DNA of 64,000 nucleotides. Origin: a virus. Position numbers and translations under genes: made by a program. The stretch's first letter is position 1, and the number at the start of each line of letters is the position of its first letter. The stretch lies in IMG/VR virus record IMGVR_UViG_3300043688_000007; one strand, written 5' to 3'. Positions 1 through 64,000 of the stretch are shown here, piece after piece. A model generated the notes under the pieces. It was not told the origin of the DNA. It searched no databases and saw nothing but the letters and a program-made list of their open reading frames with translations.

Positions 1-2
1 GG

Positions 3-3000
3 GGTGGGGGTGGCGGTATCATCGCTGGCATTGGTGCCCTGATTAGATCGCTCCCCGGTGGTACGTCAGGTTCTATTGCAGCTGTTCCGACCTCAGTCGG
101 CATACCGGCTGGTATTATTGCTGCGTCGGCGCTACCATTCATCGGGCAAATGCTAGCTGGTGTACCTATCGCTGCCGGAGGCGGTGCTCTAGCTGGACTA
201 GGCATCGCGGGCGCGTTCGGGATAGGCGGGACGAGCCCGCAACAGGTACAACAGGCCCGGTTGGCAAATCAGGCCGCTAACGCGCGGGTAACGGCGGCTC
301 TTGCTAGGGTCGCCCAGGCAAGAGGCGGGGGTGCCGCCGCGAGCCCTCTACAGATTCAAGCCGCTCAGGATCGGCTAGCCGCTGCACAGGCCAGGTTGGC
401 CACAGCGCGCAGTAGTGGTACGTCTGCGGCTGCAATCCTGAGCGCGGAGGCGGGGGTTGCGAGCGCGCAGGATCGAATTAACAGGCTACGCGGTACTGGC
501 AAGGTGAACACCGCTCAGCTAGCGGCGGCGGAAGCTCAGTTGGCGGGCGCTCGGGCAGCTCAGTCAAAGGCGAGTACCGCATACCATAAGGCGCAGCAGA
601 ACGAGATCACCAAGAACCAGATGGCGGCTCGCCAGGCGTTCATTGACCTGAAGAACACTGCCGTACAATCGCTGACGCAGATCGGCGCTCCTATGGCGCC
701 AGTAATGAAGCATATCGCTGATACAGCGCGGGGTGTGCTTCAAAAACTTACCCCCGTATTCAAAATAGTTGTTGCTGATATAGCCGGGCCATTCCAGACG
801 TTTGTCGATACTATTCTCAAAGCGTTTCAGGACCCGGCAACTCAGGCGGCGATCGAGGCTGTAGCAGGAGCTTTTGTAGATGTACTGAAGGCGTTTACCC
901 CTGATATCAAGGGGATAATGGATTCGTTCTCTGATGCAATCAGGCGCATCGCAGACTCTGTGGCTAAGAATCCGAAGGCGTTTGCCGACTTCTTGAACTT
1001 CGTGTTCCAGCTCGGCATTATGCTTCTAAACGCGGTCGCATACCTGTCAGACTTTGCATCGTACATCGAGCAACACTTCATTCCTGCGGTTCATCATGTC
1101 ATTAACTTCTTCAAGGGCATTGGCATTAACCTCGGAAAATTCTGGCACGCTGTCATCGACAACTTCAAACAGTCAATCGGCATCATCATCGACATACTGA
1201 AGTTTTTCCGCGACATATGGACAGGTCACTGGTCTGCGGCGGGACACGACATAGTAGACATCGGTAAGCGCTTTTGGCGTATCATTGTCAACGACTTCAA
1301 AGTTATTATCCCTGATCTACTACGCCTAATGGGCTATCTCGGTTCCCATTTGGTTAGTATTGCCAAGGGTGCGTTTGATCATCTATGGTGGCTGATCCTC
1401 AACATAGGTGACCGAGGACGTCACTCGGTAGCCAATCAGTGGGACCAGTTCCGGCATGATATGGCGACCATAGCTACCCATATTTGGCATGATATAACTG
1501 GGTTCTTTAGTTTGATGTGGCATCAAATACTCGGTGACTTCGATACGTTTAACAGAGCATATCTTGGTGCACTCAATAAGTTCAAAAACATGGTCCTGGG
1601 GTTTTTCAGGGATGCTATCAACTGGCTGTCAAGTGCTGGATCCAGTGTTATCCATGGTATGCTCAACGGTATCGACAATGCCATGAAAGATATCGGCAAC
1701 TGGGTCAAGAAGCATATCGTTAATCCGATCGTCAATTGGGTGAAGCATCACTTCGGCATCGCGTCGCCGTCGACAGTAATGATGGGGCTCGGCGTAAACC
1801 TCATCGAGGGCCTGCTTAGGGGCCTGATGAAGAACTCTGGTAACGTCGGCAAGATCGTGCTGAAGATATTCGGCTCCATCCCCAACGCGCTCGGGGCTAT
1901 TGTTGGTAAGGGCCTCATCGCCTTGGAGAAGCTACCTGCGAGCGCGATTAAGCTACTCGGTAGCGTAGGCGGCAAGATTGGCGGGTTCTTCTCGCACCTG
2001 TTCCACGGTGGCCCTGCCGGCCAAGGTGTTATGCGCTGGGCGGATCTTGTCAAGGTAGCCCTCATGCTGAACAACCTTCCCGACTCGCTCGCGGGCCGGG
2101 TACTATACCAGATGCAAACTGAAAGCGGTGGCAACCCGAACGCGATCAACCTCTGGGATATCAATGCTCAGCGTGGTGACCCGTCACGCGGATTGATGCA
2201 GGTTATTGGCTCGACGTTCGCGGCGTACCACGTACCAGGTACGTCGATGAATATCTATGATCCGCTCGCCAATATCGCTGCTGCCATCAACTACGCGAAG
2301 CATGTATACGGCCCTGGCCTTGGCGCGCTCGGCTCTGGTCACGGATATGCTGCTGGCACCGGCGGCGCTACACCTGGCTGGGCCTGGGTCGGAGAGCGTG
2401 GCCCAGAGCTAGTCAACTTTAGTGGCGGCGAGACCGTAATCCCAGCAATTAGGCTTGGAGGCTACGCTAGCGGAACATTGTCTGCGGCTGAGGCTATTGC
2501 CGCCCATAATAAGGCACTAGCTGAAGCAACGGCCGCTGCCCATCGATCGCAAGCCATGGCCATAGCGGCGGCTAACAAGATGGCTAATGCGGGCGCTACC
2601 CTCGCAGCGCGGATAGCAGCGATTACAGCCAAAACAACTCCCGCTACTTGGACAACGGACTTGAGGCTATTCTTCAAGGACCTGCGTCTCTACTTCAGCC
2701 CGAAGACTGCCGAAGCTCGGAGCAAGCTAGTCCAGTCGCAGATCAACCAGATGAAGTCGCTTCAGACGAGCATCACAAAGATGGATGCGAACATCACTAA
2801 CGCCATTGCATTCCAGAAGCAGCAGTACAGCCAGCTCCGCGCGCAGACGGGTATCGGTACGATCGGCATTCAAGGCGTCGGGGCCGCAGGCGGGCGCTCG
2901 ATCCTGGCCGGCCTACAGCGGAACCTGTCTTCGGCGCGGAGCTTCGGCCTGGCTATCCGCGACTTGTCAAGGGCTGGCGCCTCGCAGGCTGTGCTCAAGA

Positions 3001-3668
3001 CAGTAGCGGCAATGGACCCCGCGTCAGGCTCGGTCTACGCGCGCAAGATGATCAGCGCGCTGAACAAGATGCATTCGATGAAGCTCTCGCCCGAGATGAT
3101 CAACCAGCTCGTCGCGCTTGGGCCGGATGCCGCGCTCGCATATATCAACGCGATTCAGGCGGGTGGGCCATCGCTCCTGAAGCAGGTCAAGTCGACTGAG
3201 GCTGCGCTCGAAGCCGCGCGGGTGTCGACCTCGCGTGGGATAACGTCGGTTGTCTCGGGTGGCGCGTACGTTACTGGTGTTAACTTTGTGGCTGGGCTCA
3301 AGTCGCAGCAGAAAGCACTGGAGAAGCAGTTCGCCCATCTAGGCAAGGTGCTAGGCGAGGAGGCAATCAAGTGGATGGGCGTACCGTATAGCAAGCGCCC
3401 GCGCGGGTACGCTAGCGGTGGCTGGCTCAACGAGCCTGTAACCGGGTACGGCCTCTATTCGGGAGCAACGTACACATTCGCTGAGCATGGCCGAGAATAT
3501 GTCATACCCGAAGGTGGCCCGACGCGCGGAGGCGATGGTGGTACGCAGTACATCGCTCACTTCGATGGTCTAACTCGTGAGGCGATTGAGTCTCATGTTC
3601 GTACGGCATTTAATGCTATGGCCTTGACACAGGGCGCGCTACAACGGAACGGTAGGAGGTCATTATGA
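3..3668 (+). CDS. Tape measure protein, 5' end outside window, with embedded lytic transglycosylase (SLT-like) domain
   Basis: Frame is open from nt 3 (GGGGGIIAGIGAL... precedes the listed ATG at 150), so the gene enters from upstream. More than 1170 aa, with an Ala-rich coiled N part and an aromatic/hydrophobic middle. YQMQTESGGNPNAINLWDINAQRGDPSRGLMQVIGSTF resembles the SLT catalytic region. Followed by tail-tip genes. Confidence 0.9.
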   Translation, partial: GGGGGIIAGIGALIRSLPGGTSGSIAAVPTSVGIPAGIIAASALPFIGQMLAGVPIAAGGGALAGLGIAGAFGIGGTSPQQVQQARLANQAANARVTAALARVAQARGGGAAASPLQIQAAQDRLAAAQARLATARSSGTSAAAILSAEAGVASAQDRINRLRGTGKVNTAQLAAAEAQLAGARAAQSKASTAYHKAQQNEITKNQMAARQAFIDLKNTAVQSLTQIGAPMAPVMKHIADTARGVLQKLTPVFKIVVADIAGPFQTFVDTILKAFQDPATQAAIEAVAGAFVDVLKAFTPDIKGIMDSFSDAIRRIADSVAKNPKAFADFLNFVFQLGIMLLNAVAYLSDFASYIEQHFIPAVHHVINFFKGIGINLGKFWHAVIDNFKQSIGIIIDILKFFRDIWTGHWSAAGHDIVDIGKRFWRIIVNDFKVIIPDLLRLMGYLGSHLVSIAKGAFDHLWWLILNIGDRGRHSVANQWDQFRHDMATIATHIWHDITGFFSLMWHQILGDFDTFNRAYLGALNKFKNMVLGFFRDAINWLSSAGSSVIHGMLNGIDNAMKDIGNWVKKHIVNPIVNWVKHHFGIASPSTVMMGLGVNLIEGLLRGLMKNSGNVGKIVLKIFGSIPNALGAIVGKGLIALEKLPASAIKLLGSVGGKIGGFFSHLFHGGPAGQGVMRWADLVKVALMLNNLPDSLAGRVLYQMQTESGGNPNAINLWDINAQRGDPSRGLMQVIGSTFAAYHVPGTSMNIYDPLANIAAAINYAKHVYGPGLGALGSGHGYAAGTGGATPGWAWVGERGPELVNFSGGETVIPAIRLGGYASGTLSAAEAIAAHNKALAEATAAAHRSQAMAIAAANKMANAGATLAARIAAITAKTTPATWTTDLRLFFKDLRLYFSPKTAEARSKLVQSQINQMKSLQTSITKMDANITNAIAFQKQQYSQLRAQTGIGTIGIQGVGAAGGRSILAGLQRNLSSARSFGLAIRDLSRAGASQAVLKTVAAMDPASGSVYARKMISALNKMHSMKLSPEMINQLVALGPDAALAYINAIQAGGPSLLKQVKSTEAALEAARVSTSRGITSVVSGGAYVTGVNFVAGLKSQQKALEKQFAHLGKVLGEEAIKWMGVPYSKRPRGYASGGWLNEPVTGYGLYSGATYTFAEHGREYVIPEGGPTRGGDGGTQYIAHFDGLTREAIESHVRTAFNAMALTQGALQRNGRRSL

Positions 3669-4564
3669 GTACGCCACCGACACCGCTCCAGATTGATTAC
3701 ATTGATCCGGATGGCTTCGACTGGGATCTCAGCGACCTGTCGATGTCCAAGGGATACGTCTGTTCGGTCATAAACGGCATCGAGGGTATGCCGGTAGCTA
3801 TGACTACGATTCCGCTACTCGACGGCACGGCTATTCCAAACACGTACCTTCCGCAGCCTGGCACAATAAACCTTGCTATACTAATTGGGCGTCCATCTAG
3901 CGATAATGAGAATGACTATTATACTCTGCTGGACCGGATTAACCGGGCATTCACTAACCGCAGGAATGATGCGCCAGCCCCGGGCTACATCCAGATCCAG
4001 AGGCCGGACGGTACGGTTAGGCAGATAGTCGTTTACACTACATCAGGTCTCAATACGCCGGATACTGTAGGCGTTACCAACTATACCGTGTATGTGTTTA
4101 CGCTCCAGACTCCAGATCCGTTCTGGCAGGACCTTACTCCGCAATCACTAACGTTCGGTATGCCTAATGCCGCCGGTATCCTACCTCTGCTGCCGGTTGG
4201 ATTCTCAGGCCAGGTTATCGGCAATAACACTATTGTGAACAATGGCCTGGCCTCGGCCTGGCCGCTCTGGACGATTACCGGACCCGGTACGCCTACTATC
4301 AAGAACATAACGACGGGCAGGCAGTGGTCGCTTAACACCCCTATACCGACCGGCAATGTTATACAGGTAGCAACCAAGCCTGGCACCCAGATGGCCGTGA
4401 ACACTACGACCTCGGCTAACATATGGGACCAGCTCGTCCTTTCGTCTCTCCGCGACCTCTGGCCACTAGTTCCTGGAACGAACCAGATCAATGTAACCAT
4501 GGCCGGTTCCTCAGCGAACTCAGCTATTGGCCTAACTTGGACCAACAGATGGCTGAGGGCTTAG
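3665..4564 (+). CDS. Distal tail protein (Dit-like) / minor tail protein
   Basis: ATGA overlap with the tape measure stop. 299-aa beta-rich protein in the canonical slot after the TMP. Assignment is positional. Confidence 0.6.
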   Translation: MSTPPTPLQIDYIDPDGFDWDLSDLSMSKGYVCSVINGIEGMPVAMTTIPLLDGTAIPNTYLPQPGTINLAILIGRPSSDNENDYYTLLDRINRAFTNRRNDAPAPGYIQIQRPDGTVRQIVVYTTSGLNTPDTVGVTNYTVYVFTLQTPDPFWQDLTPQSLTFGMPNAAGILPLLPVGFSGQVIGNNTIVNNGLASAWPLWTITGPGTPTIKNITTGRQWSLNTPIPTGNVIQVATKPGTQMAVNTTTSANIWDQLVLSSLRDLWPLVPGTNQINVTMAGSSANSAIGLTWTNRWLRA

Positions 4565-4588
4565 ACATGTACATAGAGGAGGTGTGAA

Positions 4589-6592
4589 TTGCCGATTCTC
4601 CCGCTTCTGCCTATAAGCCTTCCCGGTCAGGAGCTAGTAGGTTCATCATCCACTTCCTCCGGTGCTAATGGTGCCATAGTCTCGACACTTAGTATCTCTG
4701 GCTCCGCGTCGCCAGTATCGTCTGCAAGTGGCGTTCTCGGCCTGAATGCTATAGCATCCGGCTCGTCGTCTGCTGCATCAAGTGCTAATGGCAATCTCGC
4801 CGCTAAGCTTATCATTGCCGGTTCATCCTCGGCAGTATCCGCCGCTAACGGTGCTATGGCCCTTGTCGGTATACTGGCGGGATCGTCCTCTACCACGTCG
4901 AGCGCCAGCGGTTCAGTTACAAGAGTGACTCCGCTCGCGGGGTCGGCATCATCATCAAGCTCTGGCTCCGGCGCGGTAACCATACAGACCGGTCCGCAGA
5001 CATACCCTATAACTGGAACTTCGACCGCTACATCTGCGGCCAACGGCTCGGTAACGCAGATCATCATCATATCGGCTACGTCCGTACAGCTAGTGTCGGC
5101 GGCAGGGTTCATTGTTCAGTTTATCCTGATCTCCGCGTCGTCTAGCACGCCATCCTCGGCGGTCGGAAGCTTCGCCGCTGTCACCAGCATAGTTAGCGGT
5201 ACCGCGTCGAGCGCATCATCAGCGGCTGGGACCTTCAAGCCGACTGTCCTTCTCACCAGCGGTATATCTATATCTGCATCTTGGGCGCAGGGAGGTTTCA
5301 TGGGAGCTACTACCTATGACGTCAATTCACTGACGCGGAACTATTCAGCCGGTCTAGGCGCACTCCTGCCCGGTTCTGTATACGTGCCTCCATCCTCTGG
5401 TTCATACAATGAGGTATGGGTCGAGGTGCTCAACAGCAACCTTGTCAGCATGGGGCCAGTTCAGTTCATCAGTCTGACAGCCCAGCTCTATTACAATGCT
5501 GTCGGCTCCTGGACCGTAACCGTTCCGTACAGCGACGGGCTATGGAACCTTATGATGTCCGGAGATCTCATTGTCCATATAAACTGGCGCGGACTGTTTA
5601 CATTCGGCGGCAAGTGCGAGTCGCCTGGATATAATGACTCCGTACCGGGAGCGGCTAGCGGGTCCTCCGTTGCCGGACCCTATATAACCCTCTCGGGCGC
5701 GGACTATCTCGCCCTAATCGCGAACCGGATAGCTTACCCGAGCCCTGGCGCAGCATGGAACGCCCAGACGGCCGCCGCGTCGGACCCAGTTAGCAACGTT
5801 AAGCTAGAGACGGCTATCAAGCATTACGTCACTAACAACATAGGGTCCGGTACCGTAGTGGCCAGGCGTATGACGCTGCTAGATGTAGCCGCCGACCTTG
5901 GACGCGGAGTGAACGTTAGCTACACAGTCAAGTTTGGCAGCGGAGTCAACCTCAACTTGCTCGACGTTATCCGTGCTCTCATATCGCAGGCGAATACAAC
6001 GATGGGAGTCAAGATCACTCGGAACGCATCGACGCACAGGCTCACGTTCGATGTATACATTCCGCGCGACCTGACTGGCAAGGCCTGGTTCAGCGAATCA
6101 CTAGGCAACCTCACGGCTATCAATTTTAGCATACAGGACCCGACCGTGACCGACTCGCTAGTCCAGGGCTCCGGTACCACGTTTGTGCAGAGGACCGCAT
6201 CCGGACGGACGCAGTGGAACTCAGTCGAGGCGTACAGCGATAGCTCTAGCGAGACAGATATCAACAACATCAATACTACCGCGCAGGACTCGCTGCTACA
6301 AGGGGCGGCTGGGCCGACTATGAGCCTGACTGCTATCGACATACCATTCCTTACGTACGGCCGAGACTACGGACTGGGCGACAAGGTATCCGTGGAGGTC
6401 CGGCCAGGCGTAGTGTACAGCGACATAGTTACGGGCGTTACGCTAACTGCAGATCCGTCGCAGTCGCCGGAGATAACAGTCGTGCCTACTATAGGGCAAT
6501 CATCTAACCCGACCGCTACCGACCAGACCGCAATAGGCCAGCTTACCGCGAGGATTCGAAAGCTGGAGAAACTACTATCAACATCGATGTGA
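4589..6592 (+). CDS. Minor tail protein (tail-tip, Tal-like position) with N-terminal 20-residue Ser/Gly repeats
   Basis: TTG start shortly after GAGGAGG. Residues ~15-230 carry about 10 copies of h-x-G-S-S-x3-S-S-A-S/N-G-x-h, the same repeat as in 58615..62208. The C-terminal ~430 aa are globular. Confidence 0.7.
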   Translation: MPILPLLPISLPGQELVGSSSTSSGANGAIVSTLSISGSASPVSSASGVLGLNAIASGSSSAASSANGNLAAKLIIAGSSSAVSAANGAMALVGILAGSSSTTSSASGSVTRVTPLAGSASSSSSGSGAVTIQTGPQTYPITGTSTATSAANGSVTQIIIISATSVQLVSAAGFIVQFILISASSSTPSSAVGSFAAVTSIVSGTASSASSAAGTFKPTVLLTSGISISASWAQGGFMGATTYDVNSLTRNYSAGLGALLPGSVYVPPSSGSYNEVWVEVLNSNLVSMGPVQFISLTAQLYYNAVGSWTVTVPYSDGLWNLMMSGDLIVHINWRGLFTFGGKCESPGYNDSVPGAASGSSVAGPYITLSGADYLALIANRIAYPSPGAAWNAQTAAASDPVSNVKLETAIKHYVTNNIGSGTVVARRMTLLDVAADLGRGVNVSYTVKFGSGVNLNLLDVIRALISQANTTMGVKITRNASTHRLTFDVYIPRDLTGKAWFSESLGNLTAINFSIQDPTVTDSLVQGSGTTFVQRTASGRTQWNSVEAYSDSSSETDINNINTTAQDSLLQGAAGPTMSLTAIDIPFLTYGRDYGLGDKVSVEVRPGVVYSDIVTGVTLTADPSQSPEITVVPTIGQSSNPTATDQTAIGQLTARIRKLEKLLSTSM

Positions 6593-6598
6593 GGAATC

Positions 6599-7588
6599 AT
6601 GGCAGTTTACGATGCGCGACCCAGTGCTTTCACCCAGATGTCTACGACGGCTGAGTGGGAAAACTTCCTGTCTGGGATGGGTATCTTTGACGGAATTGAC
6701 CCCAGTCAGGGTAGTGCGATGGCGCCATCGCTTGATACTCCCGGACGTAACGCCGTGATAGCGGCAGGGAATGCACTGATAAAGGGACAGCTGTGGCGCT
6801 GCGATGCCTCTGTCTCTACGGCCATCCCGGCCGCCTCTGCACAGGACAGGATAGACAGGCTCGTTATCCGGCTTACCCGGACGGCCTCTACTTCACCGAC
6901 GGTAATCCAGCCAGTAATTATCACCGGTACTCCATCCGGCTCACCGGTAGAGCCTCCACTGGTTCAGACCACTACTGGTATCTTTGACATACCGGTAGCC
7001 CGTTGGACATCCACTGCGGCCGGGGCTATAACAAGCTTGGTCGATGAGCGGCAGTTCTCTAGGCAGCAATTGCTGGCCTATAAGGCTGCTAGCCTAGGCC
7101 GGGCTAGCCTTACCTCCCTGACGAATGACCCTGACCTACAGGTCATCGTGTCAGCTAATGCCGTATACATAGTAGAGGCATTCCTGTCATACAACACGCT
7201 CGCGGCCAGCGGCATAGGGTTTGCGTTCGGCTGGTTCGCGCCGTCTGGATTCGGCGGTCGTGTTGGTGTTACCTACAGGATGTCAGGGGATACTGCAACA
7301 GTAGGCGGTGGTGGTCCGGCGAGTACTGTCGATCTGCTATGGAACGAACATTGCGATAATGGCGGACCGTGGGGTGCAGGGGCAACCCCTGGCGATAACA
7401 AGAATCATTCCGTCATGGTAAATGGGCTCCTTACCCTCGGTGCAAACGGTGGGCCGTTCGGGCTCAGGTGGTGTCAGGATGCGTCAAATGTGACCGCACT
7501 TACCCTCAACCTGGGATCATGGCTAAGTCTTACGAGGGTGTCGTTATGGTGCATATTGATCTTGGCCCTAATACGCCTAGGATCATAA
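6599..7588 (+). CDS. Minor tail protein (possible receptor-binding protein)
   Basis: GAGGAA RBS. 329-aa Gly/Thr/Ser-rich beta protein, third in the tail-tip block. The last ~20 codons (VSLWCILILALIRLGS) look non-native and overlap the next ORF, so the 3' end is uncertain. Confidence 0.6.
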   Translation: MAVYDARPSAFTQMSTTAEWENFLSGMGIFDGIDPSQGSAMAPSLDTPGRNAVIAAGNALIKGQLWRCDASVSTAIPAASAQDRIDRLVIRLTRTASTSPTVIQPVIITGTPSGSPVEPPLVQTTTGIFDIPVARWTSTAAGAITSLVDERQFSRQQLLAYKAASLGRASLTSLTNDPDLQVIVSANAVYIVEAFLSYNTLAASGIGFAFGWFAPSGFGGRVGVTYRMSGDTATVGGGGPASTVDLLWNEHCDNGGPWGAGATPGDNKNHSVMVNGLLTLGANGGPFGLRWCQDASNVTALTLNLGSWLSLTRVSLWCILILALIRLGS

Positions 7589-7668
7589 TGATCCTTATCG
7601 GCATCGCTATCGTCGGGTGGATCATACTGGAACTAGCGACGACAGCATACGTAATCGATCACGTATAA
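7546..7668 (+). CDS. Small single-pass membrane protein (holin-like candidate)
   Basis: MVHIDLGPNTPRIIMILIGIAIVGWIILELATTAYVIDHV. GAGGGTG lies 5 nt upstream of ATG 7546. An alternative start at 7588 sits in a TAATG overlap with the upstream stop. Located just before the endolysin. Confidence 0.45.
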   Translation: MVHIDLGPNTPRIIMILIGIAIVGWIILELATTAYVIDHV

Positions 7669-7677
7669 GGAGGTCAC

Positions 7678-7896
7678 ATGCCTAAGCGACTGGTCAGATT
7701 CGGGGGCCGGTTCAGAAGCGACGAACTAGAGCGCGGGGAGATCGACCTAGAGCTACCCGAACCTAACCCTAATCCGCCGCCGGAAGACGAACGAGCTGAG
7801 CCCTGGGCTCTAGACGCGGGCTCTACCGAGCCGAAGCATCATAGACTACGCGACCGGCTAGAACATTACTGGAGGCATACCAGTGGTAACAATTAA
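7678..7896 (+). CDS. Hypothetical protein (charged, Pro-rich)
   Basis: AAGGAGG 4 nt upstream of the ATG. 72 aa, no recognisable domain. Confidence 0.5.
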   Translation: MPKRLVRFGGRFRSDELERGEIDLELPEPNPNPPPEDERAEPWALDAGSTEPKHHRLRDRLEHYWRHTSGNN

Positions 7897-7906
7897 GGAG
7901 AAGTGG

Positions 7907-8707
7907 ATGCCTTCTCCGAACTACTCTACATCTCGGAGTGGGTATAACAAGATCGTACTTCACACCACTGAAGGCGCGATGGATATCACGTCTCTCGGCA
8001 ACTGGTTTGCCAATCCGTCGGCAGGATGCTCATCCCATCATGGCGCGGATAACAGCGGCGATGTGTTCGGCGCGTACGTGTACGAGAATCACAAAGCCTG
8101 GACACAGGGCAATGCGAACCCGTATTGCCTTTCGCTGGAGATGTGCGCCTACGCTTCCTGGTCACGGAGTACATGGATCAATTCCAAGGGCAGGCTCCTC
8201 GATAACGCCGCGCTCTGGATACGGTACTGTGTTGACAAGTACGGCGTACCGTGGACGGTTCTAAACAACACGCAGGCTCAAGACCCGAATGTACGCGGTA
8301 TCTGTGAGCATGTCAATTTCGGTTCATGGGGCTCTGGGCATCACGACTGTGGCTCTGGTTTCCCCATGGATGTCGTTATCGATAAGGCCAAGAAATTGGG
8401 CAGCTCCGGTAGCGCGCCCAGTACGGAGGAGTACATGAGTACTGTCGCAATTGACTATGACCCATCCGGCGCGGCTCACATGGCCTGCATCGGAGACAAT
8501 CACCGAGTCTACTACAAGCCGCCTGACTCCACGTCCTGGCGCTCATGCGATGACGGTTCATACTCAATTCATGGAGTGGGCATCTCAGTCAAGGAGGGGC
8601 GTATCACTATAGTATACACAAACAAGGGCCACAACGCCTGTTCATACCAGAGTACCGATAATGGGGCTTCATGGACATGGCATAATCACGGCGGTAATCT
8701 ACTGTAG
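7907..8707 (+). CDS. Endolysin: N-acetylmuramoyl-L-alanine amidase (amidase_2/PGRP-like) with C-terminal Asp-box-containing domain
   Basis: ATG 7907 is preceded by AAGGAG (the listed ORF start 7883 lacks an RBS). YNKIVLHTTEG...CSSHHGADNSGDVFGAYVYENHKAWTQGNANPYCLSLEM is typical of amidase_2. The C terminus carries QSTDNGASWTW (S-x-D-x-G-x-x-W Asp-box). Confidence 0.85.
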   Translation: MPSPNYSTSRSGYNKIVLHTTEGAMDITSLGNWFANPSAGCSSHHGADNSGDVFGAYVYENHKAWTQGNANPYCLSLEMCAYASWSRSTWINSKGRLLDNAALWIRYCVDKYGVPWTVLNNTQAQDPNVRGICEHVNFGSWGSGHHDCGSGFPMDVVIDKAKKLGSSGSAPSTEEYMSTVAIDYDPSGAAHMACIGDNHRVYYKPPDSTSWRSCDDGSYSIHGVGISVKEGRITIVYTNKGHNACSYQSTDNGASWTWHNHGGNLL

Positions 8708-8740
8708 CTATCGGCGAGGCGAATAACTACAAATACTTAG

Positions 8741-8774
8741 CTCGTTTAGATAGTAACCCTACTATCTAAACGAG
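8741..8774 (+). terminator. Perfect 15-bp-stem hairpin after endolysin; arms are copies of the 17-mer operator-like motif
   Basis: ctcgtttagatagta-accc-tactatctaaacgag. The arms match the GATAGTTTAGATAGTAC family found at 26984, 27033, 28401, 41137 and 41224. Confidence 0.6.
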
Positions 8775-8791
8775 GAAAACGGAGAGAACAA

Positions 8792-9070
8792 ATGGCAGTA
8801 TCGGTCGACTGTAATGTCGATAACGCAACGCCCGGACACGGCGACACAATCAAGTTCACCTACGTAGTGAACGGCAACGACACCATCGACCCGGCGCAAG
8901 ACACCATCTCCGGTGTGGCTACGATCGGCGGGCAGGACTTCGTCTGTACTACTACGATCACGCTACCCGGTACACCGGCCGCGTCAGAGAGCTTCGCGCA
9001 GCCGACAAGCGACAAGTTGTCGTTCACCTCGACCTCGGACCCGGCAGTCTTTACCGCTGTCGTGCCGTGA
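8792..9070 (+). CDS. Hypothetical protein, beta-sandwich-looking; first ORF carrying the I-x-GVATI-x-G...I-x-LP-x-T module
   Basis: GGAGAG RBS region. 92 aa. The motif ISGVATIGGQDFVCTTTITLPGT is repeated downstream in other frames. Confidence 0.6.
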   Translation: MAVSVDCNVDNATPGHGDTIKFTYVVNGNDTIDPAQDTISGVATIGGQDFVCTTTITLPGTPAASESFAQPTSDKLSFTSTSDPAVFTAVVP

Positions 9071-9160
9071 TCGAAGTCATCCACGGCGTAGCCACTATCG
9101 ACGGCGTGGAATATCCAGTCCAAGCAGAAATCGAACTACCAGACACGAAGGAGAACGAGG

Positions 9161-9382
9161 ATGACGTACGTGCCCGTGACACTCTGGGTTCCCGACACGG
9201 CCGACGCAAGCGGCACGACCCCGATGGTTGAGGAGATCAAGCTCAAGCTCTGCCCTACCTGCCATGTCCCTGTACCGCAGAAGCTCCTGTCCGACCACGA
9301 GGCCAAGCAGCACCCAGAGGCACCTCCCAGCGAGCCAGCCAACCCGATCGCTGAGCCGCCACCCGTAGCAGAACAACACTAG
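9161..9382 (+). CDS. Hypothetical protein with CPTCH motif and Pro-rich tail
   Basis: GAAGGAG RBS 7 nt upstream. The N terminus TYVPVTLWVPDT repeats the tail of the upstream module. Confidence 0.6.
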   Translation: MTYVPVTLWVPDTADASGTTPMVEEIKLKLCPTCHVPVPQKLLSDHEAKQHPEAPPSEPANPIAEPPPVAEQH

Positions 9383-9390
9383 GAGGCGCC

Positions 9391-9546
9391 ATGCCGGACA
9401 TCCTGATCAGGCTCCATCCGTTCGCAGATCTGGAGCATGCAACTACGGTCGCGGACGATATTCGTGAGGCTGGGAAAATCAGGTACATCAACGCTGAGAA
9501 CGCCGACGTTGAAGTCAACGTCGGGGATGTGACGGTGGAAGCATGA
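9391..9546 (+). CDS. Hypothetical small acidic protein (51 aa; below the ORF-track cutoff)
   Basis: AGGAGG 5 nt upstream. MPDILIRLHPFADLEHATTVADDIREAGKIRYINAENADVEVNVGDVTVEA. Its stop overlaps the next start (ATGA). Confidence 0.55.
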   Translation: MPDILIRLHPFADLEHATTVADDIREAGKIRYINAENADVEVNVGDVTVEA

Positions 9547-9728
9547 CACCCGCGCGGGCTGCCTGGCTGTTCGGCCTCATCGCCGTAGTGTTCCTGTTCC
9601 TCGCCACCCTCAAGGTGAGCGGCGTCGGCGGTCTAGCCAACTGGTTCGGCTGGGCTGGGCTCTGCTCACTGGCGGTTGGGTTCGTCTGCTGGACGTTCCC
9701 GTACCAGCCCCGGCCACCTGCCGTCTAG
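9543..9728 (+). CDS. Two-TM membrane protein, holin candidate
   Basis: AWLFGLIAVVFLFLATL and FGWAGLCSLAVGFVCWTF hydrophobic spans. Last gene of the + strand late block near the endolysin. ATGA coupling. Confidence 0.6.
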   Translation: MTPARAAWLFGLIAVVFLFLATLKVSGVGGLANWFGWAGLCSLAVGFVCWTFPYQPRPPAV

Positions 9729-9734
9729 CGATGG

Positions 9735-9779
9735 GAACGGCCGGCCAGACCTGTCTCGGGGGAATCTGACCGGCCGTTC
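9735..9779. terminator. Bidirectional hairpin between convergent late (+) and early (-) blocks
   Basis: gaacggccgg ... ccggccgttc, a 10-bp perfect stem with a ~25-nt loop, lying between the stops at 9728 (+) and 9782 (-). Confidence 0.5.
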
Positions 9780-9781
9780 GC

Positions 9782-10165
9782 TTATATGTCGTCTGGCCTG
9801 GAGCCGGGCTTAGCCCACATCTGCCAGACGTCACCATATCTGTCAGTCTTCTCGACCAGTACGAGTCCACGCCGCGCGGGGTTGCGGCAACGGTCTCGGA
9901 CGCGATGGGTGTCGAATCCCGATCTGGACTTGAATAGCTCGCCGCAGCTTGAGCACAGGCATACGGCCAGCCAGCGGGGCGGTAGATCGCCATGGTCCTC
10001 GGTCGCGTGCCACGAGCTATGGCACTTCGCGCATAGTCCGCGCTCGCCGCCGCTGTAGGCGCAGAACTGGTGGTAAGGGCAAATGCCGTCCTCGCCGGTT
10101 CTGTACAGCACCCAGCCACCGCGAGAGCGCTTCAGCTTTGGTAGCTCGACCGTTGCGCCCCTCAC
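9782..10165 (-). CDS. FDXHR-type putative zinc-binding protein
   Basis: Cys/His-rich, with the motif SGFDTHR that names the FDXHR family (recalled from memory). Confidence 0.55.
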   Translation of the reverse strand: MRGATVELPKLKRSRGGWVLYRTGEDGICPYHQFCAYSGGERGLCAKCHSSWHATEDHGDLPPRWLAVCLCSSCGELFKSRSGFDTHRVRDRCRNPARRGLVLVEKTDRYGDVWQMWAKPGSRPDDI

Positions 10166-10368
10166 CGAGAGAGCCTGACTGAGGAGTCGCTAAATGTTTT
10201 GATCTCGAAACCATCGTCGACGGTAGCCGTGATCCTGACCACGTTGCCCTGGTAGTGCTCGAAGCCGGTAACGACTGCCGTGTACTCTTCCGTACCGATC
10301 CACGTCTTGATCTTCGTGCCGACGCGGATCATATCGCCGTTCATGTCGCTACAGTAAGTGATTTGCAT
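10162..10368 (-). CDS. Hypothetical protein
   Basis: 68 aa, coding-like composition, 4-nt overlap with the downstream gene. Confidence 0.55.
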   Translation of the reverse strand: MQITYCSDMNGDMIRVGTKIKTWIGTEEYTAVVTGFEHYQGNVVRITATVDDGFEIKTFSDSSVRLSR

Positions 10369-10387
10369 GCTGCCCTGCCTTGGCTAG

Positions 10388-10852
10388 CTAGTGGACTAGG
10401 AGGCCGAGTAGTGCATCCGTGGCCTCGTCGATCTCGTCGAAGTACCTGGGCTTGCGTACGCCGGTGAACTTGACGGCAATCTGCCCGTTCGGGAAGACGG
10501 CTACAAGCTTGTCTGGGACGCCGGCCAGCTGCTTCCACCCCCAGTTGTGGTTCTCGAAGAGGCATTCGAGTGCTCTATCAATGCCGACCTCGGGTGCGTC
10601 GGGCTCGTGCTCGTGACGGTATGTACGCAGGCTGTGTAGGCGAGAGTGAAACGCCCTGTAGCTCTGCTCGGTCCCGAAGTCGATGTTGGATGGTAGCTCG
10701 GCCGCACCGGCCAGGCTACTCTTGTGCCGCTTCGTGAAGTGGAGAGCGAACTGTTCCGTGTCCATGTCGCTCGCCGCGATGATCAGTACTGGTTGTCTTC
10801 CGTTGGACGACGCCGTTGCCGTCCTCGCTCCTGCCATGTTACTCGCCTCCAT
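10388..10852 (-). CDS. Hypothetical protein
   Basis: 154-aa ORF. ATG at 10837 (MAGAR...) would avoid overlap with the upstream stop. No domain recognised. Confidence 0.55.
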   Translation of the reverse strand: MEASNMAGARTATASSNGRQPVLIIAASDMDTEQFALHFTKRHKSSLAGAAELPSNIDFGTEQSYRAFHSRLHSLRTYRHEHEPDAPEVGIDRALECLFENHNWGWKQLAGVPDKLVAVFPNGQIAVKFTGVRKPRYFDEIDEATDALLGLLVH

Positions 10853-11159
10853 TGACGCGATAGGTTGCTTGCCTCCCGGCTTCGCTGAATATACAGCTGA
10901 TGACGTCGTACGTGTTGATCCTTGACGGGTCCAGGTTCATCGACGCGACGCGGATGCCGAACCCGAGGAACGAGATTTGATGTACGTGGTACGTCAAATG
11001 CATGAAGTTGATGTCCTTGACCGGGTCCTGCGGAACCGGCCTCGATGATGACATGATAGGCCCGCCGTATGCACCGAAGTGCGGTTCTGCGCTGGATACT
11101 AGCCTACCACGCATTGGGCCGTCGACGCATACGCACATGCTCGGCTCGCCTATCGCCAT
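10839..11159 (-). CDS. Hypothetical protein (106 aa)
   Basis: Internal start MAIGEPSM... of the listed 268-aa ORF. TGATG 1-nt overlap with the stop of 11159..11470. The upstream part of the long ORF is R/S/P-rich out-of-frame junk. Confidence 0.5.
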   Translation of the reverse strand: MAIGEPSMCVCVDGPMRGRLVSSAEPHFGAYGGPIMSSSRPVPQDPVKDINFMHLTYHVHQISFLGFGIRVASMNLDPSRINTYDVISCIFSEAGRQATYRVNGGE

Positions 11160-11470
11160 CAGTTCATACCTCGCTTGTTCTCTTCGCTCATTCGTTCGAC
11201 TTGGACTATGAATGCGGCATCGATCTTGTTGGATTCGTACCGGCCTATCGCTATGATGCCCGCGTGGACGAAGATGAAGGCGAACATCAGCAGTAGCATC
11301 CACCATGGCGGCCTCCACCAAGGTAGAGCTATCATGCAACCGAACCCTACGGCGCTGGCGAACCCGAAGTATGCTATGCTGACTGGGCTGAAGTACCTCA
11401 TCCGCATTGCCCTGGCCGTAGCATCTTCGCGCGAGGGCATTTCGCTTGGTAGGCCGTCCATGTTGTTCAT
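11159..11470 (-). CDS. Membrane protein (2 TM)
   Basis: YFSPVSIAYFGFASAVGFGCMIAL and WWMLLLMFAFIFVHAGIIAI spans. Confidence 0.6.
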   Translation of the reverse strand: MNNMDGLPSEMPSREDATARAMRMRYFSPVSIAYFGFASAVGFGCMIALPWWRPPWWMLLLMFAFIFVHAGIIAIGRYESNKIDAAFIVQVERMSEENKRGMN

Positions 11471-11706
11471 TTCTTGGGCTCCTGTACCAGCGGATCGGAG
11501 CCGGTCGTGTTGCGGCTGACCATGGCTCGGTATTCGCGTTCGGTTGGCTGTTGGCCGGGGAAGCTGAAGTGGAAGTCATTGCGATCGCACCCCGACTGAG
11601 GCTTACCCGACCTCGGGCCTCCACAGCTGAGGCAGTCATCCACATTCGGTGGATATGACTTTGTGGCCCATCGTGTGTCAGGTTCGCTTGACGATGTATG
11701 GCACAC
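11467..11706 (-). CDS. Hypothetical Cys-containing protein
   Basis: 79 aa with 4-nt overlap downstream. Start uncertain (overlaps the upstream gene by 29 nt). Confidence 0.4.
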   Translation of the reverse strand: MCHTSSSEPDTRWATKSYPPNVDDCLSCGGPRSGKPQSGCDRNDFHFSFPGQQPTEREYRAMVSRNTTGSDPLVQEPKK

Positions 11707-11989
11707 CTGGATACATCTCCCCTATGTGGTTGACTTGTTCGACGACTTCGTCAGTCTTGCCGTCAGGCGCTTGGTACTTGACCTTGAAGTGCGGGCCTCC
11801 GCAGATGCGAGCGGGCGCGGCGTCGACCCAGCACCAGGAGTCATCCATCCACCCGCGTAGTATGTCAACCATGTCTTTGAACAGGTCACTTTCCTCGCCA
11901 GGCTTTCTCCTGTTTCCCGGCGTGTGAATGAGCCTTTCGTAGCGATCAAGTAGCTGACGTGAAGCCGGGCCGAGGTCGAGGTCCTTCAT
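11678..11989 (-). CDS. Hypothetical protein
   Basis: Start MKDLDLG... in ATGA overlap with the upstream stop. Confidence 0.55.
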   Translation of the reverse strand: MKDLDLGPASRQLLDRYERLIHTPGNRRKPGEESDLFKDMVDILRGWMDDSWCWVDAAPARICGGPHFKVKYQAPDGKTDEVVEQVNHIGEMYPGVPYIVKRT

Positions 11990-12222
11990 ATTGTGACGAA
12001 CCTTTCCCTGATGACCATGATATTCCACTTGAGTTCAGGGTCGAGTCGTAGCATGTCGCCGTGCGTCTTGCAGACGGGCAGCTCCTGCGAGCTACCATTC
12101 ATACCGGACCTTGCGATGTAACCGGCGCTGTTCTTGCATTGGGTTCCGCGCTGCGTGTCGACCTCGCACTGGTCCTTCTTGACATGGTAGTACGGTACGA
12201 GTTTTGCTCTGCGTTGAGTCAT
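11986..12222 (-). CDS. Hypothetical Cys-rich protein
   Basis: Start MTQRRAKL... after AGAGGGA. First gene downstream of the promoter-like element at 12288. Confidence 0.55.
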   Translation of the reverse strand: MTQRRAKLVPYYHVKKDQCEVDTQRGTQCKNSAGYIARSGMNGSSQELPVCKTHGDMLRLDPELKWNIMVIRERFVTI

Positions 12223-12287
12223 TTCCAATGTCCCTCTTGAATCCTGCCTAGGATGCATTCGGCCGCGCGTCCCGCGCGCCTACGCTA

Positions 12288-12317
12288 AGTCTACCCGATA
12301 ACGTACGAAAACGCGAA
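12288..12317 (-). promoter_or_regulatory. Promoter-like element TTCGCG-N18-TAGACT (class I)
   Basis: On the - strand: ...TTCGCGTTTTCGTACGTTATCGGGTAGACT. Lies between the dnaE stop and the next gene. Confidence 0.4.
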
Positions 12318-12331
12318 TCGACGGATCATCA

Positions 12332-15300
12332 TCAATCCGGGTCGATAACCCACAGATCGTCGATAGCGATACTGTTACCGAAGTATGGGGTCTTCCGGCC
12401 GCGCATAACTACGACATCATGCCCGACCTCAATCATCTCAAGAATGTCCTTGAGCCTGGGATATGCATACCTTGTAATGCGTCCATAAACCTCCTCGATT
12501 CCATGGTCGTAGCACTGTAGCTTACAGTATTTCCGCAGGTGAGGGTCCTTGAGTTCTTCGAGAATCTGTTCGGTGTCATTCCCAGTCCGGGAGTGAATGT
12601 TCTCGACAATGTCCTGGTAGGCGCGGTCCTTGACGATACCTGCATACACGACCGTAATGCCCCTGTTATGCGTCATCCACTTCGGCGGTACAATCCTGGC
12701 GACATCATCACCGTCGTGCGTCGGGATCGGGCACTTGATCTTCTTACGAACAATCGCGTCCTTGACACCGTCGAGAATCCTCCGCGCCCGGTCAAGCCCA
12801 AACGGGTCGTCGTCGGCTGCGAACTGCTTCATATTCTCGACAGTGACCGGCCCGACACCGTTCGCCCGGATCATGTCCTCCCAGCGAGTGAACGGCTCTT
12901 GCTCGCGAGCGCGGACGATAGCGGTAGCTGTCTTCTCTGCTATGCCCGGTACGACGGTCAGGCCCGCAGTCAGGTACGGAGTCTTCTTGTCATAGAACGG
13001 CTTCCATGTTATGTCACTGTTCCATGTCGGCGCGCGGAGTGGGACGCCGTGAGCTATCGCGTCGCGCATCAGCTTGAACTCTGGCTCCTTGCCGGGCTCG
13101 GACTTTGAGAGCCATGAGGCGTAGAACTCTACTGGGTAGTGCGTCTTGAGGTAGGCGCACCACCATGAGACGACGGAGTAGCTGACTGCGTGAGCGATGT
13201 TGAAAGCGTAAGTCCCTGATGTGACTAGATGCTTCCATATTTCCTCAGCAGTTTTCGCGTCCATTCCATGCAGTCTCTTTGCGCCGTCGATGAAGTTGTC
13301 CATGCTGACTTGGAACGCAGCCTGGCCAATCTTCTTCGCAATGATGCGCCGAATCTCATTGAGGTCTGTCCATTCGAAGCCGCCGATCACCTGTAGAATC
13401 TTCAGGATTTGCTCCTGATAGATTATCTGATAATAAGTCCCGCGCGTGATCTCATCAACGATGGGATGGTAGTGCGTAGGCTTTTCCTTCTTGTGCTTGA
13501 CATCACAGTAGCGCGCCGTCGTACCTGAAAACAGTGGTCCTGGCCTCGACAGCGCGTTGATATCTGCAACCTCGGCGAAAGAGTCTGGACATACATCCCC
13601 ACAGACGATCCGAGTAGCCCGGCCCTCAAACTGGAATACCCCGATGACGTCATTACGTCGAAAGACAGATAGCGTGTCTTCATCGTCATCTGGAATAGCA
13701 TAGAGGTCCTCCAGAGTGAGCCCGGTTAGCTCTAGGCACCGGTCGATCTTACCCATCGTTGTCAGGCCGAGGAAGTCCATCTTCAACATGCCCGCGTACT
13801 CCGCGTCGTACTTGTCGATAGACAGCACCTGGCGGCCGTCCCTCTCGTACGTAGCGCATACGTCCGTGATCGGGCTGTTCGCTACGACCAGTCCTGCCGC
13901 ATGAACGGACATCCCACGCACGTTGCCTTCGAGCCGGGTGGCAAGCCACAGCTTAGGAAAGTTGTCGAAGACTTCCTTAGCGTTCGGGAACATAGCCGCC
14001 GTATCAGCCAGAGAGGCGTCAAACCGGGAGTCTCCACCACTACGTTCAACGATGAGATTGGAAACGATGCTCCTGGCAAGGGCTGGTACCTCATGTACCT
14101 TGGCCACATCATTGAGTGCGTTCTTGCCCCGATAACGTATGACATTAGCGATAGTCCCCACACAGTCTTGTCCATACTTATCCTCCAGGTAGATGCGTAC
14201 CTCGTGGCGCCTGTCGTCTGAGAAGTCGAGGTCTATGTCAGGAGGGTCGACTCGTGTCGTGTCGATAAACCGCTCAAAAATCATGCCGGGATACCGACGC
14301 GGATCAATCTCGGTGATCTCTAGCAGCCAGCAGACGACACTTGCGGCCGCGCTCCCTCGCCCAGGCCCGACCGGAATGGGAACGCCGTTACCGTCGTGCT
14401 TGCACCATTTGACTACGTCCGAGGTCGCCAGGAAGAAGTCGATGAAGTCCTTGTCCGAGATATGCTTCATCTCGTACTGGACCTGCTTAGCGAACCAGTC
14501 CTGGTCTTCCCGCGAGCGGTTGCCGACGTTGCGGAATCTCCAGCCCTCGCGGAGCCACTCCCAGATCAGCTCTTCAGCTGTCCAGCCGTCTGGGCACGGG
14601 AACTTCAAGCGCTCAGCCTTCGGCAGCGTCACGTTGCAGCGACGAGCGATGTCCGCGGTCATCATGACAGCTTCCCATGCCTGCTGGCGCGGGATGCCGG
14701 AGTCGATTAGCTTCTTGACGATCACCTTGTCGGACTCGGGGAGCGTGAGCAGTACGTCATAGTTCCAGCGCCGCAGCATCTCGTCGGCGGTAGCATTGCC
14801 TCGGCCCTGAGGACCGCATGCATGGAGGATAACCTGCATCTCGTTGTCGGTCGGCAGGACGTAGTGGCAGTCGAGCGTCATTGCGAGCGGGATACCGGTA
14901 ACCTTGCTCAGCTTGGAGTACGCCCTGTTTATCTTACGCGTGCCCTCAAGCTCGGGGAATGCCTGGACTTCGAGGAAGAACCTGTCGCCGTATATGTTGG
15001 CGAACCGGGTAGCGATACCAGCACACTTGTCGAACGCCGCCCACTTCTGCTCCGTCGTCTCGGGAGCGGGGATGCCCTTGCCGCCGACCATCTCGCAGGC
15101 GAGCCGACTACCGTTGCAACCGGACAAGACGATGATGCCGTCATTGAACTCGGTGATGTCGTCGCCAGTCATTGTCGGGTGCCACTTATGCTGCTTCCAG
15201 CTCCGCGTGACGGCGAGGTTCATGTTGCGATAGCCGGTCTGGTTCATCGCCAACATGGTGAGGTGATACTTAGTCTGGCGCTCCATGTCCTCGGCCGGGG

Positions 15301-15511
15301 CCGTGTATGCTTCAATCCCGAAGATGGGTACAACGGAGCCGACCTTCTTGGCTGCCTTCTCCGCGCGGAAGTGACTCGACGTGTTGCCATGCTCGGTGAC
15401 CGCGAGGTGTGTATAGCCTAGTTCAGCTGCGCGCTGAAAGTGTTGCTCTGGCGTACCGTGACCGTCCAGGAATGAGTACGTCGTGTGGTGATGTAGGGAT
15501 ACTGCTTTCAC
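12332..15511 (-). CDS. dnaE: DNA polymerase III alpha subunit (DnaE-type, PHP domain N-terminal)
   Basis: 1059 aa, GTG start. The N terminus LHHHTTYSFLDGHGTP...AVTEHGN is a PHP domain. Length and overall pattern are typical of DnaE. Confidence 0.95.
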   Translation of the reverse strand: MKAVSLHHHTTYSFLDGHGTPEQHFQRAAELGYTHLAVTEHGNTSSHFRAEKAAKKVGSVVPIFGIEAYTAPAEDMERQTKYHLTMLAMNQTGYRNMNLAVTRSWKQHKWHPTMTGDDITEFNDGIIVLSGCNGSRLACEMVGGKGIPAPETTEQKWAAFDKCAGIATRFANIYGDRFFLEVQAFPELEGTRKINRAYSKLSKVTGIPLAMTLDCHYVLPTDNEMQVILHACGPQGRGNATADEMLRRWNYDVLLTLPESDKVIVKKLIDSGIPRQQAWEAVMMTADIARRCNVTLPKAERLKFPCPDGWTAEELIWEWLREGWRFRNVGNRSREDQDWFAKQVQYEMKHISDKDFIDFFLATSDVVKWCKHDGNGVPIPVGPGRGSAAASVVCWLLEITEIDPRRYPGMIFERFIDTTRVDPPDIDLDFSDDRRHEVRIYLEDKYGQDCVGTIANVIRYRGKNALNDVAKVHEVPALARSIVSNLIVERSGGDSRFDASLADTAAMFPNAKEVFDNFPKLWLATRLEGNVRGMSVHAAGLVVANSPITDVCATYERDGRQVLSIDKYDAEYAGMLKMDFLGLTTMGKIDRCLELTGLTLEDLYAIPDDDEDTLSVFRRNDVIGVFQFEGRATRIVCGDVCPDSFAEVADINALSRPGPLFSGTTARYCDVKHKKEKPTHYHPIVDEITRGTYYQIIYQEQILKILQVIGGFEWTDLNEIRRIIAKKIGQAAFQVSMDNFIDGAKRLHGMDAKTAEEIWKHLVTSGTYAFNIAHAVSYSVVSWWCAYLKTHYPVEFYASWLSKSEPGKEPEFKLMRDAIAHGVPLRAPTWNSDITWKPFYDKKTPYLTAGLTVVPGIAEKTATAIVRAREQEPFTRWEDMIRANGVGPVTVENMKQFAADDDPFGLDRARRILDGVKDAIVRKKIKCPIPTHDGDDVARIVPPKWMTHNRGITVVYAGIVKDRAYQDIVENIHSRTGNDTEQILEELKDPHLRKYCKLQCYDHGIEEVYGRITRYAYPRLKDILEMIEVGHDVVVMRGRKTPYFGNSIAIDDLWVIDPD

Positions 15512-15605
15512 TTTTGCACCCGCCTGCCTTTCGGGGCTCCCTCGTATCGTACCGCGCCGCGAGCGCGAGCGCTACCTTTGCAAACTCTCGGGTAGCTACT
15601 CCTAG

Positions 15606-15632
15606 GCGATAACCTCCCGGCTAGGTTATCGC
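15606..15632 (-). terminator. 10-bp perfect hairpin upstream of dnaE
   Basis: gcgataacct-cccggct-aggttatcgc, between the stop at 15683 and the dnaE start. Confidence 0.45.
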
Positions 15633-15682
15633 GCTAAGGGTAGCGGTTCGGAGCGCTTAGAGACGATCCTAGCGCGTTGTAC

Positions 15683-15910
15683 CTAGAGCCCGGTCCACTT
15701 ACCGACAGTGAAGGTCGGCTGCCAGTGGCTGAACGGCCAGAGCATGATCGAGATGCCGTACTGGACGAACGAGTGCGCGATCATGCCTCCGCTGAATGGA
15801 GCGTTCCACGTCGGGTAGTGCGGCGGGGCAGTGTTGGTTCCGATGCCGATGAGTACGTACACGATTACGAGCGCTGTCCTGAACCATGTACTGTTGATTA
15901 GGCGTAGCAT
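15683..15910 (-). CDS. Membrane protein
   Basis: WFRTALVIVYVLIGIG and GISIMLWPF hydrophobic spans. 75 aa. Confidence 0.55.
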   Translation of the reverse strand: MLRLINSTWFRTALVIVYVLIGIGTNTAPPHYPTWNAPFSGGMIAHSFVQYGISIMLWPFSHWQPTFTVGKWTGL

Positions 15911-15920
15911 GTCGCGCGCC

Positions 15921-16067
15921 TTACAGCCCGAACGCCCAGAGGATCGCGCGCAATGCGACGCCGAGGAAGAAGATGATGAGGGCGAGGTAGACGTGCTCTC
16001 TGCCCTTCATGTTCTTGTGCTGCCATAGCTCGATGGCGAGGAAGTTTACCACCATGACGTAGATCAT
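15921..16067 (-). CDS. Small membrane protein (48 aa)
   Basis: Start MIYVMVVNFLAI... in ATGA overlap with the upstream stop. Confidence 0.45.
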   Translation of the reverse strand: MIYVMVVNFLAIELWQHKNMKGREHVYLALIIFFLGVALRAILWAFGL

Positions 16068-16330
16068 CCCTTGTCTCCTGTCTGGAAGCCGGTGTTGGTA
16101 GGGATGGGGTCGCAAGGCGAGTAACCCTGCGGGATTGGGGTAGAGGTAGAACAGGCCGACTGGCTGGTCCCCACTCGCGCGGGGTGGGGTCGGTCACCGT
16201 ACGCGCGGACCACGATCCAGACGCCAACCGCTATCACCAAGAGGTGGATAGCGACAAGCGCTAGCACCGTCCGGGCAGGGGCGGGGTGCTCTCTGGTTCG
16301 TTGCTGGAGGACCAGCCAGCCGGTTCTCAC
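16064..16330 (-). CDS. Membrane protein
   Basis: TVLALVAIHLLVIAVGVWIVV span. 88 aa. Confidence 0.5.
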   Translation of the reverse strand: MRTGWLVLQQRTREHPAPARTVLALVAIHLLVIAVGVWIVVRAYGDRPHPARVGTSQSACSTSTPIPQGYSPCDPIPTNTGFQTGDKG

Positions 16331-16554
16331 CGGTAGTCGCTTGTTAGCTTAGCGATTACCTGAGCTAGAGACTGCATGTCGGTGAGGAACCGGATGATGA
16401 TGGCCTCCGCTGCCTCGTCGCCGTCGTAGGACGGAGGGATCAGTTCCGTGCACTGAATGACGAAGTCCTCGTACAGCTTGTTGTCCTCGCGCAGGGCCGC
16501 GATAGTTTTCCGCGCTAGCTCCAGCGCGTCCTCTTTGTTGCTGTCCTTAACCAT
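16327..16554 (-). CDS. Hypothetical acidic protein (75 aa)
   Basis: Start MVKDSNKEDALELARK... after GGAGGCGAG. The upstream part of the listed 167-aa ORF overlaps the methyltransferase gene and looks non-coding. Confidence 0.55.
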   Translation of the reverse strand: MVKDSNKEDALELARKTIAALREDNKLYEDFVIQCTELIPPSYDGDEAAEAIIIRFLTDMQSLAQVIAKLTSDYR

Positions 16555-17290
16555 CTCGCCTCCAGTACACTGAGTGGCCGTCGATATCGATGTATGGTTC
16601 CGTGATGTGCATCTTCTGCCGGTACTCCATGACCGCTTCCCTGCACATCGGGACATTCCAGTCGTCGATGATGCAGAAGCCGCCCGGCTGGAGCAGAGGG
16701 TAGAGCTTGTCGAGGGCGTCCATGGTCGAGACGTACAGGTCGGCGTCGAGCCGTAGCACCGCGAGCTTCTTGACTGGGCCGGGTAGGCTGTCCTTGAACC
16801 AGCCCGGTATGACTCCGACCTGATCATCAAGCAGGCCGTACAGCTCGAAGTTGTGCCTGACCTCGTCGAGCGGTACTGCTAGATGCGCCTGTTCTGGCTG
16901 AGCTATCAGTGCCCGATCGCCCTCGCTGATGCTAGTCGGCGGGAAGCCGTCGAACGAGTCAGCGAGCCAGACGGTACGGCCGAGCACGTTGTGAGCGCTT
17001 AGTACGCCACGCATGAAGATGCACGCACCTCCGCGCCAGACTCCGCACTCGATGAGGTCGCCACGAATGCGGTCTTCTATGACCTGCTCGATACACATCT
17101 GCAGGTTGTCGAGCCGCTTGAGCCCGATCATGGTGTGGGAGTACATTGGCCAGTCCCGCCCGTTCTCGCGCGTCGTCTCGCTGTAGACGCTGAGCTGGCG
17201 CCACGGGACAGGTATGGACGGGTCTTCGAACGTCATGCCGCAAACCGTGCGCTTGAGCAGTTCGAGATACCTGTCGAGGTTACCTCTCAT
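16547..17290 (-). CDS. TylF/MycF-family (macrocin-type) O-methyltransferase-like protein
   Basis: WPMYSHTMIGLKRLDNLQMCIEQVIEDRIRGDLIECGVWRGGACIFMRGVL...LRLDADLYVST matches the TylF-family pattern as I recall it. Confidence 0.75.
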   Translation of the reverse strand: MRGNLDRYLELLKRTVCGMTFEDPSIPVPWRQLSVYSETTRENGRDWPMYSHTMIGLKRLDNLQMCIEQVIEDRIRGDLIECGVWRGGACIFMRGVLSAHNVLGRTVWLADSFDGFPPTSISEGDRALIAQPEQAHLAVPLDEVRHNFELYGLLDDQVGVIPGWFKDSLPGPVKKLAVLRLDADLYVSTMDALDKLYPLLQPGGFCIIDDWNVPMCREAVMEYRQKMHITEPYIDIDGHSVYWRRDG

Positions 17291-17670
17291 CTAGATGACC
17301 TCCTGCCTATGTCGCGTCCCTCTTCGTATCGTTGTATGACCCACCTGAGGTAGATAACCAGGTCAAGGGCCTCGCGGTAGGCCTGATGTATTGGACCTCC
17401 CTCGATTGGATCATCAGGCGTGCTGCTGGTATAGATGCCGGCACCGTACCGCTCTATGCCGATACGCTCGCGCTCCTGGATGTCCTCGACCACGAGTTCC
17501 TGGACACTCTTCTCGGCCGCTTCTGGATCGTCACCAGTGATCGGGTAGAGGTCGGGATGACGCCAGGCGTCGTCACCGCGTAGTGTTGCCTGAGCTTCCC
17601 GCTTAAACTGCGCGATAGCCTCTTGCATGTCAGCCATATCATCTGGCTCTGGGTCGGGTAGTCCAGACAT
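17287..17670 (-). CDS. Possible MazG-like / dNTP pyrophosphohydrolase-like protein
   Basis: Start MSGLPDPEPDD. ERERIGIERYG...HQAYREALDLVIYLRWVI resembles phage dATP/dGTP diphosphohydrolase N-domain proteins. Weak call. Confidence 0.4.
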   Translation of the reverse strand: MSGLPDPEPDDMADMQEAIAQFKREAQATLRGDDAWRHPDLYPITGDDPEAAEKSVQELVVEDIQERERIGIERYGAGIYTSSTPDDPIEGGPIHQAYREALDLVIYLRWVIQRYEEGRDIGRRSSR

Positions 17671-17699
17671 CGGAACTTTCCGCAGACTACTATACTCGC

Positions 17700-18665
17700 T
17701 CACTTGTCGAACCCGCTTCGGCTCTGCCTGTACGTCCGGTTGTCTTCGCGCGCCCAGGGGAAGCTGCAGGATTCCTCGACGCGCTCTGGGCCCTGGAACG
17801 TGCACTTATGAATCTTCTCGCAGCTGATCTTGATATACGGTTCGAGGTACGGGTGCGACTCGACCAGGAGCCTGCCCATTTCTCGGGTGACCCAGACCAG
17901 TTCCTCTTGGAACATGACGCAGGCCCGGTAGTTGTACATTTCGATGAATGTCTTGAGCGGGTACTCGCAGATGATGAAATTGGTAGTGCCCTCCGGCAGG
18001 ATGTAGCGAGCGTCCTTGTACTGGATGTCGGAGTCGATCGCCGCGTTGTACGCCTTGTGCGCATCGATGAGGACGCGAATCCACTGCGCGCGGAGTTCGG
18101 GATACTGCCAGACAGTTTCCGGCATCCTGAACTCCGGCATTTCACCCTGCCAGGTGTCCTGCTGCGACTGCTGCTTGTACGCCGCCCCCTTGCGGGTACG
18201 GACGAGCTGGTGCGTACAGACCCGAGAGACTCCGCGCACAGCGAATACGACCACGAAGTCATCGAGGCTCTGCATCGCGAGCCCGCCCTCAAGGAACTCG
18301 TTGGGGTCCTTCTGCTCCATTAGCTCGCGCGGTGCCCCCGAACCGGCCGACTGTACCCAGCGCGAGAGTTCCGCGAACTTGTCGTCTTCGAAGTCCATGA
18401 TGAGTGAGACCTCGATCATGTCCGTACCGATTTGGACCATGCCGTTGTCGCTGGGGCTCCGCGTCCGGCGCATGTCCTGCGAAAGCCGACGGCTGTTGGC
18501 GTTGTACGTGCCGTGGATCTTCTTGTCGATGATGCTCCGCGAGGTCTGCCGTCCGTCGGGCCACGGCTCGACATCGGGGCCGAACTCAGGGTCCTTGGTT
18601 TCGATCTGCGGAACGAGCTGCGTCTGCATCTTCGCGGTGTCTGACTTACTTGAAGTGTCCGTCAT
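17700..18665 (-). CDS. thyX: Flavin-dependent thymidylate synthase (ThyX)-like protein with divergent signature
   Basis: SRVCTHQLVRTRKGAAYKQQSQQD aligns with the ThyX signature (..QL.RHR-X7-S..SQRY) but reads RTR...SQQD. 321 aa with an N-terminal extension. Confidence 0.65.
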   Translation of the reverse strand: MTDTSSKSDTAKMQTQLVPQIETKDPEFGPDVEPWPDGRQTSRSIIDKKIHGTYNANSRRLSQDMRRTRSPSDNGMVQIGTDMIEVSLIMDFEDDKFAELSRWVQSAGSGAPRELMEQKDPNEFLEGGLAMQSLDDFVVVFAVRGVSRVCTHQLVRTRKGAAYKQQSQQDTWQGEMPEFRMPETVWQYPELRAQWIRVLIDAHKAYNAAIDSDIQYKDARYILPEGTTNFIICEYPLKTFIEMYNYRACVMFQEELVWVTREMGRLLVESHPYLEPYIKISCEKIHKCTFQGPERVEESCSFPWAREDNRTYRQSRSGFDK

Positions 18666-18676
18666 TTCCTGCCTGC

Positions 18677-19096
18677 CTATCTACATCGATTTGACTCTGC
18701 TATGGCCTTAGACATCTTAGCCCTGTACTCGGGGTCCTCCCACTTTCTCCGCAGAGCTTCAGCGGCATTTTTCTTTCGCTTGTCCTGATCCTGAGAGGCG
18801 TTCACTCTCGACATAACTGCTGACTGACTGATCCTACTTTCCGGCTTAGCCCATCTTGCCTCTCTAGCTGATGCAGCTACTTCGGCCATGTATTCGATTC
18901 TGTCGTACGCTATATGGCATCTACGACACATTGGCATATAATGGATAGGATTTGTGCCATCGGTATCATGTATCTGAGACCAGTCCCTCGCCTTGCCGAA
19001 ACACATCACGCATTCGTAATTGGACGCCGAACCCCTTGATCTGCGAAGTCTAGCGTGGTTAGCGCGATGAGTGTAGGAAGTTACTGGTCTGCTCAT
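18677..19096 (-). CDS. HNH homing-type endonuclease
   Basis: Start MSRPVTSY in ATGA overlap. YECVMCFGKARDWSQIHDTDG...MCRRCHIAYD is an HNH core. The basic C-terminal tail resembles a DNA-binding module. Confidence 0.75.
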   Translation of the reverse strand: MSRPVTSYTHRANHARLRRSRGSASNYECVMCFGKARDWSQIHDTDGTNPIHYMPMCRRCHIAYDRIEYMAEVAASAREARWAKPESRISQSAVMSRVNASQDQDKRKKNAAEALRRKWEDPEYRAKMSKAIAESNRCR

Positions 19097-19893
19097 CTTA
19101 CTCGTGCCCAACCGTCTCGTCGTAGCATGGACACGATTGCGTCTCGCGTATCGTAATAAGCAGTATCGACCCACACCTCATTTTCCCAACAGCCGAACCG
19201 TCCGGTCAATAGCATGTCCGGGTAGCAGTTACAGTTATGGCTGATCGGCTTGTGGATGGTTAGCGGCTCTAGCTCGGGCGGTGCCTCGCCCGACAGCCAT
19301 TCGGTGCACGAGTTGCCGAGTAGCCACGCCGACCGTACCCATGGATACCGATGTCCCGCATTGAAGATAGTAGTATCCTCGGGCTGGTTTGGGTACGAGT
19401 GCCCCATCGTGATCTCGACTGCCTTCGACCGGAACGTATGTCCTTGGTAGCAGAGCTTGTCGAGTGGAGCGGTGTTGATGACTAGGTCGAACTCTTGTAC
19501 CATTATGCTGATGACCTGGGGCGTAACCTCGCCCGTGACATGCGCAGCCCGCCCAGCGCCAGGCTCCATGTATAGCTCCCAGAGCCGGTCGTACGTCTCG
19601 ATCATCTTCCAGCAGTGGTAGCCCTCCTTGAGGATGTTGCCCTGGATGCTGATGTTGATGTCGCCGTACAGCTTGTAGCGGTAGTCGAGGATGGAGCCGT
19701 CGACTACGATCTGCTTGATGTAGCCGTCTGGGTGATCCTGAGTGATAGCCGGGATCGGTCGCTGCAGAACTAGTGGACCACGTTGCGGCGACTTGATGGC
19801 AGGCGAGTAGATAGTAACACCCGCGCAGAGGCCATGCGCTGCATGCGCTGCTGCTAGTCCGGCTGGTCCACAACCGATCACGGCTATCCTCAT
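19093..19893 (-). CDS. FAD/NAD(P)-binding oxidoreductase-like protein
   Basis: N-terminal Rossmann motif MRIAVIGCGPAGLAAAHAA. 266 aa, no closer family recognised. Confidence 0.6.
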   Translation of the reverse strand: MRIAVIGCGPAGLAAAHAAHGLCAGVTIYSPAIKSPQRGPLVLQRPIPAITQDHPDGYIKQIVVDGSILDYRYKLYGDINISIQGNILKEGYHCWKMIETYDRLWELYMEPGAGRAAHVTGEVTPQVISIMVQEFDLVINTAPLDKLCYQGHTFRSKAVEITMGHSYPNQPEDTTIFNAGHRYPWVRSAWLLGNSCTEWLSGEAPPELEPLTIHKPISHNCNCYPDMLLTGRFGCWENEVWVDTAYYDTRDAIVSMLRRDGWARVR

Positions 19894-19978
19894 GATTGAC
19901 CTCTCTGTTGTCTAGCTCGTAGTTCCTGCGCTACCTGATATCGGAGCTTGAGGATCAGAGCCTCGATCCGCAGCTCTG

Positions 19979-21040
19979 CTAGAACGGAGGGTCTTCTCGC
20001 GATCCTCCATCGCGGCCCTTACTGCCGCGCGGACCTGGGGTGCGCTCGGTGGTAGCTGTAGAGCGGCGCGTCCGAGAGCGTTCGCCATCTGCTCGATCGG
20101 TAGCAGCAGGTCGCGTACGACTGGTTCGAGTTGACCGTGAAGAGCTTGAAGACCGGGAGGAAGTGTGGCCACTTCCCTTGCGGGCTGGACGCGCGGGTGG
20201 TTCTTCATCTTCTTCTTGGTCGTCTTCCTCTTCCTCTTCTGCTTCGTCGTCTTCCTCTTCGTCATCTTCGTCCTCGTCTATGTCTTCGTCGTCTTCATCT
20301 TCCTCGGGCTCCGTCTCACGACGGCGGCCAGCCTGGGATGAGCGTCCACGCGCTGACCGTGTAGGGCGAGCTGGCGGCTCGTCCTCTTCATCTTCCTCGT
20401 CCTCGACCTCATCCTCGTCGTCATCTTCGGGCTCTGCACGACGACGGCGCGATGACGTAGGCCGGTTGCCCTCACGCGACGGACGAGCGCGACGGGATGG
20501 ACGCTCATCCTCATCCTCGTCGTCCTCATCTTCGTCCTCTTCATTAAGAGGCATCCAGCCTTCGCGGTCTGGCTTGGCCCTCAGCTCGTCCGGGTCGTAG
20601 CGGTCGCGGACGACGGCGACCCTGCAGAGAGCGTCGTCGCTGCCGACCTCCCATGGACCGATCGAATTGATGACATCGCCGATCTTGTCGGGGTCAGGTT
20701 CGACATCGATTCTCTTGAACACGTCATCGACCGTAAGGCCGAATGTCTGGAGGAAGTTTTGGTACCGGAATGCGGCGTCCGGGTTGAACGTGAGGTAATC
20801 GCGGATCGGCAGCCCGTTGAACTGAGCGAGCTGCCCCTTGTTCTGCTCTGCGATGGCGACGACGAGAATCTGCGGGTCGCCCTGGTTGGACTGCTTCCAC
20901 CACATCCTCGTGACGCGGAAGATGAGGACGGTGCCGTTGCGAGGAATCTCGCCGGTGTACCTCTTGAACTTGCTGGGCTCGACCTTGACGTCAAGCTTCC
21001 TGGTGTTGAACTCGTCCTTGGTGAGCTTGAGTCGGACCAT
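19979..21040 (-). CDS. ssDNA-binding protein-like (phage gp2.5-type position) with long alternating acidic/Arg-rich tail
   Basis: Sits next to the Sak4-like ATPase and Cas4-like exonuclease (recombination module). ~170-aa globular N domain, then poly-D/E blocks alternating with PPARP-R-rich blocks. Ends ...EDPPF (acidic tip with terminal aromatic residue, as in SSB tails). Confidence 0.5.
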   Translation of the reverse strand: MVRLKLTKDEFNTRKLDVKVEPSKFKRYTGEIPRNGTVLIFRVTRMWWKQSNQGDPQILVVAIAEQNKGQLAQFNGLPIRDYLTFNPDAAFRYQNFLQTFGLTVDDVFKRIDVEPDPDKIGDVINSIGPWEVGSDDALCRVAVVRDRYDPDELRAKPDREGWMPLNEEDEDEDDEDEDERPSRRARPSREGNRPTSSRRRRAEPEDDDEDEVEDEEDEEDEPPARPTRSARGRSSQAGRRRETEPEEDEDDEDIDEDEDDEEEDDEAEEEEEDDQEEDEEPPARPARKGSGHTSSRSSSSSRSTRTSRTRPAATDRADGERSRTRRSTATTERTPGPRGSKGRDGGSREDPPF

Positions 21041-21058
21041 TGTCCGTGTCCCTCCTAG

Positions 21059-21940
21059 TTACTTGCCTGCCTTCGCTGCCTTGCGATCCTCGGGCGCTGT
21101 GGCCTCGATGGACTCGATCATGTCTACGATTGCGTCGTAATAGCCGTCATCCTCCTCACCGTCTGGTATGGTCTCCCACCGAGGCAGGACGTTGAACCTG
21201 TCCTTGGCGAAGTACGGCGGGAACGTGTCGTTGTAGATGATGACCTCGCGCGGATCGTCCGGGCTGGTGCGCTTCTTGGCCTTCAGATACGACACGATGT
21301 CGAGGTCCGCGCAGAAGTTCTGCGCCATGGCGTAGTCCTTGCCGACGATGTTCGGCAGAACAAGGTCTTCTCCCTCTTCGTCTTCCTTGCGCATGGCCGT
21401 GGCGACGAAGAGAGTGTTGTACGGAGCGTCGACGAGGTGGTTGACGAACCGCAGGAACATACGCTGCCACTTCTGGTAGTCCTGCAGCTGCATGATGTCG
21501 ATGTCCCGCGCGGCGTTATCGTCATGCTGGATGCCGAGCCACCAGTACGCGAGCAGCTCCTGCATCTTCGTGATGCTGTCGATGACGAGCGTGTCTTTCG
21601 GCTTCAAGTTTGCATCGGCCCACTCGATGCTGGCCTCGACGTGATCCCAGTTGGGTGCTCGGAGTAGCTTGGCTCTGGCGCCGACTCGCCTTGCAGACAC
21701 GACGCCCTTCTCGGTACTGAGGATATAAGCGCGCGGGGCGAATGCCGATAGTACCGTCTTGCCGACTCCGCTGTTACCGTACAGACACCAGTTCCACGAC
21801 TCGTTGAAGTCGCTGAGTTCCTCGACCTTGACTGTGATTCTAGGCCGTTCACGCACCGCCCGCAGCTGCGTCACGTTATCGCTACTCTGCCTCGGCTTGC
21901 GCTGTGTTTGCCGTGGCGCTGACGGTCGCCTTGCTGCCAT
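21059..21940 (-). CDS. RecA-fold AAA ATPase (Sak4-like recombination protein)
   Basis: Walker A GNSGVGKT, DSITK Walker B-like region. Position between exonuclease and SSB. Confidence 0.7.
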   Translation of the reverse strand: MAARRPSAPRQTQRKPRQSSDNVTQLRAVRERPRITVKVEELSDFNESWNWCLYGNSGVGKTVLSAFAPRAYILSTEKGVVSARRVGARAKLLRAPNWDHVEASIEWADANLKPKDTLVIDSITKMQELLAYWWLGIQHDDNAARDIDIMQLQDYQKWQRMFLRFVNHLVDAPYNTLFVATAMRKEDEEGEDLVLPNIVGKDYAMAQNFCADLDIVSYLKAKKRTSPDDPREVIIYNDTFPPYFAKDRFNVLPRWETIPDGEEDDGYYDAIVDMIESIEATAPEDRKAAKAGK

Positions 21941-21955
21941 GTCCTGCCTGCCTTC

Positions 21956-22945
21956 CTATTCTGCCGCCGACTTGCGGAGTGGTGACGGCTCGGATACTGT
22001 GTACATCGCTCTGAGGTATTCTTTCCATGCGCTACCTCCGCGCTCATGCATAGTGCACGGAGTGAAGAACGGGCAGTATGGGCACATGTCAGTCTCGACC
22101 TTGGTGACTGGTAGCTCGCCGTTGCGTACCTTGTTCATGATGTACACCTTGTCGGCAATCTTCCGCAGCTGGTTATTAACCTCGCGCGGAGTACGGTCAA
22201 CGAACTCACGGAGGAATCGCCTGGAGCCCTGGCTCTTGCTTACGCCACCGTCCTTGTTGAGATAGCGGCCCGCATAATCTCGCTCGCGAGTATCGGGCAT
22301 AGCCTTGCGCAGGAAGTTATACATGACGGCGTCGATCGCGTCCTTGCTGCCGATTATGCCCTGGTGCCTAAGTACAATTGTTGCGGCCGCGAAGTAGGAG
22401 CCCGCCTGATTGTCGAGCCCGAGGTGCATGGTCTTGATCGCCCCGGCCGTCTTGTGCTCTAGGAGGATCATCATGTTGTGAAAATGATGAATGCCGACGC
22501 CATCGAAGATACCGATGAAAATCGCAATGACTCTGCCATCGCGTATTATCTCTAGCTCAAACGGCTGCTCGATGGCTAGTATCTCTATGTCCTGATCTTG
22601 GCCGTATTCTTCGACATAGCCAATCAGCATGGCCTCGCCTAGCTCGCCAGCCTCCTCATAGACGGGCTGCTCAAACCAGTCCCGGTCATGGTCAGCGTAG
22701 TTAGCCTTGATGTACCTGATCTCGTTGCCGACCCATTCTCGCCATGTCTTGTCAGGACGCGGCCCACGCTCGAAACCCTCGTCATACCAGAGCGCGAGGG
22801 CCTCATGGATACCCTGCCCGAACCATAGCGCGTCCGCTGGCTTGGCCCTGGGACGGTAGCCATCAACGTACGCCCATTTCCAACGCCAGGGACAACGCGC
22901 AAACGTATTCAGCTCACTGTTGCTGACTATAGGTACATCACTCAA
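21956..22945 (-). CDS. PD-(D/E)XK exonuclease, Cas4/RecB-like with Fe-S cysteines
   Basis: N-terminal ELNTFARCPWRWKW plus C-terminal CPYCPFFTPC give the four-Cys pattern of Cas4/AddB-type nucleases. Confidence 0.8.
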   Translation of the reverse strand: MSDVPIVSNSELNTFARCPWRWKWAYVDGYRPRAKPADALWFGQGIHEALALWYDEGFERGPRPDKTWREWVGNEIRYIKANYADHDRDWFEQPVYEEAGELGEAMLIGYVEEYGQDQDIEILAIEQPFELEIIRDGRVIAIFIGIFDGVGIHHFHNMMILLEHKTAGAIKTMHLGLDNQAGSYFAAATIVLRHQGIIGSKDAIDAVMYNFLRKAMPDTRERDYAGRYLNKDGGVSKSQGSRRFLREFVDRTPREVNNQLRKIADKVYIMNKVRNGELPVTKVETDMCPYCPFFTPCTMHERGGSAWKEYLRAMYTVSEPSPLRKSAAE

Positions 22946-22981
22946 CTGCTTAACTCCTGCCTGATAATCCGCCCTATCCCT

Positions 22982-23011
22982 AGTCTACCGTACGGACGCG
23001 CGAAAGTCTAC
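22982..23011 (-). promoter_or_regulatory. Promoter-like element GTAGAC-N18-TAGACT with CGTACGG extended -10 (class I)
   Basis: On the - strand: GGTAGACTTTCGCGCGTCCGTACGGTAGACT, upstream of the exonuclease operon. Confidence 0.45.
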
Positions 23012-23029
23012 CCGTTTCTAGAAATGCGG

Positions 23030-23066
23030 ATGGGCCCGGTGCATCCCCACGTAGCACCGGGCCCAT
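23030..23066 (-). terminator. 13-bp perfect hairpin downstream of secreted-protein gene
   Basis: atgggcccggtgc-(11 nt)-gcaccgggcccat. Confidence 0.6.
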
Positions 23067-23100
23067 GCCCCCGAGACAGGTCTCATAAATAGGGCGCGGA

Positions 23101-23126
23101 GCGGACAGGCAGGTCGAGCTGTCCGC
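23101..23126 (-). terminator. 8-bp GC hairpin downstream of secreted-protein gene
   Basis: gcggacag-(10 nt)-ctgtccgc. Confidence 0.45.
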
Positions 23127-23156
23127 CCCGCGCGTACGGGAGCTGATCGAGCTAGA

Positions 23157-23912
23157 TCAGCTGGTGGTAGGCGCCACGGTTACGGGCGCGGTCGGGCTGA
23201 CGGTGTCACCGTTGGTTGGGTTGACAGTTGGCGCCCACGGCTTGACGACGGGCAAGGTTCGCACCAGGTTGGCGCGGCCCTGAACGTTGAAGTCGACCAG
23301 GGTAGGCGTGCACGGCAGCAGGTTGAGGTTGCCATTCAGGATGCGCTGGAGCCTCAGGAATGGGACGAACTGGAATGGGCAGACCTGGTGGAATCCGCGC
23401 CCGAGGAACGGCAGGGAGATCATCGCGTTGAGGGTGTAGTGGCCGGGGTTGAAGAGACGGGTGCGCAGTCCGGTCGCGATGCCGGTGCCGTTGATGACGG
23501 CGAACCTGCTGTGCTGCTCGACCGTGAGTGTGCAGGAGCGGAGATCGACGTTGATGTCACCTGCTGGGATTAGCGGGTGCCGGAGCGTGATGCTGTTGCC
23601 GCCGAGGAAGAACCTGCTGATGAACGGGTTGGTCAGGGTGTCGTCGTTCCTCCACGCCTGGAATGCCAGTACGCCGGAGCCGTCGACACGATTGACGAGC
23701 GTCGGGGTGGCTGTGCCGATGCTCGACTCCTGCAGGTCAAAGCTCCAGGGCGCGGCGACCGGCCTGGGATTGGGCTGACAGTTCTGCCAGCAGGTGTTGG
23801 TAGGAGTAGGCGTTGGATTCCCGCCCGTGGTGGCGGCGCTAGCTGTAGCCGCACCTCCCGCGAGAAACAGCCCTGTCGCGAGCGCTACTCCCGCAACGAT
23901 GCGCTTGGACAT
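23157..23912 (-). CDS. Secreted protein (signal peptide, Pro/Thr linkers), moron-like
   Basis: Start MSKRIVAGVALATGLFLAGGAATASA (Sec-type signal, AxA site) after GGAAGGGA. PT-rich segments at both ends. Own promoter-like box and two downstream hairpins. Confidence 0.65.
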   Translation of the reverse strand: MSKRIVAGVALATGLFLAGGAATASAATTGGNPTPTPTNTCWQNCQPNPRPVAAPWSFDLQESSIGTATPTLVNRVDGSGVLAFQAWRNDDTLTNPFISRFFLGGNSITLRHPLIPAGDINVDLRSCTLTVEQHSRFAVINGTGIATGLRTRLFNPGHYTLNAMISLPFLGRGFHQVCPFQFVPFLRLQRILNGNLNLLPCTPTLVDFNVQGRANLVRTLPVVKPWAPTVNPTNGDTVSPTAPVTVAPTTS

Positions 23913-24010
23913 GATAGTCCCTTCCGTGCAGGCGAGGGAGACTTTCCCCCACATGGGATTACGACGCCTAGCCTACCTGGGAGGTTTACCCGGCAGAGAA
24001 ACCGTAAGGA

Positions 24011-24619
24011 CTATAACGGTCGGGTAACGGCCATAGCCTTTGCGGGCTCACGGGTACTGCGGCCGTAGTCGCATGGCTTAATCCATACGCCCCGGAAGCC
24101 TGCGCGGAATAGGCACGGCCAACCGTATGGCTTGCGCGCCGTGAACGTCGACATTAGCACTGCGCCGGGTCGCATCTGTTCCTGGACGAGCTGCTCCCAT
24201 TGACGTTCCTTGATGTCATTCTTGAACGGACGCGCAGTGAACACGATGTCAGGGACGACCCAGCTGGGCTGGTTATCGAAGTCGCTGAGGTCGCGCTTCT
24301 CGCAGTGGACACCTAGCTTGGTCGCGGCCTCGATGTACTCATCGAATAGCTCGAAGCCGTATGCTGCTAGTCCGTGCTGCTCGGCCCACTTGAGCTTGGT
24401 GCCGATGCCGCTACCGGCCTCCCAGATTGAGAGTGGCTCATGGATGTTAGAGTCGATAGTCCTGTAGTAGTTGATCGCAATGTCAAGCATCTGCGCCCAG
24501 TCATAGATATCGGACGGGCTCCAGCGCCATACATCAGGATCGGGCGTGCGGCCATGCTCCCGCTTGAGCTGGATGTCTTCCAGGCGGAACAGCTCATCCA
24601 GGGTATAAGTCCTCGTCAA
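24011..24619 (-). CDS. Class I SAM-dependent methyltransferase
   Basis: TTG start after GAAGGGGA (the long listed ORF overlaps the upstream gene). Motif I IWEAGSGIGTK...GFELFDEY. Confidence 0.65.
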   Translation of the reverse strand: MTRTYTLDELFRLEDIQLKREHGRTPDPDVWRWSPSDIYDWAQMLDIAINYYRTIDSNIHEPLSIWEAGSGIGTKLKWAEQHGLAAYGFELFDEYIEAATKLGVHCEKRDLSDFDNQPSWVVPDIVFTARPFKNDIKERQWEQLVQEQMRPGAVLMSTFTARKPYGWPCLFRAGFRGVWIKPCDYGRSTREPAKAMAVTRPL

Positions 24620-24881
24620 TGCAGTCGTCCCCTTCTTTTGACGGTATCCACGGCTTGAATACTGCGGTCGGTTCGATAACGTCGGGCTCCAATCTATCGG
24701 GCGGCGCGTAGGACGCGGGGATAACGACGCGGCCGGATAGGATAACCCCGCTAGGATCGGACGCGTCAGGCTCGCATCCGAAGAGTATGAACGTGGAGTC
24801 GGGGTGGTCCGCGCCGGCATCCTCCGCGCGACGCTTTGGCCGGTCTGACCAGCTAAGCATAATGACTCTTTCGCTTGGCAT
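24594..24881 (-). CDS. Hypothetical protein
   Basis: 95 aa, coding-like composition. First gene after the long-range inverted repeat at 24892-24959. Confidence 0.5.
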   Translation of the reverse strand: MPSERVIMLSWSDRPKRRAEDAGADHPDSTFILFGCEPDASDPSGVILSGRVVIPASYAPPDRLEPDVIEPTAVFKPWIPSKEGDDCIDEDLYPG

Positions 24882-24891
24882 CTAGAAATGG

Positions 24892-24959
24892 GGAACCCCG
24901 GCCCAGCAGTTCTTCGGGAGGCGCGAATTCAGAGAGCCTCACCACTGGACCGGGGTTCC
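24892..24959 (-). other. 10-bp inverted repeat with 48-nt loop downstream of 25019 gene
   Basis: ggaaccccgg ... ccggggttcc. Preceded by TCTAGAAATG, which also precedes the hairpin at 23030. Confidence 0.35.
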
Positions 24960-25018
24960 GGCATTGCGGCCCGCGCTAGCGGGTAGGTGTGCGCTTGGCG
25001 CGGGCCGCTGGACTACCG

Positions 25019-25711
25019 CTAGTAGGGAGCGGCACCGCCCGAGGCAGCGGCCGACTTGCCGCCGCGCCGCGAACGACGCGGGGGTGCAGGGGCCTCTTCC
25101 TCGATGTCGGCGTCGGATTCCGCGTTCCTCTTGGCGGCAGCCCCGCCTCGACGTGACCGGCGCGCGGGCTTGGCAGGAGCCTCTTCAGGCTCTTCCTCAA
25201 CCTCGACGTCAGCCTCGTCCTCGATGTCCTCGTCCTCTTCCTCGTCGATGTCCTCCGGCTCGGGCTCGGGCTTGGCCTTACGCCCGCCACGACGGCCGCT
25301 GCGCGGAGCCGGAGTCTCTTCGGCCTGTGCAGCCGCTCGCCTTGACGCCCGACCGGAGCGTCGCGGAGCTGGTGCCTCCTCTTCCTCATCCTCTTCCTCC
25401 GCGACCTTGTTCTTGCGGTTGCGGGGGTCCTCGGCCCAGAACTTCGACCGCTGGAAGTCCATCCGGATGGAGCCGCCGAGAGCAATCCCCTTGCGAAGGG
25501 ACTCCTCATCGAGGTCACCGATGTCGCCTTCGTACACCTCTTCGATGATGAAGTCGCCGAAGGCGTCCATCGTGCCGGTGATCTCCTTGTCGGCATACGC
25601 CGTGAAGTCCTTGCCCTCGCCGTTCTGGCTGGCGCGGGTTGCCTGCTCTTCCTCTTCGGGCTCGGGTGCTGAGCGGCGGGTGGACCTCGTGGCACGGGCT
25701 CGTGCTGGCAT
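25019..25711 (-). CDS. Paralog A of a two-member family (N-terminal conserved domain + alternating acidic/basic disordered tail)
   Basis: FTAYADKEITGTMDAFGDFIIEEVYEGDIGDLDEESLRKGIALGGSIRMDFQRSKFWAEDPRN is roughly 50% identical by eye to residues of 48198..48599. The tail has four [acidic run]-APAP-RR-rich units. Confidence 0.6.
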   Translation of the reverse strand: MPARARATRSTRRSAPEPEEEEQATRASQNGEGKDFTAYADKEITGTMDAFGDFIIEEVYEGDIGDLDEESLRKGIALGGSIRMDFQRSKFWAEDPRNRKNKVAEEEDEEEEAPAPRRSGRASRRAAAQAEETPAPRSGRRGGRKAKPEPEPEDIDEEEDEDIEDEADVEVEEEPEEAPAKPARRSRRGGAAAKRNAESDADIEEEAPAPPRRSRRGGKSAAASGGAAPY

Positions 25712-25750
25712 TTTCCCTCCTTGGTGGGTTTTCCTCTGCCTATAGTTCGG

Positions 25751-25780
25751 AGTCTAGCGTACGTTCGGGCAGAACGCTAG
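25751..25780 (-). promoter_or_regulatory. Promoter-like element TCTAGC-N18-TAGACT (class I)
   Basis: On the - strand: GGTCTAGCGTTCTGCCCGAACGTACGCTAGACT. Flanked by the 8-bp inverted repeat GTCTAGCG/CGCTAGAC. Confidence 0.4.
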
Positions 25781-25783
25781 ACC

Positions 25784-26047
25784 TCATTCGTAGAAATCTT
25801 CGACGGCGCGATGCAGGATGCGAGCTGCCTGCTTGAGGTAGCCCGGCTTGGGGACAGCGATCCCGGCCATCCAGCGTCCGACCGCCTCGTGGCTAGCGCC
25901 CATCACGTTCGCCAGCTTCTCGGGAGTCATCCCGTTGGCGTCGTGCTCGTCGAGCATGGCTTCGCAGAACGCGACCCATGAGAACGACTCGACGCCACCC
26001 TCATCGAGGTCGCGGTGCGCCCGCCTGGTTTGAGTAGGCACGGTCAT
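25784..26047 (-). CDS. Helix-turn-helix DNA-binding protein (XRE-like)
   Basis: MTPEKLANVMGASHEAVGRWMAG has an HTH pattern. 87 aa. Confidence 0.7.
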   Translation of the reverse strand: MTVPTQTRRAHRDLDEGGVESFSWVAFCEAMLDEHDANGMTPEKLANVMGASHEAVGRWMAGIAVPKPGYLKQAARILHRAVEDFYE

Positions 26048-26814
26048 TCGTCACCTCCCTCCTTGTCATCTTCGTCCTTGTCCTCTTCCTTGTCCTTGTT
26101 CTCATCGTCCGAGAACAGGCTGGCAAGGAACTGGTCGGCTTCATCGCCGACGGACCCGATCTTGTCATCAGACACCGCCGGCATCTGGCCGATGGCCTCG
26201 CGGTAGTCCTCGGGGTTGATCGAGTGAGGCTTGAGCAGCGGCACCTGGTATAGCTCAGCGATCTGCTCCAGGTGCGCGTGCGATAGTGAGAACACTTCGT
26301 CGATAGCGAGGATAGCCGCAACCCGCGCGTAGCGGGCGCGGAACCCCTGAGTTGCGGGAATGACCCTGCCACCCATCTCGACAATGCCGAGGACCGGGCC
26401 GCGAATGGCCACGCCGAGGTAGACCTCGTTGCCGAGATAGCTGTTGATGACCTTGAGTTCGGTCGTCGCGTAGATACCGCAGGTGCAGTCCTGCCCCGGA
26501 ATCTTGCCGTGCTCCGGGATAGCCTCCGCGCCAGCTCCGCGTACGCCGCAGTGAGCGACGAGCGGCGTTGCGATCGGCCAGCCATTCTGGCCTTCCTCAT
26601 CGGCAAGGTGCCGGTGAATCCAGCCGATCTTCCTGACGTTCTGGCCGCTACCTCCGGCCTTGCCGGTAAGGTTCGGCGCGTTGATGCTGAGGAGCTTGTT
26701 GCCCTCGCTCAGGCGCCAGGTGCGGAACGCGAGCGCCGTCTGCGGTACGTCCGGCACCACGATGCCGTCAGGACCGATGTCGTCGCCCGGCCCATCTCCG
26801 ATGTGGTCAGCCAC
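26044..26814 (-). CDS. Hypothetical protein with acidic C-terminal tail
   Basis: GTG start. 256 aa, globular. No family recognised. Confidence 0.6.
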   Translation of the reverse strand: MADHIGDGPGDDIGPDGIVVPDVPQTALAFRTWRLSEGNKLLSINAPNLTGKAGGSGQNVRKIGWIHRHLADEEGQNGWPIATPLVAHCGVRGAGAEAIPEHGKIPGQDCTCGIYATTELKVINSYLGNEVYLGVAIRGPVLGIVEMGGRVIPATQGFRARYARVAAILAIDEVFSLSHAHLEQIAELYQVPLLKPHSINPEDYREAIGQMPAVSDDKIGSVGDEADQFLASLFSDDENKDKEEDKDEDDKEGGDE

Positions 26815-26959
26815 GGATGATCAGCACCTTCTCGTACTCGGCGTGCGCGGGCTCCTTGACGGGCTCGACCACGGGCGCGGGCTCACGGATGGGCTGCTCC
26901 TTGCCGGGAGCGAGCGGCATTGGCATCTCGACAGCTTCCTCTTCTTCCCCAATATTCAT
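26807..26959 (-). CDS. Small acidic protein (50 aa; below ORF-track cutoff)
   Basis: MNIGEEEEAVEMPMPLAPGKEQPIREPAPVVEPVKEPAHAEYEKVLIIRG. AAGGGGA RBS. 8-nt overlap with the downstream GTG start. Confidence 0.45.
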   Translation of the reverse strand: MNIGEEEEAVEMPMPLAPGKEQPIREPAPVVEPVKEPAHAEYEKVLIIRG

Positions 26960-26983
26960 CTTACGATTTCCCCTTGAACTATT

Positions 26984-27048
26984 CGATAGTTTAGATAGTA
27001 CGTTCGGCCGTTAGACCGTACCCGCCGCGCGGGTACTATCTTAACGAG
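26984..27048. promoter_or_regulatory. Inverted pair of 17-mer operator-like motifs
   Basis: cgatagtttagatagtac (26984-27001) and gtactatcttaacgag (27033-27048) face each other across ~31 bp, in the leader of the 26959 operon. Confidence 0.5.
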
Positions 27049-28373
27049 CTAATTATGGCGCGGTACTCGATACGCGGCTTGCCCTTCGCGCCGGTACGAA
27101 CCTTGCGGTGCATGATGAGTCCCTGCTCCTCAAGGTCGTCGAGGATCGGAGCCGACGGGGTGTTGTTGCTGAGTACGTCGGCAGTGATCTCCGCGCCAGA
27201 TGCCCAGGCATCGTCTTCGGCCTCAAGGTCGCCAGCAGCAACCTTCTCGTCGGCCTCGGTAGCGATCTGTAGCAGGAAGTCGTACACCTTGCCTTCCTGG
27301 AGCGGGCTGATACGCGGCTTGGGGTCGTCCGGCACCGAGAAGATACGCCGCGCGGAGAACATACAGAACTCCACCAGAGCCATCGCCGCCTTGACGTGAG
27401 GCCAGCCGATTTCCGGTGCGCAGTCCGCGAGTGCGTAGAGCAGAGCTAGCCTGATGACTTGAGTCTGCGCTCGGGCCGTGTACCGCGCGTAGTCCTCGCC
27501 TACAGCGTCGGCTATCTCTTCGATCTCAGGACCGATCTCATCCATCCAGCGATCCGCGACGTCATCGGCGATCGGGAACTTGGTCTTGGGAGCGATCCCG
27601 CGCATCTCCGCGAGGGCAGCGCTGATCGGGTCGGTGTTCAGCAGGATGCTATCCCACGCGTGGTTGATAGCTTCCTTGACCTCATCGGCCAGATGCTTCT
27701 TGCTGTTGTCGACCGCGAACGGATCGGTCCTGGTGACCCGCGCGGGCGCGGAGTAGAAATACAGCATCCGGCTTTCGAGCCCGCCCGTTAGCTTCTGTAG
27801 CGCGAGTAGCTCGCCCGGCGTGATCATGCCGACGAGGCTAATCATGTACTGGGTAGCGATCAACGGGGCCTGCTTGACCCTCTTGGCTGACAACGTCGAG
27901 CCGTCGTACGCGGTACGCATGCGCGGGCCGAACTTGCGCTGAGCCGACATGGCCGAAATGAACCTGCCGAACTCTTCCTCCAGGATCAGCATACGCGGGT
28001 CACCGTTTGGTGAGTCCGACACCTGCTCGATCATTGCCTCTGACGACTGGAGCCCGGACTCGATGTCATTCGCTGCCCACTCCGGTTCGGCTAGGCCCAG
28101 CAAAGCCTTGACTGCGTTCCATGCTGTACCCTTACGACCGCGAGCCCACTTGCCGACGATTAGCGTGAACAGCGCGCCAGGCTCGTCGTGCTCAAAGAAC
28201 TGGACGTGCGGCTGCCTGCCTATCGCGTTGCCGAAGCCCGTCATGAACATACCGAGGATCGAGGCCGGATCAGCGCCGGTCGTCTCGGAGAGCTTCAGCG
28301 CGACCTTGCCCGGAAGACCGTACAGCGCGTCGTCCGGGAGAACTGGCCTCAGAAGCTCGTCTCTAGTTGGCAT
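27036..28373 (-). CDS. DUF3987-like NTPase (helicase/loader-like), paralog 1
   Basis: IVGKWARGRKGTAW P-loop-like segment and LILEEEFGRF Walker-B-like segment. General resemblance to DUF3987 proteins and to 36395..37690. Confidence 0.55.
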   Translation of the reverse strand: MPTRDELLRPVLPDDALYGLPGKVALKLSETTGADPASILGMFMTGFGNAIGRQPHVQFFEHDEPGALFTLIVGKWARGRKGTAWNAVKALLGLAEPEWAANDIESGLQSSEAMIEQVSDSPNGDPRMLILEEEFGRFISAMSAQRKFGPRMRTAYDGSTLSAKRVKQAPLIATQYMISLVGMITPGELLALQKLTGGLESRMLYFYSAPARVTRTDPFAVDNSKKHLADEVKEAINHAWDSILLNTDPISAALAEMRGIAPKTKFPIADDVADRWMDEIGPEIEEIADAVGEDYARYTARAQTQVIRLALLYALADCAPEIGWPHVKAAMALVEFCMFSARRIFSVPDDPKPRISPLQEGKVYDFLLQIATEADEKVAAGDLEAEDDAWASGAEITADVLSNNTPSAPILDDLEEQGLIMHRKVRTGAKGKPRIEYRAIISSLR

Positions 28374-28400
28374 TTACCCTCCCTCCGAGGTTTGCCTTTT

Positions 28401-28453
28401 CGATAGTTTCGATAGTACCCTCTATTCTACCGTACGGACGGCCGAAAGTCGAA
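28401..28453 (-). promoter_or_regulatory. Class I promoter TTCGAC-N18-TAGAAT followed by operator-like 17-mer
   Basis: On the - strand: CGATTCGACTTTCGGCCGTCCGTACGGTAGAATAGAGGGTACTATCGAAACTATCG, then the RBS GGAGGGAGGG. Confidence 0.55.
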
Positions 28454-28471
28454 TCGTACGGGCAACCATTT

Positions 28472-28594
28472 TTACGGCTTCCACTGGCGGTAGAATATCA
28501 CGAGCCAGAGGAACAAGCCGACGCATATCACCGCAGCTCCGAGCCCGAGTAGCTCTGGCCATAGAGGCCTGGTCTTTCCGTGCTTGCCCATCAT
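28472..28594 (-). CDS. Small membrane protein (40 aa)
   Basis: MMGKHGKTRPLWPELLGLGAAVICVGLFLWLVIFYRQWKP. ATGATG overlap with the endonuclease VII stop. Confidence 0.45.
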   Translation of the reverse strand: MMGKHGKTRPLWPELLGLGAAVICVGLFLWLVIFYRQWKP

Positions 28595-29490
28595 GCATCC
28601 GTTCTCTCGATCGAGTACGTATATGACTGATCTTTGCCCCGGCCGTGGTAGAGGATTCGGACCACGCCGGTCGGGGTGGTCATGCGGGCCTTGCCGTTCT
28701 CCCATGCCTTATTCAGTGCGGACTTAGACCTGCGCTCGCTGATGCCGTACTCGTCCATCAGGAGCTTGAGCGCTACGTCTTGTGCGAAGCGCGGATCGGA
28801 CTCTGTTACCTCGAACAGCCCGGTCTGATTGCGCGGCTCACGGAGGTAGCGGACGATGATCGTTGCACCCTTCACCTGCCTTGGTACCTGGCCTACTCCG
28901 CGCGCCTGTTCAAGTATTCTCTGGGCGCGCTTCACGCTCATGCTGTACTCAGTCACGAGGAACGTGGCCACGTCATATCCCGGTCCCTTGAACACGACCT
29001 CGCTATACATTAGTGCCTCTCTTGCTGGTGGTTCCAGTAGGTAGCTGGCTATGGACTCGAAGACCTCAGGATCATCGCCTGCGCGGCCGATCCACTCATT
29101 GTGCATAGCGCAGGTGAGCCCGCGTACGCAGGCCCTGCACCACTTGCGCGGATCATGATTGCGACTACACTTGTGGTCGTGCTCGACCGTCAGGTGCTTG
29201 CTCTTCCCGGTAGCGCGGCAGTTATGGATACAGCACTTGCCGCCCTGCATCTTGTACAGGAACCAGTAGTCGTCGGATGTGAAGTCCTCGGACTCGATGC
29301 GCTTGTCGTGCGCTCGCCGCCTCCGCGCTGTGCGGTTAGTCTGCTCGCACCAACCGCACAGCCGCTTGTTAGCCTGGAGACGACCCTTGGACAGGTTGCG
29401 CTTGCACTGGATGCACTTGCGAGGCTTAGTCTTTGATGTACCTGACTGCATCGAACTCCCGACCCTTGTCATCCATGTGGTTGCCATCAT
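28591..29490 (-). CDS. Endonuclease VII-type Holliday junction resolvase with C-terminal extension
   Basis: GGKCCIHNCRATGKSKHLTVEHDHKC...VRGLTCAMHNEWIG matches the Endonuclease_7 pattern (C..C...DHDH..RGLLC..CN..G). Start uncertain (M1/M7/M14). Confidence 0.8.
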   Translation of the reverse strand: MMATTWMTRVGSSMQSGTSKTKPRKCIQCKRNLSKGRLQANKRLCGWCEQTNRTARRRRAHDKRIESEDFTSDDYWFLYKMQGGKCCIHNCRATGKSKHLTVEHDHKCSRNHDPRKWCRACVRGLTCAMHNEWIGRAGDDPEVFESIASYLLEPPAREALMYSEVVFKGPGYDVATFLVTEYSMSVKRAQRILEQARGVGQVPRQVKGATIIVRYLREPRNQTGLFEVTESDPRFAQDVALKLLMDEYGISERRSKSALNKAWENGKARMTTPTGVVRILYHGRGKDQSYTYSIERTDA

Positions 29491-29572
29491 GGTTCTTGAG
29501 CAGGATGCACATGTTGTGCTCGGTGTACGGCCAGGCGAAGTGTAGGCAGTACCTGATGTTGCTCTCCATCAT
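29426..29572 (-). CDS. Hypothetical small protein (48 aa)
   Basis: MMESNIRYCLHFAWPYTEHNMCILLKNHDG... ATGA coupling to the upstream ORF. Overlaps the listed endonuclease VII start. Confidence 0.35.
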   Translation of the reverse strand: MMESNIRYCLHFAWPYTEHNMCILLKNHDGNHMDDKGREFDAVRYIKD

Positions 29573-29739
29573 GGCCTCGTGAACAGTTGGTGCTCGTGGT
29601 CGGTCGGCATGCCCTCCGTGGTTCCGGTCCATGGCCAATACCACGCGCCAGTACCCTCCATGTGAGCGCAGCAGAGCTTGCAGTGCTTGATGTGGAGCCG
29701 GTCGTCGCCGCACAGCGGGCAAATGAACTCGTCGTTCAT
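29569..29739 (-). CDS. Small zinc-ribbon-like protein (56 aa; below ORF-track cutoff)
   Basis: MNDEFICPLCGDDRLHIKHCKLCCAHMEG... ATGA overlaps at both ends. Confidence 0.45.
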   Translation of the reverse strand: MNDEFICPLCGDDRLHIKHCKLCCAHMEGTGAWYWPWTGTTEGMPTDHEHQLFTRP

Positions 29740-30215
29740 AGCTCGATCAGCTCGAAGTCTTCGGTGGCGAGTATGTCCTTGTTGGGGCTGTCGTCGACCT
29801 CGTCAGCCAGACCGACGTAGCCCATGTACTGTTCCGTCTCGATGTCGACACCGTTGAAGTGGAGCCGAGCGGGGAACTGATAGTCGTGCGACGTGACCTC
29901 GTCCCTGATGATCCAGCGGAAGCCGGTCGTCTCGTTGCACTTGCCGCACCACGGCGGCCATGCTGGCGGCGGCTCGTACGAGAACATGTGGCCCTTCGGG
30001 CACTGCCACGCCCCGTCGGGCACCTTCCACGAGAGGTAACAGTGCTTGGTGCTGGTAATGTTGGTGACCATGAACCCAGCCTCAGCTGATGGGTCACGCC
30101 GAGCGCGGATTGATTCTAGCAGTATCCACTCGATGTCCATTGTTCGTCCTCTCGGGCATTCTGGCGTCAGGTCGTGGGCAACGTAGATGTCGGCCTCACA
30201 TAGTTTACAGCTCAT
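29736..30215 (-). CDS. Hypothetical Cys-rich protein
   Basis: Start MSCKLCEADIYV after AGGAGG. ATGA overlap with the upstream stop. Confidence 0.55.
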   Translation of the reverse strand: MSCKLCEADIYVAHDLTPECPRGRTMDIEWILLESIRARRDPSAEAGFMVTNITSTKHCYLSWKVPDGAWQCPKGHMFSYEPPPAWPPWCGKCNETTGFRWIIRDEVTSHDYQFPARLHFNGVDIETEQYMGYVGLADEVDDSPNKDILATEDFELIEL

Positions 30216-30955
30216 TCTGCTTCCCATCCTCCTGGGGCGTTGGCGTTGAGGGCATCCCACTCGTCGAGCTTGCCCTTTAGACTGGCGCAATGGCGGCCAA
30301 GCTTGAGCACGCTGGATGCGTAGAGCGTCAGGCTCCTGTTACAGTTGTAGCAGGTCTTGAATCGCATGGAGTACATGATGCCGGCGTTCTCGATGCCGAA
30401 GTCCTTGATGGCGTTGATCGCCTCGATCGCGGGACGGCCGTTGAGTGGCTCATCGGCATGGCCGCCGACTACGCTGTCGATGAAGGTCCAGCCTGCGTAG
30501 GGGCCGTGACCCTTCTTGACCTTGACCCAGTAGAACAGCAGCTCGCCGGGCCGCTCGGGGTCAGGCACTGCGTAGTAGCCTGGTTCGCAGTCTGGGAGCC
30601 GCTTCCGCGTTGGCTCGCGGACCTTGCCGGGCATGTTCTTCTTGCTGGGGTCGAGCAGTACGCCGTCGGGCAGGGAGTAAGGCTTGTTGGTAGCCTTGAG
30701 CCTCCGCGCGTCGATCAGCCCGGACAGGATTTTCTTGCCTTCCCTGTAGCTGATCTTGTTGATCTCGGTCTGGCTATCTGCGAAGACCAAGCCGAACTGC
30801 CGCATCAGGTCACCGAGAAACTTCTGCTGTCCCATCGACAGGAACTCGTACACTTCCTGCTCTGGCTGTTTGCCATCTTGCTGCTGCTCTGCGCACTCGC
30901 GAGCTTCCGCTACCTTGTTGTGGGTCTTTCCGCAATGGCCGCATTTAAATGCCAT
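30212..30955 (-). CDS. Hypothetical protein with N- and C-terminal zinc-ribbon motifs (DUF6011-like C terminus)
   Basis: MAFKCGHCGKTH... and ...CYNCNRSLTLYASSVLKLGRHCA resemble the C-x2-C-G-R-x-L-T...G-x-G-P-x-C motif recalled for DUF6011. Confidence 0.5.
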   Translation of the reverse strand: MAFKCGHCGKTHNKVAEARECAEQQQDGKQPEQEVYEFLSMGQQKFLGDLMRQFGLVFADSQTEINKISYREGKKILSGLIDARRLKATNKPYSLPDGVLLDPSKKNMPGKVREPTRKRLPDCEPGYYAVPDPERPGELLFYWVKVKKGHGPYAGWTFIDSVVGGHADEPLNGRPAIEAINAIKDFGIENAGIMYSMRFKTCYNCNRSLTLYASSVLKLGRHCASLKGKLDEWDALNANAPGGWEAE

Positions 30956-31021
30956 CGTCGCCTCTTCTAGACTTGTACTCCCGCCGGTCTTTCCGGCCGC
31001 GTAGGAGCGTACGCCTACGCT

Positions 31022-31053
31022 AGTATAACGTACGAAACGCCGGATTTATTCCC
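31022..31053 (-). promoter_or_regulatory. Class II 32-nt promoter-like block
   Basis: On the - strand: GGGAATAAATCCGGCGTTTCGTACGTTATACT. Near-identical blocks at 45207-45238 and 47426-47457. Confidence 0.5.
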
Positions 31054-31064
31054 GGCCCCTGCAG

Positions 31065-31250
31065 TTACGTCAACTCGTTCCGAGCGAGGGTAGCCATGTC
31101 TATGATCTCGTCGAGTAGGCGTGAAGCCTTTTTGCCGTTCTCCTCGGTGTCCCAGCCCTCGGCGTTGAAGTGATCACGCACCAAGAGAAGGAGGTTCTTG
31201 GCCTTGATGTTCATGGCGCGCAACAGCTTGGCCTTCTGCTCCTTGTTCAT
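31065..31250 (-). CDS. Hypothetical protein (61 aa)
   Basis: MNKEQKAKLLRAMNIKAKNLLLL... ATGA overlap with the upstream stop. Confidence 0.5.
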   Translation of the reverse strand: MNKEQKAKLLRAMNIKAKNLLLLVRDHFNAEGWDTEENGKKASRLLDEIIDMATLARNELT

Positions 31251-31621
31251 TCGGGGCCTAGTTCCTTGTTGATCTCCTGGTCGATGTAGTTTGCGATGGT
31301 GCGGTGCATCTCCGTGCCGTACGTGACGCGCGGGTCGGGCTCGTCCATAGGCCAGGTACGCGGGTCGCGTCTGAGCATGCTCTTGGCGAGCATACGCATC
31401 GGCCACTCTGCGAGCAGGGCCCAGATACCGTACCGCCATGTTGGTGCCGGGCGTCGGCCCCTGATGTTAGCGGTGCGATGGCCTCCGCACGATAGGCAGC
31501 GCGCGGGCGGGCGCCAGACATCGTGGGTGTCGTCGTTGTGCCATTCTTCGAATGACTCCTTGTGCGGGACGCGGCCGGATTCCAGATCATTGCTGGAGGC
31601 TGCGTCTCCCCATGTTGACAT
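31247..31621 (-). CDS. Hypothetical protein
   Basis: 124 aa, coding-like (MSTWGDAASSNDLESGRVPHKESFEEWHNDD...). Confidence 0.55.
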   Translation of the reverse strand: MSTWGDAASSNDLESGRVPHKESFEEWHNDDTHDVWRPPARCLSCGGHRTANIRGRRPAPTWRYGIWALLAEWPMRMLAKSMLRRDPRTWPMDEPDPRVTYGTEMHRTIANYIDQEINKELGPE

Positions 31622-31854
31622 AACATGTTCTCCCGGATTTTGATAGTAAAGTTGCGGGTGCCGCGATTATGCGTCTTAACGCGGAGCATTGTCTCGGTCG
31701 GGCTGATGACGTGGGCCTCGATGTAGTCGATGTTCATGGACGTATTTGCCTGACTCGGCGCGTACTTGACGAGATGGTCTTGCACGAAACGGGAGAGCAT
31801 GTTCTTGATCGGGTCGAGAGTGCGCGGCCTAGGTCCGCGATTGCGGTAGACCAT
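31258..31854 (-). CDS. ORF whose first ~77 codons look coding but which has no stop before running out of frame through 31247..31621
   Basis: MVYRNRGPRPRTLDPIKNMLSRFVQDHLVKYAPSQ...FTIKIREN is protein-like. The remainder is R/S/T/P-rich junk. See findings. Confidence 0.3.
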   Translation of the reverse strand: MVYRNRGPRPRTLDPIKNMLSRFVQDHLVKYAPSQANTSMNIDYIEAHVISPTETMLRVKTHNRGTRNFTIKIRENMLCQHGETQPPAMIWNPAASRTRSHSKNGTTTTPTMSGARPRAAYRAEAIAPLTSGADARHQHGGTVSGPCSQSGRCVCSPRACSDATRVPGLWTSPTRASRTARRCTAPSQTTSTRRSTRN

Positions 31855-32066
31855 TATGGCTTCTCTCCGAGCGGTGGTGCAGGCTCTAGCTTCGTGACTG
31901 GGTGATAGCTTGTCAAGGCCGCGAGAGAGACCATGTCGATCATTGAGTTCGGCGGCACCGGATCGGGTAGATGAGTGACGCGGAGAAGGACTGTCGAGTT
32001 GGGCGATGTCGTGAAGATGGCGGTGCCGTCATCCTCGTTGATGGTGAGTATGCCGTGGTACTGCAT
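31854..32066 (-). CDS. Hypothetical protein
   Basis: 70 aa. TAATG overlap with the downstream start. Confidence 0.45.
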   Translation of the reverse strand: MQYHGILTINEDDGTAIFTTSPNSTVLLRVTHLPDPVPPNSMIDMVSLAALTSYHPVTKLEPAPPLGEKP

Positions 32067-32299
32067 AAGTGGTGGGCTCCTGCCGTGTACTGATGTGAGT
32101 AGGCTTCGGTTCGCGAGTTGGGTAGGCGACTGATGGTGATGGTTTGCCCGACGTGTTCCCGGTCGCAGTGGACGTGCATGACCGTGATGATGTCCTTAGC
32201 TGAGCTGACCTCCTCATGTAGTTGCTTCGGGTCGTGGGCGTAGCAGACGAGGTACCATCTGCTCTTGCCCTGGTACTTGGCCGTGATGAGGTTCTCCAT
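31940..32299 (-). CDS. Hypothetical protein; 3' ~127 nt overlap next gene out of frame
   Basis: MENLITAKYQGKSRWYLVCYAHDPKQLHEEV... is coding-like. The tail is junk-like. Confidence 0.4.
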   Translation of the reverse strand: MENLITAKYQGKSRWYLVCYAHDPKQLHEEVSSAKDIITVMHVHCDREHVGQTITISRLPNSRTEAYSHQYTAGAHHLCSTTAYSPSTRMTAPPSSRHRPTRQSFSASLIYPIRCRRTQ

Positions 32300-32300
32300 G

Positions 32301-32435
32301 TCACCCCGCGATAGCTGCCGTGACCTGACAGATGCCCCAGCCGATGATTAGGCCGCGAGTGTTAGGGCTGACAGCGAACGCTAGGACGCCAGCCCAGTAG
32401 CCGATCATGGCCCACTTCTGACATCGCCAGTCCAT
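32301..32435 (-). CDS. Small membrane protein (44 aa)
   Basis: MDWRCQKWAMIGYWAGVLAFAVSPNTRGLIIGWGICQVTAAIAG. TGATG overlap with the upstream stop. Confidence 0.45.
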   Translation of the reverse strand: MDWRCQKWAMIGYWAGVLAFAVSPNTRGLIIGWGICQVTAAIAG

Positions 32436-33628
32436 CAGAACCTCGCACTTGCTATCTGGTGGTCGGTCATCTGCGTCTGGCGAACGTACTGGGCGAGGGC
32501 GTGCTGGAGAATCGACATGATGTCTTCGCACACACCGTAGTTCGTGTTGGGGATGGTGATGTGGACGGTAGCGAGCCCGGCCTGGTCTATGGTGACGCCG
32601 CCTTCGCCGGTGATGGCGATGGACTGCATGCCCATCTCTCGGGCGCGCTGGAGCGCTGCTATAATGTTGCGGCTCTCGCCGCTGACGGAGAACACGACGA
32701 GCACGTCATCCTTGTGGCCGAACTGTTCGAGCTGCCAACTGAAGATGCCGTTGTATCCGATGTCGTTTGCGAGCGCGGTAGTGAGAGCGTGGTTAGCGCA
32801 GAGGCTATGAACGTTGCGGTAGAGCGTGTCGACCGCGGCCATGTGCTTGGCGTGGTCGGTCGCCATGTGATCCGCGATGGCGGCGGCTCCACCGTTGCCG
32901 GCGGCGAAGACATAGCTGCCGTCGCTGTACGCCTTGTACAGGATGTCGGCGGCGTGCTCGACGAGCTTCTTGTCGACACGGCTAAGCGAGAGCGTAACCT
33001 CATCCGAGTAGTGGAGTAGGTAGCTGAGGATGCCTGAGTAGTTGTTGATCGGGAACTCGCTTGTGGACACGCCTGTGATCCTCTCGATGATATGAGTTGC
33101 GGCTTCGGCTAGGCTGTGGAAGTGGGGGACGACGGGGTGTAGCGCTGGGGGAGGTTCCGCGCCGAGGTATGCGCAACGCATGCCGCATCGGCGGGCCATC
33201 TCGACGTCAGTGATGCGGTCGCCTACCACCCAGCTGTCGTGCTGTTCTAGGTGCAGGTCCCTGATTGCGGCCAGGGCCATGCCCGGATTCGGTTTGTGGT
33301 CGTAGCTCTCCCGGGCGAATTCAGGATCGGAGCCTTCGGGGTGATGCGGGCTGAAGTAGAACGCATCAACGTGCGCTCCGTGTCTGGCTAGTTCTTGGTT
33401 GATGTAGCGGTTGACGGCATAGACCTCGTGGAGCGTGTAGAAGCCCCGCGCAACGCCACCTTGATTCGTGACGATAGCGACGGGGATGCCAGCCTGGTTG
33501 AAGCGACGGATCGCATCGATGGCGCCCGGTATGAATTGGACGCGCTCGATCCTGCCGACGTAGTGATAGTCCTCGACAATGGTGCCATCACGGTCGAGCA
33601 GGACGCCAGGCTTGCTACGAGTCGACAT
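32435..33628 (-). CDS. Bifunctional GmhB-like HAD phosphatase / GmhA-like SIS sedoheptulose-7-phosphate isomerase fusion
   Basis: N half: LLDRDGTIVED...VTNQGGVARG...HKPNPGM...VGDRITD (HAD-IIIA, heptose-1,7-bisphosphate phosphatase pattern). C half: VFAAGNGGAAAIADHMATD...VLVVFSVSGESRNIIAALQRAREMGMQSIAITG (SIS/GmhA pattern). Confidence 0.85.
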   Translation of the reverse strand: MSTRSKPGVLLDRDGTIVEDYHYVGRIERVQFIPGAIDAIRRFNQAGIPVAIVTNQGGVARGFYTLHEVYAVNRYINQELARHGAHVDAFYFSPHHPEGSDPEFARESYDHKPNPGMALAAIRDLHLEQHDSWVVGDRITDVEMARRCGMRCAYLGAEPPPALHPVVPHFHSLAEAATHIIERITGVSTSEFPINNYSGILSYLLHYSDEVTLSLSRVDKKLVEHAADILYKAYSDGSYVFAAGNGGAAAIADHMATDHAKHMAAVDTLYRNVHSLCANHALTTALANDIGYNGIFSWQLEQFGHKDDVLVVFSVSGESRNIIAALQRAREMGMQSIAITGEGGVTIDQAGLATVHITIPNTNYGVCEDIMSILQHALAQYVRQTQMTDHQIASARF

Positions 33629-33992
33629 TCACGTACTCCTGTATCTCTGCGATCGGGCCGTGGCTGGTACGGTCGCCGATGTAGATTGGCTCGTCGTTGT
33701 CGATGGCCTTGTCTATTGCTTCGATGGTTGTCTGGTCTGCGACCGTGACTAGGTATATCTTCATTCGGGTGGACCGCCTTGGCTGCCAGGTGGTTCGACC
33801 GGGTAGTTGGGGACTAGGTGCAGGTACCATAGAGCTATATACACGTCCTCCGATACGTGCCGCTTGATCCATAGGTCCAGCTTCATTGGGTACAACGGGA
33901 TGCCTCCTGACTTCGCGTCGTACGTACATGGCCATGAGCATGATGGCGGCGAGTGCGATGCTGGTAACGATGATTGGCCAGTCAGGTTGCAT
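33615..33992 (-). CDS. Membrane protein; possibly two fused or adjacent products
   Basis: N-terminal TM WPIIVTSIALAAIMLMAMYV. An in-frame internal start MKIYLVTVADQ... could give a separate 49-aa product. Confidence 0.45.
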   Translation of the reverse strand: MQPDWPIIVTSIALAAIMLMAMYVRREVRRHPVVPNEAGPMDQAARIGGRVYSSMVPAPSPQLPGRTTWQPRRSTRMKIYLVTVADQTTIEAIDKAIDNDEPIYIGDRTSHGPIAEIQEYVNVDS

Positions 33993-33994
33993 GG

Positions 33995-34204
33995 CTACAG
34001 CCTCTCGTCGCCCGTGCCGAAGGAGCTTGGGAGGTTGAGCACGGGTATCTCTTCGAGCTGCCAGTCCGGATGCTGAGCGACCTTGTCAGCGAACTTCTGG
34101 GCGTCCTCTTCCGTTATGAATGGGCCGAACAGATGGAGCCCAGCATTCTTGATACGCCGGTTCCTCTTGTAGGCGGTTACGACGTATGGTCCATCGCTCA
34201 TCAT
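33995..34204 (-). CDS. Hypothetical protein (69 aa)
   Basis: MMSDGPYVVTAYKRNRRIKNAGLHLFGPFITEEDAQKF... ATGA overlap with the upstream stop. Confidence 0.55.
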   Translation of the reverse strand: MMSDGPYVVTAYKRNRRIKNAGLHLFGPFITEEDAQKFADKVAQHPDWQLEEIPVLNLPSSFGTGDERL

Positions 34205-34473
34205 TGCGGCACGCCTTCCTCGCTGAAGAAGACTGATAGCTGGCCGGGGATGACGTGAGCGTCGATCAATGTCTGGTAGCTCGCCTGGCTTAGCCAGACA
34301 CGACGGTATCCGCGTGGGGCGTCGGCGGTCACTGCGAACGAGGAACCGTTGGGGTGTCCAGGCCCGGCTTTGACCAGCATGCTGATGATGTTCTGTGCCG
34401 TGTGAGATGGAGCCTGAATGTAGTAGGGGAAACACTCGGGTAGTGTCGTTATGTATGGCCGAACCATTTGCAA
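34201..34473 (-). CDS. Hypothetical protein
   Basis: 90 aa. First gene after the promoter-like box at 34499. Confidence 0.55.
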   Translation of the reverse strand: MQMVRPYITTLPECFPYYIQAPSHTAQNIISMLVKAGPGHPNGSSFAVTADAPRGYRRVWLSQASYQTLIDAHVIPGQLSVFFSEEGVPQ

Positions 34474-34497
34474 CCTGCCTTTCGCGCGTTCGTACGT

Positions 34498-35037
34498 CTA
34501 TCTTACCGTACGAATCGCCCGCGCGGAAGCCCCCTTTGCAGCTCGTTCGGGCGCGCCCCATGCAGAGTCGCGGAGCTTATCATCTGCATTCGCCCGTCGT
34601 ATGAATGCGAGCGCGTGACGTTCGGACATGGGCATGTCCGGGTCGCCTTTGAGATTGGTGACAGTCTTGTACGCGAGGGTACTGGATTGGCGGAAGAACT
34701 TACAGAGGACGTAGCTCGTCTCGCAGCAGAACATGATGCGTTCGGCGGTAGGCGAAACGTTTTCAGAGTTGGTGAGAGGTATGATCAATGCTACTGGGAA
34801 AAATTCTCGGGAAGCATCTGCTACTGCCAGGGCTTGCGCTGTGAAGCTGCCCTCTTCCGTGAATGTCTCCTTGTATACGATCCGCGCTGCGGTCGCGCCG
34901 TAGATGGACGAGCGCGGGATGCCTAGGATGGTGATTTCTGATGCGCCGTCTGGAGCGCTGTTTGACCCGGTTGATGTATCGCCCGGGACTATGCCCATGA
35001 CGTAGAGAGTGTTGCCGCTCACAATGCCTGCCTTCAT
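34498..35037 (-). CDS. Hypothetical protein
   Basis: 179 aa. First gene of the leftward unit diverging from the PrimPol island. Confidence 0.55.
   Translation of the reverse strand: MKAGIVSGNTLYVMGIVPGDTSTGSNSAPDGASEITILGIPRSSIYGATAARIVYKETFTEEGSFTAQALAVADASREFFPVALIIPLTNSENVSPTAERIMFCCETSYVLCKFFRQSSTLAYKTVTNLKGDPDMPMSERHALAFIRRANADDKLRDSAWGAPERAAKGASARAIRTVR
34499..34528 (-). promoter_or_regulatory. Class I-like promoter (CGTACGG-TAAGAT)
   Basis: On the - strand: GCGATTCGTACGGTAAGAT. Confidence 0.4.
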
Positions 35038-35183
35038 CGTGATTGATAACTGCTATATTCTGTTGGGCTAGCGTTCGGCTCCCTCCCGTAGTAGACTCGT
35101 ACGAATCGACTCTTCGCCCGATGATTCGATATGTACTTCAGCTTGCTGGACCCGGGCCTTTTTGCAACCTGGTCTGCGACCGA

Positions 35184-35216
35184 GGGCCACCAGGGGAACG
35201 CGACACCTGGTGGCCC
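35184..35216. other. 11-bp perfect hairpin in the 335-bp divergent intergenic region
   Basis: gggccaccagg-(11 nt)-cctggtggccc. Lies downstream of the leftward TAGAAT box at 35290-35295. Confidence 0.45.
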
Positions 35217-35372
35217 CTACGGTGCAGTCGCGCGGAGGCAGGGTTCCGGCAGACTGGAGCCTACTTTAGGAGGGAGGCCCACACTCGTGATTCTACCGTA
35301 CTTTTTCGGATCGCGCTACCCCCGAGTAATAGGGGGTTCTGCAATGGCATTCTGCAAAGGCTGGGGTAACAA

Positions 35373-36395
35373 GTGAATAGTCTCGGAGAAAGGACAGGCC
35401 CATACGGGAACACCGCCCTCAAATATATCAAGGCCGGATGGCCAGAGGCGATGCCCATATGGCAAGGCGGGGCCAAGGATAAGCAGCCGATGGTACGAGG
35501 GTATCACGGCCGTGATGGTACCTGGCCTGACGAAACAACAAGCACGATGTGGGCTGGCAGGTACGCCCGCGCGAACATAGCCCTGCGGCTGCCGCGGTGG
35601 ATCGTTGGGCTCGATGTCGACCACTACTCGGAGAAGTATGGCGGGGATTCCCTGGCCGAACTGCAGGACGAGCTGGGCCCGCTACCTGGGACGTTCGTCT
35701 CTACCTCGCGCGACGACGGCGTGAGCGGTATCAGGCTCTTCATGGTGCCTGGCGACTTCGCCGGGGCTGCGTGGCCGTCTCAGGCTTCGGTCGACATCGA
35801 CATGATTACCTGGTACGAGCGCTACGTGATCGTATCCGCGTCGGTGCACAAGAGTGGCCGGCCGTATCGCTGGCTGCTGCAAGATGAGTACGGCCACAGT
35901 ATGAAGCCGCTGCGCAATGATCGTGTCGTTCCTGCGCCGAGCGACATGGAGATGCTGCCGATCGAGTGGTGCGAGTACCTGACCGGGCTGGCCGGGAATG
36001 GTTCCGAGAAGTGGAATGATTCCAGTTTCGACGGCTCCGCGCGGCAATGGCTCATCGACTATGGCGGCGGCGAGCCGTGCAGGTACATCGAGGGCCGAGC
36101 CGTGCGTATGCTGGAGCGCATGAACGACGGTGGTTCGCTTCACGAAACTACGAAGCTTGCCGTGGCTCAGCTGGTGAAGGCTGCAGCCGAGGGGCATACC
36201 GGAATCAACTCTGCGCTCGCGCCGATACGTGAGCTGTTCATCTATAAGCTCGGCGCGCGGGGTGCGGGCGAGCGTAGGCGCGGGGAGGCCAAGGCAGTAC
36301 AGGAGTGGCGCGCCATGGTGAGCGGTGCCGTCGCGAAGTATGGGGGTGAGGTCGAGGACGAGGACACTGTCTGCAACGAGCTGGCGGGCTTCTGA
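35373..36395 (+). CDS. Bifunctional DNA primase/polymerase (PrimPol, N-terminal Prim-Pol domain)
   Basis: GTG start. ALKYIKAGWPEAMPI...ANIALRLPRWIVGLDVDHY...GGDSLAELQDELGPLPGTFVSTSR...SGIRLF is the typical Prim-Pol pattern. Confidence 0.8.
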   Translation: MNSLGERTGPYGNTALKYIKAGWPEAMPIWQGGAKDKQPMVRGYHGRDGTWPDETTSTMWAGRYARANIALRLPRWIVGLDVDHYSEKYGGDSLAELQDELGPLPGTFVSTSRDDGVSGIRLFMVPGDFAGAAWPSQASVDIDMITWYERYVIVSASVHKSGRPYRWLLQDEYGHSMKPLRNDRVVPAPSDMEMLPIEWCEYLTGLAGNGSEKWNDSSFDGSARQWLIDYGGGEPCRYIEGRAVRMLERMNDGGSLHETTKLAVAQLVKAAAEGHTGINSALAPIRELFIYKLGARGAGERRRGEAKAVQEWRAMVSGAVAKYGGEVEDEDTVCNELAGF

Positions 36396-37690
36396 TGGCG
36401 GCGGACGAGGAGTTTTGGGGCAGCTGCAAGGAGCTACGCCTGATACGTCAGTTCGCGCACTATCATGTAGGCAGTCCGTGGTCATACCTCGGATCGTGTA
36501 TGGCGCGCGCAGTTACTGCTGTGCCGTATAATGTGGTGATACCTGACATCATCGGCAACTACGTGTCGACTGGGATATACATAGCACTGGTAGGCGATCC
36601 CGGTCACGGGAAGGGCAGTTCTGACGGTGCGGCTGCCCGGCTGATGCCGTGCGATATATACTCATCAAAGCTAGGCAGCGGCGAGGGTATCACGCATCAG
36701 TTCGCCTACCGCGACAAGGCTGATGGGGAGCTACAGTGGCGTGAGCGCTCTATCCTGTTCGAGTCATCAGAGGCTGAGACTATGCGCGCCCTAGCTGGGC
36801 GCAAGGACACGACGCTGATGGGAGAGCTACGTAGCGCGTGGATGGGAGAGTCACTAGGCTTCGCGTACTCTGACGTCAGGAAGCGTCTAGTGCTTCCCTC
36901 ACTTAGCTACCGGCTTAGTGTCCTGGCATCATTCACTCCGAGTGTTAGCGATGTGCTTCTGGATGGGGTATATGAGGGCACGCCACAACGGTTCCTCTAT
37001 CTGCCAGTGAGTGAGCCCGAGCTACCCGACGAGGATGCCATCAAAAGGCCGAGGACGCAGCTACACCTGAATGTTCCTCCAGTTAGTGAACTAGACCTGG
37101 TCCAGGTTGAGGTGCCAAGCTGGGTGCGGTATGAGCTACGAGAGGATCACAGGGCAAAGGTGCGCCGTGAGTTCGGGCAGATGAGTGAGGGTGAACTTCT
37201 CGACACTCATATCAATCTGGTACGGCTGAAGGCTGCTTTCGCCCTTGGTCTAGTAACCAACCCCCATCGCCATGATTACTACATCTCTGAGGAGGACTGG
37301 GAGCTATCTGGGTTTGTTATGAACAAATCGCGCGAGACGCGTAATAGGATGATCGAAGCGGCAGAATCCGCGCGGCTGTCAAAGAACAAGAAGGAGGGCA
37401 AAGACCTCGGCGTTAGGTATGAGGCCGCTGATGAGCGTCGCAGGCTAGGTCCAGCAATGGAGCGTATCGAGGTGATACTCAGGGCCGCGAGAAAAGACGG
37501 CAATCCCATAATGAGTCCGGGTCACATTCGCCAGAAAATGAGTCCCAATCAGCGCAAGCTATTTGACGAGGCAGTCCAGCCTCTTATCAGAGACGGAAAG
37601 GTGGAAGAAGTGAAGGGAGTCATTGCTACTTCGGCGCAGGGCAGGCGGGCTCTTAGCGTTAGATTCCGGTGGGCGAAGCGAGCGATCTAA
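36395..37690 (+). CDS. DUF3987-like NTPase (primase-associated helicase/loader-like), paralog 2
   Basis: TGATG coupling to PrimPol. IALVGDPGHGKGSS P-loop. ILFESSEAE Walker-B-like segment. Confidence 0.6.
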   Translation: MAADEEFWGSCKELRLIRQFAHYHVGSPWSYLGSCMARAVTAVPYNVVIPDIIGNYVSTGIYIALVGDPGHGKGSSDGAAARLMPCDIYSSKLGSGEGITHQFAYRDKADGELQWRERSILFESSEAETMRALAGRKDTTLMGELRSAWMGESLGFAYSDVRKRLVLPSLSYRLSVLASFTPSVSDVLLDGVYEGTPQRFLYLPVSEPELPDEDAIKRPRTQLHLNVPPVSELDLVQVEVPSWVRYELREDHRAKVRREFGQMSEGELLDTHINLVRLKAAFALGLVTNPHRHDYYISEEDWELSGFVMNKSRETRNRMIEAAESARLSKNKKEGKDLGVRYEAADERRRLGPAMERIEVILRAARKDGNPIMSPGHIRQKMSPNQRKLFDEAVQPLIRDGKVEEVKGVIATSAQGRRALSVRFRWAKRAI

Positions 37691-37977
37691 CCCATGGCAG
37701 CAAATCTAACCCTAAATCTAACCCACCTAACCCTTTCGACCTGCGGCGATACCGCTAAAATCGGTGGGTTAGATGGGTTAGATGGCATCGGGAGAGAAAA
37801 AGGGAAAAAGTATCAAAGAGAAAACTACAGGGAGAAGATAGCAAACATAGTCTGACCAGGTATTATATATAATATACAAACAAAAAGTGTTCACGTATTA
37901 TAAAGAGTTTGATATGTATTTCGAGAGTCGATTTTTTCCCGGATACGATCTAACCCATCTAACCCATCTAACCCACC
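37685..37977. repeat. Ori-like locus: ATCTAACCC iterons in direct and inverted orientation flanking a very AT-rich core
   Basis: Direct copies at 37685, 37704, 37716 (plus acctaaccc at 37725). Inverted gggttagat x2 at 37766-37783. Three tandem copies at 37948-37974. The core includes tattatatataatatacaaacaaaaag. Confidence 0.65.
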
Positions 37978-38047
37978 GCACGCGGAGGTACGAACTGGCG
38001 AAAAATATCGGCGGCAAAATCTGGCAATCAGACTGCAAGGAGGGACC

Positions 38048-38224
38048 ATGAGTTCAGACCCTTATATATGGTTTCTGACGGGAATGTCGGAAAATGAGTG
38101 GAAGGAGATTTATCATTGTTACGAAGAATGCTGTCACGTATCGACAGTGAAGAGTCTAGGCGCACGTGTCCCGTGTGGACCTCACTGCGAGGTCGACCTA
38201 GACTGGTCGTTCTTCCACGGGTAG
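38048..38224 (+). CDS. Small Cys-rich protein (58 aa; below ORF-track cutoff)
   Basis: AAGGAGGG 3 nt upstream. MSSDPYIWFLTGMSENEWKEIYHCYEECCHVSTVKSLGARVPCGPHCEVDLDWSFFHG. Visibly lower GC than its surroundings. Confidence 0.5.
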   Translation: MSSDPYIWFLTGMSENEWKEIYHCYEECCHVSTVKSLGARVPCGPHCEVDLDWSFFHG

Positions 38225-38233
38225 AATACCCTT

Positions 38234-38671
38234 ATGGCAGATCACAGGAAGCACACTACATTCCCCTTTATACGCAAGCGGGTGCCGCTACCAACTGCGC
38301 GTACGAACGCGCGGAGATCACTACTGCTCATCTCGCCCATCGAGGACGCATTCTGGCGTGCACATGAAAAGCTACGTCTGCGGCCGCTAACCGGGCTACA
38401 GCGTCAATATCGCGTCGGCCCATATCGGCTCGACTTTGCGTTGCCAAGGCAGATGGTTGGCATTGAGCTAGACGGTCACCGTACGCATAGCAGTACGCAG
38501 GCTATTGCGGCCGACCGGATACGGCAACGCTGGTTCGAGGCCAATGGCTGGTACATCATTAGGTTCGGCGGCTTGGAGATACACCAGGATGCTGAAGCCT
38601 GCGTACGCGAGGCAGCAGCAATGGTGCAGGGCCACAAGTACAGGACAAGACACAGAACAGGGAGACGTTGA
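38234..38671 (+). CDS. DUF559 / Vsr-like endonuclease-domain protein
   Basis: YRVGPYRLDFALPRQMVGIELDGHRTHSS...RIRQRWFEANGWYIIRF is the DUF559 pattern. Confidence 0.7.
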   Translation: MADHRKHTTFPFIRKRVPLPTARTNARRSLLLISPIEDAFWRAHEKLRLRPLTGLQRQYRVGPYRLDFALPRQMVGIELDGHRTHSSTQAIAADRIRQRWFEANGWYIIRFGGLEIHQDAEACVREAAAMVQGHKYRTRHRTGRR

Positions 38672-38686
38672 CGCTATGGCAGGGAA

Positions 38687-39082
38687 TTGCAGCATTCCTG
38701 GCAATCGGAGCGATATGCGCTATCTACGCCTGGATCGCAATACACCTATACGAAGGGACGTGGTTCCGTGACTTATACAGGCAGGCGTCGAATCCCATTG
38801 CCGCCGGATTGGCCTCAAATCCGGGCATTCGTCCTCAGGCGCGATCCGGTATGCACCTGGGGCAGCCTCGATGAGGACATGGCAGAGCCCGGGCGCTGTC
38901 CCAACCGATCGACCGACGCGGATCACATAGGCGAGCCCTGGGACCATCGTCCAGCCCAACTCCGAGGCCTATGTACTAACCATCACGCGACTCGCACAGG
39001 CCGGCAGGGCGCGGCAGGTGCAGCTCGAGTTGCACGTTCCCGTAAGCGCCCACCGGAACCACACCCAGGATATGTAAAATGA
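38687..39082 (+). CDS. HNH endonuclease
   Basis: WPQIRAFVLRRDPVCTW...STDADHIGEP...LRGLCTNHHATRTG. The N-terminal extent is uncertain. Confidence 0.7.
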   Translation: MQHSWQSERYALSTPGSQYTYTKGRGSVTYTGRRRIPLPPDWPQIRAFVLRRDPVCTWGSLDEDMAEPGRCPNRSTDADHIGEPWDHRPAQLRGLCTNHHATRTGRQGAAGAARVARSRKRPPEPHPGYVK

Positions 39083-39174
39083 GTGACAGAGTTCTCTTCA
39101 TACTTGCAGCAGTGCTGGCAGTGGCAATTATCGTGATCATCGCCTTGTTCTATCGCGATATCAACGTCGTGTAG
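39079..39174 (+). CDS. 31-aa hydrophobic peptide
   Basis: MSDRVLFILAAVLAVAIIVIIALFYRDINVV. ATGA overlap with the HNH stop. Confidence 0.4.
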   Translation: MSDRVLFILAAVLAVAIIVIIALFYRDINVV

Positions 39175-39191
39175 TCGACCGTAGTCGACCC
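39169..39191 (+). repeat. Two tandem GTAGTCGACC decamers (same motif as the 49-kb array)
   Basis: gtGTAGTCGACCGTAGTCGACCc, ~115 bp upstream of the DUF2637/Lsr2-like gene. Confidence 0.6.
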
Positions 39192-39306
39192 TCGTCGAGC
39201 TGCAGGGCCCATCTCCGCGACTCGCCGGTGCGACCTGGGGTTTATCGCTTTTCGGCCGTCCCAGCGTTAGGCTTAAACCCTGTTCGTACCAACGAAAGGC
39301 AGGAAA

Positions 39307-40146
39307 GTGGACAGAGCGCGAAAGATAGTGGCTGCAGTAACTGGAGGGTCGCTGTGGCTGGTCATCCTCGTGCCCGTGCTAGCTATCAGCTGGGTCGGGT
39401 TCTACACGATTGCCCGGGCTGTGGGCGTGCCGCCGCTATTCGCTATGGGCATGTCAGCAGCCTTCGACGGTGTAGCGATCTTCGCTGCACGGACGGGCCT
39501 AAAGCACAGGCGCAAGGGCTTCAGCGGTTACCTTGCACGTATCACCGTCCTCATGTTCGTAGCGCTCGGCGTGTTCGTGCAGAGCTTCCACAGCGATACG
39601 ACCACGTGGGTGCACAACCACGCCTGGGTAGTCTGGGCAGTCGCCCCGATCGCTGCAGCGATATGCTACGAGCTGCACCTCGGCTGGATTCATCGCAAGC
39701 AACTCATCAAGCACGGCTATACCCATCCCTCTGCAAAGAGCGGCTACGGCCCTGCAACATGGCTCATGATCGGCGGTACGCTCCGTGAGTATCGCAACGG
39801 CCTGCGCGCGCGGAGGGACTTCATCTCTGCAACGAACCTTGCACGGTTCCGCATCGAAGAGGATGAGCAGCCCGTGATACCCCCTGCAGTGCCGCCGAAG
39901 CCTGCGCTGAAGCCGCGTCCTCGTCCAAGGCCGCAGCCGAAACCAGAGCTGCAGGGACCTCCCGGTCCACGGCTCGTACATTCCACAAGGCCAGCTTCCA
40001 AGCGTCGTGCAGTTACCGAGAACATGAAGATCGCTGCATGGTGCCGCGAGCAGGGCATCCAACTGGGCTACCGAGATCGAGTGCCTGCAGAGGGACTGCG
40101 CCGTTACCGTGCAGCACACCCTTCAACCAGTCGTGCAGCAGCCTGA
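39307..40146 (+). CDS. DUF2637-like multi-pass membrane protein fused to Lsr2-type C-terminal DNA-binding domain
   Basis: GTG start. 4-5 TM spans in the first ~170 aa. Pro-rich linker. C terminus KIAAWCREQGIQLGYRDRVPAEGLRRYRAAH aligns with Lsr2 [29 protein letters not shown]. Confidence 0.7.
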   Translation: MDRARKIVAAVTGGSLWLVILVPVLAISWVGFYTIARAVGVPPLFAMGMSAAFDGVAIFAARTGLKHRRKGFSGYLARITVLMFVALGVFVQSFHSDTTTWVHNHAWVVWAVAPIAAAICYELHLGWIHRKQLIKHGYTHPSAKSGYGPATWLMIGGTLREYRNGLRARRDFISATNLARFRIEEDEQPVIPPAVPPKPALKPRPRPRPQPKPELQGPPGPRLVHSTRPASKRRAVTENMKIAAWCREQGIQLGYRDRVPAEGLRRYRAAHPSTSRAAA

Positions 40147-40226
40147 TTCGTTGGGCTAGACCTCGATAGCGTTTTCGGGTAGGCTACCCGCTAAGCTCGC
40201 ATCGGCCGGTGCGGGTGGAGGCAACG

Positions 40227-40261
40227 CCCAGTCCTGCGCGAGCGATCGTTGCGGGACTGGG
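40227..40261 (+). other. Hairpin downstream of the Lsr2-like gene
   Basis: cccagtcctgc-(13 nt)-gcgggactggg (one G-U pair). Confidence 0.35.
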
Positions 40262-40286
40262 TAAGCTACAGTACAGGAGGCAGGAC

Positions 40287-40436
40287 ATGAGCAAGGAAGC
40301 CATGGTCGAGGAGCAGATGCTGCTTGGCCTGGATGATCGCACGGCCGAGGCCATAGCCGACGAGAATGCAGGTCTGCAGAGTGAGGCCAAGGTCCTCGCC
40401 CGCATCGAGCTGGCTCAGGAGCTAAACGCTGCATAG
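40287..40436 (+). CDS. Small acidic protein (49 aa)
   Basis: Start MSKEAMVEEQ after AGGAGGCAGG. Confidence 0.45.
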   Translation: MSKEAMVEEQMLLGLDDRTAEAIADENAGLQSEAKVLARIELAQELNAA

Positions 40437-40471
40437 CCATATCAACTAGCGCCGGGGTGAGGAGAGGCATC

Positions 40472-40840
40472 ATGGGGCTTTTGTTTGGCGGCAATGGCAA
40501 TCCAAAGAAGCGTGGCAACACCGGCAGGAATGACGCTGCCAACAACACCAGGAAGTCATGGTGGAATTCTGGCCATGTCATCTCGAATGATGATCACCAC
40601 AATTCCATGTTCAACCTTGGCCTGAGTGGCCGAGAGCGTCGTGCCCTTGCCAGGGAGAACTCCAGGCCATGGGGACAGTCGACGTTCGCATCGAAGTCTG
40701 TATCAGACCGGGCGAAAGAAGCGCAACGCCGGGCGAAGTCCAAGGCAAAGGGTAGAAAGCCTGTTGAGAAGCGCGAAGGTCCGTTCGGCATGCAACGCGT
40801 GACCAAGCAGAACAAAGGCTGGTTTAGCTTATGGAAGTGA
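40472..40840 (+). CDS. Basic (Lys/Arg/Asn-rich) hypothetical protein
   Basis: Start MGLLFGGNGNPKKRG after GAGGAGAGG. Confidence 0.5.
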   Translation: MGLLFGGNGNPKKRGNTGRNDAANNTRKSWWNSGHVISNDDHHNSMFNLGLSGRERRALARENSRPWGQSTFASKSVSDRAKEAQRRAKSKAKGRKPVEKREGPFGMQRVTKQNKGWFSLWK

Positions 40841-41121
40841 TCCTTGACCGCGACACTGGACGTGTCTATGTCAAGCGTGAGCGTACGCCAGAAGGTGTTA
40901 CGCCGAAGCACACCCACCAGTACGCCAAGTTTGGGGTGACGCTGGTCTGGGATGGCCGGGGTGAGTTGCTTGGCATCGAGTTCGACAGCGACAGCCATGA
41001 GCTCGCTACCATTCGCACGCTCAGCAGTGAGGAATTGCGCGAGCGCGAGCGTGGACCTGAAATGCCTAGCGGGATGCTGTTACAAGACGCGCAAAAAGGG
41101 CAACAGAGTGGCGGCAATTGA
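40831..41121 (+). CDS. DUF2283-like small protein
   Basis: VILDRDTGRVYVKR...GELLGIEFDS resembles the DUF2283 pattern. Confidence 0.5.
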   Translation: MEVILDRDTGRVYVKRERTPEGVTPKHTHQYAKFGVTLVWDGRGELLGIEFDSDSHELATIRTLSSEELRERERGPEMPSGMLLQDAQKGQQSGGN

Positions 41122-41130
41122 AGCTACTAG

Positions 41131-41159
41131 TTGACCTACTATCTTAACTATCAAAATAT
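41131..41159 (+). promoter_or_regulatory. TTGACC-N17-AAATAT promoter-like element whose spacer is an operator-like 17-mer
   Basis: TTGACCTACTATCTTAACTATCAAAATAT. An inverted partner 17-mer lies at 41224-41240. Confidence 0.4.
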
Positions 41160-41496
41160 GTGCAGAGCCGGGGAGACTTGGAGGCTATCATGCGTGTTCA
41201 GTGGCAGTAGGGGCAAAGTTTTACGTAGTTTAGATAGTACGCTCGTCGGTTCGGACGCTTCCCGGTCTGTAGCTCGGGTCGGGGTGGCGGCCGGCTGCAG
41301 GCCATCGGCGTAGGCTGATATCAAGGTCGAAGGCGGTGTGATATGAGAAACACCTGGATATAGCTTGCTAGAGGTCGGAGTTGTTCTCGTCCCTCTGAGA
41401 GGTCACGTTCACAGAAGGGAGATCAGCGAGAGCACCATGGTAGCCAGCGCGAACGCCGTGCTCCCGGCTTGGATTGAATCCTTGGCTACCTCCAAT

Positions 41497-41537
41497 GCGA
41501 ACACCCCGTGTCAGCCCGCACTGACCGGGGTGTTCGC
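41497..41537. terminator. Strong 12+5-bp hairpin at convergence of + island and - block
   Basis: gcgaacaccccg-t-gtcag-cccgca-ctgac-cggggtgttcgc. Confidence 0.65.
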
Positions 41538-41549
41538 GTTCGGCGCAGA

Positions 41550-41825
41550 TCAGCAGACCAGCAGTCCTCCGTCGTACATGGATGCCGTGATCTTCAGCGA
41601 TTCTGGGTCCTCGTTCCTGGCCTCGATCCACTTCATAATCGCCTTGACCACGGTGGGCGGGGCGTCAAGGATCACGATACCGTTGCTGAGCACCGTGTTG
41701 CTTTCCCTGGCGATGAACCCGATCTGGATTTTCACCGGTGCGGTAATGTTGTTACTGGTGCCGTCACCAGCCTGCACCCGGGCGATCTCCCCGAGTAGGC
41801 TGGTCTTGCTGCTGTTGCTGATCAT
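41550..41825 (-). CDS. Hypothetical protein
   Basis: 91 aa. GGGAGGGA RBS and ATGA overlap with the upstream stop. Confidence 0.5.
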   Translation of the reverse strand: MISNSSKTSLLGEIARVQAGDGTSNNITAPVKIQIGFIARESNTVLSNGIVILDAPPTVVKAIMKWIEARNEDPESLKITASMYDGGLLVC

Positions 41826-42223
41826 GATCCCTCCCGGGGATAGTCGATCACGGCCATGGGCTGGTCCGTGCCGTGGTTGCCGTTGACTGCGTTGTCGAGT
41901 GCGTCGAGCACTTCCTCGACCTTGATCCAGCGCTCCGTGAACCCGGAGAACCAGATGTAGGCGTCGCGTACGTCATCCTGCTCGCTGAGGAACGTACCGT
42001 CCTTGTGCGTGAACGCCCGCATGACCAGGTCCATCTGCCGAGGCACATTCGAGCCCGGGTCATGCCCTACCGGATACCAGCGCATCTTGACGCCGCTCTG
42101 GTGGCTGCTCGCCTGCACCGCGCGGAGTAGGTCGGAGAGCAGCTGCAGCTTGTACAGCGATAGCACGCGCTCCTTGGGCGGTGGCCCAGCTGCAGCCTCG
42201 ATGATTCTGCTCCGGTCAGCCAC
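41822..42223 (-). CDS. Hypothetical protein (133 aa)
   Basis: GTG start in GTGGCTGA overlap with the upstream stop. The rest of the listed 199-aa ORF overlaps 42216..42533 out of frame. Confidence 0.5.
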   Translation of the reverse strand: MADRSRIIEAAAGPPPKERVLSLYKLQLLSDLLRAVQASSHQSGVKMRWYPVGHDPGSNVPRQMDLVMRAFTHKDGTFLSEQDDVRDAYIWFSGFTERWIKVEEVLDALDNAVNGNHGTDQPMAVIDYPREGS

Positions 42224-42533
42224 GGCACACCGCCTTGAGCTGGTAGCGCCAGTTGATCTCGCCTGCAGGAATCCCGTCCGGCAGAGTCTGTGGCGGCATC
42301 CCTTCGCTGTTGAGTTGCTGGGGCTCCAGCTGTGCGACCGCCGACCCGTACGAGACGATCTTGCAGTGACCCAGCTCGGGGTGACCCAGCTCGGCGTTCT
42401 CGTACACGGCCACGCCGTCACCGCGCGTCAGCCAGCGCTCGATCAGATTCCTTGTATCGAGCGCGTCTTGCCCGTATTGCTCCTGCACGTACGCGAACAG
42501 TTCGTCACGTGTCCAGGTGTCCGTTCCTGCCAT
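42216..42533 (-). CDS. Hypothetical protein
   Basis: ATG at 42533 (MAGTDTWTRDELFAYV...). Confidence 0.55.
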   Translation of the reverse strand: MAGTDTWTRDELFAYVQEQYGQDALDTRNLIERWLTRGDGVAVYENAELGHPELGHCKIVSYGSAVAQLEPQQLNSEGMPPQTLPDGIPAGEINWRYQLKAVCRG

Positions 42534-42535
42534 GT

Positions 42536-42790
42536 TTACCAATGCCCCTTCGCCGGGTGAACGATGCGGCCGTGCGACCGCTGAATTGAGTAGTGCCAGT
42601 AGCTGACGTGGTCGGTGTCATTGTAGTGCTCACTCTGCAGGTTGTAGACAGCTACCTCGCCATCTCTGTCCTTGTACAGCTCGGTCAGCCAGTCACACTC
42701 ACGGCATTCGATTGCGTGATATGTGACCAGCGTGTCAGGCGTCTTTTCTGACGTCTTCGGCATGCCTAGGTTGACTACCTCGCCCTTCAT
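42536..42790 (-). CDS. Hypothetical protein (CxxC, 84 aa)
   Basis: Start MKGEVVNLG after AAGGAGG. ATGA overlap. Confidence 0.55.
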   Translation of the reverse strand: MKGEVVNLGMPKTSEKTPDTLVTYHAIECRECDWLTELYKDRDGEVAVYNLQSEHYNDTDHVSYWHYSIQRSHGRIVHPAKGHW

Positions 42791-42975
42791 GCCCTTGCCT
42801 CCTTGACTACGGCCCACCGGACCCATTCAGTCCCGTGGTCATACGCATAGTTGATGTGAAGCTGGTCGGCTATTACCAGCAACAACCTTCTTGGTACGCT
42901 ACGCGCGACCGCGTAAGCTGCACCTGCCGTCTCAGCCTCCGTGATCCGCGTGATGATGTCGTTGACGGTTGCCAT
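42787..42975 (-). CDS. Hypothetical protein
   Basis: 62 aa. Stop/start coupling on both sides. Confidence 0.5.
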   Translation of the reverse strand: MATVNDIITRITEAETAGAAYAVARSVPRRLLLVIADQLHINYAYDHGTEWVRWAVVKEARA

Positions 42976-43235
42976 TACCGTGCCGCAGCTACGTCCCTGG
43001 ACTCATCCGCATCAACGCAGCCGCATGCGAGAGTCGCGTACCAGCAACGACCGCCTGCGAATCCGATGTAGTCGCCGGTCTCGACGATTTCCTGCATCCC
43101 GTGCTCTGCCGGATTGCGAGGGCAGATCGTAACGGAGTCGATCTTGTTGCAGGACTCGTGTACACAGACACGGAGGAAGTCCTGCTCGTCATAGCAGGTT
43201 GGCCCGGCCATGATGTTGTCCTTGGTGACGCTCAC
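42975..43235 (-). CDS. Hypothetical Cys-rich protein
   Basis: 86 aa. 1-nt and 4-nt overlaps with neighbours. Confidence 0.5.
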   Translation of the reverse strand: MSVTKDNIMAGPTCYDEQDFLRVCVHESCNKIDSVTICPRNPAEHGMQEIVETGDYIGFAGGRCWYATLACGCVDADESRDVAAAR

Positions 43236-43471
43236 AGGTAGTTCACCCCGTTGAACAGCGCGGCCACAGCCGGGGCCTGACCCCAGCCGTATCCGATCGC
43301 GCCTGGAACAGCGGCTCCATCATCGGAGTCGGCAGGGAAGTACGCGCCATAGACGATCGGCCCAGCTGACGTGCTGCCGTCAGCCTCATCACGCTTGCCG
43401 TAGAGCCTCCCGACCGCGACCCTGATGCCTCCGAACTTGAATTCCTCGACTTCATCGAATTCGATGTCCAT
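43232..43471 (-). CDS. Hypothetical protein (79 aa)
   Basis: Start MDIEFDEVEEFKFGG after GGAAAGG. The upstream part of the listed ORF covers the promoter. Confidence 0.55.
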   Translation of the reverse strand: MDIEFDEVEEFKFGGIRVAVGRLYGKRDEADGSTSAGPIVYGAYFPADSDDGAAVPGAIGYGWGQAPAVAALFNGVNYL

Positions 43472-43520
43472 CTTGCTGCCTTTCCTGCCTTGCCGGGCTG
43501 CCTCGCCCGCGCCTACGTCG

Positions 43521-43550
43521 AGTATATCGTACTTTCGTTCGAACGTCGAA
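43521..43550 (-). promoter_or_regulatory. Class I promoter TTCGAC-N18-TATACT
   Basis: On the - strand: CGATTCGACGTTCGAACGAAAGTACGATATACT. Confidence 0.5.
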
Positions 43551-43617
43551 TCGTCGCCGTGCAAACGGGAGAGCCGGGGCGGCTCTGCACCACCCCGACC
43601 GACCTGGCCGCGCGGAG

Positions 43618-43857
43618 TCATGCGTCCGTGTCACCTTGGATTGGAGCCTCACCCGGCACGAGGCCCCAGACATCATCCCAGTGCACCTTCGTGTGCTCGT
43701 GCGGAGTACCGACGTTGAAGAGCGCGCAGTCAAACTCCTCGTTGCCGTCCTCGTCCGTCTCGATGTCATCGATCTCGCTGCCAGTCCCGAGGATGCAGTT
43801 GTCGCATGGGCATGGGCAGTTGGGACCCGAGCATGGTATTCCTTCGTGCATGCACAT
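43618..43857 (-). CDS. Hypothetical Cys-rich acidic protein
   Basis: MCMHEGIPCSGPNCPCPCDNC... 79 aa. Confidence 0.5.
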   Translation of the reverse strand: MCMHEGIPCSGPNCPCPCDNCILGTGSEIDDIETDEDGNEEFDCALFNVGTPHEHTKVHWDDVWGLVPGEAPIQGDTDA

Positions 43858-43868
43858 TGTTTGACCTC

Positions 43869-44231
43869 CTAGATTGAATCCGCTAGCGTGTTGTGCGTGC
43901 CCCAGCGCAGCACCTTGACCGGCTGGAGCATCCCGACCGAATCGAAGACGCCAGACGTCGTGATGAAGCCGACGCGGATCGAGTTCATGGTCGGCTGCTT
44001 GAAGCTCGCCATCTCCACGACCTCGACGTCAGCGAACTTGTTGCAGCCCGCCTCCTTATCCTGCCAGCCGATCATCAGCAGGTCACCGGGCCGGATGTCG
44101 ATCGCCCGCGCGCCCCATACTGGCCACCAGCCCTCCATGCCTGGCTGCAGGACTCCCTTCGTCGCTTCCTGCTCCGCCAGCTTGGTGTGGGCTGGGCCAT
44201 ACGGTCCATAGCCCTCGTAGATGTCGCTCAC
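43869..44231 (-). CDS. Hypothetical protein
   Basis: GTG start in GTGA overlap. 120 aa. Confidence 0.55.
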   Translation of the reverse strand: MSDIYEGYGPYGPAHTKLAEQEATKGVLQPGMEGWWPVWGARAIDIRPGDLLMIGWQDKEAGCNKFADVEVVEMASFKQPTMNSIRVGFITTSGVFDSVGMLQPVKVLRWGTHNTLADSI

Positions 44232-44353
44232 TTGTTCAGCTCCTCCTTGGTAGCTGCGTCCACCTCGGCATCTGCCGCGAGGACGTCTTCAGTTGTGCCT
44301 TCGATCAGCGCTGTGCAGTACCAGCGTAGCGCGGCATCGCAACGAGCACTCAT
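44228..44353 (-). CDS. Small protein (41 aa; below cutoff)
   Basis: AAGGAGG RBS. MSARCDAALRWYCTALIEGTTEDVLAADAEVDAATKEELNK. ATGA/GTGA coupling. Confidence 0.45.
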   Translation of the reverse strand: MSARCDAALRWYCTALIEGTTEDVLAADAEVDAATKEELNK

Positions 44354-44508
44354 GCCGTTGCCTCCTTGACCTCATCGATCGTTACCGGCTCGAAGGCACC
44401 GCCGGTCTCCAGCCAGCCCTCGATGTCCTCGCGGTCAGGCTCCCAGCCAGCCATCGTTGTAACCCGGAGCGTCACCCTGACGTCCCAAGTCTTGTCCTGC
44501 ATCGGCAT
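44350..44508 (-). CDS. Small protein (52 aa)
   Basis: MPMQDKTWDVRVTLRVTTMAGWEPDREDIEGW... TGATG overlap upstream. Confidence 0.45.
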   Translation of the reverse strand: MPMQDKTWDVRVTLRVTTMAGWEPDREDIEGWLETGGAFEPVTIDEVKEATA

Positions 44509-44855
44509 CACACACGCTCCAGATTTGCAGCCGGAACGCCGACGACCTGCGCAAAGCGCTCGGTGATCCGGCCTCTGTAGTACCGGTCGTCGATCCGCAC
44601 CATGATGTCGCCGCGACGCCGCGAAATCCGGTCCTTGACCACAGTCCCGGTCCTGCCATTCATGTACTTGGGGCTCAGGTTGTGCAGCCGAACCGCATCG
44701 CCGTGCTTGAACTCCAGCATGTTCCTCGCGCCGCGCTCGCTCTTGAGCCACTCGCGCCTAGCGCGGATTGCCTCCGCGAGTGCTTCGAGACCTTCATCCC
44801 AGTAACCTGCCTGGATGTCGTCAAAGATACTCGCGCTTCCGAGAGCACCTGCCAT
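44508..44855 (-). CDS. Hypothetical protein
   Basis: Start MAGALGSASIFDD 7 nt after GGAGGG. Confidence 0.5.
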   Translation of the reverse strand: MAGALGSASIFDDIQAGYWDEGLEALAEAIRARREWLKSERGARNMLEFKHGDAVRLHNLSPKYMNGRTGTVVKDRISRRRGDIMVRIDDRYYRGRITERFAQVVGVPAANLERV

Positions 44856-44954
44856 TGTCATTCCCTCCTGCATTTCCGCCTGCCTTCCTACCGGCAAGTC
44901 TAGCCGGAATCGCGCTCGCGGTCGAGATCAAGCGCGACTCCAGCTAGGCCGTCG

Positions 44955-45155
44955 CTAGGCGTTTGCACCTCGGAGTAGTTCGGCCGTTTCCTCCGAGGAG
45001 ACGTCACGCGACTCCGTTTCGACTTGACTCACGAGCATAACGATCTGTCCTTCACGGAGGAATGCATCGCCGGGCTTTGCATTCGCCGCGCTAAGGACGA
45101 TTTCGCCGAGGCTTGCACCGTCGAGGAACGTAACTCGCTTCGGGTCGATCTGCAT
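44955..45155 (-). CDS. Hypothetical protein
   Basis: GAAGGAG RBS. 66 aa. First gene after the class II block at 45207. Confidence 0.55.
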   Translation of the reverse strand: MQIDPKRVTFLDGASLGEIVLSAANAKPGDAFLREGQIVMLVSQVETESRDVSSEETAELLRGANA

Positions 45156-45190
45156 CTCGCGTTCTCCTTCGTTCTTGACCCGCCGTTCGG

Positions 45191-45238
45191 CGGACGTTAC
45201 TACTAACGTAGTAACGTCCTAACGGCCGGATTTATTCC
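45191..45238 (-). promoter_or_regulatory. Class II 32-nt promoter-like block plus 11-bp inverted repeat
   Basis: On the - strand: GGGAATAAATCCGGCCGTTAGGACGTTACTAC. Overlaps the inverted repeat ggacgttacta-(6 nt)-tagtaacgtcc (45191-45218). Confidence 0.5.
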
Positions 45239-45302
45239 CGCCCGCTGCAACGCGCCCCGGGTCGAAGGGCTTGCACCACCCGACCGGGCTGCACGCTGAC
45301 GT

Positions 45303-45569
45303 TCAGCGAATGCCGAACAGCCACGCGGGCCACGGGTAGTACCAGGTGCGGCCGAAGAACTCGTGGTTGAAGATCGTTACGACTGCAGCCACAATCAGCC
45401 ATGCCAGCCATGCCTGCAGGAGAACGCCCCACCAGAACGGCAGCAGCCACCCGAAGAACACGAACATCAGGACGGTGCCTGCACCTCGGCTTGACTGTCC
45501 AACGTTGTTGTTGACAACCACCACAACGTTGCCGTCGCCGCTTGCCTCTACGGCCTTGTCATTCATCAT
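45303..45569 (-). CDS. Membrane protein (Trp-rich TMs)
   Basis: VLMFVFFGWLLPFWWGVLLQAWLAWLIVAAVV. Confidence 0.55.
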   Translation of the reverse strand: MMNDKAVEASGDGNVVVVVNNNVGQSSRGAGTVLMFVFFGWLLPFWWGVLLQAWLAWLIVAAVVTIFNHEFFGRTWYYPWPAWLFGIR

Positions 45570-45668
45570 TGTACCTCTCTGTTGTGCCTCGCGCCTTCCG
45601 CAAGACTAGCCCGGGCCGGGATGGTGCAAGCCTCGACCACCCCGACCCCAGCTGGCCTAGCGAATTTG

Positions 45669-45890
45669 CTAGCTGGCGTGCTCGCAGGTGACCACCGGGA
45701 GCTTGTCCTCGATGCTGCAGTAGTTCGAGTCCGTACCGATGCTGAAGCCGTGCACGCCGAGCACGTCATCGATCCTGATCAGGTGCGAGGTCATCACGAA
45801 GATGACAACGCCGACGATCACGAGCGCGATCAACCACGCCCATGCGAATCGCCTGTCGTAGACGGTTGACCTGACGTAGTGCGGGGTCAC
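45669..45890 (-). CDS. Membrane protein
   Basis: FAWAWLIALVIVGVVIFVM span. Confidence 0.5.
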   Translation of the reverse strand: MTPHYVRSTVYDRRFAWAWLIALVIVGVVIFVMTSHLIRIDDVLGVHGFSIGTDSNYCSIEDKLPVVTCEHAS

Positions 45891-46087
45891 TTGTCCTCCT
45901 CCACTTGCGGCTTGAGCTGGAGCCAGTAGGCGACACCGTCAACGGTCAACGCCATGGTTGCTGTCTCCGGGTCATAGGCGTCGTACACCGCGCCTGGGAA
46001 CGACGAGTCACGGCGGATTGCTTCCGCGACTCTGGCCAGCGCGTCATATGTCATCGACCACTGCTTGATGATCTTCCGGTTCATCAT
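45887..46087 (-). CDS. Hypothetical protein
   Basis: 66 aa. ATGA coupling on both sides. Confidence 0.5.
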   Translation of the reverse strand: MMNRKIIKQWSMTYDALARVAEAIRRDSSFPGAVYDAYDPETATMALTVDGVAYWLQLKPQVEEDK

Positions 46088-46200
46088 TCCTCCTTGTTGC
46101 TGTCTTCGTTGTCGTAGTCATTGCTGTGATAGTGAGCATGAGCGAAGGCGCACTCCCAGAGTGCGACCTTCCACTCAGCGACCGTCATGTGGTCTGGCAT
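46084..46200 (-). CDS. Small His-rich protein (38 aa; below cutoff)
   Basis: MPDHMTVAEWKVALWECAFAHAHYHSNDYDNEDSNKEE. Its stop overlaps the next ATG. Confidence 0.4.
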   Translation of the reverse strand: MPDHMTVAEWKVALWECAFAHAHYHSNDYDNEDSNKEE

Positions 46201-46201
46201 G

Positions 46202-46318
46202 TCAGCGGTCGACCCACCAACCGAGAGGCAGCTCAGCCTCCAGCTGCTCGATGTCGTCCGGGTGCACGTCGAGCATTGCCTGCTCGTTGTCAGCGTCGTC
46301 TCGCACGATGATGGTCAT
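46202..46318 (-). CDS. Small acidic protein (38 aa; below cutoff)
   Basis: AAGGGAG RBS. MTIIVRDDADNEQAMLDVHPDDIEQLEAELPLGWWVDR. Confidence 0.4.
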   Translation of the reverse strand: MTIIVRDDADNEQAMLDVHPDDIEQLEAELPLGWWVDR

Positions 46319-46335
46319 AGTGATCTTGATCTCCC

Positions 46336-46692
46336 TTACTTGCCCAGGGCGGCCAGCGCCGCCTTTGCCTTCTCGATAGCAGCTAGCGCTCGGTCTAGGT
46401 CACGCTGAGCCGCCGCGCGCTCTTGATCCGGCGTCCGCGTCGGACGCGGGGTGACAACCGGTCGGCGCGCTCGGGGTGGTGCAGCGCTACCGGCCGACGT
46501 ACCGGCTAGCAACCTCTCCGCGTACCCCGCGCCGTTGTCAGCCGACGCCGCTATCGCGTCGCGATGCACGACCGCCCGGGGGACGCGCCGATCTAGGACG
46601 TTCATCCGCCGGTTGCCCGCGCGGAACACATACCGGAACGGCACCTCGGCGGGCCATTCCTTCTCGTGACGGTCAGTCATGCTCCATAGCAT
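46336..46692 (-). CDS. Hypothetical protein
   Basis: Start MLWSMTDRHEKEW after GGGAGGA. Confidence 0.5.
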   Translation of the reverse strand: MLWSMTDRHEKEWPAEVPFRYVFRAGNRRMNVLDRRVPRAVVHRDAIAASADNGAGYAERLLAGTSAGSAAPPRARRPVVTPRPTRTPDQERAAAQRDLDRALAAIEKAKAALAALGK

Positions 46693-46702
46693 GGCATCCT
46701 CC

Positions 46703-46876
46703 CTACCACGGCGCGAGGTAGCCCCGCGCCTCACTCATCTTCTTGGCGTTACGCTCTGCACGTTCCCGGATTGGCGCGAATTTGCGCTCGACCCGAGTCC
46801 GCGCCTCGTCGCGGATAGCTGCAACGCGCTCGTTATCGCGGACGAGCGCCTCTGCATCCGCGTATCGGTTCTTCAT
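46703..46876 (-). CDS. Small basic helical protein (57 aa; below cutoff)
   Basis: MKNRYADAEALVRDNERVAAIRDEARTRVERKFAPIRERAERNAKK... Confidence 0.45.
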   Translation of the reverse strand: MKNRYADAEALVRDNERVAAIRDEARTRVERKFAPIRERAERNAKKMSEARGYLAPW

Positions 46877-46884
46877 CTGCATCC

Positions 46885-47028
46885 TTACCGGAACGTCGCG
46901 AGGATAAGTGCAGCGCCCTCTGCACTTAGCGCGGGCATTGGCTGCATGCGCCGGTACTCCTGCATTTCCTCGATCAGCTCAAGAATGGCGTGGAACGGAA
47001 CCGCGCCGTATTCGTAGAGGTGCTGCAT
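46885..47028 (-). CDS. Small protein (47 aa; below cutoff)
   Basis: AGGGAG RBS. MQHLYEYGAVPFHAILELIEEMQEYRRMQPMP... Confidence 0.45.
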   Translation of the reverse strand: MQHLYEYGAVPFHAILELIEEMQEYRRMQPMPALSAEGAALILATFR

Positions 47029-47038
47029 CACGGACTCC

Positions 47039-47371
47039 CTATCCGACGAGGGCAGGCACGCGAACGCCGCCCCGCTTCTGCATCATCGCGGCTACCCGCG
47101 TCCGAATATCTGCAACCGTTAGGTCGCCGTCGTCGCTACGCGCGAGATTGCAATCTCGGCACGCAGGTACGATGTTGTCCCTTCGGTAGCTACCGCCCGG
47201 GACGATCCGGTCAGCCTCAACCGTCGCCTCGGTTAGCTCGGTACCACACTCCCAGTAGCACGCGACTTTGACGCCGTCGCCGCCGAACCCCGACGCGGGG
47301 GATACCAACCACTCCCGCCTACGCCGACGGTCGGCGCTTGACCCTCGCCTATCGCCTCCGGCCCTAGCCAT
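47039..47371 (-). CDS. HNH endonuclease (small)
   Basis: CYWECGTELTEATVEADRIVPGGSYRRDNIVPACRDCNLARSD. First gene of the leftward early unit. Confidence 0.7.
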   Translation of the reverse strand: MARAGGDRRGSSADRRRRREWLVSPASGFGGDGVKVACYWECGTELTEATVEADRIVPGGSYRRDNIVPACRDCNLARSDDGDLTVADIRTRVAAMMQKRGGVRVPALVG

Positions 47372-47405
47372 CCCGCTACCTCCCGCGCCTAGTTGACGCT
47401 TCGAA

Positions 47406-47457
47406 CTTTCGTACTCCGTACGAAAGTACTAACGTACGAAACCCCGGAAAAATTCCC
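47406..47457 (-). promoter_or_regulatory. Class II 32-nt promoter-like block plus 9-bp inverted repeat, start of the leftward early transcription unit
   Basis: On the - strand: GGGAATTTTTCCGGGGTTTCGTACGTTAGTAC, followed by the palindrome ctttcgtac-tcc-gtacgaaag (47406-47426). Confidence 0.5.
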
Positions 47458-47639
47458 GAAATTTGCTTAGTTCGCGTAACGATTTAGTAACGGCCAAAAC
47501 CAACCTCGCCGGGCGCGAAAAGGATCAATCGCTCGATACCGAACGACATGATGCCCGGGGCCCAGCTAGGCTCGTGCTCACAGCTATGCGACGCGCGGAT
47601 GTGCTCGACCTAGGTCGGCGTTCGTGATGCCACGAGGGT

Positions 47640-48060
47640 CAAAGCGGTCGAGTGTAGTCGAGTACCAACTAGGCCGGGCCCGGCTAACCTACAAGTCCTA
47701 CCGGATCACTAGGCAATGATCTCGAAACCGTCAATCCCGACCGTCAAGCTAGGGAATGCACTTCCCCGACCGCGACCGGTCGAGTGTAGTCGACCTCCCG
47801 GCCCGGGGCCTCATGTAGTCGACCTTACTCGACTACAACCCTCGCTCGGGATCGAAGCGTCAACCGGTCGACTAGGGTCGACTACATGACCGCCCGGCCC
47901 GGGCGAAAGACGTCAATCCCGACCGGTTCGGTAGACTACATTCCCGACCGGTTCGGTAGGTTTGACGTTCGGGCCCCGGACGCGCGCCGCGCCGCCGAGA
48001 TGTAGTCGACCCTAGTTGACCCTAGGCTTGTGTAGTCTAGGGTAGTCGGGGGACCTAACT
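47640..48060. repeat. Dispersed GTAGTCGAC motifs in both orientations, paired with GGCCCGGGCC-type GC palindromes and other short direct repeats
   Basis: gtgtagtcga at 47652, 47784, 47814 and 48001. Inverted gtcgactac at 47829 and 47877. gtcaatcccgaccg x2. tcccgaccggttcggtag x2. ccgggcccgg-like palindromes after several copies. Confidence 0.7.
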
Positions 48061-48197
48061 TAAAAAAGTTCGTCTTTTCGGCCGAAACCGGGAACTTACG
48101 GCGGAAGGGAAGCGTTATAGGTAGTAGTTCGGTTAGTTCGGTTCGGGAGGTTAGCGCGAGCGGTTCGCGCGCCCGTACCGTGGAAGGTAGGTTTACG

Positions 48198-48599
48198 ATG
48201 AAAGCTCTTACGGAGTACGCGCGAGAGTCCGCTAGCCCGACGATGGAAGCGTTTGCCGACTTCCTTATCTCGGAGGTCTACGGCGGGACCCTCCCGAGGG
48301 GGATTGACGAAAAGGCGTTCCGCGAGGGGGTCCGCCTCGGCGGCTCGACGCGCGGTTTCTTCCAGAAGTCGGAGTACTGGAAGAACGACGCGCGTAACTA
48401 CCTCGCGAACGTCGACGCGCGACGCGCGGAGCGGGCGGCAGAGCGCGCCGAGAAGGCTAAGGCGTCGGCCGAGAAGGCGCGCCTACGGGCCGAGAAGGCG
48501 ATCGCGGACGCCGAGGCGATCGCCGAGGCGGCCCGCGCGAAGCTCGCCGCGCTAGCGGACGACGCGGACGACGCGGACGACGCGGAGGACGCCGCGTAG
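48198..48599 (+). CDS. Paralog B of the 25019..25711 family (conserved N domain + Ala/Glu/Arg coiled coil + poly-Asp tail)
   Basis: Start MKALTEYARE after GGAAGG. LTEYARESASPTMEAFADFLISEVYGGTLPRGIDEKAFREGVRLGGSTRGFFQKSEYWKNDARN. It is the only gene inside the repeat hub. Confidence 0.6.
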   Translation: MKALTEYARESASPTMEAFADFLISEVYGGTLPRGIDEKAFREGVRLGGSTRGFFQKSEYWKNDARNYLANVDARRAERAAERAEKAKASAEKARLRAEKAIADAEAIAEAARAKLAALADDADDADDAEDAA

Positions 48600-48615
48600 T
48601 TCGAACGTTCGAACG

Positions 48616-48643
48616 AAACCCGGCCGGGAAACCGGCCGGGTTT
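48616..48643 (+). terminator. Rho-independent-type terminator
   Basis: aaacccggccgg-gaaa-ccggccgggttt, followed by a T-rich stretch. Confidence 0.7.
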
Positions 48644-48700
48644 TCGTATTTTCGGACGCCCGGATTTTCGAATATTAGTACGTATCGCCTAACGATATAT

Positions 48701-48957
48701 CGCGTTCGTTCGTACGTTCGTTCGATCGCTCGTTCGTTCGAACCCTCCCGGATCGCGGCCGGATTTTCGAACGTTCGTTCGTTCGCTCGTTCGTTCGAAT
48801 CGTCCTCGGAATCTGGGCGCGGTTCGAACGTTCGTTCGTTCGCTCGTTCGTTCGAACCGGCCCCGGGGAAAGTCCATCTTTTCGAACGGCCGTTCGATCG
48901 AACGTACGAACGTATCGTAGCACGATATACCGCGTCCGTTCGAACGTTCGTTCTAGC
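48701..48957. repeat. (CGTT)n / TTCGAA-rich blocks
   Basis: Three ~35-43-bp blocks (48701-48743, 48766-48800, 48823-48857). The last two are identical over ~34 nt: ttcgaacgttcgttcgttcgctcgttcgttcgaa. Flanked by CGTATCG..CGATATA.CGCG direct repeats. Confidence 0.7.
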
Positions 48958-49437
48958 GTACGGTCGACTAGGGTCAACTCTAGCCGGGTACGGTCGAGCG
49001 TAGTCGACTAGGGTCAACTACGCTCGGGTAGGGTAGAGTGTAGTCGAGTAGGTACTACCCTAGTTGACGCTAGACGGGTGTAGTCGACTAGGTACTACCC
49101 TAGTTGACGCTAGACGGGTGTAGTCGACTAGGTACTACCCTAGTTGAGACTAGACGGGTGTAGCCGAGGCTAGACGGGCGTAGGTGACTATAGGCGGGTG
49201 TAGTCGACCCCGGGCGAGTGTAGTTGACCTTACCCTAGTGTACTCTAGCCTAGTCGAGTGTAGTCGACCCCAGGCGGGTGTAGTCGACCCTAGCCGACCA
49301 TAGTTGAGGCTAGACGAGTGTAGTCGACCCTAGCCGGGCGCGCTTGACCCTAGTCGAGTGTAGTCGACCCCGGTCGAGTGTAGTTGACCCCACTCGACTA
49401 CAGTCGAGCCCACTCGGTGGGGGTCGACCCCCTTGCA
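48958..49437. repeat. Helically phased array of about 45 TAGTCGAC-type decamers (with 20-bp and 40-bp super-periods)
   Basis: Nearly every 10th base from 48961 to 49430 starts a decamer such as tagtcgaccc, tagttgacgc or tagacgggtg. GTGTAGT[C/T]GAC at 49038, 49078, 49118, 49198, 49218, 49258, 49278, 49318, 49358 and 49378. Confidence 0.9.
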
Positions 49438-49740
49438 CCCGCGATGCCAGACCGGCGAAGCTGCCGCTGTGGCAAATCGGAAGCAATTGCCATGCCATGG
49501 TGATGCACTTCCCAGATGCCCCAGCGCGGGGGTATACTCGGTACTAGGCACCATCACGCATTCTGATGGGCGGGCGGCATTGTGATATATGTGTCTGCGA
49601 GACTCAGGTGGTGGTGCCCTAGCGCGCAAGCGAAGCGCGGGGTATAATCGCTTCATGCCACCATCATCAGCAGCGGGGCCAAGCCCAGCAGCACAGGGCG
49701 AAGTGGTAGGAGACCGGCTGGCGACAGCGTAGACAGATCA

Positions 49741-50430
49741 TCACACATACTCCCTCAGCTGGAGCCCGAGATGGAACGTATACAGCGGAGGGATGGCTTG
49801 CGACATTTCATCGGTCGACATCCAGTCGATGCCCATCGCGTGGGCCCATATCTCGCGCTGCGTCTGGCCCTTGAAGTGTGAGCCATCACCGCGGCCATAC
49901 ACGTACACGATGCCGCGTCGGACCTCACTGCCCCGTCCGTTCGGCCGCTGGATGTAGCGGAGGTCCAGGTCTTGCCACGTATGCCAGCAAGGCACTCCCT
50001 CCAGCTCGCAGTTGCTCTCGAACAGCCTGTGCCGTTGGACGCGGAGCCCGAGCCCACTCCCGCAAATCTGCACCGGCTTGATCATCGGAGCGCCGGGCAC
50101 GTTCTCAATGATGTACGGCAGCCCAGTCTCCTCAAACACCCAGCGCGTGTATTCAACCAGCTTCGGGTGCGCCTTCGTGGTGAGCGTCTTCGAGATGCTG
50201 TAGCCCTTGCACGGAGGGCTCCCAGCGATGGCGTCGAAGTTGCGCCCGATCCGCGCAATCTGCTTGTCGCTGAGCTTCGTGATGTCATACTGGTAGAATC
50301 GCTTGGGCCAAGGGAAGCTGGGCTGCGGCTCGATGTCGGACCCCCACACCTCGAATCCTGCCATATGGTAGCCCATCGAGGTGCCACCTGCCTTACAGCA
50401 CCAGTCGAGCAATTTAAGCCGTCGCCTCAT
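49741..50430 (-). CDS. Compact DNA (cytosine-5)-methyltransferase
   Basis: Motif I-like CCKAGGTSMGY, motif IV GSPPCKGYS, motif VI IIENVPG, motif VIII RVQRHRLF, motif X-like MSQAIPP. Only 229 aa, so the target-recognition domain is very short. Confidence 0.8.
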   Translation of the reverse strand: MRRRLKLLDWCCKAGGTSMGYHMAGFEVWGSDIEPQPSFPWPKRFYQYDITKLSDKQIARIGRNFDAIAGSPPCKGYSISKTLTTKAHPKLVEYTRWVFEETGLPYIIENVPGAPMIKPVQICGSGLGLRVQRHRLFESNCELEGVPCWHTWQDLDLRYIQRPNGRGSEVRRGIVYVYGRGDGSHFKGQTQREIWAHAMGIDWMSTDEMSQAIPPLYTFHLGLQLREYV

Positions 50431-50435
50431 ACCCC

Positions 50436-50464
50436 TAGTCTACCGCGTCCGCGTCCGCTATACT
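50436..50464. promoter_or_regulatory. Symmetric back-to-back promoter pair for two apparently leaderless genes
   Basis: + strand: TAGTCT-N17-TATACT, then 6 nt, then ATG 50471. - strand: TAGTAT-N17-TAGACT, then 6 nt, then ATG 50430. Confidence 0.5.
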
Positions 50465-50470
50465 AGCGCT

Positions 50471-50755
50471 ATGCCACCTTCACAAGCAGCAGGCCCGGGG
50501 CCATCTCTGCCTCAGATCAACGCCATGATCGCCGCCGCGCGGAGCTACATCCATTTCACTACGCCACCTGCGAGCGGACACAATGATCACCAGGTCCTAT
50601 TCTGGGCCGTCGGCAGTGACAATGCCACGGTGGTTCCGTATATCGCCAGCACTGATGATGCCAAGACGGTCATCCCGGCCAATTCCGTCTCTGCCGACTA
50701 CATCATCCTCAACCCATACAGCGAGTGCGAAATCTGCGTTAGGCCACCACAATGA
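50471..50755 (+). CDS. Hypothetical protein (94 aa)
   Basis: ATG 6 nt after the TATACT box. ATGA overlap with the next gene. Confidence 0.5.
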   Translation: MPPSQAAGPGPSLPQINAMIAAARSYIHFTTPPASGHNDHQVLFWAVGSDNATVVPYIASTDDAKTVIPANSVSADYIILNPYSECEICVRPPQ

Positions 50756-51333
50756 CGCCATGGCTCGATATAGCCAATAACGCTATCGACGCATACCGAG
50801 CTCAGCAGCAGGCTCCCGAGCTAGCTGTGCTACTCGCGTTCATAGACTCTACAGAGCCCAGGTCCGTTCTCGAAATTGGATCAGCAGACGGAGGGCTCGC
50901 CTGGGCCATCATGCAGATTGCGTCGGTATCAATGCTCGTAACGATCGACAAGACGGTAACTAGAGGGCATCAGCAAGTATGCGATCTTTTCCCCGCTCGG
51001 ATTCTGGCTATCTATGGAGACTCCACGGACGAGAAGATCATCCACCATGCAATGGCAGAGGGCGATTACGATGTCGTGATCATCGACGGAGGTCATGATT
51101 GGAGGACGGCATCATCAGACTGGAATAGCTACGCATCAATGGCCAAGTCAGGAGGGCTGGTAGTAGTCCATGACACGCAAGGGTATCACAACTTCAGGGA
51201 CTTTGATGTTCCTACGATGTGGGCGACTGTCAGGAAGCGAGCTAAGTCAGTGGACCTGGTATCAATGCCGGGGGTCGAAGCAGGCACCGGCATTGTATGG
51301 GCTGGTGAAGGCGAATGGTGGGATGTTCTATGA
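50752..51333 (+). CDS. Class I SAM-dependent methyltransferase (O-methyltransferase-like)
   Basis: SVLEIGSADGGLAWAI...VTIDK...IYGDSTD...YDVVIIDGGHDW pattern. Confidence 0.75.
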   Translation: MTPWLDIANNAIDAYRAQQQAPELAVLLAFIDSTEPRSVLEIGSADGGLAWAIMQIASVSMLVTIDKTVTRGHQQVCDLFPARILAIYGDSTDEKIIHHAMAEGDYDVVIIDGGHDWRTASSDWNSYASMAKSGGLVVVHDTQGYHNFRDFDVPTMWATVRKRAKSVDLVSMPGVEAGTGIVWAGEGEWWDVL

Positions 51334-51941
51334 GCAAGCATGAAGGCGTCATGATCGGCTACGTCAGGCCATTGATGGTTCATGGCGAATTCATGGAGGC
51401 TCTCTTCGTTGAGGCCAACCGAGCTAAGGCTAAGGTCCACGGCATGTGGTCCGAACCATACGTGGACGCCGCGCGGAACAGGGTTGTGGAGTTCTTCATG
51501 GCCAGCGACTGCGAATGGTTCCTCTCGGTCGATACCGACATCATCCTGCCTGACCTAGTGGTTCAGAGGCTAATGGCGCGGAGGCAGTCTCTTGTAGGCG
51601 CGCTCATCTATGTAGATGCAGACCCCATTTTCCCGCAGATATACAGCAAGATAGCTGACTTCGGATTCGGTGGGATGGGCCAGTACGTTGTCAATGAGGC
51701 GTGGAACCCCGGCGAGCTGGTCAAGGCTGACGCGACCGGCGCGGGGTGTCTGCTTATCCATCGCGAGGTATTCGACAAGATACCGGAGGGTTCGCAGTAT
51801 CGCTGGTTCGAGCACGAACGTGAAGGCCAGCAGATGTTTGGCGAAGACTTCACGTTCTGCCGAAGAGCGCGCCAGGTCGGCTTCCAGCTATACATAGACA
51901 CGGCGGTACATGCGAAGCATATCAAGACCAGGTATATCTAG
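51330..51941 (+). CDS. Family-2-like glycosyltransferase
   Basis: Start MSKHEG in ATGA overlap. FLSVDTDII (DxD) and GEDFTFCRRA (ED) motifs. Confidence 0.7.
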   Translation: MSKHEGVMIGYVRPLMVHGEFMEALFVEANRAKAKVHGMWSEPYVDAARNRVVEFFMASDCEWFLSVDTDIILPDLVVQRLMARRQSLVGALIYVDADPIFPQIYSKIADFGFGGMGQYVVNEAWNPGELVKADATGAGCLLIHREVFDKIPEGSQYRWFEHEREGQQMFGEDFTFCRRARQVGFQLYIDTAVHAKHIKTRYI

Positions 51942-51978
51942 CGCGCGGGCGCGATAACGCGCGGGCGTACAGGCTGCA

Positions 51979-52008
51979 CTAGACGGTCACGCTCGCGTAC
52001 GGTAGACT
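51979..52008 (+). promoter_or_regulatory. Promoter-like CTAGAC-N18-TAGACT with CGTACGG extended -10
   Basis: CACTAGACGGTCACGCTCGCGTACGGTAGACT, upstream of terS. Confidence 0.45.
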
Positions 52009-52108
52009 ACCCGTGTGCTGGTCCAGAAAACAGTGGTCCCGTTGCCCCCAAGCTTCAGACCGACTCTTGCCCTGGGCCAGCACACGGAGAGGAAGCCGGA
52101 GTAATTCC

Positions 52109-52627
52109 ATGCCAGCGCACACCAAACCTCCTGCCCGCCGTACGGGGGCAGGAACTGGACGAGGCGACGACCCACGCTTTATCAGGGTCAGTACCGGTGT
52201 TGCGTCTGACAAGAGCTTCCCAATACCCACTGCGGACCCGAAGTGGCACCCGAAGGCCAGGAGCTGGTACAACTCGCTCAGGCGTTCTGGCCACTCGCAG
52301 TGGTTTGAGCCGTCGGACTGGGCAACAGCTGTCGCTGCGGCTGACGCCTATAATGTGTTCCTACGGTCGTACAATGCTAGTATTCTAGCCCAGTTCGTTC
52401 GGCTCAGTGAGCGTCTTGGAGCGACACTCACTGATCGCAAGCGCAGCCGTATTGAGCTGGAGGAGCCCGTGCTGGAAGATGAGGATGAAAAAGCAGCTGA
52501 CGAGGCAGTCCAAGGATGGCAAGGCCGTCTGCATTCTGTCCAGTTAGCTATTACCGACCAGGTTGGCGAAACAGCCTGGCGTAAGGTGGTAGACGGGCAT
52601 GTCCAGCATTACAGCAGCAATTGTTAG
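52109..52627 (+). CDS. Terminase small subunit (actinophage type)
   Basis: Internal ATG after GGAGAGGAAG. KWHPKARSWYNSLRRSGHSQWFEPSDWATAV...LGATLTDRKRSRIELE pattern. Position before terL. Confidence 0.6.
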   Translation: MPAHTKPPARRTGAGTGRGDDPRFIRVSTGVASDKSFPIPTADPKWHPKARSWYNSLRRSGHSQWFEPSDWATAVAAADAYNVFLRSYNASILAQFVRLSERLGATLTDRKRSRIELEEPVLEDEDEKAADEAVQGWQGRLHSVQLAITDQVGETAWRKVVDGHVQHYSSNC

Positions 52628-52768
52628 CGTAACTCGAAATTCCACGGGAACTGTCACCTAGCACGCCCTTCACTGTGCATAAGTGAGGTTATCGAACTAG
52701 CCTAACTTGTACCGTGGGGGTACTGCGTGCTTAGCGTGTTCTGGGGCGATTCGTTTATTCAGTGCGTC

Positions 52769-52900
52769 ATGGTCGCATATGGCACCTTGATGCTGTTTTC
52801 GTTCTCGATATTCTTTGGCCTGGGCATACTTCTCGCGCGCTACTTCAAGCCGCGCGGAGAACATCGTTTGTGCCGTGTTGATCGTTGGGGTGACCGCTGA
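52769..52900 (+). CDS. Candidate 43-aa hydrophobic peptide between terS and terL
   Basis: MVAYGTLMLFSFSIFFGLGILLARYFKPRGEHRLCRVDRWGDR. TGATG overlap with the terL start (GTG at 52727 also possible). A mirror ORF exists on the - strand. Confidence 0.35.
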   Translation: MVAYGTLMLFSFSIFFGLGILLARYFKPRGEHRLCRVDRWGDR

Positions 52901-54561
52901 TGGCACCCCACAGCACAGTCGCGCCCCGCGACCGTACCGTGACAATACCGGACGGTATTCCCAAGTTGACTCTCGGCTGGGAAGCCATTCATTGGGCATC
53001 CAAGTATCTAAGGCAGCCAGATGGTCCTAACACTGGTGAGCGGTGGGAGTTCATTGAGAGTCAGGTACGTTTCATTCTGTGGTGGTACGCTCTCGATGAT
53101 CGCGGCAGATGGCTTTTTTATCATGGTGTCCGTCGATACCCCAAAGGCGCGGGTAAGAGTCCTTTTGCCGCTGTCCTATCCCTGATCGAGCTATTGGCAC
53201 CAGTACGCCTCAAGGACTTCGACAAGCGGGTCATAGGAGGATGTGTTGGTCGGCCAGTGGGTATGCCCTTGGTGCAAATTGCAGCAACAAGCCACGATCA
53301 GGCTAATGTCAATACGATGCGGATGGTGCGTGCGCTCCTCCCACCCAAATCACGGATACGTGGTGATTATGACGTTGAGACTGGGAAGACTGTTTTCCAC
53401 ATCCCCGGTGGCGGACAGCTCATGGTCATCACTTCAAGTCCTGTATCAGAAGAGGGCGCGCTCGTAACATTCGCAATCCTTGACCAGACAGAGAGCTTCT
53501 ACCCTGTTAATGGTGGTGTCGCGCTCGCGGAGGTTCTCGACCGTAACGTCGGCAAGTCAGGTTCACGACTACTGGAGACGAGTAATGCCTGGACTCCCGG
53601 TCTGGAATCAGTTGCAGAGAATACCTTTGACGCCTGGGTCGCTCAAGAAGAGGGCAGACTACGCGGTCGCGGACGTATCCTCTATGATAGCAGGATGGCT
53701 CCACCAGACATTGACTTCGAGGACGACGAATCAATCCTCAGAGGTGTACAGTATGCTTATGGCGATGCATTTTGGGTTGATGCCGACGACATCGTCCAGA
53801 ACCGCATCCTCAGCCCAAAAAATCCGCTCGATGTTTCTAAGCGGTATTATCTGAACTGGCCTGAGGCCGCAGAGGATGCTTGGTGTACACAGCAGCAGTG
53901 GTCGAAGATGGCGGACCCTGCGTTCTACATCGAGGACGGCTCCGACATTACAATGGGCTTCGACGGTAGCCGAGTCAATGACGCTACGGCCTTGATAGGA
54001 TGTCATGTCAAGACAGGCTTCACGTTCAGCCTAGGCATCTGGGAGACTGATGATGGCCGGGTGCCGATTCCCGTATATGAGGTCGACGCGGCAGTCAAGG
54101 CAGCCAAGGAGCGGTGGAACGTCGTTGCGTTCTTCGCCGATGTCAACGAGTGGGAAGAGCACACCAAGATAACCTGGCGAGATATGTTTGAGGAAGACTT
54201 GCCAGTCTGGTCGGTCCCCGCAGGACGCGACCCTCAGCCCGTGGCCTGGGATATGCGCTCGCACATCGCGGAGTTTACCATGGCGTGCGAAATGGTGCTA
54301 GGCGAGATTGAGAGCGGGACGTTTGTGCACGACGGCGACAGCTTCCTCGGTCGCCATGTTACGAACGCTCGGCGACGCCCCAATAGGTGGGGAACCAGTA
54401 TCGCCAAGGAGAGCCCGAAGTCATCACGCAAGATTGACGCGTGTGTGGCGATGATAATGGCCCGCCACGCGCGGAGGCTGGCCCTATCGAGCAAGACGCT
54501 CAAGGAACAGCAGAAGGAAGCTGAGCGCGTTCACAAGCGAGTTGTCTGGAGCTTCTCATGA
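52900..54561 (+). CDS. Terminase large subunit
   Basis: 553 aa. Walker A-like RRYPKGAGKSPFAA. Typical order terS-terL-portal. Confidence 0.9.
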   Translation: MAPHSTVAPRDRTVTIPDGIPKLTLGWEAIHWASKYLRQPDGPNTGERWEFIESQVRFILWWYALDDRGRWLFYHGVRRYPKGAGKSPFAAVLSLIELLAPVRLKDFDKRVIGGCVGRPVGMPLVQIAATSHDQANVNTMRMVRALLPPKSRIRGDYDVETGKTVFHIPGGGQLMVITSSPVSEEGALVTFAILDQTESFYPVNGGVALAEVLDRNVGKSGSRLLETSNAWTPGLESVAENTFDAWVAQEEGRLRGRGRILYDSRMAPPDIDFEDDESILRGVQYAYGDAFWVDADDIVQNRILSPKNPLDVSKRYYLNWPEAAEDAWCTQQQWSKMADPAFYIEDGSDITMGFDGSRVNDATALIGCHVKTGFTFSLGIWETDDGRVPIPVYEVDAAVKAAKERWNVVAFFADVNEWEEHTKITWRDMFEEDLPVWSVPAGRDPQPVAWDMRSHIAEFTMACEMVLGEIESGTFVHDGDSFLGRHVTNARRRPNRWGTSIAKESPKSSRKIDACVAMIMARHARRLALSSKTLKEQQKEAERVHKRVVWSFS

Positions 54562-56186
54562 TAGTCGACCTTGCGGATGTGACCGAACTCGGTCAGCAGA
54601 TGCTACAGCTCCGAGCAATGGAGCAGACAAGACTTGACAAGATTGCCCGCTACATGCGCGGAAAGCATCAGCAGCCGTACGCGCCCAAGGGAGTCAATGC
54701 TGAGTATCGTTGGATCATGTCGAAGGCCAAGCGCAACTTTCTGCCGCTTGTGGTATCCGTGATCTCGGAGAACTTGCACGTAGATGGTTACAAGCCATCC
54801 GGCACCACGACTGTCGAGACGGCATCCAGTACTGATCCCGACGACGCCTGGGATGCGTTCCGCGCGAACCGTATGATCTCTCGTCAGCACGGTGTTCACC
54901 GGTCTGTTTGCAAGTATGGCTCGGCTTACACCGTGGTTCTCCCGGGCACGATGGCACGGGATGAAGAGCTGGAGGCTGACGATGTGCCAGTTATGCGTCC
55001 GGTTAGTCCTCGGCGGATGACAGCCTTCTACGCCGATGACATTGACGACGAATGGCCGCAGGTGGCTATTGAGGTCCGCGTCACCGGTAACCCGATGCAG
55101 TATAACGAACAGCGCGTGATAGTGACGCTCTACGATGATATGACTCGTTACATCCTTGTTAGCAATACGACTGGCGTTGTGTCGAATGTCCAGCAGATTA
55201 GTCTTCGGATAGCTGACCCCAGCGATCCGTTCATCAATGGCCAGGCCCCCATCATGAACCACGGGCTTGGAGTTTGCCCTGTCGTCCGCTTCCTGTATGA
55301 GGCCGACCTCGATGGCGAGACTGACTGCTCGGGCGAGGTCGAGCCGCTCATCCCAGTTCAGGACCAGATCAACGCTACAACGTTCAATCTAATGATGGCC
55401 GAGCAATACCAAGCATTCAAGCAGCGTTGGGTCACTGGTATGGCCCCGTCAGACGAGTCAGGCCGTCCCAAGCCTCCATTCCAGCCCGGTGTCGACAGAG
55501 TGTGGGCAGCCGAGGACGCGGCAACCAAGTTTGGAGAATTCACCGAGACGCACCTACAGCCATATATCGACAGCCGCGAAGCCGGTATCAGGCACATGTC
55601 AACAATCTCCCAGGTTCCTCCGTACCACCTACTGGGCCAGATTGCAAACCTATCAGCCGAAGCGCTGGCCGCCGCGCGGGATGGACTTGACCGTAAGATC
55701 GAGGAACTCCAGGCAATCCTGACTGATCCATGGCGGAACTGCTTCCGGCTTAATGCGCTAGCTTCAGGCGACAAGAAGGGATGGAATGATCTCAATGGAG
55801 AAGTCGTCTGGCGTGACACCTCGGCTCGCGCCTTCAGCGCAACTATTGACGGCCTTGGCAAGGCTGCTCAAATGCTTGGCATCCCTGTTGAGGAGCTATG
55901 GCGACTCATTCCGGGCGCAACCGCAGACGATGTCAATGCTTGGGTGCGTGCAAAGCAGGAGTACACCGCGAAGGATGTCGTCAAGGATGCTGTCGCCGCA
56001 GCTATGCAGAGTCAGCCTCAGTACGCCAACGTTCAGCAGCAGGTCGGCGGAGGTTCCGGCGGTGGCGGTGTTCAGACGTCAGTTCCCGTACAGGTGCCGG
56101 CTGGGACAGTTGGCAAGGTAATCGGGACGAACAAGGCCAAGGAGAGCAAGCTGGCTACGGGTGGCGGTGGCGTGAATGTCCATTGA
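54558..56186 (+). CDS. Portal protein (SPP1 gp6-like)
   Basis: 542 aa. ATGA overlap with terL. Composition and position typical of portals. Confidence 0.85.
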   Translation: MIVDLADVTELGQQMLQLRAMEQTRLDKIARYMRGKHQQPYAPKGVNAEYRWIMSKAKRNFLPLVVSVISENLHVDGYKPSGTTTVETASSTDPDDAWDAFRANRMISRQHGVHRSVCKYGSAYTVVLPGTMARDEELEADDVPVMRPVSPRRMTAFYADDIDDEWPQVAIEVRVTGNPMQYNEQRVIVTLYDDMTRYILVSNTTGVVSNVQQISLRIADPSDPFINGQAPIMNHGLGVCPVVRFLYEADLDGETDCSGEVEPLIPVQDQINATTFNLMMAEQYQAFKQRWVTGMAPSDESGRPKPPFQPGVDRVWAAEDAATKFGEFTETHLQPYIDSREAGIRHMSTISQVPPYHLLGQIANLSAEALAAARDGLDRKIEELQAILTDPWRNCFRLNALASGDKKGWNDLNGEVVWRDTSARAFSATIDGLGKAAQMLGIPVEELWRLIPGATADDVNAWVRAKQEYTAKDVVKDAVAAAMQSQPQYANVQQQVGGGSGGGGVQTSVPVQVPAGTVGKVIGTNKAKESKLATGGGGVNVH

Positions 56187-57081
56187 TACGACTTTCGACC
56201 GCCGACCGCAAACAGACCGGGACGCGATTAGGGGCCGCGAAAAGGCCGACCCTACCCGAGTTAGCCGAAACCGTAGTTCAAAGCCTCAGCGTGCCAGCCG
56301 TTTCGTATTCAGTGGCACGTCCGGTCCTCTCGCCGCTATCTCGCCCGACCCACCACTAGCACTAGATGCACACTTCGAGGCTGATCAGGGATCAGTCAGC
56401 GATTACGTCAAGAACGCCATCCGGGCGATGTGGGATGCGCATATAGACCCCGAGCGGTTTTCGGCAAGCTGGAAGGATCTTGGGCCGATCATCAAGATCC
56501 TTATTGCCCAGGCATATGCAGGCAGTGCCGCGAACGCTGCGGAGTATTATCGCAATCTACATGTAGTGCACGGCCTCGACTATCCAGTGGTGCGGCCTGC
56601 TGGGTTCGGGGCCGCGCACCTCAACCGGATGGCTGGTTCCGTTGCAAACGGGACCTTCTACCATCACCTGAACACGAAGGGAGAGGAACCGGGCATGGCA
56701 TCGGAAGTAGCGCGCAACACAATGTCCGGTGCCGGTGCCCGGTTCGCCCTGAACGGCGCGCGGAATACGATCACTGGCGCCGTCGCTCGGGACCCTGATG
56801 CACTAGGCTGGGAACGGCTACTCTGTCCTGGTGCGTGTTCATATTGCGCTAGTCAGGCAGCGAAGGGTCCATTCAAGCCTGGCAACACCAGCTTCCGCGC
56901 GCACGACTACTGTAGCTGTCTCGCTAAACCTGTGTTGCGCGGAGCTAACGATAGGCCGAACGCAGAACTGCGAGACCAGTGGAACCGCATAACAGAAACA
57001 TTCACCGGCAAGGAAGCGAGAGCTGCCTGGGACAAGTACTGGAGAGAACATGGCCGGGACGACGAAGACACCTCACACTGA
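56176..57081 (+). CDS. MuF-like minor capsid / head morphogenesis protein
   Basis: Follows the portal. C-terminal W-x-R...CPGACSYCAS...RAHDYCSCLAKPV Cys/His motif is typical of gp7/MuF-like proteins. Confidence 0.65.
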   Translation: MSIDTTFDRRPQTDRDAIRGREKADPTRVSRNRSSKPQRASRFVFSGTSGPLAAISPDPPLALDAHFEADQGSVSDYVKNAIRAMWDAHIDPERFSASWKDLGPIIKILIAQAYAGSAANAAEYYRNLHVVHGLDYPVVRPAGFGAAHLNRMAGSVANGTFYHHLNTKGEEPGMASEVARNTMSGAGARFALNGARNTITGAVARDPDALGWERLLCPGACSYCASQAAKGPFKPGNTSFRAHDYCSCLAKPVLRGANDRPNAELRDQWNRITETFTGKEARAAWDKYWREHGRDDEDTSH

Positions 57082-57316
57082 GACAGCGGCAGGACGCCGA
57101 GAGGCTGCTGCGAAAGGCGCGGCTCTACCGAGCAAGAGCGGTGGGGCTCCGCGTTATCCAACGCCGAACAGGGCGTACCTAGCCAAGGCCATCAAGGCCG
57201 TTGGCCGGGGAAAGGGTGATCACGCCACTATCCGGCGCTACCTGATCCGTCGTGCCAAGGCCCTGGGCGCCATGGACATGATACCCGACAGCTGGAAGTC
57301 AGATGGGAGTAACTGA
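57050..57316 (+). CDS. Hypothetical head-module protein
   Basis: PRYPTPNRAYLAKAIKAVGRGKGDHATIRRYLIRRAKALGAMDMIPDSW is a motif common in actinophage head modules (from memory). Confidence 0.5.
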   Translation: MAGTTKTPHTETAAGRREAAAKGAALPSKSGGAPRYPTPNRAYLAKAIKAVGRGKGDHATIRRYLIRRAKALGAMDMIPDSWKSDGSN

Positions 57317-57328
57317 TGGGAGGAACTG

Positions 57329-57532
57329 ATGGCGACTAGCCAGAGCAAGAGCAAGACCAAGCAGCAGGCCCAAGAGGCCAAGTCCGACGACAACGATGAT
57401 GACGAGGACGAGGAGGACGACAACGACGAGGACGACACCAGCAATATGACCCCAGCGGAGAAGCGTGAAGCAGCATTCCGGCAGCTGCTCTCGCGAAGGA
57501 AGGGAGCCAAGAAGTTATGGCAGCTCAAGTAG
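57329..57532 (+). CDS. Highly acidic small protein
   Basis: DDNDDDEDEEDDNDEDD run. 67 aa. Confidence 0.5.
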   Translation: MATSQSKSKTKQQAQEAKSDDNDDDEDEEDDNDEDDTSNMTPAEKREAAFRQLLSRRKGAKKLWQLK

Positions 57533-57768
57533 GTGCCGATTACACATATCAGCCACAGCATGGATCTGGCTTTGGGCACAATGCGCTCGGCCAGCCGCTG
57601 AGCGCGGAGATGATCGAGCTGGACCTGAAACCGGGTACCCCAGTGACGGTCCACTCCCTTGACGAGGACTCCGGCTGGCCCATCGTCGAATGGACAGACG
57701 ATAAGGGCCTGGGCCGGATGACTACGATCGAGCCGACAGAATTCGACAACGACTTCGCACCTGTTTAG
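57517..57768 (+). CDS. Hypothetical protein
   Basis: 83 aa. Overlaps the previous gene by 16 nt. Confidence 0.5.
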   Translation: MAAQVGADYTYQPQHGSGFGHNALGQPLSAEMIELDLKPGTPVTVHSLDEDSGWPIVEWTDDKGLGRMTTIEPTEFDNDFAPV

Positions 57769-57776
57769 GAGGAACA

Positions 57777-58241
57777 ATGGCACTTCTATCAGCTGGCCAA
57801 CTATTCCAGTACGCGGAACAGCAGGCCCTCAACGCTGTATTCCTGAAGGCACAAAGTCCTGCTGCCGCAGCCACGTATATGGCGCTTGACACGTCGGCTA
57901 CGTCCGGTGTGCTCAACTCGACGGCCACTACCATGGCAGACGCATCCATTCACGAGTACGCTACCGCGAGCGGGTACGCGCGTCAGAGCTATGGCCCCGT
58001 TAGCGCTACGGCAGCCAGCCCATCGCTGATCTACAATACCGGCATCCTAACCTGGGGTCCGTTCACGTCCGCGCCCGGCACATGCAACTGGGGCATTTGC
58101 TGCACGCTGGCAAGCGGTACGGCCGCGAACACCATCGCCGCCTTCCTGCTAGCGTCGAGCCGTACCCCGGCCATCGGCGACTCGCTCCAGGCTGCGGCTG
58201 GTACTGGTTCGGCGGGTGTGGGCTTCCTCTGCCAGGTCTAG
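57777..58241 (+). CDS. Hypothetical structural-module protein
   Basis: GGAGGAACA RBS. YMALDTSATSG...EYATASGYARQSY resembles a family seen near phage fiber genes (weak recall). Confidence 0.5.
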   Translation: MALLSAGQLFQYAEQQALNAVFLKAQSPAAAATYMALDTSATSGVLNSTATTMADASIHEYATASGYARQSYGPVSATAASPSLIYNTGILTWGPFTSAPGTCNWGICCTLASGTAANTIAAFLLASSRTPAIGDSLQAAAGTGSAGVGFLCQV

Positions 58242-58538
58242 ATGGCGACCATCGATATAGGTCTGGCGATCCCAGACCTCAAGATATTCGCCACCTATCC
58301 ATGCAGCGCTGTGGTGGCCCCGCCGGCACACGGTTTCGCGATTGAGTGTGGGGCCACCCCGGCTAGCATGTACCGGCGTTATTGCACGACGCCGAGTCAC
58401 GAGCGCGTGATCTGGCTGTGCCCGGTGCATGCATCGGTCGTTGCTGCCAACGCATCAATCTGTCGCGAGTGCGCGGAGATGGGAGGCGTGAGTCCTGTAA
58501 TGTTGTTCCGCCTAACAGAGCCAGTTAGGATTCCGTAA
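58242..58538 (+). CDS. Hypothetical Cys-rich protein
   Basis: 98 aa. Start directly abuts the upstream stop. Confidence 0.5.
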   Translation: MATIDIGLAIPDLKIFATYPCSAVVAPPAHGFAIECGATPASMYRRYCTTPSHERVIWLCPVHASVVAANASICRECAEMGGVSPVMLFRLTEPVRIP

Positions 58539-58614
58539 TTCTGGGAGGAGGTGAGAGCCAGTGGCATACACAATTACCGCGACTAACTCTGATGGTTCCG
58601 GTTAGGTTGCCGAA

Positions 58615-61600
58615 ATGACTAGCCCAGTAGTCACTTTCTTGAATAATGCGTCCTCGAAGGTTGCGAATACCGGCATTACTACCAATGCCGCCTCTAGGAC
58701 GTGGAGTGTTGGCGACTTCCTGGTTGCGCACGTTGCCATGGACCCTACTTCTGGGACTGTGTCCTTTGGGGCAGTGTCTAATTTTGGTGCGTGGGCCACA
58801 AGCATTGACATAGCTCAGGGATCGGGCACGTCTGGGGTACGCAGTATCGTGTCTTACTGCCAGTGCACGACTGGGTTTACTGGCACCGTGTCCGTTACCG
58901 CTACGATACCGTCAACGACTGCTAAGTCAATGAATTTGTTCGTCGCTACTGGTTGCGACACCACGACTCCAGTACGTGGTACGCAACAAATAGCTAGCGC
59001 TACTAATGCTGGCATCTCGCAAACAGTGACCGCTGGGGCTAACATTGACGCTACTGCTATGGCGTTTGGTGGTTGTGAGGGTCCAGGCGGGTCATCTAAT
59101 ATTGTCGGGACCGGTGGCTGGCCTGTTACTGGACCCCAGTCGGCGTCGACTGCCGGCACCACGGGCTCGGGCTCGGCGTCCAATATATCCAATGCGTATC
59201 AAGGCGAGTCGAATACTAATGTCGCGGCTGGCACCTCTACCGGAACGATGCAGGCCTCCATAAGTGGCGCAGCTAATGCAGTAATTCTAGTCATATTCGC
59301 CTCACCTTCTGGTAGTCCCGTTACTTATCCAGTAGCAGGATCTAGCACTTCTGTTTCCTATGCGAATGGTACCGTTACGCAGCAGATGACATTGTCCGGC
59401 TCATCTGACACTACCGGAAGTGATTCTGCTAGCGGAACATTGTCGCTAAATGCACTGGTATCTGGTACATCTGACACTACAGGAATTGATTCTGCTAGTG
59501 GTACAGTAAGTATTGTTTCGCCGAGTGCCAATGTCACCCAGGTAGGCACTCCCGCTGCAGTTACGATTCAATCGGGAAGCAACACCGGCAGCGTTACTGG
59601 CGTCTGGGGTACGGGACAGAACCGGACGGCTGGTAACTTGCTAGTCGCTAACGTTACCGCGTATGGCACTACTACTTGCGGTGTTATATCGACTCCCTCC
59701 GGATGGACGCAGCAGTATCAGATTGCCTCGGCGAACGCGCACGCTCAGGTAGCACAGTTTACTAGAGTTGCAACGGGAGGGGACGCGGCGCCAACCTTTA
59801 CCGCGACCATGACTGGCACGGCGGCCAACGAGCGGATGTCATGTTCATTGTACGAACTAACTGGAGTAGGGTCAACTCCAGTATTCACGAATGGCAACGC
59901 TACGTCAGCCGCTACTCCGATGACGGTTACTTCCGGCGCAAATGTCCCTGCGTCCGGGTACTATGGATTGTCAGTCTGGCTTGCGTCCAATACGAGTGTT
60001 ACTACCACAACGATCGGAACTGGGACTGGCTGGACCAACGTATCGGATACCGGAGCCACCTCCGCGCGGACTCACTCGCATGAGGACATTATATCCAACC
60101 CCAGCACGGGTGCTGTCCTTTCCGAGCAGTCCTCGATGACAGGTACGGTCTCGGACTTCACTGGCGGCATGCTGGTCATCGCCCCGTCTGGTGGCACTAC
60201 ATATTCATTGTCTGGATCGTCACCTGCCTCATCTAGCGCCAATGGGACGCTTGGCCTTATCGGAGCTATTGCCGGATCTGCTCCGTCCTCTAGCGCAGCG
60301 AACGGAACCGTAACACTTTCTATTCTGATCAATGCCTGGTCTTCTACGGCTAGCGCGGGCAGCGGTGCTATAGTTTCTGCAATGTCGCTATCCGGCTCGT
60401 CTGCGGCCGCTAGCTCGGCTAGCGGTACTCTCGGAACACTTGGTGCTCTAGCCGGTTCATCTACCACTACTTCATCAGCTAGTGGTGCTGTTACCTTCCA
60501 GCCGATTGTCGGCTCATCTTCTACTGTCTCGTCCGCAGCAGGCACAGTAGTTCTGATCGGCGTGGTGGCGGGGAGTTCGGTTTCCGCGAGTACAGCATCC
60601 GGTGCTGTATCTCGGTTCTCTCCGTTGACTGGGCAATCCACCACCACGCCCCAGGCTTCAGGTTCTATAGTATTGGTCGGGCTGGTGTCTGGATCCAGCT
60701 CGGCCACGGCCACCGCGTCAGGCGCTTTGGGGGCAATATCACCCACAAGCGGAACCGCTGTTGCTACTCCCGGCCCAGCCACTGGCGCGGTGGCCATCCA
60801 AATGGTTGTTGCTGGGTCCTCGATTAGCGTTTCGAGCGCGAGCGGGGTACTATCGGCTACTGGCGCGGTGACGGGCTCGGCCATCGCAGCAACCTCAGCC
60901 GCTGGGGCCGTAGTCCAGACTCTGTCCCTGTCTGGTCAGTCCGTCACCGCGTCTCACGGGGACGGCGTATTTGGCTCCGCCCTCATTTCTGGTTCGGCAG
61001 TGAGCCAGACGTCGGCCAGCGGCGTAGTCACGCAAAGCCTGATTGTGGCGGGTTCAGCGACTAGTGTATCGAGTGCTAGTGGCTCGCTGGGCGCTGTCTC
61101 GCCGCTGGCCGGCTCATCATCAACCGTAAGCGCGGGGTTCGGAACAGTAACCGCCACGCTTGTTATCAATGGTTCATCAACCACAGTCTCCACCGCGTCG
61201 GGTGCCCTCGGCAGGCTTTCGCCCGTTGCTGGTTCGTCAACCGCAATCAGCTCTGCCACCGGCGCGGTGGTAATACAGGCTGGGGCCGTAACATACCCGC
61301 TTTCTGGTACGGCCCTGGCCCAAAGCGTCGCGAATGGATCCGTGTCCCTCTTCGCGGCGTTGACTGGCACATCAAGCAACGTGTCGGCAGCGAACGGCAC
61401 GTTGAGTCTGAAGGGCGTGCTAGTCGGCAGTGCGGCGTCGGTCAGCGGTGCAACGGGCTCCATCAGCCTGACCGGCGTCGTTGCTGGTAACGCCACCTCG
61501 GTCAGCACTGCTGCGGGCTCCATTGTGCTGGCCGGGGTGGTTACCGGATCTTCATTTACGCAGAGCCAGGGCTCAGGCTGGCTGGCCGGTGGGCCGATCT

Positions 61601-62208
61601 CCGGTACATCAAGTACAGCGTCTGTGGCGTCGGGCGCGATATCAGCCCGGCTAGTCCTAGCGGGTAGCAGCGCCAGCGTTAGCCAGGGCTCTGGTAGCCT
61701 GGCTATTGTTGGTCCGGCACCGCTAATCATATCTGGATTCTCGGCAACCGTTACGACCGCAAGCGGAGCGGTCGTAACGGTTATGGTGCTCTCGGGTAGC
61801 TCGCCTAACCTCTCGTCCGCGTCGGGTAGCCTCTCGTCCCACGGAGCCCTGACGGGGACCTCCTACGCTTACCCAGCGGGCTTGGGGACGGTCGTCCTGG
61901 TCGGCGTCGTCTCGGGGCGCGCGGATAATGTGGGCAAGGCGTACGGTAACCTGTCGCTGCTCGCCCGGCTATCCGGGTCGTCCGCGACACCGAGCCGGGG
62001 CGACGGCTGGATAGGGTTGCCCATCGTCGTAGGCTCACTACCCGACGAGGTAACTGCCATCGTATGGGTCAGTAACGAACTTGGCGCGGAGCTGAGCGTA
62101 AATGTCCTGTCGGCCGCGGTCATTGCGGATAGCGCGTCTGCGTCGATTGAGGTCGATTCCGCTGGGGCTACTATCGAAACTAACGAAATCCGTGCAACGG
62201 TAACGTAG
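58615..62208 (+). CDS. Giant (1197 aa) Ser/Thr/Gly/Ala/Val-rich repeat protein: two related N-terminal globular domains + about 30 copies of a 20-residue repeat
   Basis: Domains contain GDFLVAHVAMD... and GNLLVANVTAYG... From aa ~545 the repeats follow h-h-x-G-S-S-x3-S-x-A-x-G-x-h-x-h-x-x. The ATG has no good RBS. An in-frame GTG with a strong RBS lies 18 codons upstream, but a TAG intervenes. Confidence 0.8.
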   Translation: MTSPVVTFLNNASSKVANTGITTNAASRTWSVGDFLVAHVAMDPTSGTVSFGAVSNFGAWATSIDIAQGSGTSGVRSIVSYCQCTTGFTGTVSVTATIPSTTAKSMNLFVATGCDTTTPVRGTQQIASATNAGISQTVTAGANIDATAMAFGGCEGPGGSSNIVGTGGWPVTGPQSASTAGTTGSGSASNISNAYQGESNTNVAAGTSTGTMQASISGAANAVILVIFASPSGSPVTYPVAGSSTSVSYANGTVTQQMTLSGSSDTTGSDSASGTLSLNALVSGTSDTTGIDSASGTVSIVSPSANVTQVGTPAAVTIQSGSNTGSVTGVWGTGQNRTAGNLLVANVTAYGTTTCGVISTPSGWTQQYQIASANAHAQVAQFTRVATGGDAAPTFTATMTGTAANERMSCSLYELTGVGSTPVFTNGNATSAATPMTVTSGANVPASGYYGLSVWLASNTSVTTTTIGTGTGWTNVSDTGATSARTHSHEDIISNPSTGAVLSEQSSMTGTVSDFTGGMLVIAPSGGTTYSLSGSSPASSSANGTLGLIGAIAGSAPSSSAANGTVTLSILINAWSSTASAGSGAIVSAMSLSGSSAAASSASGTLGTLGALAGSSTTTSSASGAVTFQPIVGSSSTVSSAAGTVVLIGVVAGSSVSASTASGAVSRFSPLTGQSTTTPQASGSIVLVGLVSGSSSATATASGALGAISPTSGTAVATPGPATGAVAIQMVVAGSSISVSSASGVLSATGAVTGSAIAATSAAGAVVQTLSLSGQSVTASHGDGVFGSALISGSAVSQTSASGVVTQSLIVAGSATSVSSASGSLGAVSPLAGSSSTVSAGFGTVTATLVINGSSTTVSTASGALGRLSPVAGSSTAISSATGAVVIQAGAVTYPLSGTALAQSVANGSVSLFAALTGTSSNVSAANGTLSLKGVLVGSAASVSGATGSISLTGVVAGNATSVSTAAGSIVLAGVVTGSSFTQSQGSGWLAGGPISGTSSTASVASGAISARLVLAGSSASVSQGSGSLAIVGPAPLIISGFSATVTTASGAVVTVMVLSGSSPNLSSASGSLSSHGALTGTSYAYPAGLGTVVLVGVVSGRADNVGKAYGNLSLLARLSGSSATPSRGDGWIGLPIVVGSLPDEVTAIVWVSNELGAELSVNVLSAAVIADSASASIEVDSAGATIETNEIRATVT

Positions 62209-62218
62209 GAGTGACATA

Positions 62219-62545
62219 ATGGATATGGTGGCGCTATTCTTTAAGCAGGGAGACGACATTGTCGTTACTGCTCGGTACGCTCAGATACCAGATGGGACCG
62301 GCATGACGGCCTCGTTCTACATCAAGGATGACAAGACGACGTCAGACATAGACCCGAGCGTTCTGGTATACGATAGCGATGTAGTAGCTGACCCTGAAAA
62401 CGCGGGCGCTACCTTGTCGAAGTTCACGATCCCATCCGAGGACACCCAGGTAACTGGAGCATGGTGGTGGAAGATCAGGGTCTTCGATCCATTTAGCAAT
62501 GTGAGGACCGCTAATCAAGGTCCACTTCTCATCGAGGCGGTGTAA
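62219..62545 (+). CDS. Hypothetical protein (Ig-like-looking)
   Basis: AGGAG RBS. 108 aa. Confidence 0.55.
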   Translation: MDMVALFFKQGDDIVVTARYAQIPDGTGMTASFYIKDDKTTSDIDPSVLVYDSDVVADPENAGATLSKFTIPSEDTQVTGAWWWKIRVFDPFSNVRTANQGPLLIEAV

Positions 62546-62546
62546 C

Positions 62547-62786
62547 ATGGTAGCTGGACGCGAGGTATCGCCAGAGGACGTAGAGAATACAGAACGTCTG
62601 ATGCACTACTGGGCCGAGGGTAAGGGCGCAGCCAAGATACGCTGGGGCGTTCCCGGCGACTTCGACAGATGTCGTACGCATTTGAGCAAGTACGTCGGCC
62701 CTGAGGTTATCGACGGGCTCTGCTCGAATCTACACCAGCGAGCTACCGGCGCCAGGCCAGGGCACGCACCGTCAGAGCAAAGGTGA
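62547..62786 (+). CDS. Hypothetical head-module protein
   Basis: RLMHYWAEGKGAAKIRWGVPGDFDRCRTHLSKYV...GLCSNLHQRATG is a motif common near actinophage capsid genes (from memory). Confidence 0.55.
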   Translation: MVAGREVSPEDVENTERLMHYWAEGKGAAKIRWGVPGDFDRCRTHLSKYVGPEVIDGLCSNLHQRATGARPGHAPSEQR

Positions 62787-62818
62787 CCCGCGCGGATATA
62801 GAGCGTTTTAGCTAGGGC

Positions 62819-62847
62819 TAGACGTATCCGCGCAGGGGCGCTATAAT
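62819..62847 (+). promoter_or_regulatory. Promoter-like TAGACG-N17-TATAAT before scaffold/capsid genes
   Basis: GGCTAGACGTATCCGCGCAGGGGCGCTATAAT. Overlaps the inverted repeat gcgcggata...tatccgcgc. Confidence 0.5.
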
Positions 62848-62862
62848 CTACGCGAGCAAGGA

Positions 62863-63489
62863 ATGGGAATGAGCGAATCTGCAGTCGAAGGACAAGTTGG
62901 CGACACCGGAGTGGCTGAGTCTACCGGTGTTGATGCTGCAGGCCACCCTGAAGACCAGGAGGCCGAAGAGCAGCTTCACGAGGTCATGCAAGCTGAGGAC
63001 CCCGACGAACTGAAGAAGCAGCTAAACCACTGGCGCAAGACAGCCCAGCGGCACGAGAAGACCGCTCGGGAGAATGCTGCCGCAGCCAAAAGTTGGCGCG
63101 AGCAGGAGGATGCCAACAAGTCCGAACTACAGAAGGCGCAAGAGGCCCGGCTAGCTGCTGAACAAGAGCGAGATGCCTTGGCAACTCAGCAGAACCGGAT
63201 GCTCGCTGCCGCCGCGAATGACCTGTCACCCGACCTGATCGAGTACCTTGGCGATGGAAACGCTGAGGAGATCAATGATCGGGCAGCAACACTGGCCAGG
63301 CTCATTGAGGAAGAAGTCACCAGCAGGATCGAATCGCGCTCGAAGTCAACAGCGGGAAATGGTCGTCCGACCGTGCGTCAGCAGACACCTGTCGGCTCCC
63401 TCCGGGCTGGAGCGCAACCGTCCACTGGCGCCAACCTTTTGGGTCCTGAGCAGTTGTTCCGGCAGCTCGTTACCGGAGACGACAGCTAG
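62863..63489 (+). CDS. Capsid scaffolding protein
   Basis: Acidic N part, long coiled-coil (QKAQEARLAAEQERDALATQQNRM). Directly upstream of the capsid gene. ATG 62869 has better RBS spacing. Confidence 0.7.
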   Translation: MGMSESAVEGQVGDTGVAESTGVDAAGHPEDQEAEEQLHEVMQAEDPDELKKQLNHWRKTAQRHEKTARENAAAAKSWREQEDANKSELQKAQEARLAAEQERDALATQQNRMLAAAANDLSPDLIEYLGDGNAEEINDRAATLARLIEEEVTSRIESRSKSTAGNGRPTVRQQTPVGSLRAGAQPSTGANLLGPEQLFRQLVTGDDS

Positions 63490-63549
63490 CGCGAGCGCCA
63501 AAAATTAGCTAGTTTAGTTAGTATCCGCGCCCGCGCGGAAAGAGCAATA

Positions 63550-64000
63550 ATGCCCACGTACAACACGCATGTTGCGCGTACTACGACGGGCTCGGACCCG
63601 CTTATTCCTGAGCCGCTGGCAGCCAGCATCATCCAGGAAGCTCCCACGCAAAGCGCGGCCCTGAGCCTGATGAACAAGACAACCCTTTCGGCCAAGACCC
63701 AGCGCATGCCCGTTCTCGACGTGCTCCCTGTTGCGTACTGGGTCGGTGGCGACACCGGCATGAAGCAGACGACCATGGAACAGTGGAAGAACGTTGTCAT
63801 GGTCGTCGAGGAACTCGCCTGCATCGTACCGATCCCTGAGGCGTACCTAGACGACGCGGATGTTCCGCTGTGGGGCCAGATTCAGCCGCGTATCACCGAG
63901 GCCGTCGGCCAGCTGATCGACCTCGCCGTTCTCTGGGGGATCAACAAGCCCGTCACCTGGGGCGAGTCCGTGTTCGCGGGTGCCACCAAGTCGGCCCACA
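63550..64000 (+). CDS. Major capsid protein, HK97-fold type (3' end outside window)
   Basis: MPTYNTHVARTTTGSDPLIPEPLAASIIQEAPTQSAALSLM...LPVAYWVGGDTGMKQTT...LACIVPIPEAYLDDADVPLW is the typical HK97-family N-terminal pattern. Confidence 0.85.
   Translation, partial: MPTYNTHVARTTTGSDPLIPEPLAASIIQEAPTQSAALSLMNKTTLSAKTQRMPVLDVLPVAYWVGGDTGMKQTTMEQWKNVVMVVEELACIVPIPEAYLDDADVPLWGQIQPRITEAVGQLIDLAVLWGINKPVTWGESVFAGATKSAH

What the first reader, a model, noticed from the sequence alone, without database searches (positions are those of the whole stretch)
32435..33628. Partial heptose pathway (GmhB-GmhA fusion) plus glycosyltransferase and O-methyltransferase-like genes: dispersed phage sugar-modification set
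One ORF fuses a HAD-IIIA phosphatase (DRDGT, HKPNPGM, GDRITD; GmhB pattern) to a SIS isomerase (GNGGAAAIADH, VFSVSGESRN; GmhA pattern). In the established NDP-heptose route these are steps 1 and 3. The route runs GmhA, then the HldE/HddA kinase, then GmhB, then a nucleotidyltransferase. No kinase or nucleotidyltransferase is recognisable in this window.

Elsewhere the phage encodes a GT2-like glycosyltransferase (51330..51941), an adjacent class I methyltransferase (50752..51333) and a TylF-family sugar-O-methyltransferase-like protein (16547..17290). It also encodes two structural proteins with hundreds of Ser/Thr residues in regular repeats (4589..6592, 58615..62208).

Hypothesis: the phage makes, or diverts host, heptose precursors to O-glycosylate and methylate virion proteins. 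Alternatively it modifies DNA or the host envelope. Virion glycosylation has been reported for some mycobacteriophages. A heptose-based route with a GmhB-GmhA fusion would, to my knowledge, be unusual.
Basis: partly seen in the sequence, partly recalled or inferred. Interest (0 to 1): 0.7.

Follow-up and report, generated by a model that had tools for sequence, protein, structure and literature searches.

The report
Phage-borne GmhB–GmhA heptose enzyme fusion
An actinobacterial phage carries a two-enzyme fusion, captured from a common host sugar-pathway gene cluster, that encodes two of the four steps needed to make activated heptose; it is a new variant of a known kind of phage "auxiliary metabolic gene", not a new pathway, although the phage copies have changed several normally invariant substrate-binding residues.

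Summary
ORF 32435..33628 (-) encodes a 397-aa protein with an N-terminal GmhB-type HAD-IIIA phosphatase and a C-terminal GmhA-type SIS isomerase, and both catalytic cores are intact. No heptose kinase or nucleotidyltransferase exists anywhere in the ~69.6-kb phage genome.

The architecture is not unusual. In about 70 of the 80 best Actinomycetota genome loci the same pair heads a conserved cassette: gmhB-gmhA, GT4, epimerase/dehydratase, HddC-like nucleotidyltransferase, HddA-like GHMP kinase. About 65 of these are fused and about 12 are split, overlapping genes.

The phage copies form one clade of about 74 sequence clusters. All 9 contexts checked are phage. In 8 the gene sits at the same place in the replication module, and none has a cassette partner.

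The phage clade carries a fixed 10-site signature (HSYHAAVVIM versus cellular GCFRCSASVH). It replaces residues conserved in every solved GmhA or GmhB that was matched.

The GT-like gene is a true GT-A fold enzyme, overlaps a CmcI-like methyltransferase and lies beside TerS. TylF is confirmed. All three are lineage core genes, but nothing links them functionally to the fusion.

Partial heptose routes in phages are already annotated (Caulobacter phage Cr30; virome AMG lists).

Verdict: new variant of a known kind, moderate interest.

The parts
32435..33628 (-). Gene for the 397-aa GmhB-GmhA fusion protein (phage-clade type)
   Evidence: ORF. Pfam and NCBIfam. PDB matches. AlphaFold model with pLDDT 89 and pTM 0.57, i.e. 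two well-folded domains with an undefined mutual orientation.
33170..33613 (-). HAD-IIIA phosphatase domain (residues ~6-153), GmhB-like. Motif I D12-x-D14-G-T, motif II T54-N-Q, motif III K112, motif IV G-D137...D141.
   Evidence: Alignment to E. coli GmhB 3L8E. The motif residues are invariant in the phage and cellular clades. Phage-specific replacements are G22H, C93S, F104Y and R111H.
33014..33169 (-). Inter-domain linker (residues ~154-205). The join corresponds to the stop/start overlap of separate gmhB and gmhA genes in a sister cellular group.
   Evidence: Split overlapping ORFs in L082 and L089 end at '...FILERIT' and restart in another frame. The linker residues S172, A177, E182, R183, T185 and G186 are conserved in the phage clade.
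32468..33013 (-). SIS isomerase domain (residues ~206-387), GmhA-like. GNGG244-247, H254, D258, S314-V-S-G-E-S319, E368, D369, H376.
   Evidence: Alignment to Burkholderia and Colwellia GmhA. Conservation. Phage-specific replacements are C243A, S248A, S315V and H371M.
33615..33992 (-). 125-aa ORF with a hydrophobic N-terminal segment. Its 3' end overlaps the fusion start by 14 nt (probable translational coupling).
   Evidence: An independent gene call on an identical contig (L210 9637-10014). A homologue precedes the fusion in L012 (53% identity).
32301..32435 (-). 44-aa hydrophobic ORF whose ATG shares a base with the fusion's stop codon
   Evidence: internal Met of ORF 32301..32531. Independent gene call L210 11194-11328. 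A small ORF overlaps the fusion's stop in the same way in L211.
51330..51941 (+). GT-A fold glycosyltransferase with invariant D68-x-D70. A candidate partner in sugar modification, but no link to the fusion is shown.
   Evidence: No Pfam hit. phrog_34859 'glycosyltransferase' at 1.5e-12. JGI names its relatives 'GT2 family'. Model pLDDT 90.7. Foldseek matches Mnn9 3zf8, STIV A197 2c0n, ppGalNAc-T2 and collagen GTs, and phage GT-A proteins with TM up to 0.83.
50752..51333 (+). Class I SAM methyltransferase of the CmcI / rhamnosyl-O-methyltransferase type. It overlaps the GT start and lies upstream of TerS (52013..52627).
   Evidence: Pfam Methyltransf_24 at 34.8 bits and RMNT_CmcI at 32.4 bits, both above their cut-offs.
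16547..17290 (-). TylF-family O-methyltransferase, between the ThyX-like gene and Pol III alpha. Syntenic across the lineage.
   Evidence: Pfam TylF at 288 bits. Same position in L175-L179. In the unrelated viral contig L202 a TylF homologue lies 1.6 kb from a homologue of the GT.

Best explanation
The gene is a phage auxiliary metabolic gene: a catalytically intact, bifunctional sugar-phosphate enzyme. It was captured once from the first gene (or overlapping gene pair) of a widespread actinobacterial GDP-heptose-type glycan cassette, and a lineage of ~65-70-kb actinophages has kept it since.

**Shown.**
- Its ancestry, domain identity and intact catalytic residues.
- Its orphan status: the phage has no kinase, nucleotidyltransferase, epimerase or GT4.
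- Its fixed position in the leftward replication/early gene block.
- Long-term purifying selection.

**Inferred mechanism.** During infection the SIS domain isomerises sedoheptulose-7-phosphate, taken from the pentose-phosphate pool, into D-glycero-D-manno-heptose-7-phosphate. A host HddA-like GHMP kinase adds the 1-phosphate. The HAD domain removes the 7-phosphate. A host HddC-like nucleotidyltransferase activates the sugar. The phage thus supplies the entry step and the irreversible step of a host pathway, and raises or maintains NDP-heptose supply while host gene expression declines.

**Not resolved.** Where the heptose ends up: host envelope glycan, or phage-directed glycosylation through the phage GT-A and methyltransferases. 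The phage-specific substitutions at substrate-contact positions indicate that kinetics or specificity have been retuned relative to the cellular enzyme.
For: **Domain identity and active sites.**. 98 positions are at least 90% conserved with the same residue in the phage and cellular clades. They include all four HAD motifs and, in the SIS domain, GNGG, H254, D258, S316, S319, E368 and H376.

**Cellular homologues.** At 40-57% identity they sit directly beside an NTP_transferase and a GHMP kinase, with an epimerase/dehydratase, a GT4, Wzy-like genes and flippase genes.

**Phage copies.** They are monophyletic, with no cassette-type sequence inside the clade. All 9 contexts checked are phage; 8 of them are syntenic, lying between Prim-Pol and the SNF2/DUF3987/PD-(D/E)XK genes.

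**Whole genome.** It lacks the other pathway genes.

**Precedent.** gmhA is treated as an established phage AMG (PMC9238414; bioRxiv 2024.05.16.594516). gmhB and hldE appear in virome AMG lists. Cr30 has an annotated cluster with a heptose kinase and GmhA.
Against: - The host is unknown, so it is not shown that the host has the kinase and nucleotidyltransferase.
- If the host has the cassette it already has its own GmhB-GmhA, so the benefit of a second copy is only an argument by analogy with other AMGs.
- The phage clade has replaced residues that are conserved in every solved GmhA or GmhB matched here: R to H before the motif III Lys, the cap Cys to Ser, Ser to Ala in GNGGS, Thr/Ser to Val in the phosphate loop, and His to Met. 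In M. tuberculosis GmhA the equivalent T122A mutation costs about 14.5-fold in catalytic efficiency (PMC7705670). The canonical reactions may therefore be weakened or changed.
- Scores are below the NCBIfam equivalog cut-offs for both halves.
- No experiment of any kind.
Confidence: 0.55

Rival explanations
1. **Retooled, kinase-independent enzyme.** In the phage clade the phosphatase no longer needs a 1-phosphate on its substrate, and the isomerase phosphate site is altered. The fusion alone would then run a two-step route: ketose-phosphate to aldose-phosphate to free sugar (for example sedoheptulose-7-P to heptose-7-P to free heptose), or it would act on a different sugar phosphate. This would explain why no kinase or nucleotidyltransferase was ever co-acquired.
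For: - Clean dichotomy at 10 sites, HSYHAAVVIM in phage versus GCFRCSASVH in cells, each fixed within its clade.
- The sites include R111H (R in E. coli, M. loti and 4PNH GmhB), C93S (cap loop), G22H (loop after motif I), S248A, S315V (phosphate loop; Thr is 'fully conserved' in GmhA per PMC7705670) and H371M (His 'fully conserved').
- The nearest outgroup, P0104, is also phage-borne and has an intermediate signature.
- 9 of 9 phage contexts lack the kinase and nucleotidyltransferase.
Against: - The catalytic core and most ligand-contact residues are unchanged.
- The substitutions are individually mild, mostly the loss of a single hydroxyl or of a charge.
- The precise role of GmhB R110 could not be verified from papers I could access.
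- No benefit of free heptose to a phage is known.
- Signature differences could simply reflect descent from an unsampled cellular lineage.
Confidence: 0.2
2. **The reader's hypothesis.** The fusion, the GT-A enzyme, the CmcI-like methyltransferase and TylF form one dispersed pathway that O-glycosylates virion proteins with methylated heptose. The candidate acceptors are the Ser/Thr-rich repeat proteins 4589..6592 and 58615..62208. The system would be analogous to mycobacteriophage virion glycosylation.
For: - The GT is real, with a GT-A fold. Its top structural neighbours include a GDP-sugar-dependent GT62 (Mnn9) and protein O-glycosyltransferases.
- The GT overlaps the methyltransferase, and both lie at the head of the structural operon beside TerS.
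The 70.2-kb genome also has TylF.
- TylF and a GT homologue are neighbours in the unrelated contig L202.
- Cluster O and F mycobacteriophages carry GT plus O-methyltransferase sets, and Che8 and Rita are reported to be glycosylated (PMC4351075; PMC11256854).
- In Cr30, GmhA sits next to a GT2.
Against: - Co-occurrence in the core genome of one lineage says nothing about functional coupling.
- The three loci are 15-18 kb apart, in different modules and on different strands.
- The donor sugar of the GT is unknown.
- The capsid and tail tube proteins lack Ser/Thr-rich C-terminal tails.
- The repeat ORFs are unverified as virion proteins, and JGI gene calls disagree with them.
- TylF occurs in about 27 other viral contigs without the fusion.
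Confidence: 0.15
3. **Replication or DNA-related role.** Either the SIS half acts as a DiaA-like replication-initiation factor, or the enzyme feeds a sugar hypermodification of phage DNA. The reason to consider this is that the gene lies in the replication and nucleotide-metabolism block (Prim-Pol, DUF3987, Endo VII, ThyX-like, Pol III alpha).
For: - Position in the replication module in 8 syntenic phage contexts.
- DiaA is a GmhA paralogue and is detectably similar (55.8 bits; 1e-13).
Against: - GmhA models score much higher than DiaA (93.5 versus 55.8 bits; 1e-19 versus 1e-13).
- The metal/catalytic residues and the phosphate loop are retained, as are the HAD catalytic residues. A binding-only role does not explain that.
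- No DNA glycosyltransferase or base-hydroxymethylase signature was found. The ThyX-like protein matches ordinary phage thymidylate synthase PHROGs.
- In P0104's phage the gene lies beside TerS instead.
Confidence: 0.04
4. **Passenger gene.** It is a non-functional or neutral remnant of host DNA picked up by illegitimate recombination.
For: Only one gene of a five-gene cassette was taken, and it cannot complete the pathway alone.
Against: - It is kept at the same locus in phages whose copies have diverged to about 50% identity.
- The frame is full-length, 98 positions are conserved with the cellular clade, and all catalytic residues are intact.
Confidence: 0.03

Closest known systems
[quoted passage not shown] Specifically the uncharacterised Actinomycetota cassette gmhB-gmhA / GT4 / epimerase-dehydratase / hddC / hddA found here.
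   Same: Same two domains in the same order, at 40-57% identity, with an identical catalytic core. The phage gene clearly derives from this gene or gene pair.
   Different: The phage has only this one gene of the five. The phage clade carries a fixed 10-site signature that includes substrate-contact residues. The whole actinobacterial family, phage and cellular alike, has Asp and Glu where E. coli, Burkholderia and M. tuberculosis GmhA have the catalytic Glu and Gln. It also lacks the full CxH...CxC zinc cap of E. coli GmhB.
Phage gmhA (phosphoheptose isomerase) auxiliary metabolic genes of cyanophages, pelagiphages and Caulobacter phage Cr30
   Same: A heptose-pathway enzyme of cellular origin carried by a lytic phage without the complete pathway. 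In Cr30 it sits beside a GT2 and an epimerase.
   Different: Those are stand-alone GmhA proteins (Cr30 adds a heptose-7-P kinase) in phages of Gram-negative hosts, where heptose goes into LPS. This one is a GmhB-GmhA fusion in an actinophage, placed in the replication module. It has no full-length counterpart in BFVD or among isolated phages in INPHARED.
E. coli HldE (RfaE), the bifunctional heptose-7-P kinase / heptose-1-P adenylyltransferase
   Same: It also fuses two non-consecutive steps of the same four-step pathway (steps 2 and 4). The GmhB-GmhA fusion is the complementary pair (steps 3 and 1). This rests on established pathway knowledge, not on a test here.
   Different: Unrelated folds and the ADP- rather than the GDP-heptose branch. 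HldE has been characterised biochemically, while I found no characterisation of the GmhB-GmhA fusion.
Mycobacteriophage virion glycosylation gene sets (Che8 and Rita in cluster F1; Corndog in cluster O: O-methyltransferase plus glycosyltransferases among the structural genes)
   Same: An actinophage with a GT-A glycosyltransferase coupled to an O-methyltransferase at the structural operon. A Che8 GT is a weak structural match (rank 43).
   Different: No sugar-precursor enzymes are reported in those sets in the papers read here. This phage's capsid and tail tube lack Ser/Thr-rich C-terminal tails. Glycosylation is untested here.

Membership tests
GmhB (HAD-IIIA D-glycero-D-manno-heptose-1,7-bisphosphate 7-phosphatase) | HAD motifs I-IV: DxDGT nucleophile and acid, T/S in motif II, Lys in motif III, (G)D...D in motif IV | tested here: met
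   D12, D14, T16, T54, K112, D137 and D141 align to E. coli GmhB 3L8E. They are invariant in the family.
GmhB (HAD-IIIA D-glycero-D-manno-heptose-1,7-bisphosphate 7-phosphatase) | Score above the curated family cut-offs | tested here: not met
   Equivalog PRK08942 scores 124 against a cut-off of 178, and TIGR00213 scores 115.3 against 149.6. The broader domain models pass: TIGR01656 at 118.2 against 84.15, and HAD-SF-IIIA at 99.7 against 44.6.
GmhB (HAD-IIIA D-glycero-D-manno-heptose-1,7-bisphosphate 7-phosphatase) | Zinc-binding cap with CxH ... CxC motifs (described as unique to GmhB and HisB-N, PMC9798254) | tested here: not met
   E. coli C92-x-H94 ... C107-x-C109 aligns to S93-P-H95 ... 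S108-Y-D110 here. The cellular actinobacterial clade keeps only the first Cys.
GmhB (HAD-IIIA D-glycero-D-manno-heptose-1,7-bisphosphate 7-phosphatase) | Arg immediately before the motif III Lys (R110 in E. coli; as I recall it contacts the substrate, unverified) | tested here: not met
   His111 in 97% of the phage clade. Arg in 98% of the cellular clade and in the three GmhB structures aligned (3L8E/2GMW, 2O2X, 4PNH).
GmhB (HAD-IIIA D-glycero-D-manno-heptose-1,7-bisphosphate 7-phosphatase) | Genomic association with a heptose kinase and a nucleotidyltransferase | tested here: not met
   Absent from the whole phage genome and from 9 of 9 phage contexts. Present next to the cellular homologues.
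GmhB (HAD-IIIA D-glycero-D-manno-heptose-1,7-bisphosphate 7-phosphatase) | 7-phosphatase activity on heptose-1,7-bisphosphate | not testable with these tools
   Needs an enzyme assay.
GmhA (SIS-fold sedoheptulose-7-phosphate isomerase) | SIS domain with best similarity to GmhA rather than to other SIS enzymes | tested here: met
   SIS_2 at 72.2 bits (cut-off 27). GmhA models score 76-94 bits, against DiaA 55.8 and HxlB 27.4. The 13 best PDB hits for this half are all GmhA.
GmhA (SIS-fold sedoheptulose-7-phosphate isomerase) | Score above the curated equivalog cut-offs | tested here: not met
   PRK13936 scores 93.5 against 276, and TIGR00441 scores 87.2 against 209.45.
GmhA (SIS-fold sedoheptulose-7-phosphate isomerase) | Catalytic and metal quartet His / Glu / Gln / His (Burkholderia H64, E68, Q175, H183) | tested here: inconclusive
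   The quartet is H254 / D258 / E368 / H376 here. Both His residues are kept; Glu is Asp and Gln is Glu. The same variant is fixed in the cellular cassette-linked clade, so it is probably compatible with activity.
GmhA (SIS-fold sedoheptulose-7-phosphate isomerase) | C7-phosphate binding loop S-T-S-G-x-S with 'fully conserved' Thr, and 'fully conserved' His three residues after the catalytic Gln (PMC7705670) | tested here: not met
   The loop is S314-V315-S316-G-E-S319, and the His position is M371. Val and Met are fixed in the phage clade, while the cellular clade has Ser and His.
DiaA (DnaA initiator-associating SIS protein) | Best match to DiaA models and loss of the isomerase catalytic residues | tested here: not met
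   55.8 bits against a cut-off of 352, lower than every GmhA model. The catalytic positions are retained.
HisB-N histidinol-phosphate phosphatase | Best match to the HisB-N model, short zinc cap, histidine-biosynthesis context | tested here: not met
   TIGR01261 scores 50.8 against 140. PDB 2FPR at 5e-11 against GmhB at 1e-32. There is no histidine-biosynthesis context in either phage or cellular loci.
Phage auxiliary metabolic gene (AMG) | A metabolic gene of cellular ancestry inside a bona fide phage genome, flanked by phage genes and under purifying selection | tested here: met
   The genome has TerS, TerL, portal, capsid, tape measure, Pol III alpha and Prim-Pol. Cellular ancestry. Conservation.
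Actinophage virion glycosylation system (Che8 / Corndog type) | Glycosyltransferase(s) and an O-methyltransferase encoded with the structural genes | tested here: met
   The GT-A enzyme 51330..51941 overlaps the CmcI-like methyltransferase 50752..51333, directly upstream of TerS.
Actinophage virion glycosylation system (Che8 / Corndog type) | Ser/Thr-rich acceptor tails on the capsid or tail tube subunits (feature recalled from Freeman et al. 2023, which could not be read here) | tested here: not met
   The capsid C-terminus is E/R/Q-rich and the tail tube has no such tail. Two other ORFs are S/T-rich.
Actinophage virion glycosylation system (Che8 / Corndog type) | Glycans demonstrated on virion proteins | not testable with these tools
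   Needs glycan staining or mass spectrometry.

The most novel reading that the evidence does not exclude
After its capture by phages, the GmhB-GmhA fusion was re-engineered by a fixed set of active-site substitutions: R to H before the motif III Lys, changes in the cap and flap loops, and loss of two hydroxyls and a conserved His in the isomerase pocket. The result would be a self-sufficient two-step enzyme that makes a product other than the canonical heptose-1-phosphate, for example free heptose or another aldose derived from a pentose-phosphate-pathway intermediate. That would explain why, across at least 9 phage contexts and two insertion sites, no kinase or nucleotidyltransferase ever accompanies it. 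The product could serve a phage-specific purpose such as virion glycan synthesis through the phage GT-A and methyltransferases, or manipulation of host metabolism or surface.
Probability: 0.15. Interest if true: 0.65.

Novelty: new variant of a known kind. Interest (0 to 1): 0.38.

Why it matters
If the canonical reading holds, heptose-pathway auxiliary metabolic genes extend from marine and Gram-negative phages to soil actinophages. It also points to an uncharacterised but very common actinobacterial heptose-glycan cassette as a likely target of phage manipulation, possibly a receptor or envelope polymer.

The clean phage-versus-cell signature at otherwise invariant GmhA and GmhB residues gives a small, directly testable enzymology question: what do R-to-H, T/S-to-V and H-to-M do to specificity? 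It is also a natural case for studying how an enzyme is retuned after moving from a complete operon into a virus.

It does not by itself reveal a new pathway, and it does not establish virion or DNA glycosylation.

Tried and rejected
- **Close DNA relatives among isolated phages:** none. The best "phage" protein hit, MT835644, carries the full cellular cassette and is probably a misfiled bacterial contig.
- **Hidden kinase or nucleotidyltransferase:** tblastn, and profile HMMs built from 75-76 cellular HddA and HddC sequences run with the --max setting, found nothing in the window ORFs. Pfam or PHROGs scans of about 40 ORFs found nothing. The precomputed Pfam hits for the remainder, and for the 5.6 kb outside the window, showed none.
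- **Viral-collection scan with the DUF3987 neighbour,** meant to find relatives lacking the fusion: no confirmed hits. I therefore could not test presence/absence polymorphism.
- **Metagenome scan:** it returned mostly cellular cassette loci and only one new phage context, L095.
- **Role of GmhB R110 and the cap residues in the literature:** the primary papers (PMC2844806, PMC2844805) and the virion glycosylation paper (PMC10527164) are not held, and other papers do not discuss these residues.
- **Mapping the substitutions onto the model:** coordinates are not exposed.
- **Promoter/terminator scan around the gene:** nothing above chance. No tRNAs.
- **Independent check of the Ser/Thr-repeat ORFs:** the related contigs are 100% identical to the window there, so they are uninformative.
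- **Readings rejected:** DiaA-like, histidinol phosphatase, and passenger gene. See the rival explanations and membership test.


Full report
**1. The observation.** The minus-strand ORF 32435..33628 is open, starts with ATG and encodes 397 aa. Its codon-position GC (0.63/0.42/0.78) matches the other genes of the window.
- Pfam finds HAD-family domains over residues ~9-154 and a SIS_2 domain over 206-341.
- NCBIfam ranks GmhB (PRK08942, 124 bits) and GmhA (PRK13936, 93.5 bits) first for the two halves. Both are below the equivalog cut-offs. DiaA (55.8), HisB (57.5) and other SIS or HAD families score far lower.
- Against solved structures, the N-terminal half matches E. coli GmhB (3L8E, 1e-32) and the C-terminal half matches thirteen GmhA entries (best 5LTZ, 1e-19). 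These come ahead of DiaA (1e-13) and HisB-N (5e-11).
- The identical protein occurs on 14 contigs from several samples, so the fusion is not an assembly artefact.

**2. What genome this is.** The window is a circular permutation of a ~69.6-kb tailed-phage genome. The 5.6 kb not in the window encodes the major capsid protein, connectors, tail terminator, tail tube and the N-terminus of the tape measure.
- Structural and packaging genes (TerS, TerL, portal) run on the plus strand from ~52 kb.
- A long minus-strand block from 9 to 34.6 kb holds Pol III alpha, TylF, a ThyX-like protein, AAA_24, a PD-(D/E)XK nuclease, DUF3987, Endo VII and the fusion.
- A plus-strand block starting at 35.4 kb begins with a Prim-Pol.
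- Pol III alpha is closest (46%) to cluster D mycobacteriophages, and TerL (50%) to Corynebacterium phages. No isolated phage is similar at the DNA level.
- No integrase or tRNA was found.

It is an uncultured, probably lytic actinophage.

**3. No kinase or nucleotidyltransferase.**
- tblastn with the cellular partner proteins, and profile HMMs built from 75-76 HddC- and HddA-like sequences, found nothing in any window ORF of 40 aa or more. The best hit has E = 0.004 on a 51-aa stretch.
- Pfam or PHROGs scans of about 40 ORFs, and the precomputed Pfam hits for the remainder, show none.
- The missing 5.6 kb is structural.

**4. Where the gene comes from.** A database search returned more than 120 full-length proteins with the same architecture.

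On large cellular contigs and in Actinomycetota genomes, the same gene at 40-47% identity is the first gene of a strikingly conserved cassette: gmhB-gmhA, then GT4 glycosyltransferase, then a 370-aa NAD-dependent epimerase/dehydratase, then a ~233-aa NTP_transferase, then a ~330-aa GHMP kinase. The genera include Nocardioides, Knoellia, Pedococcus, Intrasporangium, Terrabacter, Amycolatopsis, Thermocrispum, Actinophytocola, Kribbella and Acidimicrobiia. The cassette is embedded among Wzy-like, flippase and other GT genes.

By established pathway knowledge this is the GDP-heptose (HddA/HddC) branch of heptose activation, possibly leading to a 6-deoxyheptose.

In a sister cellular group (L082-L093 and many metagenome contigs), gmhB and gmhA are two overlapping ORFs in different frames at the same position. 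Fused and split forms therefore interconvert. The architecture is common and is already named as bifunctional by JGI's pipeline. I found no biochemical characterisation of it.

**5. The phage copies are one clade.** In neighbour-joining trees every sequence known to come from a phage context falls in one clade of about 74 cluster representatives, with no cassette-type sequence inside it.

I checked nine contexts across the depth of this clade and its immediate outgroups, and all are phage:
- Eight are syntenic, lying between the Prim-Pol block and the SNF2/DUF3987/PD-(D/E)XK block: the window, L004, L012, L013, L095, L211, L212 and L213.
- The nearest outgroup, P0104, lies beside a terminase small-subunit gene on a short contig.

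None has a kinase, nucleotidyltransferase, epimerase or GT4. The best "phage" hit in the isolate/GenBank collection, MT835644, carries the whole cellular cassette and is probably bacterial. BFVD holds no two-domain viral counterpart.

**6. Is it an active enzyme?** 98 alignment positions are at least 90% conserved, with the same residue, in both the phage and cellular clades.
- In the HAD domain these include motifs I-IV: D12, D14, T16, N55, Q56, K112, D137 and D141.
- In the SIS domain they include GNGG, H254, D258, S316, S319, E368, D369 and H376.
- Relative to Burkholderia GmhA, the metal/catalytic quartet His/Glu/Gln/His is His/Asp/Glu/His. This variant is shared with the cassette-linked cellular clade, so it is presumably functional.
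- The AlphaFold model is confident for each domain (pLDDT 89) and gives no fixed inter-domain geometry (pTM 0.57).

Conservation down to ~50% identity within phages excludes a decaying passenger gene.

**7. A phage-specific signature.** Ten positions are fixed differently in the two clades: 22, 93, 104, 111, 243, 248, 312, 315, 359 and 371. They read HSYHAAVVIM in phages and GCFRCSASVH in cells, with almost no exceptions. P0104 is intermediate, with RSYHCAAVIQ.

Several of these residues are otherwise invariant:
- R before the motif III Lys is present in the three GmhB structures aligned. It is His in phages.
- The first Cys of the cap loop is present in the three GmhB structures aligned. It is Ser in phages.
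- The Ser of GNGGS is Ala in phages.
- The Thr (Ser in the cellular clade) of the C7-phosphate loop is Val in phages.
- A His three residues after the catalytic Gln/Glu is Met in phages.

The M. tuberculosis GmhA study calls the Thr and this His "fully conserved" among orthologues, assigns the loop to C7-phosphate binding, and measures a ~14.5-fold loss of catalytic efficiency for T122A (PMC7705670).

I could not verify the exact role of GmhB R110 from accessible papers. My recollection that it contacts the substrate is unverified.

The pattern argues that the phage enzyme was retuned after capture. Whether that changes only kinetics or also specificity cannot be decided here.

**8. The other "sugar" genes.**
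- TylF (16547..17290) is a strong family member (288 bits). It keeps its place between the ThyX-like gene and Pol III alpha in related phage contigs. TylF homologues also occur in ~27 unrelated viral contigs without the fusion.
- The 193-aa protein at 50752..51333 passes the Methyltransf_24 and RMNT_CmcI thresholds.
- The 203-aa protein at 51330..51941 has no Pfam or PDB sequence hit. With a 27-sequence alignment it folds confidently (pLDDT 90.7, pTM 0.89) into a GT-A fold. Its best matches are yeast Mnn9 with GDP/Mn, STIV A197, ppGalNAc-transferases and collagen glycosyltransferases, plus many phage GT-A proteins. D68-x-D70 is invariant.
- The methyltransferase and GT genes overlap and sit directly upstream of TerS.
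One of them demonstrably also carries TylF.

That is co-inheritance, not evidence of a joint pathway.

The capsid and tail tube proteins have no Ser/Thr-rich C-terminal tail. The two Ser/Thr-rich repeat ORFs (S+T 26% and 32%) are open frames, but independent gene calls on identical contigs prefer short opposite-strand ORFs there.

**9. Mechanism.** The best-supported reading (0.55) is an auxiliary metabolic gene. The phage supplies the entry step (S7P isomerase) and the irreversible step (7-phosphatase) of the host's NDP-heptose route, and relies on a host HddA-like kinase and HddC-like nucleotidyltransferase.
- **Shown:** ancestry, intact catalytic machinery, orphan status, synteny and purifying selection.
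- **Inferred:** the substrates, the dependence on host enzymes, and the benefit.
- **Open:** the destination of the sugar, whether host envelope polymer or phage GT-A plus methyltransferases.

Rivals:
- a retooled, kinase-independent isomerase-phosphatase couple (0.2);
- a replication or DNA-modification role (0.04);
- a passenger gene (0.03).

**10. Comparison with what is known, and novelty.**
- gmhA is listed among "well-characterized" phage AMGs (PMC9238414) and is reported in cyanophages.
- gmhB and hldE appear in virome AMG tables.
- Cultured Caulobacter phage Cr30 has an annotated epimerase, GT2, heptose-7-P kinase and GmhA cluster.
- GT plus O-methyltransferase sets and virion glycosylation are known in mycobacteriophages.

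Three things are new here: the fused GmhB-GmhA form in phages, its stable residence in the replication module of a soil actinophage lineage, and the fixed active-site signature.

I rate it a new variant of a known kind, interest about 0.38. The most novel reading not excluded, a re-engineered self-sufficient enzyme making a non-canonical product, has a probability of about 0.15 and would merit about 0.65.

Noticed in passing
window 48708-49390: A dense array of tandem repeats in a non-coding gap: a 57-bp unit x2.6, a 40-bp unit x3.2 (95% match), and the 20-bp unit GTGTAGTCGACCCTAGTCGA x9.6. It lies between the small-gene block and the C5-cytosine-methylase-like ORF 49741..50430. It could be iterons of an origin or an operator array.
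   Followed up: no
window 4589-6592 and 58615-62208: Two ORFs with ~20-aa Ser/Gly/Ala/Thr-rich repeats (SGSSxxxSSASGxL-like). In the first, the repeats are fused in frame to a Sipho_Gp37-like tail domain. JGI gene calls on 100%-identical contigs instead call short opposite-strand ORFs across the repeats, so the true gene models are uncertain.
   Followed up: partly
window 32301-32435 and 33615-33992: The fusion gene is overlapped at both ends by small ORFs with hydrophobic segments: a 125-aa ORF upstream (14-nt overlap) and a 44-aa ORF downstream (1-nt overlap with the stop codon). This suggests translational coupling with possible membrane peptides.
   Followed up: partly
L094 (GenBank MT835644.1, 'Bacteriophage sp.', unverified, human faeces): This record in the phage collection carries the complete cellular cassette (gmhB-gmhA, GT4, epimerase, nucleotidyltransferase, GHMP kinase). 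It is probably a bacterial contig filed as phage.
   Followed up: partly
L014-L093 (Actinomycetota genome loci): A very conserved five-gene cassette (gmhB-gmhA, GT4, epimerase/dehydratase, HddC-like, HddA-like) is present across many actinobacterial genera, and I found no characterisation of it. In one subgroup gmhB and gmhA are split into overlapping ORFs (L082-L093). A few Pedococcus/Phycicoccus loci (L026, L028, L030, L034, L062, L076) keep the fusion, GT4 and epimerase but show no kinase or nucleotidyltransferase within 10 kb.
   Followed up: partly
L202 (IMGVR_UViG_3300012359_000002, 75 kb), ~6001-8300: In an unrelated viral contig, a TylF homologue is followed 1.6 kb downstream by a distant homologue (23% identity) of the window's GT-A protein. 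This hints at a recurrent TylF-GT pairing in viruses.
   Followed up: no
L216 (Logan SRR28061162 contig, 2.4 kb): P0104, the nearest outgroup of the phage clade, has an intermediate residue signature. It sits immediately downstream of a terminase small-subunit gene, a second and different phage insertion site for the fusion.
   Followed up: partly
window 49741-50430: A 229-aa ORF matches only the N-terminal ~110 positions of the C-5 cytosine DNA methylase model. It may be a split or truncated methylase, as described for cluster O mycobacteriophages.
   Followed up: no
window 17700-18665 and 19093-19893: The ThyX-like protein has a ~70-aa N-terminal extension before the region that matches phage thymidylate-synthase families (from residue ~69 in PHROGs, ~138 in Pfam Thy1). 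Two genes downstream is a conserved 266-aa protein (phrog_8720, function unknown) with a weak Rossmann / Pyr_redox-like N-terminus.
   Followed up: no

Follow-up and report, generated by a model that had tools for sequence, protein, structure and literature searches.

The element at about positions 37656-37978 of the window (the 64,000-nucleotide stretch of viral DNA analyzed here) is probably the replication origin of this phage, resembling in design the origins of self-loading initiator helicases of the SF3 type. It consists of short repeats (iterons) arranged in opposite orientations around an AT-rich centre, and it abuts the stop codon of the putative initiator gene. This is the classical layout of an origin, and in this phage group it has so far gone unannotated. 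The initial annotation had proposed a candidate replication origin here, and this proposal was supported by the conserved architecture of the element, by covariation of its iterons with a predicted winged helix of the helicase, and by its likeness to characterized origins. We infer binding, melting, priming and in vivo origin function from these observations. The features are as follows.

35373-36395, + strand: PrimPol, an archaeo-eukaryotic-type primase-polymerase (AEP); Pfam PF09250, E=1.7e-18; PHROG DNA primase, E=5e-36
36395-37690, + strand: NTPase/helicase (DUF3987/D5-like, putatively SF3-type), putative origin-binding initiator
37412-37687, + strand: coding region of the helicase C-terminal domain (about residues 340-431), predicted winged helix and proposed iteron reader
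37656-37664, - strand: possible extra iteron GCGTTAGAT, one mismatch, within the helicase coding sequence at wing-strand codons (V-R-F)
37685-37733, + strand: distal left array of four direct iterons, starting at 37685, 37704, 37716 and 37725 (variant)
37737-37754, + strand: conserved block CGACCTGCGGCGATACCG that separates direct from inverted iterons and does not covary with them
37766-37783, - strand: proximal left array of two tandem inverted iterons (GGGTTAGAT twice), at 37766 and 37775
37784-37947, no strand assigned: AT-rich centre of 164 nt (GC 0.35), with A/G predominating on the left and T on the right; proposed DNA-unwinding region
37842-37880, no strand assigned: conserved core CAAACATAGTCTGACCAGGTATTATATATAATATACAAA, which holds the 14-nt palindrome TATTATATATAATA (37861-37874)
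37948-37974, + strand: right array, a perfect 9-bp tandem of three direct iterons, at 37948, 37957 and 37966
37987-38030, + strand: conserved downstream box GGTACGAACTGGCGAAAAATATCGGCGGCAAAATCTGGCAATCA, kept in 9 of 9 aligned loci

Iteron arrays in the window and in related phages

When both strands of the 64-kb window were searched, eight exact copies and one variant of ATCTAACCC were found inside 37685-37974, and the sole exact copy outside the element was at 6502. The density is thus eight exact copies in the 341-nt element versus one in the remaining 63.6 kb. Since only ~0.5 exact copies of a 9-mer are expected by chance on both strands of 64 kb, eight within 290 nt represent clustering far beyond chance. 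This position search reproduced every copy listed in the initial annotation, namely four direct copies including the one-mismatch variant ACCTAACCC at 37725, two inverted copies and three in tandem. It likewise placed the helicase stop codon (ATC TAA, 37688-37690) inside the first iteron (37685-37693), as had been claimed. Inverted copies matching the possible extra iteron at 37656-37664 were in place in L007, L008, L010, L011 and L006, and in none of L001, L003, L012 and L025; this extra copy may be a side effect of conserved L/V-R-F codons. An open reading frame across part of the element (37694-37855, 53 aa) was rejected as a gene, its product (MAANLTLNLTHLTL...) being generated by the iterons. 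The only gene call in this gap among the relatives is a 47-aa open reading frame in L002, which was left uncalled on the identical sequence of L001.

Relatives were found through protein searches and contig look-ups. In 11 metagenomic relatives, with helicases 55-81% identical to that of the window, the helicase stop codon is followed by a common layout, consisting of two to five direct iterons, the conserved spacer, two inverted iterons, an AT-rich centre of 164-192 nt and again two to five (mostly three) direct iterons. The tandem inverted pair, at a spacing of 8-9 bp, was present in 11 of 11, and the right arrays, spaced at 7-10 bp in most, were always of the same type as the left arrays of the same locus. 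The iteron unit itself is a lineage-specific 8-9-mer: ATCTAACCC, GCCTAAGC, ACCTAAGC, ACCTACCC, GCCTACCC, ACCGACCC, GTCTACCCG or GTCTACsCG. Thus, the check for conservation of the 9-mer in relatives found the layout to be kept, whereas the sequence of the 9-mer differs by lineage. The design recurs, with iterons of their own, in all five cultured actinophages examined, whose helicases have an identity of only 30-34%: from the helicase stop codon onward, repeats facing both ways surround a GC trough. The cultured relatives examined include BetterKatz, Reyja, Santhid and prophiGD12-2, and four of the five records label the region of the element as 'hypothetical protein' genes.

Nucleotide searches found little. 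A blastn search of 35000-39500 against GenBank phages returned only a 108-nt match, to Gordonia phage GTE8, and no DNA similarity to any plasmid was found in PLSDB. Relatives of the helicase were not found in scans of IMG/VR and GTDB, and a metagenome scan for them gave two loci only.

The initial annotation had also described an inverted repeat of ~23 bp. This repeat exists and is perfect over 24 nt, with 169 nt between its arms, 37762-37785 pairing with 37955-37978; the right arm had been put a few bases off, at 37952-37974. It is conceivable, although very improbable, that this inverted repeat is what matters, as a hairpin or cruciform in RNA (a terminator, small RNA or leader) or in single-stranded or extruded DNA, and that the 9-mers are incidental. 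Such a structure would agree with the perfect 24-nt repeat in the window, with an RNA fold of 37680-38047 that is far stabler than those of shuffled sequences (z=-4.95), and with arms that change together between relatives in a manner resembling compensatory change. There is also a precedent in the origin of pRN1, located 3' of a gene for a PrimPol-SF3-winged-helix protein, which is a stem-loop that must be intact (PMC4234260). However, the relatives have not kept the long helix. Perfect complementarity of the right array with the inverted pair spans at most 9 to 24 nt, depending on the locus; it is limited to one repeat unit (9-10 nt) in L008, L010, L026 and L006, and in L026 a competing pairing on the left side is longer (22 nt). 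Because five to eight direct copies (seven in the window) face two to four inverted ones, most copies could never pair. What persists is the repeat unit and the pattern of orientations, and no Rfam family matched at gathering or permissive thresholds (best E=0.38, well short of the gathering cut-off). A cruciform in DNA would, moreover, still be an origin, so that this version competes with the proposed mechanism only and not with the function.

Covariation of the iterons with the helicase C-terminus

The repeats had been described as lying directly downstream of the PrimPol/NTPase genes, and the PF09250 and PHROG matches agree with these identities. The PrimPol stop codon overlaps the helicase start codon (ATGA), leaving two genes here and in close relatives, and the two are fused in distant relatives into proteins of about 730-950 aa. 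PrimPol was syntenic in every relative that extended far enough. The helicase matched the C-terminal halves of fused phage 'DNA polymerase/primase' proteins (PHROG 28894 and 11515, E=6e-48 and 2e-42, respectively); its match to Pfam DUF3987 was weak (21.2 bits, cut-off 27), and a Walker-A-like motif, GDPGHGKGSS, is conserved. Farther downstream, ~260 nt from the right array, lies a gene for a DUF559/Vsr-like endonuclease (38234-38671). This gene is near the element in most relatives, but its position and presence vary: it was not called within 6 kb downstream in L001, is present in L002, which has an identical helicase and element, and is absent beside the element in L026.

The C-terminal ~90 residues are the most divergent part of the helicase. 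The AF2 model of the full-length protein was poor (pLDDT 47.6, with the ATPase core at low confidence), too poor for a fold search, and the C-terminal domain alone was therefore used. Its model (pLDDT 79, about 90 in the core) contains a helix, a helix-turn-helix and a beta-hairpin wing. The best Foldseek matches of this domain were winged-helix DNA binders, with a probability of up to 0.99 but E values of at least 0.017, which are weak.

We compared the divergence of the iterons with that of the two parts of the helicase in 12 loci. Iteron distance correlated with distance in the C-terminal domain (Mantel r=0.65, p=1e-4) but not with distance in the ATPase core (r=0.04, p=0.33), and the partial correlation with the C-terminal domain, controlling for the core, was 0.70. 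From the difference between these correlations, we infer that the predicted winged helix binds its cognate iterons. The chimaeric pair P0008/P0009, whose cores are 91% and C-termini 51% identical, has different iterons, as does P0013/P0003 (84% and 38%, respectively), and P0013/P0008, with C-termini 72% and cores 65% identical, share the same iteron. At the eight loci where the nearest neighbours of the two domains differ, the nearest neighbour by C-terminus had the closer iteron in seven. Predictions were also fixed blind, before retrieval of the DNA, and two of them (P0012 and P0005) were informative. P0012 carries CACCTAAGCC, as foretold by its C-terminus and not by its core. The outcome for P0005 was ambiguous, its iteron, GCCTACCC, being one base from the predicted ACCTACCC and also one base from GTCTACCC, the type of its nearest core relative.

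Different iterons accompany PrimPols with 80-82% identity (for example, 82% in L001/L003). The small open reading frames downstream are non-homologous or absent, and the sole homologous pair (63% identical) has different iterons. By these sequence comparisons, PrimPol and the products of the downstream genes are excluded as the iteron reader. Most likely, it is the NTPase/helicase that acts as initiator, through its C-terminal domain, and not PrimPol. The central segment of the element tracks the helicase core no worse than it does the C-terminus (r=0.56 versus 0.46). The right array lies beyond this core-following centre and yet always matches the left arrays, which argues that the covariation is more than linkage.

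These observations also bear on the suggestion that the element is a cis-acting site for some other DNA transaction, be it packaging (as a pac/cos site), partition (as a centromere) or recombination, or that it represents the inverted termini of a small mobile element tied to the DUF559 endonuclease. Arrays of repeats are typical of the sites of terminase small subunits and of plasmid centromeres as well, and the endonuclease gene is close by in the window and in most relatives. Nevertheless, we regard such roles as extremely unlikely. The terminase genes are ~14-15 kb away (52013-54561), no partition genes were found nearby, and the repeats covary with the helicase C-terminus and with nothing else. 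The endonuclease gene varies in position and presence whereas the element is constant, and in the loci examined the element was always at the helicase stop codon and never elsewhere.

The AT-rich centre and conserved non-iteron blocks

The strikingly AT-rich stretch noted earlier between the repeats proved, in an AT-content profile, to be the GC minimum of the window. GC content falls to 0.31 in 100-nt windows at 37800-37949, compared with 0.587 for the window as a whole, and the lowest-GC 150-nt stretch of the window is this region (0.32; runner-up 0.40). The length of the centre stayed within the range given above in all 11 loci measured, and was 164-169 nt in eight of them; its GC content was 0.31-0.40, versus 0.54-0.59 for the entire loci. 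A check of cumulative GC skew gave no extremum at 37.8 kb. This is uninformative rather than contrary, because skew in phages mostly follows transcription.

Parts of the element outside the iterons, not mentioned in the initial annotation, are conserved in sequence. The core at 37842-37880 had a mean pairwise identity of 0.77; the central segment as a whole reached 0.55 and the DNA coding for the helicase core 0.69. This conservation exceeds the needs of a simple unwinding element, and the core may serve for priming, as a promoter or as the site of a host factor. A 17-mer of the core (ACCAGGTATTATATATA) had 10 matches in a scan of IMG/VR. All were due to chance, lying in large AT-rich phages of 20-40% GC, and similarity did not extend around them. 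The spacer block at 37737-37754 has the invariant columns ACCTG.G...A in an alignment of nine loci. Divergence of the downstream box at 37987-38030 was not significantly correlated with that of the helicase C-terminus (r=0.19); the box may belong to the downstream genes, as their promoter or leader, or may be an accessory element of the origin.

The centre also contains promoter-like sequences, and the element might instead be a transcriptional control region without origin function, in which the AT-rich core would act as promoter, driving either the downstream rightward genes or a leftward transcript, and the arrays as operators bound by the winged helix or another regulator. Two weak sigma-70-like promoter matches lie in the AT-rich segment, TCGAAA-16-TATAAT on the - strand (37924 to 37897) and TATACA-17-TATTAT on the + strand (37873-37901), and together with a third match they make three in 37400-38300, where 0.8 are expected. 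In addition, TATAAT-like hexamers are conserved in the core, and the element separates two blocks of genes that share a strand, with the conserved box at 37987-38030 coming after it. However, hexamers of this sort would be expected wherever DNA is AT-rich, and a conserved -35 element at the proper distance is missing. Classical autoregulation is unlikely since the arrays are downstream of the gene of the covarying protein, and the only protein segment that covaries with them belongs to a helicase. Furthermore, ~9-12 sites, two-sided and in opposite orientation, with a constant ~165-nt spacer, fit helicase-loading origins better (PMC9371898). We therefore consider a control region alone to be unlikely; an origin can itself contain a promoter, and the two readings are not exclusive.

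Comparison with characterized origins and proposed mechanism

The closest architectural parallels are with characterized origins whose initiators are of a related kind. In SaPI elements, 6-12 iterons lie directly downstream of rep around an AT-rich centre, with at least two iterons per side in opposite directions, and are read by the C-terminal winged helix of Rep; cryo-EM structures of Rep1 and PriRep5 have been reported (PMC9371898). Similar to this pri-rep-ori arrangement, the iterons are directly 3' of the helicase open reading frame here, in the 11 metagenomic relatives and in the five cultured phages, and the inverted pair at 37766-37783 (- strand) and the three copies at 37948-37974 (+ strand) flank 164 nt with a GC content of 0.35. 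A primase gene is directly upstream of the helicase gene, or fused to it in some SaPI members. The winged helix that gives origin specificity in SaPI has a predicted counterpart at the C-terminus of the present helicase, and in both systems differing elements have differing iterons matched to their own Rep or helicase. In contrast to SaPI, the carrier here is a complete tailed phage and not a satellite island, the window encoding tape measure, minor tail, portal, and large and small terminase proteins. Its primase is an AEP PrimPol, its iterons are 8-9 bp rather than penta- or hexanucleotides, and, besides a further distal array of direct repeats, it contains non-iteron blocks of conserved sequence. 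When a helicase family profile (13 members) was searched against all PDB chain sequences, with Rep1 and PriRep5 presumed among them, nothing meaningful was found at E<=1. As the profile led to no solved structure, the link to SaPI Rep and to pRN1 is one of architecture and not of demonstrated homology.

The pRN1 protein ORF904 combines an AEP PrimPol, an SF3 helicase and a C-terminal winged helix, and the origin is 3' of orf904; a similar arrangement has been proposed for Bordetella phage BIP-1 (PMC4234260). The phage module resembles it in having a PrimPol (the AEP domain is identified by PF09250, as listed above), a putative SF3-type NTPase and a predicted C-terminal winged helix, and a cis element directly 3' of the replication gene, which in pRN1 is required for replication. 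The same mechanism has been proposed for pRN1 as would apply here, with binding 3' of the initiator's own gene, hexamer assembly, melting and priming. However, the pRN1 element is a 100-nt stem-loop without iterons whose stem must be intact, whereas in the phages the repeat unit is conserved and the long stem is not. Two overlapping genes replace the single fused polypeptide, and the context is bacterial (actinophage-like) instead of crenarchaeal.

The alpha protein of P4 is likewise a primase/SF3-helicase initiator, whose C-terminal winged helix binds short origin repeats in both orientations (PMC4234260). The present system shares with it the primase and the putative initiator helicase, the predicted winged helix and the short repeats in both orientations, but the P4 primase is of the bacterial Toprim type and not an AEP PrimPol. 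P4 also depends on a further group of repeats, crr, at a distance of several kb from ori. In the present case, a single cluster and the stray exact copy at 6502 were found in the 64 kb covered of a 69.7-kb source contig, of which ~5.7 kb lie outside the window, and the origin candidate, unlike that of P4, abuts the stop codon of the initiator gene. A more general likeness is to the origins of theta plasmids (RepA, pi, TrfA) and lambdoid phages (lambda O), where initiator-specific repeats are found beside an AT-rich unwinding region and are linked to the initiator gene; in the window, too, a repeat set beside an AT-rich region is tightly linked to a putative initiator gene. The theta plasmid and lambdoid initiators are themselves no helicases and depend on recruiting one from the host or the phage. 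Their iterons, usually 17-22 bp long, are all in direct orientation, and the lambda origin is inside the O gene.

In the mechanism that we propose for the phage origin, the C-terminal winged helix of the helicase (36395-37690) would read the 8-9-bp iterons, which are ATCTAACCC in this phage. The oppositely oriented groups of iterons would position helicase oligomers on both flanks of the ~165-nt AT-rich segment. The AT-rich centre would then melt, allowing the adjacent PrimPol (35373-36395) to lay the first primers, which the DnaE-type polymerase of the phage (12332-15511) would extend, probably in both directions.

Two other regions of the window were noted. A second DUF3987 helicase is encoded at 27036-28373, and it was rejected as the owner of a second origin, no iteron cluster having been found downstream of it. 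A large zone of 10-bp-phased repeats, at about 47.6-49.4 kb, could be another cis-acting site and is possibly an additional or alternative origin.

More tentatively, the winged helix and its iteron set may form a swappable cassette for origin specificity that is under diversifying selection in this phage group; the AT-rich core at 37842-37880, with its palindrome, would then be no generic unwinding element but a fixed point where the conserved PrimPol or a host factor specifically starts. We consider this extension possible but somewhat doubtful. Close helicase cores (84-91% identical) go with different cassettes and distant cores share one, and all ~10 iterons, on both sides of a separately inherited centre, are homogenized to the type of the cassette. 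If true, it would point to an arms race or incompatibility over replication initiation among co-infecting phages, prophages or satellites.

Replication origins of actinobacteriophages have rarely been mapped, and our literature search found no description of such an origin layout for phages with a PrimPol/DUF3987 module. The element provides a concrete and testable prediction of an origin for an uncultured phage, which extends to the cultivable BetterKatz, Reyja, Santhid and prophiGD12-2. The natural pairs of winged-helix and iteron variants are a ready data set for a protein-DNA recognition code, and the elements may be of use as orthogonal replicons or origin-specific vectors for Actinobacteria. 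An origin of this kind would extend the self-loading helicase logic of staphylococcal satellites to complete tailed phages.

Gene neighbourhood and repeat arrays of the window

The window is most of a tailed phage genome and, besides the genes listed below, encodes a minor tail protein, an exonuclease, endonuclease VII and ThyX. Its terminase is at most 51% identical to its nearest counterparts, which come from phages of Corynebacterium, Mycobacterium and Gordonia, suggesting an actinophage-like phage without a close cultured relative. The NTPase, referred to below as the helicase, aligns to the C-terminal halves of fused phage 'DNA polymerase/primase' proteins (PHROG E=6e-48), whereas its match to DUF3987 is weak.

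Features of the window (positions, strand where recorded)
150-3668, tape measure gene
12332-15511, DnaE-type polymerase gene
27036-28373, - strand, second DUF3987-family helicase gene
32435-33628, - strand, fused HAD-phosphatase/SIS-domain protein (phosphoheptose-isomerase-like) gene
35373-36395, AEP PrimPol gene (PF09250, E=1.7e-18), upstream of the element
36395-37690, helicase (NTPase) gene, upstream of the element, ATGA overlap with the PrimPol gene
37656-37664, one-mismatch inverted iteron copy within the helicase gene
37685, 37704 and 37716, + strand, exact ATCTAACCC
37725, one-mismatch copy ACCTAACCC
37766 and 37775, - strand, exact ATCTAACCC
37948, 37957 and 37966, + strand, exact ATCTAACCC, perfect 9-bp tandem
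38234-38671, DUF559/Vsr-like endonuclease gene, downstream of the element
47640-49430, large, apparently non-coding repeat zone
52013-52627, small terminase subunit gene
52900-54561, large terminase subunit gene
54558-56186, portal gene

A 9-mer search, together with direct reading of the region, confirmed the direct, inverted and tandem repeats (iterons) reported in the initial annotation, the copy at 37725 being a variant. Exact ATCTAACCC occurs only once outside the element in the 64-kb window, at 6502, and about 0.5 copies would be expected by chance on both strands. As had been claimed, the helicase stop codon (ATC TAA) falls inside the first copy, and the centre is strikingly AT-rich: GC drops to 0.31 at 37800-37949, compared to 0.587 window-wide, the minimum of the whole window (next lowest spot, 0.40). 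In a motif-blind scan, the region was among the top three local 8-mer clusters. A 58-aa ORF lies downstream of the element. The 53-aa ORF at 37694-37855 (+; translation MAANLTLNLTHLTL...) was rejected as an artefact of the repeats, as was the tail (..TYPATYPWQATYP..) of the P0010 helicase call in L006, a relative's locus (463 aa; 2254-3645), which is read-through of the left iteron array.

A packaging, partition or mobile-element site was considered as another identity for the element. However, the terminase genes are about 14-15 kb distant, no partition genes were found, and, against a constant element, the DUF559 endonuclease gene is variable in both its presence and its position. This endonuclease gene behaves like a mobile, homing-type gene. 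L001 and L002 have identical helicases and elements, yet the gene is present in L002 and, over the 6 kb that follow the element, was not detected in L001; in L003 the sequence is part of a longer 252-aa ORF (5153-5911).

Three other regions deserve mention. The second DUF3987-family helicase has a stronger Pfam match (E=2.8e-16) than the PrimPol-adjacent one, with no detectable similarity between them (BLASTP E=3.3) and no iteron cluster downstream of its gene; a split between initiator and fork helicases is only a guess. The HAD-phosphatase/SIS gene, a few genes upstream of PrimPol, is conserved, with syntenic copies in L001, L004 and L005, and is an auxiliary gene of a kind unusual in phage replication regions. 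The repeat zone, densest at 48960-49420, holds a roughly 460-nt array in strict 10-nt phase (units such as GTGTAGTCGA and CCCTAGCCGA; TRF periods 10/20/40/80), preceded by 57-nt repeats rich in TTCGTTCG/CGTT (48700-48930) and by GCGGACGAC x4 (48555-48592), with further TGTAGTCGA copies at 47646-48048. The zone has normal GC (0.58-0.61) and sits about 2.6-3.5 kb upstream of the terminase genes, and its surroundings yielded no partition genes. Possible roles are packaging recognition, a centromere-like site and a second origin.

A common plan with lineage-specific repeats

A protein search with the helicase recovered, besides the source contig (69,687 nt), 12 relatives with identities of 55-79% and many further matches at 25-38%, the latter often fused PrimPol-helicases. 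DNA was obtained for 11 independent close relatives (the loci L001, L003, L006, L007, L008, L010, L011, L012, L025, L026 and L027). All have a gap of about 300-450 nt 3' of the helicase stop, except L026, whose gap of ~770 nt includes an uncalled, unannotated DUF559-like sequence (about 1560-1880). All 11 gaps follow one plan.

Order of parts in the gap
2-5 direct repeats, loosely spaced, the first at the stop codon or close to it
conserved spacer (..ACCTGCGGCGATACCG..AAAA)
a tandem pair of inverted repeats
AT-rich segment, 164-192 nt long (8 of the 11 loci: 164-169 nt), GC 0.31-0.40
2-5 direct repeats (mostly three), usually tandem, at 7-10 bp spacing, in most relatives with one additional inverted copy directly to their left
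conserved box GGTACGAACTGGyGAAAAwTATCGG.GGCAAAtTTCA

Iteron 10-nt consensus sequences
window: cATCTAACCC
L007: cGCCTAAGCC
L008: TACCTAAGCc
L010 and L026: CACCTAAGCC
L011, L027 and L006: cACCTACCCg
L025: CGCCTACCCG
L003: CACCGACCCG
L001: CGTCTACCCG
L012: CGTCTACgCG

The initial annotation had proposed checking the 9-mer for conservation in relatives; the layout is kept in 11 of 11, whereas the repeat sequence is lineage-specific, with the motif strongly concentrated within the element in every locus. Every aligned relative also conserves two blocks that do not covary with the iterons: the spacer ACCTGCGGCGATACCG (37737-37754), which separates the direct from the inverted left arrays, and the box at 37987-38030 that follows the right array. 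Within the centre, a core at 37842-37880 containing the palindrome TATTATATATAATA has a mean pairwise identity of 0.77 (neighbouring coding DNA, 0.69; whole centre, 0.55), a level that a plain unwinding element does not need. A promoter with operators was considered as a rival reading. The core of the AT-rich segment also contains conserved TATAAT-like hexamers, and weak sigma-70-like matches occur within the AT-rich DNA. However, there is no conserved -35 at the proper distance, and the covarying protein is the helicase. A promoter may sit within an origin.

The inverted repeat, initially described as about 23 bp, is present and perfect over 24 nt (37762-37785 with 37955-37978), with its right arm a few bases from where it had been placed. 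A long hairpin in RNA or DNA could account for the very stable fold of the window's element (z=-4.95) and for arms that co-vary between relatives, but the relatives do not preserve the long helix. The inverted pair and the right array are perfectly complementary over 9 to 24 nt depending on the locus, with just one repeat unit in four of them; L026 has a longer competing pairing; and most copies are unable to pair, since there are 5-8 direct copies and only 2-4 inverted ones. There is also no Rfam match. The window's perfect inverted repeat is a by-product of the 9-bp period shared by both arrays.

The helicase C-terminus as candidate reader of the repeats

In the helicase alignment, the ATPase core was well conserved and the C-terminal ~90 residues were divergent. 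Pairwise identities of the helicases (P numbers, proteins of relatives) revealed natural chimaeras of core and C-terminus.

Identities of helicase pairs and their iterons
P0008 and P0009: core 91%, C-terminus 51%, iterons different
P0013 and P0003: core 84%, C-terminus 38%, iterons different
P0013 and P0008: core 65%, C-terminus 72%, iterons same
window and P0002: core 88%, C-terminus 43%, iterons different

Across 12 loci, iteron distance correlated with C-terminal distance (Mantel r=0.65, p=1e-4), also when controlling for the core (partial correlation 0.70, p=1e-4), and not with core distance (r=0.04, p=0.33). Where the nearest neighbours by the two domains disagreed, the closer iteron belonged to the C-terminal neighbour in 7 of 8 loci. 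Iteron predictions for three further relatives were recorded before their DNA was retrieved. P0012, with its core nearest P0010 and its C-terminus nearest P0003, carries the predicted CACCTAAGCC, a clean success; P0006 carries the predicted ACCTACCC, a trivial case; and the prediction for P0005 was ambiguous, because its iteron, GCCTACCC, is one base from both the predicted ACCTACCC and GTCTACCC.

Other candidate readers were rejected. PrimPols go with different iterons even at 80-82% identity. The small ORFs downstream show no relationship from one locus to another, or are missing (L010, L011), and the one homologous pair (L006/L012, 63% identical) goes with different iterons.

Part of the correlation could be co-inheritance alone, because the C-terminal coding region adjoins the left arrays. 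Three observations argue for functional coupling beyond linkage: the 9-12 copies per element are all homogenised to one type; the right array is of the same type as the left arrays despite the intervening central segment, whose divergence tracks the C-terminus no better than the core (r=0.46 vs 0.56); and the downstream box does not track the C-terminus (r=0.19, n.s.).

The full-length AlphaFold model of the helicase was poor (pLDDT 47.6), with residues about 350-426 confident; modelled alone, the C-terminal domain reached a pLDDT of 79, with a long helix, a helix-turn-helix and a four-stranded beta wing. Foldseek against the PDB returned mainly winged-helix domains, including MarR and FabT on DNA and a ROK repressor on its operator, as well as linker histone globular domains, replication terminator protein and an RNA polymerase III subunit. 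Probabilities reached 0.99 and E-values were no better than 0.017, so that a predicted winged helix is a reasonable but not a strong assignment. This search gave no specific similarity to a known origin-binding domain, and a PDB sequence search with the helicase found nothing.

The iteron-like inverted sequence at 37656-37664 sits in the codons of the last wing strand (L/V-R-F). Equivalent sites occur in L007, L008, L010, L011 and L006 and were not seen in L001, L003, L012 or L025. The wing-strand Arg codon is AGA with iteron TTAGAT and AGG with iteron TTAGGT or GTAGGT. The sequence may be a genuine additional site, or conserved codons may produce it by coincidence.

Distant phages and known origins

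Similar elements were found in all five cultured phages examined (BetterKatz, Reyja, Santhid, prophiGD12-2 and Dulem virus 32), at helicase identities of only 30-34%. The repeats begin at the helicase stop or within about 50 nt after it and lie in both orientations around a local GC trough (0.42-0.47, compared to 0.64-0.70 for the locus). The top 8-mer occurs 4-7 times at these sites, as compared to a maximum of 3-4 in any other window of the same loci. In four of the phages, a 'hypothetical protein' CDS has been called over the iteron/AT-rich DNA after the primase/polymerase gene; such a CDS may be spurious or overlap a cis-acting site.

Repeats and CDS calls over the element
BetterKatz: CCAGCAAACC
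Reyja: CCTGGAAA; gp57, L013 3712-3942
Santhid: CCTGGAAA; gp52, L029 2712-2942
prophiGD12-2: GGCCGACAC; gp33, L028 2724-2975
Dulem virus 32: CGTGGCCA; L030 2760-3494

The layout agrees point for point with the SaPI origin. There, 6-12 iterons directly follow rep, the centre is AT-rich, each side has two or more iterons, pointing in opposite directions, and the reader is a winged helix within the C-terminal domain of Rep. The domain set and the location 3' of the gene are shared with pRN1 ORF904; the pRN1 authors suggested that phage BIP-1 is arranged likewise and drew a parallel to P4 alpha, whose winged helix binds origin repeats (PMC4234260). In contrast to these systems, the host here is a complete phage rather than a satellite or plasmid, the primase, an AEP PrimPol, is a polypeptide of its own, and the repeats are 8-9 bp, with neither a conserved long stem nor a second repeat cluster. 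The helicase has no detectable sequence homology to solved initiators. Given these likenesses and differences, we class the element as working like a SaPI-type origin and claim no family membership.

The comparative evidence thus supports the replication origin originally proposed, and we consider it likely that the element is an origin with the helicase C-terminal domain as its reader. As a layout it is classical; the finding draws some value from the apparent absence of any description or annotation for actinophages, from the conserved core and from the natural swaps of specificity.
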